DNA of 64,000 nucleotides, taken from contig NC_092674.1 of NCBI RefSeq assembly GCF_964355755.1, forward strand, positions 22,258,001 to 22,322,000, in the 5' to 3' direction. This document shows, in pieces, positions 1 to 64,000 of this stretch (its first letter is position 1; each line of letters starts with the position of its first letter). The stretch comes from Antedon mediterranea. Taxonomy: Eukaryota; Animalia; Echinodermata. The notes below the pieces were generated by a model. The model did no database searches. It saw only the letters and a program-made list of their open reading frames with translations, and was not told the DNA's origin. Made by a program: the position numbers and the translations under genes.

Positions 1-519
1 ACATAATTTAATCAAAATTGTCTATAGTGTTGAGATCTACTAAAAACTCGTTATTAAGCTCATATAGCAGGCAGTGTAAATAGAAGTCTGTAATAACGTA
101 AACTGAATTTAATATACAACTTTCTTAAGATCTTTTTATGAGATGTTTTTATTGAGTAATAAACATTGAATTGTAAAATCGAGTTATTGTATTGCACATA
201 GCAATAACAACATTTATTTTCGTTTGTTATTATGTGCATGATATTTTAACAAAAGAACATCGTACACATACTATTCTATGTAGATGCTTCTGTTTTTTTA
301 AAGTGACAATATGTGATAAATAGTAATTATCATGTTTTACTTAGGTATACTGCCATACAATAAAATACATCTTTTTTGTTTAGTTATTTGTAATTGTTAC
401 AAAAGAGAAAAATATTGGGTGTTATACCCTTAAATATTTTGATTATATATTATAATATTCAAGATTTTTACAAATAGTGTTAACGTTTCTGTTAATTCAA
501 TCATTTCCTTACTTTATAG

Positions 520-654
520 ATGAAACTGATAATATAAACAATTATTACACTGAAGATGAAAGTCCTACCGTTTCATTTGACTACAATGAAGAGATGGAAA
601 ATTATGAACGTTTCTTGGAACAACAAATGGAAAACAAAGAAGAGACACCAATCG
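520..654 (+). CDS. Internal exon (phase 1-1) of unidentified acidic protein: (D)ETDNINNYYTEDESPTVSFDYNEEMENYERFLEQQMENKEETPI
   Basis: Pyrimidine tract plus tatAG acceptor at 518-519, open purine-rich frame, G|gtaagc donor at 655; 135 nt. An alternative in-frame donor lies at 700. Confidence 0.65.
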
Positions 655-731
655 GTAAGCAAAGGAACGGAATACCTCTTAGGCCCGAGACACCAATCGG
701 TAAGCAAATAAACAGAATACATTTTAGGCCT
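642..731 (+). repeat. 45-bp tandem duplication spanning the exon donor site
   Basis: gagacaccaatcggtaagcaaa...ttaggcc starts at 642 and again at 687. Confidence 0.9.
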
Positions 732-1867
732 ACGAATAGTGTCTGATTCGACCATAAGTTAAAATGTTTATAGTTATAGTAAACATTTTCAGCTCTATAA
801 ATAATAATTATTCGATGGACAGCTTTAACAGCTATTTAGAATATAGTTTAATCTTCATTTTCATGTTTTTGGGCGAGAATAGGCTACATCTTTAAGGTGT
901 AACTCGTTTGTCACTACTCTGAAAATTGGTCTTCAAGTTTAGTTGGGTTGAAACATATTTGGTCATCTTTGCTTTTTGTTTCATCTAAATATTCTTCGCT
1001 GAAAAAGTTCTTTTTTATTCTGAATCCTTAACAAACTGACTATAAAATCGTGCAATGATATTTCCAATATATAAGATAACAATCAATCTATTGATAGTGG
1101 TAACACGAAAGTTGCTAATTATAACAAGGCAAGATCGACATTACTGAATTTCACTCTTCCCTGTTATAACAACAATAGATATTTATTGAATACATACATA
1201 TCCAAGTCTGTCTCTCAATTAAAACATGTTAGGTCTATTATCGTGAAATAATAATAAAGTGAAATTTTTTCCTGGACTCAGAATACACAATTATTAAAGA
1301 TGAGAATATAATTTAAATTGTTGCCTTAGACATTGATTAAACTTACTTTAGCAAAGGTGACATGAAAAAAGTTTGTGTAAACTTCCCTGAAAAACATTGT
1401 ATTTTGGCTAAGTTCCATATAATAAGGCATATAGGTCCTACATGCCATAATATTATGAATTGTATAGAACAATTTCAGTTTTTCTATCTTTGTAGTTTTT
1501 TTTTAATCGTATTTTATGAAATGTGTTTTTTACTATGCATGTATTGTATGAAACATGGTTCAGTAAATGAACAAAAAGTTAAGGAAAACTAAAAATATGT
1601 ACTTGGCGGATTTTCAAAGAAAAAAGAGATTTTCTCGTAAATATACAAATATATTAAATGATCCACTTTTTAGTTGTATTCATATCATCACAATGTATAG
1701 GTTATCATAGCTAGTCATCATGCGACAGTTTCTTTTTCTGTGACATTCCACCACGACTTCTTCCTTGTTTACTGTGGGCATACTTTTAGGTTTATTATCC
1801 ATTACATTATGTTGGCATTTCATTGTCTATAACATAACCATGATTTTATATTTAACAATAATTATAG

Positions 1868-1996
1868 ATAACAACAACGTTGAACTTGATGAAGATATCT
1901 TAAACGAAATAATGATGACATATTTAGAAAATGATGAAGATGGAAATGAACAAACCAGAAACGATATTTTAGTAGGCCTCAATGAAGATGATGAAG
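1868..1996 (+). CDS. Internal exon (phase 1-1) of acidic protein: (D)NNNVELDEDILNEIMMTYLENDEDGNEQTRNDILVGLNEDDE
   Basis: attatAG acceptor, AG|gtaagt donor at 1997, 129 nt, Asp/Glu-rich open frame. Confidence 0.7.
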
Positions 1997-3043
1997 GTAA
2001 GTGGCGTTAAGTAATCTTTAAACATCTATAAACATCGTTCAAATGCGCCAAATCTATGCTCCGGGGAAAGAGAGGGCTCTCATAAAAGCGTTATACGCTG
2101 CCAAAGTGTTGTCCACATTCAATAAACCTTGATAAGTAGTTGCAACCAGTTCTGCAACAAAAGGTTATATACCAAATTAAAAGTTTTTTTTTAAATAAAT
2201 ATATAATAGACTGTTCATATTTAGACCAGTGAACCGATGGCACTGTAGAAGGTGGCAAATTATTTATTTATTAAAATTCAATATACAAATCAATTGGAGT
2301 TAGGCTAACTGTAATTAAAACTAACAACCAACGTTTTGTCTTTTTATCCCCTTTACATCTTCTGTTTTTTACAGAAAAAAAACTACATGTACAAACAATT
2401 ATACATTTTCTAAAGAATATTTTAATATATTTTCTTGAGAATGTCTCTTATTCCATATAATTTCAATAGAGGTTTAAAAAAAAATATTTTCTAATATAAA
2501 TATCATGATTATAGAAGTTTTAGCATTCTTTTTTGTAGAAATTTCTTTCTTTGTTCATAATGCATTTTTATAGATTTCTAAAAAAAATATGATATCGATT
2601 GATTTATGTAGAATATCTATAATCTACCTAATCTATGCTATAGTTAATTGTTTTTGGCCACTCGACTCGCCTCTAAAAGTGTTCATAGAATAATACAGTA
2701 TAGCCTAACATCCTTTAAGGGCACGATATCCAAAGTGATGTTTTACGACTCGTGCTTCTGGTAATTCTAATTTTCAAACACGGGAAATGATGATATTAAG
2801 TTGTATTTTTAGATCTTAGAATTATTACTTGAAATCTGTTCGTGGTAAAACGTATTTTCAGTTATCGCGGTTGGTTTTTAATTAGTTCTGAAACAGCATT
2901 TACAAGATATGGAAAGATAAGCTCTTGGAAATTATATGTCCAGGCTGTGTATTTATTTATCTTACTTGATCTTATGATAAATGTGGAGATTGATGTTTGG
3001 TCGAAAACTACTATCATTTTTGTTGCAAGGTAGTTTATCCCTA

Positions 3044-3224
3044 AAGCTTGGTTCCCACTAGAACGTAACGCAAGGACGTAAACGCAACGCAAGCGTTTTA
3101 ACCAATGACAAGCGAAGTTATAGACAGTTAGCAATCAAAAGCGAATAAGCCATCGCTTGTGATTGGTCAATTCACTTGCGTTGCGTTACGTCCTTGCGTT
3201 GCGTCGCTAGTGGGAACCACGCTT
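3044..3224. mobile_element. Palindromic MITE family A (AGCTTGGTTCCCACTAG termini; Harbinger-like)
   Basis: Long imperfect inverted arms gcttggttcccactag / ctagtgggaaccacgc, flanked by TAA/TTA. Related copies at 24597-24745, 34990-35138 and 50085-50233; partial copy near 10390-10455. Confidence 0.8.
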
Positions 3225-3464
3225 TACAGACACAATTTGTCACGGTAACGTACCCGCTAAACGGGAGTGAAGTGGGGTGGGGGTTCAAACGCACTGTTTG
3301 GATATGAACGAGTGATTGCTCACCAGGTTTCATAGCTTCAACTGTCTTTCTTATTAATAATATGCATATTACCGTTTGTGTATCAGTATCTTTTTAACTT
3401 CTAGAGGTTCGGTAGCTGTTATATCACAGTTTGCTTTTAATAACATCATGATTGTTTTCTTAAG

Positions 3465-3620
3465 GTGACATAAACACACAGACCGTCGAGGAAGAAGCAG
3501 AAGAAGAAGAACTTATCATAGCTGAGAATATTTTACGTGAAATAGAAGATGAATTGCAGAAAGAAAAAATTAAGCAACAGAGTTTATCGAAAAAGAAAGC
3601 CCTTCAAGCCGTACCAAAAG
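3465..3620 (+). CDS. Internal exon (phase 1-1) of acidic protein: (G)DINTQTVEEEAEEEELIIAENILREIEDELQKEKIKQQSLSKKKALQAVPK
   Basis: ttttcttaAG acceptor, AG|gtatga donor at 3621, 156 nt, Glu-rich helical/coiled-coil-like frame. Confidence 0.7.
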
Positions 3621-3959
3621 GTATGATGTAGCTAGGATTTAATCAGTTCTTCTTTTGAATTTAAAGCACCACGTGGAACAGTCACATTCTTACCTTTAAC
3701 CTTTAAAGATAAAAAGACGACTATTAGTTTTTAAATTTTGGGAAACACAGATAGATTAAAACATAAATTATACACGGTATCGCTACTTAAATATGAAAAA
3801 TGTACTGATAAAATTGTAACGTAAAATACAGTATCACTACTTAAATATGGAAAGTACTTACAGTATACATTACAACATTAAATAGGATATAAAGAATAAT
3901 ATAACAAGTTAACTTATTTGAGAAAATCTGATGAAATATCAGTTACAATTTATTTACAG

Positions 3960-4006
3960 ACAATCTAAAATGTCCTTGCATTGGAAGAGTATGTAATTTA
4001 AACTAA
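3960..4006 (+). CDS. Candidate terminal exon of acidic protein: (D)NLKCPCIGRVCNLN*
   Basis: tatttacAG acceptor in matching phase 1, TAA at 4004-4006. An internal gtatgt donor at 3989 is an alternative. Confidence 0.45.
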
Positions 4007-5599
4007 TCTGAATAATACGAGTATAGAAATAGCTCTGAATTCTATCAACCTCGTTAGGATCGTAATAATAATGTATTATTTATATCATTGTTTTGTGGCT
4101 GACCAATTTTGTTCCAATGTTTGTTGTTTTCTATCGTAATATAATAATATGATTTAAATTATGTTGGTGAAATTTAAACTTATCTGTTTAATATGAGGAT
4201 ATTAACAGAAATATCTTGTATTTTACCAACATCATTAGGATCTAAATAATAATAGTGGATCTGACTTACGATTGTGTTCGCTTGTATTGAAAGTTACAAC
4301 TTCTATACATACAATATGATCATTTAAAATTGCATTGAATTAAGCTTTACAACCGATGAATGACTATGAATTTTTAATCAGCCAGTTTTACATTTCTTAT
4401 CAAATGAGTGATGTAGGTTTATTTTAATTCTTGAGTTGAATCTTAAAATACTGTGTTAGGCTTTATCAGTATCTTATTTGTATTCTTGTCTTGTTTTTGA
4501 ACGTACGCGAAATGACCTAAAATGACGTCACGTCAATCACCCTCTTCAATAATCAAGAGTACCCGGGTTAATTTTATTTCAACGGCGTTTAAATAAAAAT
4601 GTTTACAACAAGATTATCAATCTTTGTGCACCGTATTTGTATCTGTATCGCGTAATACAAATCAGATAATATTTTTAATTGGAAAAAAAACGTTATTATG
4701 GAATAATACTTAGCATGATGAATGATTTAGATTCAGATTATAATATCTCGAATATTGTTGGAAAATTATTTTTGCTGATGTATTTTTCTTATATACATGA
4801 TACTAGCATTTCCGGCAACTCCAAAACTTTATTTAACATGCAACGTGTTTTCAAATTAACCGAATGTCGACTTACATTAAATTATGCTTTTTTTTTTCTC
4901 TAGCTATATAAACATCCGTCTACATTTTAAATTGCTCTTGATTAGAAAGTGACATTTTAGAATCGAACATTTGTTAAACTAATCAAGCTTACAATACCTA
5001 CTGTTCGATATCGATTTGAAATAACACTACTAATAGTAGTATCAAATTGCTTTGTTTTAAAAAGGGAATTTAAGAAACATAAACTAATTTCACAGTGGCC
5101 TATCATAATACCATAATGCATAAAATAAAATGCTATTAATTACACAACTAATCTTCGACATTTGATAAATCGCCCTACAAATATGAAGTACTATTAAATT
5201 GCGATAGCAAAGAAGATAGCCAAATTTAAACAGACTGTAATTAAGCAATTCTCTAATCTACGGACGTAATTTTTTATCCTTCATTGTTACGATTCATTGT
5301 GTGGCAACGCAAAATTAATGTAAATTTTACTTATTACGTCATTTATATCAAGTACGTCGGTTGTTGTATTATGGCCATATCTGTACAAAGTAGTGTAGGC
5401 CTAGTCCGTCGATAATGTTTAATAATGTGCAAACATAATGGAAATGTTACGTATTGATTCTTATCGTATCCACTACCTAAATAAATATTGAGTCATTGAA
5501 TATAATTATAGAGTTTCGGAGAAGGAAAGATTCATAATGACACTAGCTTTTAGACACACCTGAATAGATTTGATTGGAGAAGTAAATTGTTTTATACTA

Positions 5600-6025
5600 G
5601 GCCGAACTAGACTAAATCAAAATGTATTATTGACATTCTAAGTATTCATGGTTGAAATTGAATCTTCAGATAATAGTAGGCCCTATGTAGGGTTTTTAGA
5701 TTATCTATAATTCAAACGATAACCATCTATCAACAGGCTTCATCGTCGTTAGACATAGCGCGTTCCACTATGTTGTGTCGGTTGTGTCTCAAGTGGGCGA
5801 TCTATAAAATGTTATTATTTAAGTAGGCACCAAACGCAGCAGCAATCCAGAACATTATTAGTCCTAAAAATCTTCGATTTGTAGTCCTATATTTTTATTT
5901 GTTTAGTACATTCACGCTAGGCCTAGCTAGACCTGATGATATTGAAAATCGAAGTGCATTATATGACATTTTCAGTAGTCTTGGTTGAAATTGAATCTTC
6001 AGATAATAGCATACTAGGTTTTTTT
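5600..6025 (+). repeat. Dispersed direct duplication (~90 bp, two copies)
   Basis: ggttgaaattgaatcttcagataatag and flanks occur at about 5650 and 5983. Confidence 0.7.
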
Positions 6026-6082
6026 ATTTGAGATTAGTTACATTTTCTTTGAATAATAAAGTGCACTTCACTTTATTTCAAT

Positions 6083-6271
6083 AAGGTTTATCGCAAATAG
6101 TGTGACAGAGGGACAGATGCATGATGGGAAGGAATTGGAAGCAATAGCGCCACCACAGTATTATAAAGTTTATATTTATTTATTTATTATATCGGTGGCG
6201 ATTGCTCCCAACCCCTTCCCATCGTGCATTGTGCAATGACGTTTTCAATCAAGCTATTTGCGATAAACCTT
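6083..6271. mobile_element. Palindromic MITE
   Basis: 18-bp TIR aaggtttatcgcaaatag / ctatttgcgataaacctt plus internal inverted arms (tgcatgatgggaagg..gcgccacc / ggtggcg..ccttcccatcgtgca). Confidence 0.8.
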
Positions 6272-9009
6272 GTTATTAACCTGTATAAATATTGAAATAT
6301 AACATGAACCTCTAGTTTAGAAGACTTTTCTAATACGGCCAAACAGAACTCTTTTCGTATACAGTATATTTATTATCCAAATTGGGTATAGAATCATAAT
6401 TGACCGTTGGGGGCGACAACTTGCATCTGTTTATACCTAGAGAAACTTTATGTCTTCTGGTGTGTTTATGTTTTAAAACTTAAAATGCTTCGAATTGAAA
6501 TCGGTGCAAGATTCCAAATATTTGAGAGAGATCTTAGCTTTGTGCTTACCTAGATTTAACCTATTCCCTTGTCTCTGCTATGTAAAAAAGATAGTATTTT
6601 CAGTTAATAAAAACAAATATTTCTTTTTTGAATTCTACCGCATAAAAAAACATAGAAAGATCCTCTTTGTTTACAATCTATACCCGCCAATTTAGTGACG
6701 TCATCATGGTTCAATATTTTCCTCTTTTACACCCTAGACTACCCCCTAAGGACAACTATCTTACAATTACCTCATTGATTTGACAGGTAAAAGTATGAAA
6801 CTTCTGAATTCTAGTATCTCGAATAATTGGAATTTAATCGCATTTATGTGTGGGTGGTGGAATTTACCAACTTAATGTTTTTGTATAATAAAGCCATTAG
6901 AAGCGTCATCACACTGTAACCTTATGTACTTATACTAATGAATAGACATATGAAGGCTAATTTAATTTACTAACATACTGCATATCTGCGGAAGTGAAAT
7001 ATCGACAATAAACTTGTGTAATTATTACATTACAGTTGAAGCTATAATAACTACTTCACATTATCAATAACTCCCCACGCATAGTAAATCCAAAATGCAG
7101 ATAACAATATCGTGATTTATAGGATAATGGGGAATGTTATTTGTCGTTAAGATACATCAAAGCACGTTTTATATACTTTTCTTTTTTTTTCTGACTTGCA
7201 ATGTGTATTTTTAAAAACTTTGTTACGTAGGCTTGCGTATTTCCATCTTGGCTATAATAATGGTATACACTGAATGTTTATGAGTGCAATGGGGCAAATC
7301 ATTATGTATATGTATCCGGATGTAAAAGATGAGAAATATAACATTTCACCTACTTTCGAAAAGACAGAAATCCGAATAGAGCAATTTTATACGGCGTATC
7401 AATATATCTCATTAGGATATGCAATAGTAAAATTACACGCTATCTGTAGCGTATAAATCAGTATTTTTATTTTATTTTCTTTTTTTTTTATAGTTTAGTA
7501 TATTTAGTTTTTATAGTCAAAACAGCCAAAAACAGAGACACCGTCATATAGATGGATGTTCGTTTGTTTCTAAATAATAAAGTGCGCTGGGTGTCATGAT
7601 CTATGCAATCACTGCGTAAAAAAACTAAGAAATGCGGGTGAAATTTCACAAAAGAGGAAAAACAGACCAAGAAAAGTATGTGAAATCCCCACAAAAGAAA
7701 AAAAAAATCTATTTTTAGTGTATGTATACACATATTGCGACTTCACAATACAATTTGGACTATAATAACATTTCTTTTTAAATCAATAAAAGATGAATTT
7801 TAAAATTGACAGTAATTTGTAATGTAAGGCAGAAAAATGAGTTGCATAAAAAATAAAACGTATCGACATGTTTGCCCTTTTCACATTAACCTGTAGTCAT
7901 GTCGTCCATAATTTGATCATCATAAGACCACAGGCAGACGTCGTATGAATTGTAAGCAGTTTAAATATTATTTATTTCATTATTTTGTAAGAATAATGAT
8001 CGATTAATCATCACTTTAACCTTTGGATTGTTTGGGGGCATCAATAGTTTATAAGTTTAGTTATGATTGGTGAGTTCTTATCATGATGTTATTGTACTTG
8101 TTATATTATTATAGTATTCATCTTATGAGGTATGAAGGATATTAGTATTATTATTATTAATATCATTATCGCACAACACAAAGTAAACGAAGAGGTCGGA
8201 AGATATCATCAATACTTGATAGAGTTGTACAACAAAGTAAACTTACTAGATGCAACTTCATTGGAGCCTGCTTCAACAGAAATTTATAATTCCCAGCAAT
8301 GTTTTAACTGTATATATGAACTGTTTTATAAGTTGTTTTGTGACTGTGCAATTTGGTAGTAGTCACTCTCATACTGTACATTTAAAAGTAACACATCCAA
8401 ATGGCAACTTTAAGTCAATGGCTACCAGATGTATCTGTGAGACGGTTATTTGAACCAGTACCAGTACCAGCTGCCAAGAGAAAGAGTTTGATTGGAAACG
8501 ACCTTAGTCCTATCTATGCACTCTCGTCTGGCCATAGAATCTGTTAAAATTGTGTCGATAAATGGAGCGAGGAGAAGCCATCACTGAAGAAAGGCTACGT
8601 GTAGGGCAATCAAAAGCAAAGTATGGAGTAAAAGAAAGAAATTCTACCTATATGTTGAGAAAATAAATTACTTATGTATTGTAGGCCTATCGTTCTGAAA
8701 TTGTGTTTGTAATATTTTTGTTTACACTATCTTACTCTTTCTATCTCGATTTTCAGTGACGTCAATTATTGCGTAATCTGTTACATGTATTTACTTAATT
8801 AAAATGTGCGTGATCAAAAACAAATTAATAATAAAACATTCGGAAGTCATAATATTGTTGCTTAACAACATCGATTATTCATAATTTGACCCACGTTTTT
8901 TTTAGGCCTATATGAATATAGAATAATTACGCAGACATTTATTTGATGAGCGATGTATACCATTTCAATTTTCCTATTATAGTGGTAACTTGAATTCTGA
9001 CGTCATTCA

Positions 9010-9122
9010 TTTTTAGTCGCGTGGACGCGACTCTATAGTTCACTATGTCGGTCGGTCGGTCTGTCTGTCGGTCCGGTATCACTATGCGTTTTAGCACGCG
9101 ACTTATGGCTGTTGGCCTTGTT
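9010..9122 (+). mobile_element. Helentron-associated (HINE/DINE-1-like) non-autonomous element
   Basis: Starts in a T-run. subTIR agtcgcgtg with adjacent inverted copy cgcgact, (GTCY)n microsatellite, 3' subTIR cacgcgact, short terminal hairpin, ends in TT. Confidence 0.75.
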
Positions 9123-10469
9123 AAATTACAGCAAAGACCATAATCAATGTAAAATTTAAGACAACCGTAAATCCTGTATTTGATTTTAATTGGAAAAAAT
9201 ACATCCGGAAGTGTATTTTATCATTGGTAATTTCATTATGAAGAGTTTCATTTTAAACCTAACAAACTTCATTAATCATTCAGTCTGTAAATATTCAATA
9301 ATACATTTTTAATTTGAGAAAATTTTACTTTACGTGTGATATATCCTATCAAATTATTTATTCATCCTATTGTTCCGGAGTATGACGTCACTAAATACCA
9401 ATAATTGATTTTCAAAACATTAAAATGCGTAGGATGTCAAATCCATCCTATACCGGTATCGTTTTAACAGTTCCCATGAAAGAGGCGAAAATTGAATTGG
9501 ATAGAAAATTTAAATACATTTATAGCATCGTCGTAATGAAGCACAGAATATTATTTAAAGTAGGACATAAAACGCGTTTTAACACATAGGGTACTATATT
9601 TTAATTGGGTTTTTTTTCTCAACGAAATAAATTATTTATAATCAGTGTTTTTTATTTGAAAAAAAAAAATGAATCTTGAGAAATAAAAAATATTAAATAA
9701 TGGTAATAATATTCAATAGTATAATAACATATTGTAATATACATAATGTTTTCTTTGCCAAGTTTGATTTTAATTTATAGGGGCCTATGCTTTACGTTTA
9801 TTTTAATAGACATTTAGTCTAAAATCTCTATATAAAATATGAAATCTACTAAAGTAATTGTTCAAATAATTTTGTCCTTACTACTTCATTATATATGATA
9901 ATTAAACTAATCGGCGTCTGAGCCAGGCTGTACGACCTAGGCAGAATCTGACCCATGGGAGATGTAGGTTCTTTATATTATTTTACACTGGCTGTTAATT
10001 GTCATATTAGAATAACAAGTTCGGTACTGATGATCGCCATCTGATCCTAATTATTATAGTTCATTGTGAGTAGTATTAGGACTGCCTATGCACTACACAA
10101 CAGAGACAAATTATAACATAATAATAATTTAGTAGTTCGCATCGCAATTACCGTAGTTTCATTTTTAATGTAATCAAATTCATTCTGAGGATATGAGCTT
10201 AAAACGGTCTTATAATGTACCGTGCGTAATTTGTGGAGTGAATTTATTATAATTATGCACGATGATTAATTTTAGAAAGATTGAATTCAGTGAAATGTTT
10301 GATTATGCTTCCTTGAATTAATCATTTAATTAATGTATCTTACTATTAGTAGTAGATAATGATATGCACTTGTATATGCATTATTATTTGATTGGTTTCT
10401 TACTTTATGGTCGGTACGTTCTTATATATTGCGTCCTAGTGAGAACTGAGCTTAACAGTTACCAACATG

Positions 10470-10755
10470 TAACATCAGCCATAGTAATAATAGGAGCAGT
10501 AGCAATAGCCACGTGAAGCAACAGTTTGCTACAGTATAATTTGTAGCAGTAACATTGGTCACATCAGTAACAGCAACAGTTGCCACTGTAATAGCAGCAG
10601 TGGTAGCCCCAGTATTAGAAAGCAGCAACAATAGTTGACACAGCAGCAGTAGTGGTAGCCCCAGTATTAGAAAGCAGCAACAACAGTATTCCCCTCAATA
10701 GCAGCAGTGGTAGCCCTAGTATTAGTTATAGCAACAACAGCAGTTCCCACAGTAG
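10470..10755. repeat. CAG/AGC-rich degenerate tandem repeat (~50-57 bp unit)
   Basis: agcagcagtggtagccccagtattagaaagcagcaacaa repeated about 3 times. Confidence 0.75.
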
Positions 10756-11649
10756 ATGACCCCTTCTGAAACAAGCTTTCCAGTTTAAAGAGTTATCCTC
10801 TGCTATGTCATATTTCCTTGTTTGCAGTGGTTTTGACATCTTTTAGTTCATCTATAGTGTTAATGTTTTGTTCTATTACAAAGCAATACATATTACAAGC
10901 AAACAAACAGTAGCAGTCGCCATCGCTGTGATATATTATTTGTAAATTAACGCTATCATCAACACCGCTACCGTATAATGTATAACGTTACGGTACGGTA
11001 TCTTCACCATCTAATCAACAGTTAATAAAATTATAGTATCAACACTACTCTGATTTTATCATCGACTTCTAATCAGCTTCTTGTAAATCCAACCATTAAC
11101 AAAAAATAAAGTATAATTGCGCCATAAATCACTCCACGTATCATAGCAAAATGAAATTCCAGAGAGTGCTATTTTTGACAAGTCGTGCAATTTCATCAGA
11201 AGTGTAATCACTAATTAATGTCTAGAGAAAAAAAATTTTATTTTCATTTTCTATTTTATTTTACTGCTGTTATCCAGTAAATTTAACCTTTACAGTTAGT
11301 TTTGATTCAACCATTATAATAATTACTATGGCAATCACTGGTTATTTTCGTTTCATTTAATTTACCTTATTGTAATCTTAGAGTTTATATTAATGAGCTT
11401 TATGTATTACCTTAATTATTGAATGTATACTCTTCGTGGAAAGGTTCGGATCGCGACCGCAGAATTCATGAATATTTATTATTTTCTATGTTAAAGAAAT
11501 GCAAGATACACGACCTATTTCCTAAATCACTTAGCTTAAGCTTTTTCAATAATCTCTAAAAAAAAATACTAAAAACATTGAAGATGTCGATGGGTTTCGT
11601 ACCCAGGGCTTCACGACTATTCACTACTACTACTTTTTTTTTCTTCTAG

Positions 11650-11786
11650 CTCCGCCCGCAACATGTCCGGTTCTTGACTACCTTGTTGATGACTGTGAGA
11701 TAGCAGCGGTTGATGGAATTGGTGGAAATGGATATCGTCAAGCATTCAGCGTACCATGCAATTGGCATCAAGTATGCTATACATGT
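11650..11786 (+). CDS. Conodipine-like secreted PLA2-fold protein, exon A (phase 1-0): PPATCPVLDYLVDDCEIAAVDGIGGNGYRQAFSVPCNWHQVCYTC
   Basis: Strong (t)10cttctAG acceptor and gtaagt donor at 11787. F-x-x-x-C-x-x-H-x-x-C-Y-x-C is the sPLA2 active-site helix pattern, with HQ in place of HD. Confidence 0.8.
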
Positions 11787-12586
11787 GTAAGTATTATTAT
11801 ATGCGTTGTATATAAACATACAGATGTCTATATTGGTAAAGTGATAATCATTTTGTCACACATGACATGTCATACTGAAAAGACAAAATAATATGAGAGT
11901 TGGGATTGTGTCTATCGGTCGGCTAAACTTTTCACCAACCATTTTACGCCATTTCAAATAAAAATCATTTTATAATACGTATAGGGATATAGTATGCCGT
12001 GGCAATTTATAAGGACATTTTATGTAAATATCAATCAAAAGGCAAATTATTGAAAAAATTACTTACGAGCGGAACAATTTGCCAATACCATCATACATAC
12101 GAGATATTTAATTAAACAAATGTAAGCGTGTACGATATGCAATTTATACCTTGATTTCACCCGATTCCCAGTGCTGTATCTCCACATACTAGGCCTATCT
12201 ATTTCGGCTGATTGATTTTACACTGAACTTATATACCTTAGCACTTAAACTTAACCCAACCTATTATCTGTTGTATTTGTGTAAAAAAAACGAATGTCGA
12301 TAATGATACGACGCTAAACAATAGTGATTTTTATGACGCTAACGTGCATTTTCTAATTTCGAAAATTATTAAATAATATTATAGTTTAGTCCATTACCAT
12401 CATAAGCTTACACGGTTTTTTTTTATTCTTCGAGTTGGTTTGATAACATTTAAATTGTACTCAAATTATTCATGTTTAGATCTTGCTCGATAACTAGAAC
12501 TGTTCATTTAAATTTATTTATTTATCATTCCAACTTAACGAGGTGAAATATTTCACGCAATCTTTACATTTTGTCATATTTTATAG

Positions 12587-12793
12587 GGATATAGCTATGG
12601 AATTTCACAGGAAATCTGTGATGAAGCTTTCTATTTGGAGATGCTTGCACGATGTGGAAATTCACAAGCGTGCAGCGACAGGGCAGATTTCTTCTTAGTT
12701 GCCGTTGTCGAAGACAGGGTTCCACTGCTGAGATCATCGAGTGTTTGCCAAAATCCGTGTTTAACGAACTTCTTGCTTGGCCTTGATGAATAA
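12587..12793 (+). CDS. Conodipine-like secreted PLA2-fold protein, last coding exon B (phase 0): GYSYGISQEICDEAFYLEMLARCGNSQACSDRADFFLVAVVEDRVPLLRSSSVCQNPCLTNFLLGLDE*
   Basis: ttttatAG acceptor in frame with exon A. G-x-x-Y-G-x-S-x-x-x-C-D-x-x-F-x-x-x-M-x-x-x-C followed by C-x3-A-x5-AV is the group IX/XII sPLA2 C-terminal helix pattern. TAA at 12791-12793. Confidence 0.8.
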   Translation, partial: GYSYGISQEICDEAFYLEMLARCGNSQACSDRADFFLVAVVEDRVPLLRSSSVCQNPCLTNFLLGLDE

Positions 12794-14633
12794 ACTTATG
12801 GTAAGATGTGTTCAAGTACATAATACTGTAGCAAACATTTTTACAGGGGTTCTTCTTAGCGAGTGCAAGCGTAAGCAGGTGAAACAAGATATTAGATTGA
12901 TGAAATTAATTTGTTCTGAAGTCAAATGTCATAATATACTATTACTAGCCAACTTAGGTTTATATTAGTATTCAGATTGTGGATTTGCAAATGGAGCCGA
13001 CGATCGATTATCGAGTTTTGTGTTCAAAGTGTAGACATGCGCACAATTGACATGACCTATTAGGTCGTCGGTCGTGTCAAATGGAAAGTTCTCTATATTA
13101 TCGTTTGGTATACCGTACTCTATGTATGCATTCTTATAACAAAAATCACAATTTAATAGGCCTATTGGAGCCGTTTCTAACCCGCCTTAGTAATTAACAT
13201 TGATTATACCTATAACTTTTTTCTCTCGTCACAGTGCGCATAATTTTGTTAAAACATAAAGTTTGTCATCCATAAACGTTGACGTCAATGGTCGTATTAA
13301 TCTCTCACTTAAAAGAATAATGCAAATAATTTGTCTAAACATCAGATGATTAACAATATATTTTAATTTTTGGGAAGGTTAACTATGCACTACAATACTG
13401 AAAATACAGCAGTTAAATTATAATATAAAATACGTCGTGCGTATTCCAAATCTTTTAAATACATCATAATAAATAAAACGTATTGTTTCTGGTTAATCTA
13501 TCGATAAAAATCCATACCTTTGCCACTAATGATTAGTCAACTGTGTATTTAATGTATCTATTGTTTCTAAAATGTATATTTATTAGCACATCACAATTTT
13601 TGTCAGACAGAGCTTTATGCGCACGCATGCATATTCACATTGCCTCCTTATTGTGACACAATAAACATGCGCAAACAATCAATGTATAGGAATGTTCGAT
13701 TTGCGCGAATAGTGAAAATCAGGATTTGTGTAAATCGTTTTGAATCTTTGGAAAAGTCCTATATTGATGTAATAAAACCAGTATTAACTTTGATTCCAGT
13801 AGTACTGTACGTATTATATTACGACATTACCATCTATTCGTATTGTTTTTTTCTTTTAGAATCTAAGGTTCACGAAGTCTGCTTGCAATAGAAGGTCGCA
13901 CGTCCAATGTTGCGTTTCAGTCGAAGTACACATTTTGCATCACGTCAACAATTTAGTGCCTAAATTCTAATAGAATGAGCAGCAAGAACACAGAGGCCAG
14001 ATACTGCACGCTCGAAATAACTTACTTAGCCTTACTTTAAAATTGTCTGTTGAACGGTTAATTGGGTCGAATGTATTCAAAGACTGACTGTAACAAAATT
14101 TAAAAATAGCAACGTTAACCAATGCTGTATTACAGAGTTCCAATAAAAACCAGACTTGAGATATTTGGATTATCATGGGTAAAATGAAACAAACGAAAAG
14201 TAAACGATATTTAGAATTGAAATAACGTCAACTAATCAATCCAAATCGAGAACTTACATATTATTCCTATTTTAATTCTAAAAAATTAAACACAAAGTTC
14301 AACCAAGATTTGAAATATAATTATCTTGCAAATATATAATACAAATGGATAACACATTTGCTCATAGTATTCATTAGGATACGTCAAAAACGGCAATAAA
14401 CGTGTTATTACTAATTACAACAAGTGTTCGATTTGTCGGTCAAGATCATATAATTCCATTTAGTAGATTGAAGAATGTAAAGGCTTAGAAATTTATTGCC
14501 TATATTTTTGTAGTTGATTTATCCGTATAGAAGATCCAACCACTTAAAAGCACTTTATACAGACATTCATTTTTATAATTGTCTTTCACCTTTTATATCG
14601 TCCATGCTTAGTTTTAAAAATAAAGTAAAGTCT

Positions 14634-14774
14634 GTTTTTCCACTGTACGAGTCTATTGGCGCGAATCGACATGCATGAGCTCTGATTGATTGCGCGTTTC
14701 TTGCGTTGCAAATAGTAGATGGAAATCTGAATAACGCTTTCAAATCGCGTCAATAAATTCGTCTAGTGGAAAAC
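14634..14774. mobile_element. Small MITE
   Basis: Imperfect TIR gtttttccactgtacga / tcgtctagtggaaaac with palindromic interior. Confidence 0.55.
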
Positions 14775-14940
14775 ATGCACAACAAACTTGTTAGTATGGA
14801 TCGCCAGGGTAGAATGTTTGCGGTGTGCTATTATACTGTACATACATACATACAATAGCTGGGCGTGAACATGGAATAGCTTATATTCCTCCCTGGTGTG
14901 AACATACGTCTGTTGTGTCTGGAAACTCAACCTAGGTAAA

Positions 14941-15105
14941 CCGGGGGCATTCATTTTTTTTCCTATGAGACTAAAGTAGAAATCGTGAATAATTCATTAG
15001 AATAATTTTTACATAATATGGGACATTATAGAGGACGCTATATAAGCATGGAGAGAGATTAAATAATTTGTGTAACCTCATAGGAAAAAAAATAATGCAA
15101 CCAGG
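14941..15105. mobile_element. Small MITE
   Basis: Inverted ends gcattcattttttttcctatgag / ctcataggaaaaaaaataatgc. Confidence 0.55.
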
Positions 15106-17385
15106 GAAAAGTAAAATTACATATTCTTACTTTTCCCTGAGTAAACTATGTAGTAGTTAATGATTTTAAACTTGAGATACATTAGTGAAAATCGTGAATT
15201 GTTTACAAGTAAAACCCCCATCATATCTACCGATTAGAAACATGTTGATTGAAAACCGAAAAGTACCAACATTAAGTACGAAAGTGTAACACACACCCAA
15301 AACAATATGCGAATAAGAGGTGTTCTACTGCAGGGCCCGTTCCAGAAGATATGCAGGCCTGTGCTCTTAAAGTTGATTAACCATTAAATATGTTAAATGT
15401 GTTACTTTAATTATTGGTTTATACTTGTCGATCCGTTTTAATTTGGTGTCTCTCTCCGTGCCTTTATCAAAATTTAACCTATACTCAGATGAAGCATTTT
15501 AGTAAAATCCAACAATGCACTATACGTAGAACACCGGAACAATTTAAATCCAATTCGATTCATTAATATTTTATTTTAGTATGTTCGTAATTGTAAGCGT
15601 AATTAGTTAAATAATGATGATTTAGACCTATGTAAACGTTATGTCTGTCGGCACTATTGTAAATTAATAAATGAATACACAGTCATTATATTGTGCTTGT
15701 ATTATGTAGACCTTCCAAACATTAAAATTTGTCGTGGTCATTCATATGGCATCATCATTGTCATCATCATCAACATCCTCATTATCATCACCTGTTATGT
15801 TTCTGTATTTAACCCTCCTCTAGCATTTTCTGTTTCCTCTTCTCTTAAAGATGGTCCTTTTATATTTATGTTGAATATTCCATGTTAATGTCACTTAGTT
15901 ATTCCTTTTGAAGAAACAAACTAGATCGGAAACAATACATATTTACCTGAAAAAATAGTCATATTGTCTGTCAGACAATGGATTTTAATCTTTGTCTGTG
16001 GTTGGGGTGCAATACATCTTTAAGCTATACCACTTTAAAGTTCTCATATATCTATTAACGTCATCTCTCTCTGTTCTTCTTTTTTGTCTTCTTCTCTCCA
16101 CATCTTTTCATTCTTGGTTGCCATTCTGTGACTCTATTAGTTACATATTTTCCGTTATTTTTTTTGTGTCCATCTTCATTTTATTTCTTTTATTTTCTAA
16201 CATTTTTTTTAACTAATGTCTTTTTTGGTATGTCAGATGTTGCCTTTTAGTGCGAGTATTCCACTTTACTTTCTTATTTCCCGTTGTATTGTTATTAATT
16301 TTCGCTCTTCTTTATTTATCCATGTAGCGTTTTAGTAAATATTCCGTATGCTGTACCACTGTGTTTATTTATCCGTACACCGCTGCACAAACACGAACAT
16401 AATTTAAATGAAATTTCACCCATCTGTATTGGCGAAATTATTCACCAAACACAAGGTTCTCAACTGATGCCACGTGAGTAAAATAACCTTAATATGGAGT
16501 GAGGTATGAGCATCATGATGAATATTGTATATGAAAACCACTAATTCGAGGAACATATTGCAGCTATCTTATGGTAGACAAATCTTTATAATAGGCCTAT
16601 ATAATGTGAACTTACATAAGGGTAAAAATCAGTAAATTGCGCGTAACATCTATAATTTTTACCTAATGGTATAGACAGTTGATACATTCTTTCGGTAATG
16701 ATTTTATCCACATTATGTCACCCTGTTAAATAACTAAGTTTAATTAGATAATCATTATTATTATTATTGTCATTAACAATTAAAACGAATTTAGCTTAAG
16801 CGATTTATAGAAATGCTATACGAGAACGGATTTTGGTAGAAAATAAATTGACTGTTAAACTATGACATTAAAATATCTAACGTTCTGGCTTTACCCCTGA
16901 GAAGAATGTCCAGAAGCGATCAAAATAAAAACGAGGCTGGGGTCGAGTTCAGTCACAATCATAAATGTGAATATTCATTAAAATGAATTTATACATCTTT
17001 ATTAAATATTTTGCCATTAAAACGGCATATGGAATCTTTTTCTATTTTTGCATAACATCTGTCACATACCACTCTGCCATTTTGAAATTGGATGTAACAG
17101 CTAAAACTAATGATGAACATTCATCAATTCATCTTATCCTATTAACAAAACAAGTCCCCAAGTATTGATAAAACAAACAATTAAAGTTTGGGTTTGTTTA
17201 CAGAATATGGAAGGTCTCATGTTAATATAACTTTTAGAACAATTTTAATTAAATTATTATGTTTACATGTAGTACAAAAACAACAACAAAACTATGACCC
17301 CAAAAAAGGATGAAACAATGTAATTAGAAGTACAGAGAATTATGAAATAAGATTGGAAATTGTTAAAATAAGATTAGTAGCAAAT

Positions 17386-17667
17386 GTCATCCTGGCGAAG
17401 CGGTTAAGACAGTGGTTCTGGTGGTAGAAGTATTCTCAGATAAGGACTATAAACCGTATGTCAAGTGTACACATCTTGCTCATGTGCACTTTAAAGAACC
17501 TGTACATCTTTCGAGATGAATAGGAGGTTACCCTGGTGTATACACACAGCCACTGTCACAGACACGTATAACGCGTCAAGGGGGCCCATTGATTGTCAGC
17601 ATACGCTGACTTACCTAAATAAGTTATCTATAAATAATGTGAAATGTTCAAAAATAAATAAAATAAA
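17386..17667 (+). mobile_element. tRNA-derived Deu-domain SINE, internally deleted (B box lost)
   Basis: A-box-like tggcgaagcgg; core gataaggactataaaccgta...ttaaagaacc...tttcgaga..agg.gttaccc.ggtg resembles the Deu domain of AmnSINE1/SacSINE1; (aaat)n tail; homologous to the 58441-58797 copy. Confidence 0.75.
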
Positions 17668-19127
17668 GATAATAATATCTTAACTACCATTAAACTTTTC
17701 TGTAATACATTATTATAATAACGTTGTATTTATACAATTAAGACGAGTAATCCAAGTACTCAATCGTAGATTACATAATTATATCAAATACATAAGAAAT
17801 GGAAGGCACACTTATTTGCACTAAATTGGAACAATAAAATAGTTATCATAACTGTTTATTTGTTTAAAAAAATGAGTGATTACGAAAAATAGGGTTATAA
17901 TAACTGTATTTGATTTCAAGAATTTATCAAAATTCCTGCGAAATTTACAAACAAAGAAAGATTTACCTTGATTTACCATGATGTTGTGGCTAAAGCCTTA
18001 TTCGCCCCTCTGAAAGTTAGTCTCTAACATTATGGCTGAAACTTCTGGTAGTGTTTTTTACAGTGTTATTGGTTCCCACTTAGTTTAAATTCGCAGCTTT
18101 TTTTAATTTAAGAGGATGTCCCCTAGTATAAAAAAAACTATTAGGCCTACTACACCAAAATACCTAGATCTTTTATCTCGCTTACTGTTTCCAGTTCAAT
18201 TCTCTGTTCGCCTTCCTCAATACAACATAAATTTGGTCATTAGGTATTACCAAAATACATTTCGTTAAATTAAAAGGCAAAGACAACAAGAAGTTGCTGC
18301 CCGGCCCTCTGATCCGTTAATACCACATCTTAAACACAATATATTAATATAATATAATATTATATTCTGTTTGTTTATAGCAACAAATGGTACTTAAGTT
18401 ATTGTATTATTATGATACTTTTTCTGCAATAGAAAGTATAAACATTAAATAATACCGGTATAGTAATTATATTTTTATATGCACTAAAATTTTTTTTTTC
18501 TATTAAAGTGAAATGTCTGCAAGCCATTAAGGCTACTGAAATTATACTTAGATGGGAGAAATTATAAAAACAAGCTGGTACTCTTGATGTCCCCCATGAA
18601 ACGGGCAAATGAAAGGCCGGGTAGGCCCTACTCATTATCTTCAATTTAATTTCTGTGAAACATCTCACCGACTATTTCTCGTTTAATCACACACTTTAGT
18701 TCATTTAATTTTGTTATGAATATTTTGTTGTAGCCATATCCAAAATCAATTAAAAATATAAAAATTTTCAATCTGTGTTCCTATTCCGCTTTTCTTGAAA
18801 CAAATTGAACTCGTAGGATATTTCTGTTTTTGTAACATTTGTTTTGTCACATTTATTGAACTAGTTAGACGTGATTTTTACTCTTTATGTTTGAAATTAA
18901 ATTCCAATGGTTTATTTTATAATCATTCTTTTAATATAAATATTAAATGTATTAAATTTCAACGTTGAGGGGAAACGCGTTTGGTGTACATATAACGCGA
19001 TTGACTCATGAACGCTGCGATTGAGATGTTGCTTTCGCGAATTTTTACTGTCTGTGTTTACATCCCCCCAGCAAGCACCGAATAGTGGCAGTGTGGTTCC
19101 CTCCCATCCTCTAATAAACAAGTTAAC

Positions 19128-19227
19128 ATGGCACCGGTTGAAACTGTTGGCATTTGGGGAGAACCAACGTCTACGCTAGACTGGTGTGAACGAAATTATG
19201 TACAAACCATCTACATTGCAGAGTTAT
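19128..19227 (+). CDS. ACER3: ACER3 exon 1 [33 protein letters not shown]
   Basis: ATG at 19128, gtgagt donor; DWCExNY Ca-binding motif. Confidence 0.95.
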
Positions 19228-22200
19228 GTGAGTACATTTCGGTAGTATGACTAGCTAGGTCTCTCTATAGTATGTCTAGGGATAAGTACAGTACACAAGC
19301 GCAGCAAGTGTGGTATCGAATTTACCAGTGGTGTGCGTGCCTGGAGGAGGGAACGGCGCAGCTGAACCGTTGCTTTTGATAATGTGTAGTACACGCATTG
19401 TAATAATACGATTTGATAACTCTTTTTAAAAATAGATCTATCTAAAACAAGTTTCAAACAGCCTCTTAATGTTTTTTAATAATAATGTAAATAGCGTAGC
19501 GGGCTATAATAAAACTTGTTTCTTCAACAATTATATTATAATATAAATTCATGTTTTCATAATTTTTATTTAGGAAGTTTTATTTAACATTGGCCAAATA
19601 ATAATTAATATGACGATACAGTAATGATAAAAACTAGACAAATGGATAAGTACCAGCCAAAAAATTGGCGCTTGTGCACTTTCCCACTAGCACCCATTTT
19701 TTGGAAACTAACCGTAACCCTAAAGACAAACATGTAATGTGTGAAGTGAACTAAACATAAACAACTGAGTAATTATAAAAAAAAAAAGTTAAAATCATAC
19801 AGTATTGATTGTTGTTAAATCATAGACCTCCATGGTTAAATTTAGGAAATAGAAGGCGTTGTCAACAAAATGCAGCATATAAATGCCTGTTTGCACTACA
19901 TCAGATGCACTGTCAACCAAGCAGGTATAAATGCCTGTTTACACTACATCAGACGCACTGTCAACCAAGCAGATAGGAAATAATAACAAATGCGTCTTTA
20001 CATCTTATTTTAGGGAATACAGTGAGTAATGTGTTTATGATAATTCCTCCTGCTTTTGGGATTTGGTTTGCTCTGAAGGATGGACTGGAACGAAGGTTTA
20101 TAATGGCATTTCTTGGACTACTTGGTAAGTTTGATCTTACTGTATGCTATCGGGAAAGCAGCAAACTACAAAGGGGCTTGTGTATCTAATCTATCTCCTT
20201 GAGCCCATAAGGTTGCATTGAACTATTTCTGCTTCTGGCTTCGTTCCAAGATGTTCAACCTTACTTCTTGAGCTTGTGATACAGTCTATAAAAAGAGAGG
20301 GTTGCCTTAAGCCTGTTTTCCTGTCGACGTTGAAATACGTTGAGTTGCGTTGAGTTTAAAATCGTTAAAGTTGAAAATAAATTAGCGATGACGATGATCG
20401 AGTCGGACCGCTAATATTTACAAATTTTTACGCCCAGGGTTGTAGCTAAGAATTGTTGAGGGTGGGAAAAAAAATTGTGAGGGTGGTTTTTTACTAAGCT
20501 TGCGAGCGAAGCGAGGAACTTAGGCTGGGGGCCAGGGGGCCGCCAAGGGCCCTCGGTCGGGATTCAGGGGCCGAAGGCCCCTGAAAAAATTTGCTATATT
20601 GACCTTTATAAGACTCATTTTAATGATGGTTTATATGTGTAATTTTTTACATTTTTTTTTATTAATAATATTATCATTGTTCAGGTGAATGATTTTAATA
20701 AAGCAAAACATTACTTTTACCATGGACGTAATTATACGTACCTCCCGGTTTATTACCTCCATGCTTTGACAGTGTAAGTGTAGGCCTACCATTTGGACCT
20801 AAACATAACTGCCTTTGTGGTTACCTTGCATGAATTAAATAAATTTGTTCGATTTAGCCGAGAATATTTTCCAAGATAAAAACCTCTTATTGATATTCAT
20901 GCCGCACAACAACCACGTAGAAAAACATCACGATGTACTTACATGAACGAACGTACATTTCGCCAGGTCTGCGGCCTGGGCGATGAATGATCTAGGCTAT
21001 CATCCGAGCCATACTACAGTATACTCGCGTTAATGATGTAATTCACAAAATAAAAAATATTAACAGTACAAGATATATAGTATGTTTCAATTCAATGTTT
21101 TTTTTTAATAAATACACGTAGTCGGGAAGTTACTCCACAAAGCAGTCGGCGTGGAACGGTTGGTTAGCCTACAGTTTAATTCGCCGGTTTTTTTAAATAT
21201 TCTCCATGATTCATTCATACAGAGGAGATAAGAAAATCGCGCACAGCATGCAAAGCTAGCAAGCTGCATGCTAGGTTGTGATGTTCACTCAAGTGGAACT
21301 TGAGCGTACCGTCCAATCAGCATTAAGTACATGACAGTTCTGCTTGGTTGATTTTCAAAGCTGTGTGTTTTGTGCAAGGCTAGCTGCATTGTGCGATGTG
21401 AGCTAGAATATGCCCGATATTTCGCGGAAAAAAAAGGAATTTAGGGTGGGCGGACAGGTACGTCTGACGCTGGGCGGAAGGCCGTAAAATTAGCTTTAGA
21501 CTGGGCGGGAGGCTTTTAGGCAGGGCGGCCCCGCCCGGCTCCGCCCTGCACAATTACATCCCTGGCGATCGTTCACAGTTTCTTGGTTCTCTCGAGCGTT
21601 GCTGGGACACGCGAACGTGAAGTGTTGCAAAACTAATGCCGACCACGCGCAGCCGGGACCGCGTCAAAATTGAAAAAGTTACGGGTTTTGATGCTTAAAC
21701 CCAGCCTAGGACATGCTTTCGTTGATATCTTAATCTAGGCTTACACTAAAGACAAACATTAAATTTAATTGGTTTAATATTATAATTTAATTTAACTTAC
21801 ACTTGTTTTTTTTAAACATCAGACCTTAAAAGTGTACAAAAAAGGTGAAAAACATCGTCGCGTTGTAAACATTCAAGAATTGTCAGCGCGTACCTATTTT
21901 TTCACAAACTGCAATGACGTAATTTGTGGACCATTTGATTGGTCAGTTTTAACGATCGTAACGATCGTAATCGTTAAAGTTGAACCGAGTTCAACTTTAA
22001 CGATTTAAGATTTTAACGATTTTCAACGTTAATTTTTACCCCCTTTTCCTGTTAAATCGTTGAATATGTCAACTCAACGCAACTCAACGTAACTTAACGT
22101 CGACAGGAAAACAGGCTTTACCACAGAGCAAGTTGCTTGGTTCAAAATTTGTTCTAATACCTCCAATTACATTATTCCTGTACATGAGCCTATACTTAAA

Positions 22201-25200
22201 CCTGAGCTTATACTGTAGTCTTAAAGGTTCATTTGATAATTTTACCCGCTATAAATCCCAAAATGCATTGCGCGCGGATTGATATTTCTGCTTTTCTTCT
22301 GTAATTAACCCACTTTTTTAAGACAAGGAATGACCTGTTTTAATGTTTTTAAAGTAATGTATTATTTTTACAAAACGTCACAAATTGTAGGAAAGGTGTC
22401 TTTAAGTTTATACTATAATTTTATTTGAATGTTATCATGTACAGTATTGTAGTCATGAAATGCACATACTTGGTTTTACTATTTTAATAATAGGAGGCCA
22501 AATATTATAATATAACATTATCTATTTGCTTAGTATATCATAGTATAAGCTGATGAAAAAGCATAGTTTAACTAAAATAATTAAGTCATTATTATACAGT
22601 ATTATCAGCATCATCCTCTGGTTTTCATAATAAAGAATGTGTTTGCTTAGTTTGTCATCTAAGAGCAACTCCTCAATGGTTCAATGAAAAATACATTTAC
22701 TGAGCAAATATGGTGTTGACACTAACAGATCAATATTGTTATTATAAATACAAGAGTACTTGATACACTTTGATTGTTTTATTTATTAGATTTTTAGTTC
22801 ATGCTCCAATTATCTAAAACACTACATGATCAACAAATTTAAATTAGTATACAAAATGTAAAATATTAAATGGTAATAATCGATATAAATAGGAATATGA
22901 TTGTATTCATTCTCCTTTAGGATTGCATTTGTAAAATGTAATGCAAAAAAAGGCAGGGTTAAGCATGGGATTGTGGGAAGGAGGAGGTATACTGAGGATG
23001 CATATTTAATTCCTACACTTGAAACTTATTGTGTGTGGGTGGGTATATATTTGCCTTTTTTGACCCACAGTCAATTATGTTTCGAAGCCCAGAATGGTAT
23101 TAAAGTCCTTATTTGATCAATACTTGTCCAATTTTCCTTCAAACCTGTTTGCAGATGTTATGTTTACACTGTATGTTATATAAATAACGTACAAGTCAGA
23201 GTGCGTTAGTGGAGATTTTTCTGATAAAAATTATGGGGTACTTCCTAATAATATTTTAGGTTATTATATTTATATAGCAAATAATTTTTTTTATACAGGT
23301 GTGACCATTTTTACTTCCTTCCCTGTTCACATCGCCTAGTTGACTCTCTAGTAGTTTATTAATTTATCTATGGTTATCATAAGACTTGGTCTCTAGTTGT
23401 TTTTGGATAGTCAATTTCTTTTTGCACTTTGAGTTAGTGGTATATAGTTCATGAATGCAATCAAGTAAATTCTAATTACACTAAATATATTGTGATCAAT
23501 TGTATTACAATCTTTCCATTAATCTACGCTGCTGTGACCACAAACTGAAACTTATTGTGAAGCAGACAATAGGTATTATGATAGCATTGAGGTCTGTTTT
23601 ATTATCATGAAAACTTACTACAATTATATTATAATAACAGTATTTCAAAGGTGTCAAACAGTGAAAAGAGATTGTTGACCTATAAAGTTTATGAGGTACA
23701 TGAAATGTTCTGATCATTAAGTTTAATATTCTTAAATGTGTTTCCTTATTTTATGAAGCAATGAATAATTATGTAAATTATTGATTATATAAATTTATAG
23801 TATTAATAATAATATATTATATTTAAACATACACTTTTGTAACAGTGGCACATTTCGATGTGAAGGTGTGTTCTGCATAAAAATATATTAAAACCACATT
23901 ACCACACAATGCTAAATATACAATTTACAATAATAATAAAAATGAAATAATAATGAAAACCAAACAGTACCCTGATATTTACGAACCTTCTCCACCCAAA
24001 ATCTAGCCTCTACTCCCAGCGTTCACATTTTAAAATTATATGAATTTTGTTTTTAAACTTTCTAGTGGTTGGTGTTGGTTCTTGGTTTTTTCATATGACA
24101 CTTCTGTATGAGATGCAGGTAAGTACAGTGTAAGGCAACAATCAGGAATATGTAAAATGATATAAAAACAAGTATAGACCCAAATGTCAAAAGATGCAAA
24201 CGCAATTTCCTTGACAATGTTATTGTCATCTTCATACAGTATTGGGTTTCTTTTGATTCAATCTGAAATTAATTAAAAATAGGGAAACAAGGCTGGACAC
24301 ATGAAAACCAATTCAAACTCAATTTCCATGACAATGTAATTGTCATTTTCATATTGAGTGTATTTTAATTCAATCTGTAATAAATTGAAAAACAGGGGAA
24401 ACAAGAATGGACACCAATTTATAAACAATGCAAACACAAATCATTTTTGTATTGAGTGCCTGAAATAAAATGAAAAACAGGGCCAGCTAAGAATCTTTAA
24501 AATATCCCATCAGGAGAAAATAAATGGATTTATGGCTTCAAAATCAATATCTGATACGCTAGTTATGTTCTAAGTTGACAATAAGCATCTTAATTTGCTG
24601 GGGTTACCACTAGAGATGCGACACAAGGACATAAAGGATTTGACCAATCACAAGCGATGAATCAGCCGAACTGATGCCTGTAATTGATCAACTCACTTGC
24701 ATTTCGTCTACATCCTTGTGTTGCATCTCTAGTAGGAACCAAGCTTAAGTGAACATCTGATTTTTTACATATTTGATTGAGGATTTTAAACACTGAGTAT
24801 TGTTTTTTCTGTTGATTATTTTTGTTAACTGATGATTTTAAACATTCAGTTACTACTCAACGAACAAGCTTGTGTTAATTAATGAATAAAACTACAACAG
24901 TAGATTTTCTGTTACATATATTTCCCAATCATTTCTGTAGTTAATGTTGCATCGTGGGAGGTACTAATATATTCATTGCAGTTACCATTACAACAAGATT
25001 GTTTTCCTGTTGTAAACAATAGTTCTATAAACCTGTCTTATGTAGTTTCACTTCTAATTAATTAGTTACTAATTATTTATGTTTAATTTGCAGCTGTTTG
25101 ATGAGTTACCAATGATATATGGAACATGCGTCTTTCTTTATTGTCTGTAAGTGTTTAATAGTTTAATATTGGACTTTAACTTCAGTTCCTTTATCACTGA

Positions 25201-28200
25201 CTCAGATCATATTTGCTGTTTCACCGCGTTTGTTTAATTTTATATTATTTCAGCTGAACCAATCTTCCAATGATATTTTATAGTTAAGTGTATCTAAGGA
25301 TTGACCTTTAGACAGTATCTTTATTATTTATTCCTTTCAATACAATTGATACCATACATTGTATTGCTATTAGAATAGTGAAAGGTATAACATTAAAGCA
25401 TACCATAAACTGGTCTAATGGAAAGATGTCTGCATTCATGCAGAGTAATCCGGGTTCAAATCTAGGTGGAGCGATTTTTCTTTATTTGTCATAGATTAAA
25501 TCGTATTCAACGATTCTAAATTAATTAATTTTCAGCAATCACTGGCAGGTATAGAGTTTCTCTGCCTGTGAATTTATTAATATTAATAATCTTATATATT
25601 ACACATCAATCACATGCAATATGAATTTTGGTTAATTTAGTCTGGTGGTATTGTACTTTTTTTGTTGTAATTTTTTTCTCCTAAATGTGTTCATTTTTAT
25701 TTGTTTTGTATTTCTAATAATAAATAATTCAGATTATTATTCATGTTTCAATCATTAAAACAAGGCCATATACTTGGCTGTAGTCGCGTGCACAAATTTG
25801 AGTTAGTATTTACCAAACGACCAACCGACAGACGTAGTTATTTATTGTTTTATTTATCATTATTATCATTGTTGTTTTTTCAGACTTGAAAGTAATTCAC
25901 CAGAAAATAGTCATAATTACCCACTAGGTGCATTCCTGTGTCTGTATGCTGCTATTACAACATTCTGTTATCTTTTAATTATTAACCCATTATTCCATCA
26001 AGTAAGGAAAATAATTAATTATAGATAAAACATACAAGAGTGTATATTTTACCCCCTTATATTCACACTTGCTGTGTCACAATGAAAAGACATACTTCTA
26101 AATAACTAAAACCTAACCTTCTAAATAATCGCTCTTGTATTTTTAAAACAAACCCTCCAAATAATCTACTTCACAATCACGAAAAAAAGGCATTAAATGT
26201 GTTTGAATCCATGTAAAACAATACCCGTAGTTCAGCTTTTGTACTAGCATTGCTACCATTCTTCCATGTACAATAGCTGCCTATAGAAGATAGCTATCTA
26301 TTAATGCTCTGTCATGCTTCATAGCTCCCTCTATAATTATGCAAATTTCCTTGTACCTAGGAAAATAATTAAACTACTCAGTAGGCTACTACTAAAAATA
26401 GTGTTAAAGAAAATCTATCACTTATAGCACTTTACAATACAAAGAATACTTAAAATTTCACAAACATTTTCTTAATGATTATAGTATAGTGGTCTCTGAC
26501 AAAGCATTGTTAGAAATGAGATTGAATCAATTTCATCTCAGGCCTGTACAATAATGGGCTTGATTACTTTCTGTCACTCACTCCCTTCATTCTTTTGAGG
26601 TTGGACATTGAAATTGGTATATCTACAAAATATCTACAAAAGTATCAAATAGATAAAATATTTAGTTGTTAGCTAAACAAACTATTATTATTTAAGACAT
26701 GTTTAGATTAGGATTTATCTTTGATGTGTTATCTGCTCATTATTCTTATTAAATGAATAAATTAATATATATTTTTGTTCATAGGCAGCATATGGCACCC
26801 TGGTAACTGGATTGTTACTGCGTATGATATATTGCGTCAAGTAAGTGAATGATTTATATTGCAGTTTTCTTTATTTTTAGACTGCTCATTAAACAGGTTT
26901 TAGCTACATAACAAAACTTTAAGAGAGTACTAAACTTGATATTGATAATACTATCAGAATAATGTTTTATTGCAATATGATGTAATAATACAATAAATAC
27001 TGTATATGATATATATAGTATTTGAGAATATCCAACCATACGTTCTCGTTGCCGTTGTCTCTAAGTGTATAACTTAGTAGTATACAAATATTTACTGGGC
27101 TGAGGGGCATGGGGACTCCATCTCGAATATAGTATAGCCTCCAGATCACCTTAGGCTATATTTTTTAGCCCAGTAAATATTTGTTTTATATACCGTACCA
27201 TGCAATTCAGCTAGGCTAGGCCGAAGCGAAGCATAACATAGACTTGTTTGGAGTAAGCCTAGCTCTAAGCTAGTGGCACAGTTTTGCTGCTAAGAAGCAA
27301 ACATCAACAAACGGCATTTAATAATTTGTCGCTTCCAGATACGCAATAAATATTCCCAAAAATGCTTGTAGGCTATAGGCTAAGAGCTAACTACACACAA
27401 GCGTCGCGAGTGTGGATTTATTGTATTAAAGATATTTATAAGATAAAGGAAACAGACATGTTTAGCCGGTTTGAGGGCATGGCAATAACTATATCGGTGA
27501 TTAACCACTCAGATGCTGTGAATTGAAAGGTGCCGGAAACCACCAATCGGGGGAGGATCCATGCGTTCCCACCTTTTGATGGGAAATTAAATATGAATAT
27601 GTACTACTTTTTTATTTCTATTTTTGAATGACTATTAATATTATATGCAATCGTTCCCCTGCCAATTGTTTCTATATGACTGAAATATATATATTTAATT
27701 TCTGAACACAACATTAACCGTGCCATCGTTTTCTTTTATTTTTAGATATGAGGGATTTTCTAAGAGCTTATTTTTGTTTTCTACAGTAATATATGGCACA
27801 GGATTTATTATTTGGAACATTGATAATATATTTTGTCCAAATGTCAGGTACCTGTTAATCATTATATTTAAGATAATAATGTGTGTTTATAACCATATAT
27901 ATCACAGTCACAAAGAATTGTATAACAACATTCTAGAATCTCACTGGTTTCCTAAATCATTTTGGTCTTTAAACGCTGTGAAAAAAATCAGTAAACAGGG
28001 TGTTATAAATATTTATTTTTTAGTGTACTCTAGTGTGTGCCATTTACTATATTCCACATTTAAAATATAATGTGCCCATATATGGACACAATGACGTCAT
28101 ACCACTACCATATTTAGGCACATCAAACTTTTTTATTAAACTAGTTTGATGATGGTGACAAAGATCTTTTTTTGCTCATATAGATCTCTAAGAGACACTT

Positions 28201-30070
28201 TACCAGTATACGTTGCTCCAGTCACTCAGTTACATGCATGGTGGCATGTATTTGCAGGCCTAGGAACTCAAGCTAATATTGCATTTGGAATTGCTCTTAG
28301 GTATAAGTTTTTAAAGAGAAAGTGCATTATTTGGGTAAGTAAGAGAGTCTGTGGCAATACAATCAGTTAGAGTATTAATATTTGACTTACAATAACAAAC
28401 TAAACCTTTTAAGGCATCAACTTGGCTGGAACAACCTCAAGGCTAGATCCGTCCATTCCTATAGTGCCCATAAAGCCTGTTTTCCTGTCGACGTTAGTTG
28501 ACGCTATCATCGTTAATCGTTAAAAGTTCAACGACGATCGTTTGAAAACGATCAAGTTGAAATGTTAACGATAGCGCGAACATTTGATTTCTAGCGTTGA
28601 ACGTTAGAGTTGAAACTCCTGTTTTCTTTCTCGACGTCGTCGTAACGCGCAAAAATGAATAGAGGACTCCCCCCTGCCTCTAGCAGTAGGCTCACAGTGT
28701 AGGAGACGTGGGCCTAGGCATACTAATATATCTATACTGATGGTTCTTCGTTCTCAGTAGGCCTATCCTAGTCCAAATAGTATTTTGGACTAGGCTGAAG
28801 ACTTTGACCTACCTAATATCCACGCGCCTATTTTCCGGAACATCATTTTATAGTAACTTTGGTAAGGCTAGGCCTAGCTTTGACCACGCCGCGATGCAAC
28901 AAAAATAAAATGTAATCAGCAGAATTTGCCATCAATTATGTGACGTCATGTGCTGTATCGCCATGATGATTGGTCAGTTCTTACGTTTTAGCGTTGCGAT
29001 ATCGCTAGAGTTGAACTGGATTCAACTCTTGCGATTGTCAACGATCGCGACTTGCAGCGTCGATTACCGTCGATTATTACACCTTTTCCTGTAAATCGCC
29101 GACATTTTGTATTGTCGTCGTTAGTTAAAAAAGTCCCCTTTCCTGTAAATCGTTAAAATTTCTATGTTTACATTGAAGATCGCCGATTTTTGTTAATGAT
29201 AGCGTCGAATAACGTCGACAGGAAAACAGGCTTTAGGTTACCGATTGATAAAAAAAAAGATGTAGGAGCTCTGCCTATGTGAACATGATGATTATGTCTT
29301 ATTATAACAATCAATCAATGTAGAATATAAATAAATCAATTTTCATATAGAGAATTTATTATTTGGAAATGTAAAGAGAGGATAACAAATCTGTTCATAT
29401 ATGTCCCTTAAAAAAAACAAGACCATGTTTCTTTAGGTTGTAAATTCCAATTTGATAAACACATAAAAAATGATTCCCATGGACAAACCAGAGATTGCTT
29501 AGTTGGTGGGCTGCTCCAGGGATTGTCAATATCATTTACAGTATATTCACATTATACAGAGAAACATTCAGGCAAAACCCAACAATGTTGAGACTTTCAG
29601 TGTCAACAGTTTCGCCATTTTTCTCTCTCATGTGCCATCCACACCATACAGTTTCCCTCTTGTCTGTATCGGCCATCTTTACCTTCAATCGAGATATTCC
29701 TTTAAATATGTACGCAATTAATTTGTATATGAATTACCTAAACTATGTGGCATACTGATATTATAATAATAATACCCTGGATTTATAAAGTACATAATGT
29801 TGTGAAATCTCTAAGCCCTGTACATATTATTAACTCAATCATTATTGGATCAAACACATGGAAACATACTCCCATGCAGCTAGTAATCAGCGCAAAGTTG
29901 TGTCTTGATCATACCAGGTACCCATTTTTTAACCTGGGTGGAGATATACTTTAACCCAAATTAGTGAGCTATTAAATGCGGTTCTTTTAAAAATATAACC
30001 ATTGTTTTTTCAGAGCCATGGTATAGTTGTTCCATTTGTTCGAGTCTGTCCTTCCGAGCATGCAGAATAA
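19128..30070 (+). CDS. ACER3: Alkaline ceramidase 3-like (CREST family), complete 9-exon gene, 266 aa
   Basis: Exons 19128-19227, 20014-20124, 24066-24118, 25094-25146, 25884-26001, 26785-26840, 27746-27847, 28184-28334, 30014-30070. All introns are GT-AG with consistent phases; total 801 nt. Motifs [49 protein letters not shown]. Confidence 0.95.
19814..19841. mobile_element. P-element-like excision footprint/stub (14 bp between 7-bp TSDs)
   Basis: gttaaat | catagacctccatg | gttaaat. Confidence 0.6.
19876..19972 (+). repeat. ~49-bp tandem duplication
   Basis: tataaatgcctgttt.cactacatcaga.gcactgtcaaccaagcag occurs twice. Confidence 0.85.
20014..20124 (+). CDS. ACER3: ACER3 exon 2 [37 protein letters not shown]
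   Basis: AG/GT sites, phase 1-1. Confidence 0.95.
20435..21564. mobile_element. Nested hAT-like non-autonomous element
   Basis: Imperfect TIR cagggttgtagct / aattacatccctg and GC-rich subterminal repeats; no clean 8-bp TSD seen. Confidence 0.55.
20714..20770. mobile_element. P-element-like stub (43 bp between 7-bp TSDs)
   Basis: cttttac | catggacgt...acctccatg | ctttgac. Confidence 0.55.
24066..24118 (+). CDS. ACER3: ACER3 exon 3 [18 protein letters not shown]
   Basis: SxxxH catalytic motif; AG/GT sites. Confidence 0.95.
24197..24480 (+). repeat. ~118-bp degenerate tandem duplication (2.5 copies)
   Basis: caatttcc.tgacaatgt.attgtcat...attcaatctg..at.aatt.aaaa.aggg..aacaag..tggacac repeated. 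Confidence 0.7.
24597..24745. mobile_element. MITE family A copy
   Basis: Homologous to 3044-3224 (ccactag...gaccaatcacaagcga...ctagtaggaaccaagct). Confidence 0.7.
25094..25146 (+). CDS. ACER3: ACER3 exon 4 [17 protein letters not shown]
   Basis: DELPM motif; AG/GT sites. Confidence 0.95.
25405..25480 (+). mobile_element. Degenerate tRNA-derived SINE head
   Basis: A box tggtctaatgg, B box ggttcaaatct, T-run downstream; no intact cloverleaf. Confidence 0.5.
25757..25840 (-). mobile_element. Partial HINE-like element (same family as 9010-9122)
   Basis: Reverse strand reads gtctgtcggttggtcg...cacgcgact..agcc....tggccttgtttt. Confidence 0.6.
25884..26001 (+). CDS. ACER3: ACER3 exon 5 [39 protein letters not shown]
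   Basis: PxFHQ motif; phase 2-0. Confidence 0.93.
26785..26840 (+). CDS. ACER3: ACER3 exon 6 [18 protein letters not shown]
   Basis: Phase 0-2, gtaagt donor. Confidence 0.92.
27084..27184. repeat. 18-bp inverted repeat (probable transposon relic)
   Basis: acaaatatttactgggct / agcccagtaaatatttgt. Confidence 0.6.
27746..27847 (+). CDS. ACER3: ACER3 exon 7 [33 protein letters not shown]
   Basis: WNIDNIFC motif. Confidence 0.95.
28067..28157 (+). mobile_element. MITE family B partial copy
   Basis: tgtgcccatatatggaca..gacgtcat..cactaccatatttaggcacatca shared with 48702-48865, 55325-55425 and 58064-58200. Confidence 0.7.
28184..28334 (+). CDS. ACER3: ACER3 exon 8 [50 protein letters not shown]
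   Basis: HAWWH Zn-binding motif; gtaagt donor at 28335. Confidence 0.93.
28474..29232. mobile_element. PIF/Harbinger-like non-autonomous element related to 20310-22117
   Basis: Same 22-bp TIR agcctgttttcctgtcgacgtt; flanks TAA/TTA; shared subterminal motifs but different interior. Confidence 0.85.
29870..29945 (-). mobile_element. Possible SINE core remnant
   Basis: Reverse strand ctccacccagg...aaatgggtacctgg resembles a widespread SINE2 central motif. Confidence 0.35.
30014..30070 (+). CDS. ACER3: ACER3 exon 9 [18 protein letters not shown]
   Basis: ttttttcAG acceptor, phase 0, TAA; candidate AATAAA at 30098. Confidence 0.85.
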   Translation, partial: SHGIVVPFVRVCPSEHAE

Positions 30071-30928
30071 GGAGAGGGTTTGGTCATTTACAGTTTTAAT
30101 AAATAAAAAAAACATCAAATTAATTAATAGTGCACCTTTAAAGTAACATGTCTATTATTAAATGGATATTCATACCTGTTGATAATCCATAGATTGTTGA
30201 AATAATCATTTGAATTTCAAAATATTCAACTGATTAGAAAGTGTGAGATTTGAAGTGGGTAGCATGAAAGGATCAGTCAACACAAACTGAAATATCTTCT
30301 ATAACAAATAAAACTTGAAAAGATGAAATTATTTATAATACAAACTTTTGCTTGTTTGTAAATTTAAAAATATTGATAAAATTATGAAATTATTTATATC
30401 TTAAAAATTACCATAATAGAATATTTATATTATGAAGCATTTTGATAAGAAATATTAGTAATGATGAAATGTGTTAAATGTTATTTTTATATATTTAAAT
30501 TGATTAATCAATTGAATTTACAAAATCTTTGTCTTGTTTCTCCCTCCGCATTTTTACTTTTTAACTTGAAACACTACCTCAAACAGAATAATAGTCATGT
30601 CACATTTTTAACTCAATTTTTTACAAGCAGAATATTATAGTATGTTGATATTATATGAAGTATATTCATCGACTTATAGATGTTTTATCCTCATCGATTT
30701 CAAATTTATTATTTTTTACCACCAATTCTAGTGTTACTATTAATGTATAGAAATCTTTGTATGAATTGTTTCTGCACCTTTACTGTAAACTTTGGACAAC
30801 ATATTTCATTCGTGATACATTGATATGAAACCTTTTTTGCGGTGTTTACTAATTAATAAATAAATAGATAATTAATAATGCTATTTTACTTTATCTAGCA
30901 GTAACGTAAAATCTAACTTGTTTATTAA

Positions 30929-31235
30929 AGATGTATTGTCCCCCAAAAAACATGAACAATTAAGATTAATAAAAATTAATTTGAATAAGCAATTTCACAC
31001 TTTCGTTGAAAAAACTAAAAAAATTTTGTTTTTACGTATAAAAAGACAAAATAAACAGTTAAATCAAACCAAAAACTTATTGACTTTCAGTCAATTTGAC
31101 TATTTTTTGCTTTAAATTACAGTTTTTTTAGGTAAAGTTTTTTTTTTCGATACAATTTGTGGTCAAAGTGAATAACTGTTATGTTACATTCAAATGGCAT
31201 ATCCAACAAATATTTTTTCAGGGTACAATACATCT
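30929..31235. mobile_element. Kolobok-like MITE family C
   Basis: ttaa|agatgtattgtccc ... gggtacaatacatct|ttat. Related copies at about 37775-38050, 48975-49270 and 57285-57565 (reverse). Confidence 0.7.
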
Positions 31236-31837
31236 TTATGAAATAGATTCTAGACTGATTCAACTTAGTATTATTAGTAAAAAATTATTTTTTTAACTGT
31301 TACAACAAGAAAAATGCTGTTATGTACTGCAAAAACTTGTTATTGTTTTTATTTGCAATACCTATAAATATTATTAATATCAATTATCTGTTCTTTCAAA
31401 TGTTTTAAAATTGTTTAGTCTAGTTTCTCAATGTGAATGTTGATGTTGTTAATTTAGTTTTTAAAAGTGATTATCAATATTTAAATACTTATGATTGTGA
31501 TTTTAGTACTCCAGGTATGCTAGGCACAAGACTGCCAACTTCTACTGGTTTAATTATTGACCTACATAATCCTTATCTGTGATAGCAGTTGTAGCTAACC
31601 AACTACGCCATGGGTGCAAGAAGCATCTGCTTGATATTGATTCAGGGAAGATTTATACAAATACTCAGGAGAACATTTTGGGAGTAACCTATTCCCATGG
31701 TGTGTATGTATATCTGTAGACTTTAGTGGCATTTGTGTACCTATTGATACATTGTACATTTTCCTTCTTTCCCTTCCCGATGAGTTTGTATTCCCATATC
31801 CTGGGCGTATGTGTGTCCATATCTAGGGCATATAATT

Positions 31838-32445
31838 ATATCAATATCCAGGGTATATATAATATCGAGGGTATATATCAATATCCAGGGTATATATCAA
31901 TACCCAGGGTATATATTAATATCCAGGGTATATATCAATACCCAGGGTATATATCAATATCCAGGGTATATACTGTATCAATATCCAGGGTATATCAATA
32001 TCCAGGGTATATATCAATATCCAGGGTATATATCAATATCCAGGGTATATATCAATACCCAGGGTATATATCAATACCCAGGGTATATATCAATATCCAG
32101 GGTATATCAATATCCAGGGTATATATCAATATCCAGGGTATATATCAATATCCAGGGTGTATATCAATACCCAGGGTATATATCAATATCCAGGGTATAT
32201 ATCAATATCGAGGGTATATATCTATATCCAGGGTATATATCAATATCCAGGGTATATATCAATACCCAGGTTGTATATAAATATCCAGGGTATATATCAA
32301 TACCCAGGGTGTATATCAATATCTAGGGTGTATATCAATATCCAGGGTATATAATAATATCCAGGGTATATATCAATATCCAGGGTGTATATCAATACCC
32401 AGGGTATATATTAATATCCAGAGTATATATCAATATCCAGGGTAC
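31838..32445. repeat. 19-bp minisatellite (tatcaatatccagggtata)n, about 30 copies
   Basis: Periodicity read directly; it explains the three overlapping ORFs at 31726-32354. Confidence 0.95.
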
Positions 32446-34989
32446 ATATATAATAAATAATATATCAATGGGTATAATATGTATCCATATCCAAGTTTTG
32501 TTAAAAGTCCAATCCATGTCCAAAATAGCCATTGGTGTAATATATCCATATTAAGGTAAAATATATCCTTGTTATGGTAATACAAATTACTTTGTAGCGT
32601 TTCCAATTTACATATCTGCATCCAGGATACCCATATCCAGATTATGTAGCCACATTCATGGTATCCATTATATACAATGAATTTATATATCTTCTAAGTT
32701 TGTATAAGATAAGTTTTTATTATATCCACACAACATTTAGGTGGTTCTTATCCATGCTTTACTGTAGTATTATAGGTTCAATTTACATTATAGTTCACTG
32801 GGTTAATTTAAATACAGTATCCAGGGTAGTTTTACATATCCAGGGTTACTTTATGTAAAGTATCCAGGGTATTTGATATTACTAGTGGAACAATGCAGCT
32901 ACATATTGAATGAGCCCTTGTGACAAATATTTAAAGTTCCATCTAGTGACATTTTGATGTACTGTATACACATATGCATATATCAAGAGTTGAGAAACCT
33001 TGTGATCTGGCAATACCTTGAAATAACATGTGGAAATTCCTCTTTGAATTCTAGTTTAATTTCCATTAAATTCTTAAAATAGTATCGACTCCAAGACGCA
33101 TTTGACCGTGACGATAGAAAACATTGAATTGGCCGATAGCCACTATAACTATACTATTGACTATCGGCACGGTCATGAAATAATATAGACATTCCTCTTT
33201 GAATTGTAGTTTGCTAAAGTGTCTTAAATTAAATACAAACTGTAAAATGTTAATAGACTTCAATTTGCTTTTGATATTAATTGTACAGTATTGACATTAG
33301 TATTTTAAGTATTAAAATAAATTATAATTAATATTGTCTTCTCATAATTGTCAATGCTGAATGAAACATCTTCTGTATTCTACTTAAAATGGCAACGTAA
33401 GATAAATATGGTGCTCATCGAATATTTAATTTTTTGTTGGTGTTTACAAATAAAAGTGTTAATCATGCTATTTAAATTTCTGCTTAAATTGAAAAAAAAA
33501 ATCTATACCAATAATTTTAAATGATATTTTTGGACAACTGAATTTATTATTGTGATAATAATAATGAAAAAAAATATGAATGTTAGTCATTTAAGTAGGT
33601 TTTATTTTTATTGAAATTGATTATATTATCAGTTCCATATTTCTAATGTATGTATTCTAGTACTATCGGCACGGTTAGCCGTGTGTATAGTGTACATTTT
33701 TTATTGACACTGTCAACCTTGAAAACAAGGTAGGATTAGATGCACGGCTGACCGTATAGCTTCATGTAACTGGTATTATAATAGTTGGTTTTCTTCTCCA
33801 TTTTTTAAAAGAATATCTCCATTGTTGAATCATACTTTGCACTATCAATGTTGATATGAATCGAGTTTAAGAATTTAGAAGCAATTTCTATACCATACTC
33901 GATGATGACATTAAGTGTTGAAAAGTTTAAATGTTGCATATTAATTTAGAGGTAGGCCTATTTAAGATATAGAAAGTATAATTAAGATTTTTCGCTAGTT
34001 ATTGCAATGTTGTGTTTATGTTTTGCAGCTTTGATCACGCAATTGTTATTGATCATTATACCATGTCATACTTATATATCTTTCACTAGTCCATGTTGAT
34101 ATAATATACCTAACTGAAATGTTTTCCCACGGAATATTTTTATTCCAAAGGAGAGATTTTTTATTAATTAACTGTGCATCATCATGTATGTTTTTGTTGT
34201 TTTTTTTTACTTAGGGACTGAACATAAAGCAACCAAATCTGCTTGATATTAGTTATTTTCATCGTTTATACCACCTAATCTCTGTAGAGCAAGTTTACAC
34301 AATACCTCAAATCTATATCCATCTATTACATATCCACTGCAATGACGTCAAAAATAAACATACAGTTTATACTTGTGGAGCATTGTGATGTTCCAGGCAC
34401 ATTTATTATAATTATACCAAATGTATTATTATAGCGTTAACCATTATATCATACAAACTACAAATATACCTATCACCTATAGATGTTTAAGGTTTTTTTA
34501 AAGTGAGCTTTCGATTTGCGACGACCCCACTAATATAAACCAGAACGGAAATACGTTTATTCATTGTGCGCATGCGGGGACATTGGGACATACTTTGACT
34601 GGATTACTTTTTGTTGGATTTGCCGTTTCATGCTATAACTTTGACACATTGATGCGTATATTCTATGGTTTGTCGAAAATCGAAAGCTTTTTAATTTTAT
34701 TAGTTTAACGTATAGTTTTAACGTTCAGTTGCAATATTCATGTTTACCGATGAATACTAAATTAACATAGTGCAGACCATAATTAACGGAACGGAAGACA
34801 GCGCCTTTTTTTTAATATTGAAAATTGTCTTCTGTTCCGTCGTTTTCCCGGATTCAATAATGTGAATGAGTCTTTACCACAAACATGTTTTTCTTTATGC
34901 TTCCACTCTGAATGTTTTTGTTAGAAACAATTACTGTATGTTGATATCAAATACTGTAATATATTTTGTCTTGTTTTAAGTGTCGTTTA

Positions 34990-35138
34990 AGCTTGGTTCC
35001 CGATATAGAAGCAACGCAAGCGATCGAGTTGTTGACCAATAACAAGCGACAGTTCGAATCATCCCATCGCTTGTGATTGGTCAAATCCATAACATTGCGT
35101 ATACGTCGTTGTTTTACGTCTCTAGTGGGAATTAAGCA
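34990..35138. mobile_element. MITE family A copy
   Basis: agcttggttccc...gaccaataacaagcga / tcgcttgtgattggtc...ctagtgggaattaagc. Confidence 0.75.
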
Positions 35139-35949
35139 TTAGTATTTTAATCATAGTGTTTTTATAAACATTTCGTGTCGTCCTTAACCAATGGTATTTC
35201 CTTCTGTTTCCACCAATAATTTTGTAATTATTATTTTTATTGATAACATAATTTTAATAAGAATTATAAAATTGTGATTATTTTTAATTGAAATAAAAAT
35301 TATTGAAACATAATTATTGCTTTATTTAATCAATGTCATTATTATAATATTGTTGTTTCAAGTTTATTTAGTCATAAAATACAATTTTCAGAAAATAAAT
35401 TAATAAATAATATAATTGCGTGAGGAGCCAAGACTTTAAGTTTGGTCCTCTAGATGTGCTGTGTAGTGATTATAATAAGATCAAAACGGTTAAGTCGGTG
35501 ATTTGTATGCTATTTATGGATTTACAACGGTTTGATGATCTAGGCAAAGTTTGTACAAAATCGATCAACACATTAGGCCTACTGTACATGTTTAAATCAC
35601 ATCAAATTTTACTCTTCCCTGATTAATAATCACTAAAATGATATTAAAATGTACACTAATACCCGACAGCAATCTTCATCTCACGTTGGATAGTATTCAG
35701 TGCTATGCAAATAGGCTTATCATGTCTGTAATAATGTCTTCTTTTTATTAATTTAGTAAAAAACCCTACTCCTACAATAATTTAATTGAATATTCTATTT
35801 AGTTTTTTGTTTTTAATAAACAATTAGCCAAAAAGACCAACGTACACGCGAACATAAATGTATGTGTGTCCCGGAGTTGTAAGCCTAATTTTGATAAAAC
35901 CATTCTTTAAAGGGCCTTTTTCATTAAGCCTAATATATTGAGCACCCAA

Positions 35950-36625
35950 TAGTCCAGATCCATATGTCAAAAAAGTGCCTTCGTGTGCAGATCATAGGGA
36001 AAGTGACAAATTTAGTGATCATAAATAGAATTCTTTTACATTTCTATAACATGTTATTAGGCCTATACAACATATAAATGTAAATTTTTCGAACAATTCC
36101 ACAAAAACAACCCTTTTACGGCCAATAGTTTTTTGAGATTATATAGGAATGTGTACTACCAGTACAGGTGCAAGGTCAATAGAATATTTTGGGTCATTTT
36201 CTTGAAAAAGGTCTTATTTATTAGACAGATTAGAATATACCTTCAGATTAATTTGAGCCTTATTTAAAGTTTGTTATATGATATGTAGGTCAAAGGTAAA
36301 AAATGCCAAAAATCATACTTCCAGCCATTTTTGGACAAACTTTTCCATTATTAGAACGAATATTAATATGCATCTCCCAAATAATTTGACACTAAAATTA
36401 TTTCATTTAATATAAGAGTTGCAAAGATATGACTATTTGTTTTGAATGGGTCAAAACATTCAAATTGAGGTCAGAGGTTAAAGATGAATTTTAGAAATTT
36501 GACAACATGGGTTTTTATAAACCAGCATGATTCAAATATTCATAAAACACAATTTAAAAAAAATGTTTACACTTTCCCCACTGTTTCCCCACGATCTGCA
36601 CACAAATACATAGGGATCTGGACTA
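35950..36625. mobile_element. Non-autonomous DNA transposon upstream of ATP11
   Basis: TIR tagtccagatcc / ggatctggacta plus subterminal gtgtgcagatc.t.gggaaa / tttcccc.cgatctgcacac. Confidence 0.7.
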
Positions 36626-36809
36626 CAACGTTTAGCATCCAATCTCTAGCATTATTAATAATTAGTTAGAAAGATTTAAGCCCAATTTTATTTTAATTTC
36701 ATATATATGTTTTATTTCAGTGTGTTTAACTACCCGCATTTGTGAATAAAAGTTTTAGTTATTGGTTGCAGTTGGGGTCGCTCTTCATAGTAAAGCTGTA
36801 CTTCTTTTT

Positions 36810-36860
36810 GAGCTGACGTACACACTACACACGCTGGTATCTAGCCGGAAGTAAACATTG
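36810..36860 (+). promoter_or_regulatory. Putative ATP11 proximal promoter: overlapping ETS (CCGGAAGT) and Forkhead (GTAAACA) sites plus CRE half-site
   Basis: ccggaagtaaaca at 36845-36857 and tgacgta near 36814, about 190 bp upstream of the ATG in a locally CpG-richer stretch. Confidence 0.4.
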
Positions 36861-37036
36861 TAAAATCTAATTCAGCAGTGTGAATCACCTTTTGTAGACC
36901 GTTATCTATCTCTCCCTGTACAAAGTCCGGTATTTGTTGGTAGTGTTGTCTTCTTCTTTTATGCTTTTGAAAATTCATTTCAGTAATTTTTAGAACTGGG
37001 ATTTAACATCTAAATGTCAGGAGAAATACACGAAGG

Positions 37037-37072
37037 ATGGCTTCGGTTTATAGGTGGATTACAGATACTTTA
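37037..37072 (+). CDS. ATP11: ATP11 exon 1 [12 protein letters not shown]
   Basis: ATG and gtaagt donor; resembles ATP11B MWRWIRQQL. Confidence 0.8.
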
Positions 37073-40000
37073 GTAAGTGCATAGTTTGTAGGCTACGCTT
37101 GATTGTAAAAGAGGGAAATCCAGGCTAAGTATCCCCAGAGAGAGAATCAACGAAGTGTCAATTAAGCACCGCGGGCTATTAACCATGGCTTAGTGTGGTG
37201 GTTGTGTGCGTACTGAACTTGGCTTGGTGGTAGGAAGGGCCTAGCCTAGGTGTTTTATTTAATGGCCAGTCATTGCTCAAGGAATAAATAATTGAAGGCA
37301 AAACTTAAAACAAAAGGGCAAAGAGAGTAGTATAATGAACCAGATATTTTATCTCAAAATTAAAACAGGCAAATGTTTTTACAATTCCCTGTATTTTTCA
37401 GTTACTGAGGCCTAGTATATAGAGATAGGGATCTCAGTTTTTTTAGGCCTTGTGATGGGGCCTATCATTTTATGCTGTACTATACCATTTTCACACACCA
37501 ATCATCATCATGCTTGTGTTTTGTATTTTAAACGATGTATTTTATCTGTATTTTAAATGATATGTTTTATTTGTATTTTACCAAATTTTAACCTTTTTTA
37601 AACTCATTTCATATTTTTAAATTTTATGTGAATTTTTAAACTTTAGACAAAAAAAAATAATGTCAAACCATGTACATATTTTACTGTGTTTGACCATGGA
37701 GGTTATACCTCCATGGTTTGACCATGAATAAATGAATACTGAACTAGAAACGCGAAATGTTATTCATTCATTAAAGATGTCTCCCAACAACATGAAAATC
37801 AGACTTTAAATAGGTCATTTTGTAGTTTTAACCAAGTTAATTGCTTCTGTTAAAAAAACATTAAAAATAATGTTTTCAAAATGACAAAATAAACAGTTAA
37901 ATTCAACCAAAAACCCATTGGCTGGCAGTTTTTTCAGGTAATTAATTTATTTTTGATCCATTTTCTCGTCAAAGTGTTCAATAACTATTACATTTCAAAT
38001 ATGAAAAAAAAAAATTATTTAAAACATTTATTTTTTCAGGAGGACAAAACAGGTACTGTATTTAAAAATAAAATAACCCATCATAATCAACTTTATCCCT
38101 TTTTTTGCAGAATAAAAAGTACAAATCCTAGTGTGTAACTTAGGAACATAAATTTAGCAAAAATATGCAGACTAAAAATGATATAATAAACGGTTTGTTT
38201 AGTGCTAAGCAGCAACAACAGGCTCTTTTATACAATTAAAGTACTGTATACAGTACAGTAGGTACTACCATGTATAAAAAATGTGATTAAAGTGACCACC
38301 GGTAAAAGTTTACTCGGTTATATATGTATACATAACACAGACCATAGATATGTTACTGTATAGTATCTCTGTACAGTATGAACTAGGCCAACTACTGTAC
38401 AGTACCTTTAGGTCCATTGTAATCAACTTATTCAGTGAATAATGGCGGAGGAATAATGTCCTTTGTAGATTTATTTATGAATTAAAATTTCGGATTTGTC
38501 CAAATCCTTCAAGGTTATTTACAATTAAGTCATGACATTATTATATTGGAAATCTGTTATATGATATCTGATTATAGAACAATCAGGCATTTTACACCAT
38601 CAAAATCATGTGTTTAAATACAGTAAATTGTATGACTGTCAGTTTATAACATCTTCCTTTGTTTACTCAACAAAGTGGTTAAAGCAAGCCCACCACAAGT
38701 CATAAAATCAACACGAAAACACCTTTGGTTACTGTAGGAGGTCCTATGTACTAAATAACCCAGTTTATGGTACAAACTTACAGGCTGTTCTCAGACTTTA
38801 AATTTGGTACAGTGGTAAATTTCTTTAAATTGATTCTTTCCTCTTTGTAATTAATGACCCATGGCAATAATAAAATGACCCGAGACAATAATTTACACTA
38901 ACCCAAATGATCCCTTTATTGCAAATTTTCCCATAGTGTGTTTATTTTAAGCTAATTGAACATTACCTTGAGATCTTGCCGATTCTGTACTTATAATCAA
39001 TATGATCAATTTTGATAGCCGAAGATGGTAGCGGCACAGTACTAGAAATAGACTTGTTTTGTTTTATGTTAATGAGCTGTCTAAGAACTATCATTGATAG
39101 TATCATTGTATTTTCATTAATCAATCTCACTGTGTAATGATACATGTATTTGTACTGTAGTGTATTGTACTTTGCCATAACAATGATTTTGTTAGTTATA
39201 CTTTTAATATGCCTATCAATTACTGATACTATGATATGAGTATGTATGACCGAGAAATAAAAAACACTTTATTGCAAACCCATACCCAAATCATTTCCGA
39301 GTTTACACTACAATAGTAATTTGTGACCAGTAAAGATAGGTGGTATGATTTTTTTTAAATTAATTAATGCTAATTATGTGCACAGTGTTTATAATCCTAT
39401 CCATTCATTAAATTGCTATTGTTAGTTATGCTGGCATTGCAATTAATACAATATCAATTGTCATGAATAATTTAATTAATTGGTCTTCTTGGTGATAATG
39501 AATACAATGGACTTGATAACTGGATAATAAACTATTTCTGTGGTTTATTTATTTATTAGATATCAGTTTAGTGTATTCCATGTACTGTATCTGTGGTGGT
39601 ATCCATACGCCCGTATTCTTAAACCGGACTTTAGTCGTAGTTCAAAGTTCGACTTGAAAAAGTCGTAGTTCGAGCTATTACTTCAAATTCGATGCAAAAA
39701 CGAAGTAGTCGAAGTTTGCAGTTCGACTTAATGAAGTCGAGCTTTTAGATGAGTTGCACACGTCTGGGTACCAAAGGCTAAACATTGGCCAATGACAAGA
39801 GAGTATTTGAGGAGCAGACGAAATTTTGCGCATTGATATCACTTTCCATTTTCTTACAAAACTTTTTACGCATCAGGACTATATACATGAAAAATAATTT
39901 TAATCGTTAATTATTAGAACAAGATCAGTATTAATTTAACAGTGAAGTACTTTTAATTAACAACAAACAAAATCTTCAAAATATATTTAGGAACCATGGC

Positions 40001-43000
40001 GGTACGGTAACTTTCATATTTTCTAGGCCTCCAACAAAGTATGATCGCGACGAACCACGCACTTCCTAGCGTGACAAGAAAGCGCTAGGCCCCCTAAACA
40101 TTCCATCGCGTGGTGAATTGCCGCATCTCCCATTGTCGCTATGGCGTGACCTAGTTCAAGTCGGACTTACAGTACGCGAAGAAAATAATGTAATTTGTAT
40201 ACAGTTGTAAATAAAGATGATTTTCATTATTATAACTTATACCAATGTATATTTAATTAAGCTAATATAAATATAGATATTTCATTCTTCAATATCTGGC
40301 CAATATAACAACTCAATGACTGTTACGTTTTTTATAAACATCGTTTAAAAACCATTTAGTCGACCATTTAGCCTGCCCCCTCCAGGACTAAAAAAATCGA
40401 TCAAAATCCGTCTCGATTTAGTCGAGGTTGGCCTGAATTAGTCGGCGATTTAGTTGAAGTTCGGTTTATGAATTAAAATGCCGTCATTTTTTAAGTTTTA
40501 GCTCGAACTACGACTAAAGTCCGGTTTAAGAATACGGGCGATAGAGTTGGCTTAACAACATTTTAATATTAATATAGTTCATCTGTTTTTTTCTTATGTT
40601 TTTTATGTTTATATGTTTGTCAGCATACAGTAATTCTCTTTAGGGTTACCCTCTTTAAAATGTTTAATAACAAATAAAATTTGACATTTTATACAGCATT
40701 AATAATTACTGTGTGTATTTTAATAATGAGGCTTTCAGAATTATTGGTCTATGAGTAAAAAAAACTTCATTTAATTTTTATTATATTTAAGTACAAAATA
40801 CAATTTTACTGTTTGTACAGATTACTTACTGATACAGTATTTGTTCTGAATGTTTGAGTGTATTAGTGTGTTCGATTAATGGTCAGTTCCATTATAGGAT
40901 TAGCCATCCTCACTAAGGTGATATGCCTATTTAATATAAATTTGTTGTTATTATGACATATTACAATCTATACACACTACAGATAACCAGAAAATAATGT
41001 GAATGTCCTCGCGTATGATGATTGAGTCAAATTTCCTCTCTTTTAATTATTGTGTGCACCTTTGTTTATAATCAATGTTTATAATTTTTATTTTTTTTTA
41101 GGGAATAACTGAAAAAGATGTCCCTGAGAATAGAACAGTATTGATAGGCAACCGGTCACCTGTTGAAGACTTTGTATACATTCCACAAAAGTTTCCTGAT
41201 AATACAGTAATATCATCAAAGGTATAATTAGTCTATTTCGTGTCTAGCTATACCTAGATAAAAGTAAAAAGTTCCTAGAACACCCCTGTACCATAATGAA
41301 CTACTCTACAACTACGCCCTCATACTGTATGGGAACGTTCCAACATATCACCGTTATCATTTTCTTTCATAACGTGGACCCGTTATGTCATGACACAAAC
41401 GTGATACATTTTCTGTAGCTCATTAGAACCCTTGTTTTTAAGGGACACCTTTGGGACCGAACAAAATATCTCCTTATACTGAGTTTTACCTAACTGTACT
41501 GTAAATAGAGGTTTAGCCATAGTGTTACTTTCACGGGACAGTGTCAATAGGTGTGTCTCCTTTCAATAGGTCTGAATAGAGGTATCCAAAGATTGTACTG
41601 TGTAATTCAAAATACAAATTTTACACACTTGAAGATATATTTACCATTTGATTGGCCAATTTTGTATTATGTGTGTTGTTCAGTACAGTAATGGTTACAG
41701 TACATTAAGTGTGGTTGTTTGACTTTTGTGCATTAAAAACTAAGTATATTTATTGTTCTACTATCCAGCCAAAATACATGTTTGAATGGCTTGGCCTTAC
41801 AATTAATTCAATATGGAAAAAGCAGTGTGAATAGGAGTTTATGGTAGAAATTATGTTGAGAATTGGAATCCTGTCATGTCTTTACTCAGTTCCATAAGAT
41901 AAGATAAGATAAGATAACTTTTATTGATCCTCAAAAAGGAAATTCATTGCTCGTCATAATAACAAAGAAAACACAATAAAAACAAATATAGCATAAAACC
42001 ATTCATATAAAAACATCTAAAAAATTACAAGATAAAATTATCTTCTTGACTTCCTGTTGTACTGGATGATACCGGAGGGAATAAAGGATTTAGCAAATCA
42101 ATTTGTTTTCACACTGAGGAGCCTCAATCTACCACTTGGATTAAGTTGGTCTATGATCACTTTGTGGAGAGGATGAGAGGCATCCGACTCAATGCGTTCG
42201 AAATTTTTCTGGAGGTGTTCTACTGTAGGTAGGTGCACAACGGTAAAGGAAGGCAGTTCCAGACCAATCATTTTACCAGCCCGACGGATGAAAGTTTCAA
42301 TGCGTCCTTTATTCCCTCCGGTAACATTATCAGCCCAACAGGAGAGGCAGTACGTCCAAACACTACATATAACGGATCTATAGAACGAAAGTAACATCAA
42401 ATCACAGGAGTTAAATTTATATAAAGTTCTCATACAATACATTCTGGGATTTAACTTTTGCTGATGAAGTCTATATGGTCTCCCCAACTCAGTTTATCAT
42501 TGAAAACAATTCCTAGATACAGTACTTGTACTGGTCAACAATTTCAATTTCTTTACCTTTGATAGTGATTGGTTGAAAATTAAATTTATGTGTTTAGTCC
42601 TAAAATCAATGATCATCTCCTTTGTTTTTGATGCATTTATTTGGAGATGATTATCGTCACAAAATTTAACAAATCTTTGTATTTCGCTACGATAATTTTC
42701 ATCATTGTTTGAAACTATGAGACCAATAGTACTAGTGTCATCAGCGAATTTAACAACGGGGCAAAGCTCATCATTTAAAGATCTGTAATCGGCCGTATAC
42801 AAGTTCGTTGACAGTACCCCGAGGAACACCGGTGTCAGAGGTTACAATTTCTGACTTAACACCATTAATATTAACAAATTGTTTTCTATCACAAATGAAA
42901 TTTAAAACTAAACGAACAATCGGACAGGGAAACTCCATATTCAACATTTTGTCTGCTAAGATATGGGGATTCATTCATAGATTCTGTTGTTATGTTAAAA

Positions 43001-46000
43001 CATAAATTCTCACTAATTTTCAGGAAGTGTTCCACTTTATTACAATATAACTAAACATTTCTATTTAAAGTCTTTTCAATCTGTTGTTATAGTGATTATT
43101 AAAAAAATTTTTGTTTCCTTTTAAATATACGGAAACGTATATACCACAAAGAATGTTCATTAATATTATTATTAATAATGTACTGTGTACATCTCATGGT
43201 AATGAAGGGTTGAAAGTACAAAGTTTAATCTCATCAAACCATACCACACCCCTAAAAATAAATTTTTAAATGACTATTCATACATTTTTAATTGAAATTG
43301 AAAACTTATATTGAATGCCTTCATAAAGCAATGTGTGTGTTTCTCTTTATAAAGGAAATGTTTCGTACAGTTACACCATTGGAAATTCATTTTTTTTTTG
43401 TATATACTGAAATAGACCAAAATAAATTATAATGAAATGATGTACCAGTATTTGGGTCTAGCAAAACTGCAATTTTAATGGAGGAATGTTTTTTTTTTTT
43501 TTTGAATTTTGATCAATTCAATCAGTCAGTTATTTATGGCAACAATTTATACTTTGTAAAATATTATGTGAAAAAATATAAATCCACTTAAACTTAAATA
43601 AAGCTAGTTCTACCAAGAAAAAAGTTCTGTACAGTATTTAGTTGTACACACAGCAAATGCAAATAATAAATAATAAAAAAACATACACATGCATAAAACA
43701 GGTTTGTTTTTATGGTTTGCATTTTATAACGTAATAATAATAAATATTTATTTTCTTTTTCAGTACACCTTACTAAATTTTCTACCAAAGAATCTTTTTG
43801 AACAGTTTAGAAGAATTGCAAACTTCTATTTTTTAATCGTTGCATTACTACAGGTAAATTATCAATTATTATTCACTTGACTTAACTATAGTGTATCACG
43901 GTTTGATGTCACAATGATAGAGGGCGCTGCATGGTTGCGAGCCAACCAAAAAATGCTTTCAACGCTACTATGTTGATAAACTGTAAAGATCTGTATTTCT
44001 ATCAAACTATGTATCTTAACTTGATTTTTTTTAACTTAAACTGTACAGTTAAAGAATAAATAGATTATTAAAAACAAATATTTAGTGATCTTTTGAAATT
44101 GTAGTTTGTTTTTATTGAAAATTATTAAGTTTTGAAATGACTACTTCAATAAGCCTATTCCAAACCATTGGTGACCTTGGAGTTACTGTACTCGGACAGG
44201 TTAACCGCATTTTTGGTTGCGCAACCAAGAAGCGCCACGTACCGTCTTGACGTCAGCACCGTGATACTCTATTATTACTGACTGTCATGATAGTTTCTTG
44301 TACAGTACAGTATGTACAGTATTAGAGTTTACTTGGCAACTTGTATACATTTAACACACCAAGGTTACAAAGAAGGAAACACAAATATTAAAAATGGTAT
44401 TATACTTTCCCTTTTCTTTTTTAGTACAATAAAATTTGAATTTAATTTCCGTTTCCTGAAATTATTTTTTTATGTGCGGTTACTGTAGTGTACAAGAGTA
44501 CATTCATAAATGTGTTCAATTATTTTCACCATTTCAGTGAATAAAAGTCCTAAAAATACACACAATACAATCAAAATATTAAACAAAATTTGTTTCCCTC
44601 TGCCATGCCAACACATTTTCCAATTTAAACAAATTGTCATGAAAATATTTACTGCATTGAAATTTACTGTACACTGGATGAAAACAGACTAGAGACAATA
44701 TTAACAAATTGACATGAATGGTATGACATTGGAATTGATTTTGCAGTATTAAAACTTATAAGTTATACAATGATTTCAGCATTATTTTTTATTATGTACC
44801 AGCACTTTCATATCATGAATAATACACTCAGTAGGCCAATTATTATGCGCTTTATTTCAATATGCAATGTATTTAATAAATTATGAATCTTAACAAAGAT
44901 GGGTACTTAATTTATGTTTGTTGTGTCGAAAATATAAGGGTTGTTTTCCCTAAATTAATAATACTGTACACTGTACTGTATGTCAAGCTTTATATTCCTT
45001 TAGACAGTTTGTGTGATTTTACATTGTTAATTTAACCTTGTATTGTATAGAAAAAATGCATTATGAACTGATTGCAATAATAATGGGAATTACATCAAAT
45101 TATTACAATAATCTGAACTTTGTGCTTAGCCATAATGTAAGTGGATAAACCAAAATTGGCCTTTTCCCAACAATAGAGCAATTATGTTATACTATACCTG
45201 TAGTACAGGATAATATTAAACCACCACATACAGTGGCACATTCTATAAGTACCACATGCACCTAAATTAACTTACAGTATTAAGCATCTGGTGTTTGTCG
45301 GACCAATAGTGAAAGGGCATGATTGGGTGCGGTTTTCAGACAGTGGGCATATAAATTATCATTATTATGACCATGGAGACTCGGAAGTCGGGACTGTTAT
45401 GTAGCTAGTCTAAAGTATTTTATAGCATGAGGAGAATGATGTTATCAAACATGAAACTGGTTTCAATATTAATTTATTATATGAAAATCAATTTATTTTC
45501 ATATGAATTGAAAGTGATAACAACATTTCTTTATTTTTATAGTTTGTTATAGATAGTCCAGTCAGTCCAATAACAAGTGTTCTTCCATTGGTTTTTGTCA
45601 TCTCTGTTACAGGAATAAAACAGGTTAGTTGATGCGAAAATCAATCAAATACAAAATATAATACAGTACATGGGAAAACTCATTGTGAGTCATCACAAAA
45701 TGTAATGAAAAACAAGTAAAATAAAAAGGATGAAAGATAAAAGCATTGTTTACCATACTGTAGATAATAAAATAAATAAACTTATATTTAAATAATGCCC
45801 CTCCTTTCCAATCTTCTTTCCCCTTTAAGCTTTCATTTTTCAAGAAATTCCATTAGTCACATAGTTACCTGTTTCTCCATAGTTAAGTTTCAAGCTATAA
45901 TTGTAATGAATGAATTTTAGAATTTTATATTTTGTGATATTTTTTTTGCATACACAGGGCTATGAGGATTGGTTGAGGCATCAAGCTGATTTTGAGGTCA

Positions 46001-49000
46001 ATAATCGACCAATGAGAGTTATTCGTGATGGGGAAATTGTTGATACACGATCAAGTGATATTCGGGTACAGTATGAACTTCCAATAATCTTTTCCTAGTT
46101 TAGACTTATGGAGGATATGAAACAATAATAGACTCTTTACATACATTCTAACTCAAACTGCTTATTACAGTACCTATCTAGTTTAATTAAAACACAAATG
46201 TAAATTTAGTATAGTGAGCTTTCGCATCCGGAAACGGTAGACGAAATGAGATTGGAATTATAGTAAAAGTCCAGTATATATACTCATTCTGTTCATTATC
46301 GGGACTGTCTTTAATTGTTTAAAACGTTCAGTCTGATAGATGTAGCCAATAAAAAATGGCCAATCAGTACTTAGGCCTAAGTTTTTCATTTTTAGTTCTT
46401 GTGAACTTTCTACAAAATATTATCATTTTATGTGTTATTATAGTATGCTTAGACTGTGAATTCATGTTGATTCTTCTAGATTAAAAAAAAAATAAACATC
46501 CTCTTAAGCCCTATTAAGGTTTTGATTAGGTGCTTTTAGTACATCCTTTTGAACTTAGCTAACCTAAGACTTACAGTACCTGGATAATGCAGTAACTTCT
46601 CAAACATGACCACCAAGCCCACATGTGCATGGTCTAGTGGTCTGGAAGACATGTCCAACATCTTTAGGTTAAATCACCAGCTCCTCTCATCTACTGTACC
46701 AATGCAATAGCACACTATTAAGAAGAGGAATGATTGAGTTATTTATTTATTTTACCAACAAAATCAACAAAAACAAAGGCGATCCAACTTTAGGTCACTA
46801 TGACTCAATGAGTCTTTATTTTATAATAGGGACTTTACGAAACTCGACGGGAAGCCACAGGATGGTGCTCATGAATAAATTATGCATTCTTTATCAAAGT
46901 GGGCGGACCTTAGTGTGAAATTCCGTCGTCTTAACTTTTTGAGGACGCTAAAGTTGCCATTTTCCCGTTTACGGAGAACAACTAGAAATAATTTATATAT
47001 AACCTAAAATTACATTTTAAACGTGGAATTTTCAAAACTCTAAATAATATTTGAACTTCTAATTTAATTGTTTTATGAAACAAAATTTGTATTGGGTTAA
47101 AAGCGGCGTTTAGGCCTATGCTGTATCACCGTGCCACAATACAGGTGAGGACAGGATATTCGTCATCCTCCCCTACCCATCGTGTTTCGTAAAGTCCCTA
47201 ATATACAAATTTGGTACAATTATGAAAAGCACTAGTAAAAAAGTATATATATACACATTTTAGATTTTAGGTTAAAAATATAAAATTAAAAACAGTAGTA
47301 TTATATTGTACTGCAAATCACTTTGGAGTGACTGAATTTTGAGATATTAATTATAAAAAGTGATAATGGGTTCAGAAACTTACTCTTTAATATTATCATC
47401 TGTAGGTTGGGGATATTGTCCGTTGCAAATTAAATGATGAATTTCCATGTGACATGATAGTGCTGTCTTCCGAAAATCCTGAAGGAGAATGCTACGTAAC
47501 CACAGCTAATTTAGATGGAGAAACAAATCTCAAGGTAGGAACATTTATTATGTACAGTAGTATCATTTATAATTTTAATTAGAATTAATATGAATATGGC
47601 AAGCAAAGAATTTGTAGAATGTAAACCACCCAGTGATGTTAAATGAATTATCTTAGAGAAGAAATCTACAGTATGAGAATGAGGAAAAGCTGCCTCAACC
47701 AAACCCAGAACCTTCTGTGTAATATGTATAATATTTAAGATCATATTAATAATTAACACACAGGCTACTAAATAATGGTTCCTATCATGTGACATTTGTA
47801 AATGATAATGAATAATTCCATTCAATGTCAAGAATTTGTTTAGTTAGTTTTGTTTCATCATAGCCCATACAAATGAATAATGTGACACTCCTAATCAAAC
47901 TTTAGTTTATTTTGTACATATTACAGTACTCTTCTCAAATCATAATGCTGACTTTTTGCCATGGTCTTTGTTTGACAAATCAAGATGGCAGTGGTTGGTT
48001 TTGTTTGAATACATGATAAGATAACATTATCTATTTACTTTAGGAGTAGGTGTGTTACTAAACAAATACTTAATGTTTTATTGTCAGAATATTTTCATTT
48101 CTTTCAACTTTTCTCTCACTGTGTTTTATATAAATCCAAAGGCAAAATACTGAAATAATGACAATGCTTTGGGTATCAGTGGCTGGATCTCAATGGTCGA
48201 GATACAAAAAAAAAGAAGTGAAAAGCTAGATCAAATGATAAAGTAAAACAGCCAGAAAAGTTAGCAAAGCTTTCGGGCAACACTAGCCCTTCATCAGCGC
48301 AAGCGGTTATATAATATATAAATTGCCTTGGTTGTACATTGTGTACTAATTACTGTACTGTAACATATACTATTGTATATTTTATCGTAATTAGCCACAG
48401 AAGAAGAAGATGAAATGTTTTCAGAGTTTATTTATATATCCCATTATTTTTACAAAATGTCGACCAGTGCAGGGAAAGTGTCTGATAAATTTTTATAATA
48501 TATATATATAATATTATTTTGTATCCAGTTGTATTTTATGTAACGATTATCGTCGTTATTTTGTATTTAGCTAAATAGCATCCTCAGTTGCCAAGGCAAC
48601 CTTTATGTATGTTGATTAACATTCTTACCTGTATTCCAGGTTAATTAACAAGTAATGCATCAATGTTGCCATGGGGATAGACAACGTTGCAACTTAATAC
48701 TTCTCTGTCTTCATTATCAATCTAGTTTGACCAAAAAAGTATGAAGTGCCTAAATATGGTAGTGATATTCCCAAATATGGTAGTGATATGACATCATCAT
48801 GATTGTCCATATATGGGCATAGCACAATTTGTTGTCACATAAAGTTTGATAATGTAGACAGGGCTTTAGACCACACAGAAAGTAGGACATTGGCCAGTAG
48901 CAAGGGATCTGTAGAAATCATTTATAATGCTAACTATATTTAAAGTAGATTTAATTATAAAAATTATTTCAAATTGAAAACATGAAAAATGAAGAATATA

Positions 49001-52000
49001 ATAAAAGACTTTGAATAGGCATTTCACAGTTTTAAAAAATGTGAATCACTTCCATAAATAAAAACTAAAAACATAATGTTGTTAAAAAAAACAATAAACT
49101 GTTAAATTAAATAAAAAAAACCTTCTTCCAGAATGAATCCAGTCAATTTGACAATTTTTTCTATAAATTACTACTGTTTCTTTTGATCCAATGTTTGGTT
49201 TGAAGTGAATAACTAAATGTGACATTTAAATGGCATTCAACAAAAATATTTTTTCAGTGAGACAATATTATTTTAATACACTTGACACAATGGTTCACAA
49301 CATAAATCATTTTGATAATATTATTCACATTATATAACAATAACATTCATAAAAGGATGGTGTATAAACACATTAAATTAGAGGTTTTTTTTCAATTACA
49401 TAGAACTGATAATTATCTCAAATTAAAATAAATGTCAACAAATGCAGAGTTTGATTATGAATTGTAAAAAGAAGAAAGTGCTGGCCATTATAATATATTC
49501 TGAAATGCACGCACTATATTATTAATATTTGATATTGATATTCCAGTAATTGTCGTTGGTCATACAAACTAAATATGCTATTACCTGCACACAATACACC
49601 ATATAAGAAAAATGAACACAAATGACTCGACCAGCAAAATGGTCAGTATAATCAATATAGTCATTGAATTGAATCTCCAAATTGAGTAGTGATGAATGAA
49701 AGTTCTTATTGATAAGACTGGCCAATGAAAATTAATATTGACCTACATTTTATTATGTCTGTAGGGATATTTAGTTTGTATTAGTAGAACCCCTATGACA
49801 CCCCTATTACTATAATATTATTCCCTTGAAACAAACAAGGAGCAAAATATACTGTACAGCTACAGCACATCTATTTATTTGTTCTTTATACTGGGTGACC
49901 TCTTCAGTAAAAAAAAAACTGTTCTCCCAGATGGCACAGGGGACACCCATATTAAGACGACCCTTTGTTGAGTGATGAATGTGTCCCCTTATGGAGCAAA
50001 ATATATGCTTTAACACTACGCCTTTCAGGAGACACTTCTATTAAGGGACACATTTATTGTTTGGGTACTGATGGCATCTCCTTATGGTTGGTTCACACAC
50101 AATGCAACGATGAAGGATGTAAGCCTCATTTTAGTAATCTGACTCATGATGCAATGGATCATCGGAACTGTTGCTTGTTATTGGTCAACTGACTTATGTA
50201 GTGCCTACGTTTCATTGAATTGGGAACCACGCCTACTGTAACATATTTGAGTCTATAAATGCTATGGGATTGGCTGCTTTTCTAAGATAACTCATTTATC
50301 AGAGATTTTTGCTGCCAATTTTCTGTGAATACGATTTAAAAAACAATTTTTTTATTTAGATGCATCGTTCTCTCCCGGTCACTGCCCTCTTACAAAATGT
50401 GGAGAGCCTCAACTCATTTAAAGGTGTTATTGAGTGTGAGCAGCCGCACACTGATCTTTACAAATTCATCGGACGTATGAAAACGTTTTCACCAAATAGA
50501 CAAGAGACAGTATAGTAAGTCATTGAGTTTCTTCCACAAAAATAGTCAAATACTAGAAATTACGAGTTTCTTCCACAAAACTAGTACATTTCCCGAAATT
50601 ACTGGTCCCAAAATATATCATACCATTTTAAAAATGCATTTTGAAAACCTCTCAATGTGAGTCCAATTTTGAAAATAATAGTACTTGTTGTAAACACAAA
50701 AATAAACTTTTTTTATATGGTACTTGTAATAAAAATCAACATTTTATTATTTAATTTGGTGACTGATTTTATACTTCCTTGATTTTAATTGTTTCCTTGT
50801 TGTTGTTTGTTGTTTTTTTCTAGCCCATTGAGCCCAGAGAATGTTTTGCTAAGAGGTGCCAGATTGAAAAATGTAAAATATGTATTTGGTAAGCAGATTA
50901 TTTTTTTAATTGTATAAATAGCATTTAAAATATTGACCCTAAACTCTAAAGCATTATTCCAGCATGCAAGCCCACCGACTTTGTAAACAAAAGTGAGTGT
51001 AATAATTCTTTGTTTTATACAGTAAACATGTTGATAAAGTAAGACAATGGAAATTAGGTAAATTGGCTTTATATCTGAAACTGAATCATATAAATATCTC
51101 GGTGTACATTCAGTATTTCTCGTAAATTAAATGACCATAAATTGAGAATGTTATAAAAATGGGTCAAAGATTAATAGCGTACGTTAAATCAATTATCAGT
51201 AGCTTAGATAAATTTAACAGAGTATATTATGGGGATACTCTGTAGAGACAGTTCTCCCATCTATCAACTATGGTTGTTCAGTATGGTGCTCTTTAAGTAG
51301 AATAGATATATAGACTAGAGCGTCTCCGGCTCCAAATGGCGCATTATATCTTAAAAGCACCTCGAAATACACCCTGTGCCGCCTTATATGGAGAGCTTGG
51401 TTGGTCTCCAATTAACGAGATCCATAACGCTCTTCGTATGAAATACTTCCGTAGATTGAAAACTATCGATGGCCAAAAATTATGTTTATTGGGGTGCTAC
51501 AACTTAATTGTGAATTTAAAGACTTAAGTTTCTATCTTGTATAAGCGATATTCTCTTGAAGTGTAATTGTGAATACAAAAATATTGTCACCACTCTCAAA
51601 TTACGAAGAAGTCTACTTTCCAATTTCTGAAATTTTAAGAAAACTTAACTCTATATAATGATAGATGAATGGAGAATTTAATTACAAAAAGGGGTTGATA
51701 GTTGTTTTTGCCTTTATACTTTTCTGTATGTAATTCATTAATTGTTATATTTTATATTGTTATTGTGAAGAATGCACCTTTTTGCTAAGTGTGCCACCGA
51801 TCTAATGGTGTAATTCCAAATAACTAAATAAATAATTCTTCATTGCTATAGTACTTAAGCAAATATTTACTGGTTAAATTGCATTCCAACATCCAATTGA
51901 TTGGTATTTTTAATTGCCAGGTGCAGCCAAAAATAAAATTCATGTTTTTTGTTGTGATTTCATTTTTATTTTACTGTATGTGCATTAACCGGTTCTAGGA

Positions 52001-55000
52001 CACCTACCCCCTAGACAGTTACCCCCGGATGTTTACCCCCTTAGGACAACTACCCCCTTAGGACAACTACCCCCTTAGGATAACTACCCCCGGTCAACTA
52101 CTCCGCCCCCTCCCCAATCCAAAAGTAGACATAAAAATGAAATCATCTGTTTTTAACGGGTGTTTCGAAACTAGAGACCCGAGACCAGAGACCTGACACG
52201 AGACCCAATACGAAAAGGGAGACCTATATTTGGGTCTCCCTTTTCGTATATTAGGGTCTCCCTTTTCGTATAGTGTGGTCTCTCTTTTCGTATAGTGGGG
52301 TCTCCCTTTTCTTATAGTGGGGTCTCCCTTTTCTTATAGTGGGTCTCCCTTTTCGTATATTTGGGTCTCCCATTTTGTATATTTGGGTCTCCCTTTTCGT
52401 ATAATTGGGTCTCCCTTTTCGTATATTTAGGTCTCTCTTTTCGTATATTAGGGTCTCCCTTTTCGTCGTATAGTGGGGTCTCCCTTTTCGTATAGTGGGG
52501 TCTCCCTTTTCGTATAGTGGGGTCTCCCTTTTCGTACGTGGGTCTCCCTTTTTGTATTGGTCTCGGGTCTCTGGTCTCTGGTCTCGGGTCTCTAGTTTGA
52601 AACACCCGTTTTTAACCGATTATTCTGTTTAACAGCACGCTAGACCCTAGATGTGCTAGATTTAAAGTACCGTATTTATTGAAAAAACGGCCTGGGCTGT
52701 TTATTGTTTAGGTGGTTTTTAGGTGGACATTTATTGGAAGAAAGTTGTTTATTCAATGGGAGGGGGTATAATCTAATGGAAATAGATGCCGATTATTCCA
52801 TATGATGTTTCATGGGAGTGACATGGTCACCGTTTATTTGAGGGGAATTTATTTAAAGATCGCCGTTTATTCGGTGAGTGAACCAGTGGTTATCGAAGCA
52901 TTGTCCTGACGCAAAAATTATTATTATTATTAGCGAACCCAGTCTTTACAGTAAATACAGGGAGTACTATATAATACGTTCGACTATCCTATGATCATGT
53001 GTGACAATCTTCAGTTTATACCAGGCTATATTTATGTTCAATCTTTTACTTTTGTTTACAATAATGAATAGTAATTCGTCAAAGTAACGAATTAAAATAT
53101 AGTTATTAATTCCTATTATACACTGTTGCAGAGTCAGGTTGTTGAATGGTCTGGGTGGTAGTTGTCCGTCCGGGGGGTAGTTGTTCTAAAGGGATAGTTT
53201 TCTGGGTGGTAGTTGTCCAGGGGTTAGTTGTCCTGCGGAGGTAGTTGTCCTAAAAGATTATTTTCCCTCGGAGTATTGTCCAGGTAGGAGGTAGTTGTCC
53301 TACGAGGAGTATTGTGTCAGAGGTACTGTAGTTGTCCGGGGGGTAATTCCCCGGGGGGGTAATTGTCAGGGGGTAATTGTTCCTAGGGGGTAATTGTTCC
53401 TAGGGGGTAATTGTCCGGGGGTAGTTGTCCAGGGGTTAGTTGTCCTACGGAGGTAGTTGTCCTAAAAGATTATTTGCCCTCGGAGTATTGTCCAGGAAGT
53501 AGTTGTCCTACGGGGAAGTATTGTGTCAGAGGTAGTTGTCCGCGGGGTAATTACCGGGGGGAGGGGTAATTGTCCGGGGGTAATTGTTCCTAGGGGGTAA
53601 TTGTTCCTAGGGGGTAATTGTCCAGGGGGTAGTTGTCCAGGGGGTCGTTGTCCTAAGGGGGTTGTTCTCCTAAGGGGGTAGTTGTCCCGGGGATAGTTGT
53701 CCGGGGTAAGTTGTCGGGGGGTAGTTGTCCGGGGGGTAGTTGTCCGGGGGGTAGTTGTCCTAAAGGGGTAGTTGTCCTAAAGGGGTAGTTGTCCTAAAGG
53801 GGTAGTTGTCCTAAAGGGGTAGTTGTCCTAAAGGGGTAGTTGTCCTAAAGGGGTAGTTGTCCTAAAGGGGTAGTTGTCCTAAAGGGGTAGTTGTCCTAAA
53901 GGGGTAGTTGTCCTAAAGGGGTAGTTGTCCTAAAGGGGTAGTTGTCCTAAAGGGGTAGTTGTCCTAAAGGGGTAGTTGTCCTAAAGGGGTAGTTGTCCTA
54001 AAGGGGTAGTTGTCCTAAAGGGGTAGTTGTCCTAAAGGGGTAGTTGTCCTAAAGGGGTAGTTGTCCTAAAGGGGTAGTTGTCCTAAAGGGGTAGTTGTCC
54101 TAAAGGGGTAGTTGTCCTAAAGGGGTAGTTGTCCTAAAGGGGTAGTTGTCCTAAAGGGGTAGTTGTCCTAAAGGGGTAGTTGTCCTAAAGGGGTAGTTGT
54201 CCTAAGGGGGTAGTTGTCCTAAGGGGGTAGTTGTCCTAAGGGGGTAGTGGTCCAGGTGGTGGTTGTCAGGGGGTAGTTTTCCGGGGGTAAATGTCCAGAG
54301 GGTGAATATCCGGATACGGCATTAACCAATTATTATATCTGAAACCTGTAGATGATTGACAGTGACACATATCATTATCAAATTATAAAGCAATTGTTTC
54401 ATACTTACATGATTTAATGATGTCAAACTGATGAAATATTCATTAATAGTTGATTAAAAAGTTAACTTATCAATAATATTTCTGCAATAACAATTAAACC
54501 ATTTTAATAATGATTATATATAGGACATCAGCGGTGAAACTAATATCTTTAACACATGCTATATACTGGTTAGGTAATTGTTGAATTAAAGTGAAACTAA
54601 ATTATCATTATGTATTAATCTTGTTACTTTCTGTTTAAATTTAACAAAAGAATTTGAACAAAAAAATGGTTTTTCAAACAGTAAAGGCACATGACAAAGT
54701 TTCTCATTTTACTGTACCTCAACAGTGTTGTGTAATTGAAAAGGTGTACAGACTAAAAACTAGAACCCCTATTAAGGGGACAAATTTGAGACCCCATTGT
54801 CTTTAGCTATAAAATGTACCTCTTCAAGATTTAAATTCATAAATGAAGTTAAATGTTTACTTTTACAAAAACATTAAGGTTAGCCCTTGTTTACTCTATT
54901 TCTTTTATATAGTTGTTGTTTCTTTTTTATTGAATTATTGTTGTTAGATCAAAATTTATACATTTTGACTAATTTATTTTTGTGACAGGAGTCAAAATCA

Positions 55001-58000
55001 AATATTTTTTGGCTCCTTTTCACATATTGTACTGTTTGTATAATGTGAATAAAGTTGAAAGTAAAAGTGAAAGTGAATACTGTATTCACAGGAGACTATA
55101 CCAACAACCTAAAATTGTCCATAGCCATTTTCCATATATTAAAACATATTTCCCCTCGTTTCCTTATAGGGGTGTCCCAATGAATGTATTGGTATTACCA
55201 GGAATTCCCTTCACCATTAGCTCTCTACATAATAGTATTGCTGTATTTGATATGGCCACAACATTTTATAAATATTAGGGGTGTTAGATACTCAGATTGG
55301 CAATAAACTAATTCAGGTCTTATTTATGTGACAAAAACAATGTGCCCATGGACATGGTAATGTCATATCACTACAATATTTGGGCACATCATACTTTTTT
55401 TGTCAAACTATTTGTGGACAGAGCTTAATACTGAAATGATGACCATTGCATGAAATAGCATTTTAACAAGCCTTATGAAGATCGAAACGTGTAATCATGG
55501 CTTGCCTCTTGTTAGTTGAAGTCAGTTTTTATACAATACAAGCCTTATAGTTTTCATTTCCATTTATAATATCATGCATTATTATACATAGATGGTGTTG
55601 CTCTGAGACAATACAATATAGAAACAAAACCTCAGCAAAATATACAGACTATTAAAAGGTCACTTAATTCTTGTACATTCACTGCTCTGTTTAGCAACTG
55701 GATAAAAACTATTATAAAACCTTATGAGTTATTACTGTATTTAAAAAATAAAACAACTTGTTTGATGAGTTGTAAATGTCATATTTATTTACAAATGTAC
55801 ACCTGCTGAAACGTTGCAGGAATATTACTGTACAGTGTTATTACAGAAAAAGAAAGTATGTAAGAATGGAATGATTATTGATAATACCTGAACGTGCTGG
55901 AAAAAAAAAGAAATAAACAATTTTCTTAGTACACCTGCTGAAACATTTCAAGAATAATAATCTATTATGTTTACCATGTTTAATGATTTATTTTGGATAC
56001 AGTATAGTACAGAAAAAGAAAGTCTGATTATTGATAATATATAAACTTGCTGGAAAAAAATAAAAAATACTACTGTACAATTTATGTACTTAAGAATCAC
56101 TCTTAGCAACAGGAACAAATGATAAATACTCGATCAATAGATGACATACAGTACTTTGATTGACTTAAAAAATAATGTATGTTTCATAGTAGGTCTACAA
56201 AGTAATGAAGAATTCAATATACATATCTGAAAGGTTTCCATAGCAACATAATACAAAATACAGTGATGCATCATTGTACCACATGCTAAAACTGTATATA
56301 ATGTATCTGTTAATTTTAAAACATCAGTCTGATTGCAGGTGCTTTCTCAATTAAAATCTTTCAATATCAAAATTAAATTCTTGAATAATTGTAATTGTAA
56401 TCAATTTCTTATTGAATTTTAAAAAGTTGGAAAATTAATTAAAAATTATTCTGCTTTATTAATAGAGGTACTGTACTGTACATTATACAGTACTATAGCT
56501 GTACAAAAGATAACATGGTGGCAACTCGCCATAATCAGGTCAGGGAATCCTACAAAATGGCTGCCTATCTCTCTCTTTCTATCGTATTTAACTTTAAATA
56601 AATGAAAACGGTATTTTCTCATTATTACATTTCAAGATTGTATTATATTAACTGGTTTTCTATCCAAAATGACTGTATGCTTTATGGATTGGTTTTATTA
56701 TTTTAGTCTATTATAGTTTATAACTGATCAATCAAAGAAGAATAAGAGAAAAGATAGTCATTAATGATCATTTCAACCAGAATAATATCAAATAAATACA
56801 CAACACAATGAAAATTAAAAAGAGATTCGAGGGAGGCGTTTATTCGAATAAATACGATAAAGAAACAACAATTCTAGATTTAGAGTTTTCATTTTTTTAT
56901 ATCATGTGCACTTATAATGAGATAATATATTTGTTCAAATTGAAGTTGATGTTGTTTTTTCAGGAGTGGCCGTAAACACAGGAGAACAAACAAAAATGGC
57001 TCTCAACTCAAAGTCCAAAGGCCAGAAATTCTCATGTTTAGAAAGGTTAGGCTACGTTTGTGTACTTTTGTATGTATGTATGATAGTATTGTTTAAGTGT
57101 CTGTGTGTCATGATTTTATGAATTAAACACAATCCCACTGTATGTATGATATGAAACCTGTTATAATCAAGAATAATATCTCTTGAAATAAAAGTAATCA
57201 AACCTAACCTTACTTTTTTGATACCATATTTATTATAATAAGGGAACAAATAAAATCCATTTTTTGTTTACATTTACATATTTTTCCCCCCTTAAAAAAA
57301 TGTTGTTTTCACATTTTGTTGTTGAATATGCCATTTTGATGTTCCATTATAGTTATTCATTTTGACGAAAAATTGGATCTAAAAAAATTCTTTACCTGAA
57401 AAAAATGGGGTTTTTGTTGAATTTAACTGTTTGTTTTGTCTTTTTATAAAGGAAAACATTTTTGTATTTGTTTTTTTATTTTTTTATTAAACTACAGAAT
57501 GGCCTATTCAAATTCTGATTTTATTAATCTTCATTTTTCATGTTTTTGAAGGACAATACATTTTTGTATTCAATATCAAGCAAAGATAGTAACTAACCGG
57601 AAAAACATACACAGGAAACATGCAGTCTCAGACAGAATCGTTCCGCATCATTTACTTGGGTGGCTCACTGACCTCATTAATTGTTAATGTTGTTTACACC
57701 ATACATTTCCTTAATTCTGGGCCCTGGGTACTTACTACCCAGGTGCACAATTCTAGGTCAACTCTGCACTTTTGCTAGTGGTGTAAAAGGAGATGGTAGT
57801 ACATATGCCTACCACCAATCACAGCACTATTTTCTGACTAAGACTTTTTAAAACAATTTTCTTATTCTCAGATCAATGAACAAATACCTAGGAGTAATGT
57901 TGATTCTGCTTGTCGTTGAAACTCTTATATGTACAATTGCAAAATATACCTACGATGCAAAGCATGACCTAGAGAAACATTGGTATTTCTATCCAAGTGC

Positions 58001-61000
58001 TCTTCTCAGTGGCGACTATGATATAGATGTAAGTTGTTTGTCAGTTTTTTTATATTTTTGTTAAGCTCTGTATACACTATCAAACTGTCCGTGACAAAAA
58101 AATGTGATGTGCCCTTATATGGACATGATGACATCATATCACTACCATATTTAGGCACATCATGCCTTTTTCAAACTAGTTTGATGGTGCAGACAGACCT
58201 TTAGAAATGCATACTACTTTGATTGAGTCAAGTGGTTGAGTGGTTAAATCATAATCAAAATATTGATGTAAGTTGTTTATTATAAATTTTGTTTATGTTT
58301 AATTTACAAATAGAAACATATATTTTCAAGTCAAGTGAATGAGCGGTTAAACCATAGTCATAATATCGGCACAGGTTCAATAGATACTGCGACCATGTTT
58401 AGGTGGTAAAACTTAAAGTCTTCTCAAATAACGACCTCAAAATTTATTTATTTATTTGACTTCTCACTAACTCAGTTAGTGAAGGATCTGGACCAACAGG
58501 TGGTAAACACCTCTAAAACGGTCCAGTCCAAATTTGCACAGTGGCTGTGTGTGACAGTGGCTGTGTTTGTGTGGACTAGTACACCGGGGTAACCCCCTAC
58601 TCGTCTCGAAAGATGTACTAGGTTCTTTAAAGTGCGCATGAGCTATGTGTACACTGGACCTACGGTTTATAGTCCTTATCCGAGAAGACTCGTTCTACCA
58701 CCAGAACCATGGAGCAAGTGAGCCTCGAACCCTTGCCGATGTTATGGCTACGTAATTACGGTTCCACTGTCTTAACCGCTCGGCCACTCACTCGCTCTAA
58801 ACTGTATAGTCTAGGAAAAAAAATCTCAAAAGATCTTTAGAAATCAAGTTCTATTCAAGGGGATTTTTTCCCTCCTGTGCTTTTGTACATCACAGCCATG
58901 GTTTGACTGAAATGGTGACCTCAGATCCATTATAGGCAACGATAGATGATTGAGATCATCTGGATGCTGCATTGGCTTATATAATGGGGATCTAGGATTT
59001 CCATCTTTTTAACTTTGACACACAATCTTCTTCTCATCATCAACCTGTTTGTGTCATTTAAATGTGCCTTTGCCTTATAACTAGAAATGATACATACTGT
59101 AGATTAAATATGGTACATAATGGTATGTAATTTTCTGTATATATAAACATAATTTCAATTCAATTATATTGATTAAATATGTTTTTCTTTTTTTTTTTAT
59201 GTAAAAATAATTAAAATCTTTTTCATTTTTTAACAGGTTCAAAATGTAATGGGTACTTTTCTATCATTCCTGGTGCTTTTCAACTACATTATTCCAATAT
59301 CTCTATATGTGACACTCGGTAAGGCTTCAAAAGCTTTGTATTTTTCAGTTCATTTTAATCATAATTACAATTTCAATTTATTCTGTAAATTAAACTTTCT
59401 GGAAATCAAGAGTTGACCTACTGTATTAACAATTTTATTTTTTATTTTATTTTCCAGAAACACTTTTTTGTAACTCTATAGTTTGATTCTTTTCAAAATA
59501 GATTTGCATGTTATACAAATAACATTTTTGTTTTTTTATTTTTCAGAACTTCAAAAATTCACTGGGTCTATGTTCTTTGCATGGGATATTGATATCTATG
59601 ATGAGGTTGGTGTGTCGTTATATTCTCCTTTAATAATTATTTAATTTAATGAATATTTTATTTTACCAATTTTTTAAAACTTGCAGAAAAGAACTTCCTT
59701 TGATATACCACCTTCTTAAGTTTATTAAACCTCCACAAATAAATAACTGCCTTGATGTGTAGTTTTTATTCCTATGTCTTAAAGAGCTTATTTCCACAGC
59801 AAGAATACTATGCTTTTTTTAAATTTTTCTTTAAAATTATATTTCTAAATTATTCTCTCTCCAGGCAACAAATCAACGAGCAAAAGCAAACACATCTGAT
59901 CTTAACGAGGAACTCGGACAAGTGGAGTACATGTTCACCGACAAGACTGGCACACTAACAGAAAACAACATGCAGTTCCGACAGTGTTCAGTTGACGGGA
60001 TTAAATATGAAGATGTTAATGGAGTATCATTAAAAATGACAACAGAACCAGAGGACTTTACTGACTCCGCAAAAGAACATAGGGTACGTAAATAATATTT
60101 AATATATGTTTTGAAGGATTTTTATATATTTAATAATTTTTTTTATCGAGGCGAAAGCTACATACCAAAATCATGAATTTTGAGTGTAAATGCTCTGGGA
60201 AGACTTGACGACCTTTTCAAACATCTCTTCTCAATTTGTTTATTTGTAGCTTGATGGTTGTTTTGCTCGTATACCGATCTATAAAACCTGTTTCCAATTA
60301 GCTATGTAGCTATGCTAACATAATTACTTTGACAAAGCGACACTCTCTCACAGTAGATGAGCTTTTGTTTATGATAGGTTAAATTCCTTCCAGCTAGTGT
60401 AATTCAGGCGTAAAGGTCTTTCCTGGATTGAAACTCGCATAATTTTGCTAACAGCAAAATCCCATATTTGAAAATTTTGTAAACATAAACCAATATGAAA
60501 TAAAACAATAATATTCTGTCTATTTATTTAGAGTTACAGTGCCCTTTTCTTTGGTGGAATTTTTATATAAAATTATTCTGTGAATTTTGCGGTATAAACA
60601 ATTATATAATGAATAATTTTCAGGTTTAAAAATAATATTAAACAATAATCAAATTCAGCCCCTGAAAATATGTAAATAAGGGACAACTTTCTTTTAATAT
60701 TATTAATTGATTGTTTTATGTAAACTAGATGTTTATGCTTGTCTTATGAAGGCCTAAATAATCAATTACAGATTAATTAACCAAATCTAGACCCAAATTA
60801 ATATGCTACTTTACTATGCTACTAAATTTTTATAGAGTGAGCTGTTACATGAGTTCTTGTTGTGCATGGGCCTTTGTCATACGGTGCATGTTCACAAAGA
60901 CTCTGAGAATGGGATGGATAGCATTGATAGTAAAGCCCCTCTTGACTACCAAGCATCATCCCCTGATGAAAAGGCACTTGTTGAAGCTGCTGCAAGGTAG

Positions 61001-64000: not shown

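Follow-up and report, generated by a model that had tools for sequence, protein, structure and literature searches.

A candidate granin-like protein ending in a probably inactive phospholipase A2 domain in the crinoid Antedon mediterranea and other bilaterians

Introduction

Among the closest described systems are phospholipase A2 (PLA2) pseudo-enzymes and granins. PLA2G12B and otoconin-90 have kept the PLA2 fold and lost activity through a calcium-binding or catalytic residue, and snake homologues changed at residue 49 retain His and Asp for the integrity of the fold. Secretogranin II is encoded in one exon. Granins, 7B2 aside, are to our knowledge vertebrate proteins, and we know of no granin with a PLA2 domain.

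Secreted PLA2s (sPLA2s) require calcium and the C-C/x-x-x-H-D motif (PMC6635587), and conodipine-M likewise requires calcium (PMC3914837). Snake PLA2 homologues changed at residue 49, Gln included, are listed in PMC5727668 among weak or inactive forms. The criteria given for granins in PMC10548473 are a signal peptide, an acidic pI, calcium binding, low-pH aggregation and neuroendocrine expression; that source also describes how amphipathic helices sort cargo to granules. A hydrophilic, largely Cys-free sequence, many dibasic cleavage sites, residence in dense-core granules, aggregation at pH 5.5 and heat stability belong to the functional definition as well. Rat secretogranin II has a sorting helix of 17 residues, starting with MIRA, near its signal peptide (PMC5642266). 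According to PMC11196111, no chromogranin or secretogranin has been identified in Drosophila; the same source likens the large acidic neurosecretory precursor Sparkly (CG4577) to secretogranins and describes it as lacking Cys and orthologues beyond Diptera.

The window analysed here is a stretch of 64,000 nucleotides of AT-rich, animal-type DNA from the crinoid Antedon mediterranea (contig NC_092674.1, positions 22,258,001 to 22,322,000). Two exons in it encode a domain in which His-Gln replaces the catalytic His-Asp of PLA2s.

Gene structure and transcript

The features of the gene in the window are as follows.

520..699, + strand: acidic-region coding exon, starting at residue 163 (tblastn 100% to the Antedon protein; AG..GT borders)
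1868..1996, + strand: acidic-region coding exon, 129 nt, phase 1-1 (spliced contig, tblastn, borders)
3465..3620, + strand: coding exon, 156 nt, with an acidic helix (259-297 in the model) and then the basic site KKK (residues 293-295) (spliced contig, tblastn)
11650..11786, + strand: first exon of the PLA2-fold domain, residues 303-348, five Cys, 137 nt (AG..GT; spliced contig)
11688..11696, + strand: degenerate calcium-loop segment D-D-C (GAT GAC TGT), missing the conserved Gly of short His-Asp relatives
11766..11771, + strand: His342-Gln343 (CAT CAA) in place of His-Asp, identical letters in the spliced contig
12587..12800, + strand: second domain exon, residues 349-416, five Cys, C-D-x-x-F helix (AG..GT)
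12620, + strand: Asp360 of the C-D-x-x-F helix, in exon 12587..12800
12791..12793, + strand: stop codon, followed by 7 nt of 3'UTR to the exon end at 12800
13860..15246, + strand: last exon, non-coding 3'UTR, up to the end of the spliced contig (which need not be the RNA end)

A search with the second domain exon returned a whole Antedon mediterranea protein and its orthologue in the crinoid Anneissia japonica. The gene, which a sequence-only reading had taken to be hidden, is already listed in RefSeq as 'uncharacterized protein' (XP_071950595, 416 aa; XP_071950593/4, 431 aa), and the domain, read there as a small stand-alone protein of ~113 aa, is the tail of this 416/431-aa protein. The isoforms differ in the use of two donors in exon 520..699, one after 654 (416 aa) and one after 699 (431 aa); a 45-bp tandem duplication at 642-730, with a copied splice donor, underlies them. 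The first 162 residues are encoded upstream of the window. In the six frames of the window, the motifs C-x-x-H-x-x-C-Y and C-D-x-x-F occurred once each, in this gene, with no second copy.

Run X1 contained a single contig of 2857 nt at depth 558, against about 1-6 in the introns, with joints at 699/1868, 1996/3465, 3620/11650, 11786/12587 (800 nt skipped) and 12800/13860, all of them GT..AG, and with zero letter differences from the five coding exons. This contig used the downstream donor at 699 and extended ~650 letters beyond exon 520, a length that fits the 162 N-terminal residues encoded upstream. The DNA-type runs X2 and X3 covered the introns, and none of the splice joints of X1 was present in either. 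X1 is taken to be RNA from its GT..AG joints, none of the listed runs being recorded as RNA, and its data come from one study.

Translation, the AG..GT borders and the 11786->12587 joint confirmed that the two exons splice in frame into a domain with ten Cys, as had been proposed from the letters. His-Gln and D-D-C were verified in the genomic letters, and His-Gln also in the spliced contig. The joints further showed that the 3'UTR intron suspected behind a gtaaga donor is real (12800->13860) and that, of three upstream donors put forward, the true one is 3620, which is joined to 11650; 8069 and 10065 appeared in no joint among those listed. The sequence-only reading was thus right about the domain and its splicing but missed the acidic pro-region, three of whose exons lie in the window at 520-3620. 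It also overlooked the spread of the family across Bilateria and the nerve-centred expression in starfish, both described below.

Residues 1-25 of the Antedon protein are hydrophobic and signal-peptide-like, as judged by hydropathy only, and residues 32-51 are predicted to form an amphipathic helix, whose hydrophobic moment lies in the top 5% of the pro-region. Residues 98-285 consist of Asp and Glu to 36% and contain zero Cys; the pI of the protein is about 4. The basic sites are KK, KK and KKK, with no KR. KKK293-295 directly precedes the cysteine-rich domain, and Anneissia has KK295-296 ahead of its domain. The PLA2-fold domain comprises residues 308-416, the last 109 of the protein, with ten Cys and a net charge of -8. 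Between Antedon and Anneissia, identity was 77/109 (71%) in the domain, 96/188 (51%) in the acidic region and 7/22 in the linker; the higher value for the domain agrees with the earlier view that the gene is maintained. A protein-atlas comparison of residues 1-303 gave no match.

Fold of the cysteine-rich domain

Based on a family alignment of 45 sequences, the model of the domain had a pLDDT of about 90, with predicted helices at 328-352, 356-371 and 375-390; a first model from four sequences (pLDDT 38) was discarded. Among 557 chains, the best three structural matches were 8k1w, 7ygk and 4aup, the sPLA2s of Saccharothrix, Sciscionella and Tuber, which we take to belong to group XIV. Their scores (Z 7.9, 7.6 and 7.0; rmsd 3.0-3.2; 83-87 residues; 18-23% identity; next row Z 5.7) are middling and below the tool's line of 8. 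Among 48,161 chains, the Tuber sPLA2 4aup came first (Z 7.0; next 6.1). Compared with hhalign, the family profile matched a profile of 10 short His-Asp relatives, themselves found with the Antedon query, with a probability of 99.2 and an E of 7.8e-20 over 105 columns. Independently, Pfam places 10 of 12 such relatives in PF09056, PF06951 or both, with E no higher than 0.01.

Other searches returned less. With the exons and the whole crinoid proteins, Pfam gave no PLA2 match (PF09056/PF06951) at the curated cut-off; in the 45 family members there were weak matches to PF09056 in 4 (best E 0.02) and to PF06951 in 3 (best E 0.011). Foldseek with the whole Antedon model found nothing at E 0.001, its best hit by probability (0.82, E 0.71) being a bacterial PLA2, and sequence searches against solved structures gave chance matches only. 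Protein-atlas neighbours were PF09056/PF06951 clusters at 0.83-0.84, which we treat as a lead only.

From the profile-profile match, the structural matches and the Pfam placement of the short relatives, we regard a conodipine/group XIV-type (bacterial-type) PLA2 fold of the Antedon domain, as judged by profile and model, as settled. The conodipine-like fold proposed earlier is therefore upheld, by the profile-profile probability and by sPLA2s as top structural matches, but without a significant E-value from Foldseek. The likeness to 8k1w, 7ygk and 4aup is one of fold at middling Z, whereas those proteins are short active enzymes. With conodipine (group IX) and the short His-Asp sPLA2s the family has in common the Cys frame and the C-x-x-H-x-x-C-Y and C-D-x-x-F helices. 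Unlike them, it has lost the Asp after His, the calcium-loop Gly and the helix-3 Tyr, it has no alpha/beta linker, and its domain is acidic; unlike the short sPLA2s, its domain ends an acidic precursor of 370-950 aa and falls on a separate branch of the tree.

Distribution of the family

Employing phmmer against 1.84 billion representatives, we obtained 52 matches, which with the Antedon protein made 53 rows. Of these, 12 were His-Asp proteins of 121-400 aa that lack an acidic pro-region, and the other 41 belonged to the family. Two family rows, an intron read-through fragment and a duplicate domain, were dropped, leaving 39. Named members came from Anneissia, Acanthaster, Strongylocentrotus, Amphiura, Saccoglossus, Ptychodera, Glandiceps and Branchiostoma (echinoderms, hemichordates and amphioxus) and from Limulus, Centruroides, Nephila, Galendromus, Leptotrombidium, Macrobrachium, Argopecten and Plakobranchus (chelicerates, a prawn and molluscs); a Lytechinus member was found in a separate search. 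The orthologues include XP_030838064 of sea urchin, XP_019634814 of amphioxus, XP_069103969 of scallop and LOC135214799 of prawn. Among these 16 named matches (21 of the 52 matches, and none of the 12 short relatives, were looked up), there were no insects, nematodes, cnidarians, tunicates or vertebrates. Word-based homologue searches returned crinoid, echinoderm and hemichordate members only. Members are at present labelled 'uncharacterized' or bear names ('FK506-binding protein 5', 'midasin-like', 'eIF5B-like') that reflect composition. Sparkly was considered as a member and rejected, as it has no cysteines (PMC11196111).

In a first tree of 51 rows, with two fragments left out, ambulacrarians grouped with amphioxus, chelicerates grouped together and so did the named molluscs. 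A second, unrooted tree was built from 99 columns, without four active-site columns; in it, one branch with an SH-aLRT of 95 separated the 39 family rows from the 12 short enzymes.

Active-site residues

We compared the 39 family rows with the 12 short His-Asp rows. Asp followed His in 2/39 family rows and in 12/12 short relatives; at this position, 21 family rows have Glu, 15 have Gln, 2 have Asp and 1 has Leu. The calcium-loop Gly was present in 4/39 against 11/12, both calcium-site residues (Gly and Asp) in 0/39 against 11/12, and the helix-3 Tyr in 0/39 against 8/12. Retained in the family were His (38/39), the Asp of C-D (38/39), the Tyr after C (39/39) and all ten Cys (37/39). All nine ambulacrarian rows (Antedon, Anneissia and seven others) have Gln after His, so that the check on relatives called for earlier returned His-Gln as a shared trait. 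Asp after His was seen in the Limulus copy (P0026) and in one fragment (P0020), which are nested in the chelicerate His-Glu group and have no calcium-loop Gly; judged by this placement, it is probably a later reversion.

The loss of the calcium site across the family, the calcium requirement of sPLA2s and the behaviour of the snake residue-49 forms together provide good support for an enzymatically inactive domain. The label of candidate PLA2 pseudo-enzyme given to the two exons is thus likely to be correct, to judge by the residue counts. By analogy with the snake residue-49 homologues, the retention of His342 and Asp360 probably reflects a part in holding the fold together. The snake Lys49/Gln49 homologues have likewise kept the fold and lost activity via the calcium-binding residue (PMC5727668). 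More generally, PLA2G12B, otoconin-90 and the snake homologues represent different PLA2 groups, and the Antedon family is acidic, not cationic. As the loss of the calcium site is common to deuterostomes and protostomes, it is probably far older than the losses in other PLA2 pseudo-enzymes; inactivation probably predates the protostome-deuterostome split, as far as the residues tell.

Retention of His, of the Asp in C-D and of the Tyr after C across the whole spread of the family, together with an acidic Glu after His in 21 of the 39 rows and Asp in the Limulus copy and one fragment, could instead indicate an enzyme of altered chemistry, either a calcium-independent lipase or acyl hydrolase or, in the His-Glu forms, an enzyme of weak activity, working on granule or synaptic lipids. 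We consider this quite improbable: the position after His has drifted, being occupied by Glu, Gln, Asp or Leu, the calcium-loop Gly and the helix-3 Tyr are gone too, calcium is needed by sPLA2s (PMC6635587) and conodipine-M (PMC3914837), and substitutions at residue 49 accompany little or no activity in the snake proteins listed in PMC5727668. The same active-site changes would be expected of a decaying pseudogene of a conodipine-like PLA2. That reading was refuted by the spliced contig, the intact frame, the His-Gln kept in all nine ambulacrarian rows and the detection of an orthologue as protein.

Layout shared by the family

Layout was counted in 35 family proteins of at least 360 aa, with P0082 and P0071 substituted for two partial rows. 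An N-terminal hydrophobic stretch, by hydropathy only, was found in 30 of the 35. Among these 30, the pro-region was free of Cys in 26 and the mature pI was below 5.5 in 23; four arthropod members had a basic pI (7.6-8.8). Asp and Glu made up a median of 23.5% (range 13-41%; echinoderms and hemichordates 24-41%). The median number of dibasic sites was 13, with only 1-5 in echinoderm and hemichordate members. The domain formed the C-terminal end in 30/30, as the last 65-99 residues counted from the His motif. Its net charge was -8 in Antedon, with a family median of -4 and +3 in the short relatives.

Behind the signal peptide, the helix pattern hydrophobic-x-x-A-L-x-x-hydrophobic occurred in 23/30; one occurrence lay inside the signal peptide, so that 22 were genuine. 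The background was 0.22 expected from shuffles, 11/180 control windows and 0/12 short enzymes; the pattern was written after the sequences had been seen, and the shuffle value therefore flatters it. Neither the Antedon protein nor any family member listed matched the Pfam granin profile in scans whose filters drop weak matches, one of them with 25 of 44 families displayed. The actual finding, in our view, is an unnamed family, present in deuterostomes and protostomes alike, in which a granin-like body is coupled with a PLA2 pseudo-enzyme.

Expression of the starfish orthologue

The Acanthaster orthologue oki.218.6 (P0010, identified by sequence and accession) is listed in the radial nerve cord proteome of PMC9971248, with 'Y' for SignalP. 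In Tables S2 and S4 of that paper, its TPM was 1046 and 1332 in nerve, 451 in podia, 274 in sensory tentacle, 88 in spine and 33 in mouth, and below 6 in testis, egg, oocyte and gastrula. Among 29 comparison rows, taken from 142 secreted proteins that all come from the nerve proteome, log-TPM correlation was 0.98 with PC2, 0.96 with the TRH-type precursor and 0.95 with 7B2 (ranks 2, 4 and 5), and 0.70 with CPE, the median of the 29 rows being 0.68; ranks 1 and 3 were uncharacterised genes. All of the nerve evidence comes from a single data set, with ten tissues, from a starfish, a member of another echinoderm class than the crinoid. In the tables of the same paper, oki.218.6 appeared in the SDS-PAGE (insoluble) table and the secreted list; it was missing from the tables in which 7B2 appears, those for the soluble RP-HPLC fraction and the neural bulb.

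Four uncharacterised secreted starfish proteins, oki.15.122, oki.17.142, oki.253.16 and oki.30.14, have a similar nerve-centred profile in Table S4 (r 0.88-0.98; PMC9971248) and are candidates for further unnamed neurosecretory proteins.

Nerve TPM was 12-15 times spine TPM in these tables, a ratio that argues against an otoconin-like acidic matrix protein of the calcite skeleton or of another extracellular matrix. To such a role would point the strong acidity, highest in echinoderms and hemichordates (Asp and Glu 24-41%), the signal peptide, the inactive PLA2 fold and some expression in spine and podia. The family is also present in animals without a calcite endoskeleton (amphioxus, spiders, mites, a shell-less slug), and a literature search for a link to skeletal matrix found nothing; we give a matrix role little credence. 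A toxin for defence or venom, of the kind represented by conodipine or the Lys49 myotoxins, as suggested by the fold common with conodipine-type enzymes and by members in scorpions and spiders, is very improbable indeed. The domain has a net charge of -8, whereas Lys49 toxins act via a cationic region (PMC5727668); the pro-region is long and acidic, the protein is conserved in harmless animals, expression is centred on nerve, and oki.218.6 was absent from three supplements of the spine-secretion paper PMC10448888, a comparison made without a positive control. The toxin-like or otoconin-like role first suggested for the two exons is not supported, in view of the acidic charge of the domain, the nerve-centred expression and the occurrence in animals without a calcite endoskeleton.

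Tracking of PC2 and a neuropeptide precursor in starfish would also suit a prohormone, from which a PLA2-fold domain acting as a neurohormone or receptor ligand is freed and whose acidic part serves only as a disposable spacer. The domain is the best conserved mature part (71% against 51%), both crinoids have a basic site ahead of it, and its ten Cys are kept in 37/39. However, its surface is highly variable between phyla, the starfish orthologue is not among the soluble nerve peptides, and the pro-region has a conserved helix of its own. We therefore think a prohormone unlikely. Since granins also yield peptides, according to PMC10548473, it would be compatible with a granin-like protein. It stands nearest among the rivals, followed by a residual enzyme, a mineral matrix protein, a toxin and a pseudogene.

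A granin-like reading of the family

Several granin criteria find a counterpart in the family: an N-terminal hydrophobic stretch or signal peptide and an acidic, hydrophilic, largely Cys-free body (pI below 5.5 in 23/30, Cys-free in 26/30). Neural expression was seen in the starfish orthologue only, in whole tissues. In rat secretogranin II, the sorting helix has the spacing hydrophobic-x-x-Ala-x-x-x-Ile-Glu and a position like that of the family helix (PMC5642266). On the basis of the granin criteria and this helix likeness, we somewhat favour reading the acidic protein with its predicted signal peptide, by analogy, as a granin-like matrix and sorting protein of neuropeptide (dense-core) granules that carries a likely inactive PLA2 domain.

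As a granin-like protein, it would enter the secretory pathway through its signal peptide. The amphipathic helix behind the signal peptide and the acidic Cys-free region would allow the protein, in the acidic trans-Golgi, to condense with calcium and to help in packaging neuropeptides, and prohormone convertases may trim the protein at basic sites, many in protostomes and few in echinoderms. The disulfide-locked PLA2 domain would cleave no lipid and could serve as a folded anchor that binds membrane or a partner.

With vertebrate granins, chiefly secretogranin II, the family has in common the signal peptide, acidic pI, long Cys-free region, helix and, in starfish, neural expression, and part of the family also has numerous dibasic sites; unlike secretogranin II, the Antedon gene is interrupted in its acidic region by several phase-1 introns. 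The likeness would be one of functional type; in sequence, the resemblance to vertebrate granins is confined to the short helix, with no profile match among the members listed. Against the granin-like reading count the detection of oki.218.6 in the insoluble fraction only, with no processed peptide in the soluble tables; the few dibasic sites in echinoderm and hemichordate members, with no KR in Antedon; the basic pI (7.6-8.8) of four arthropod members; the correlation of only 0.70 with CPE and the lack of a Pfam granin match for any member listed; and a composition (acidic, Cys-free, dibasic-rich) common to many unrelated secreted proteins. We hold it to be distinctly unlikely that vertebrate granins have their invertebrate homologue in this family, in which case the bilaterian ancestor would have had a granule-packing protein with sorting helix, acidic body and dead PLA2 domain that gave rise to secretogranin II by loss of the C-terminal domain; if true, granins would gain an origin and a traceable marker domain.

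The gene models were known already. Searches of the open literature, which cover neither subscription journals nor figures, returned no description of the family, including as a PLA2-domain prohormone or a granin-like invertebrate precursor, and an accession search in full texts returned no paper. Two neuropeptide catalogues, PMC9793003 for crinoids and PMC6586643 for sea cucumber, lacked the family motifs in the parts searched, where a positive control worked; the motifs were also not found in the searched parts of a scallop catalogue, in this case without a control.

The family bears on the way in which the dense core of neuropeptide granules is assembled in the neurons of invertebrates, where chromogranins and secretogranins have not been recognised. 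It supplies a candidate that is abundant (>1000 TPM in starfish nerve) and common to deuterostomes and protostomes. Thanks to the conserved cysteine domain, its orthologues are readily recognised, unlike those of acidic granins, and so starfish, sea urchin, scallop, prawn or amphioxus could be used to test the dense-core question. The family also adds a PLA2 pseudo-enzyme whose inactivation probably preceded the protostome-deuterostome split.

Other features of the window

Downstream of the PLA2-fold gene, at ~19140-28300 on the + strand, lie exons of an alkaline ceramidase (ACER3-like), near 19182, 24068, 25100, 27747 and 28230. One of them matched Pfam Ceramidase at E 2.3e-05, and the others we take to be ceramidase exons from their motifs; no link to the PLA2-fold gene was seen. 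Within this stretch, 20825-21564 is a repeated element with a 1424-nt X1 contig at depth 67 and raised GC in its bin; it may be a mobile element that lies within the ceramidase gene and is transcribed.

Very high-copy interspersed repeats occupy introns at 3041-3226, ~8170-8440 and ~9010-9100; the first has inverted ends and a depth above 200,000 and is MITE-like. Reverse-transcriptase (LINE-type)-like fragments with stops or frameshifts, recognised by eye, lie at 42098-42841 on the - strand. Minisatellite arrays at 31837-32449 (19 bp), 52225-52557 (22 bp) and 53328-54303 (17 bp) give rise to spurious long ORFs.
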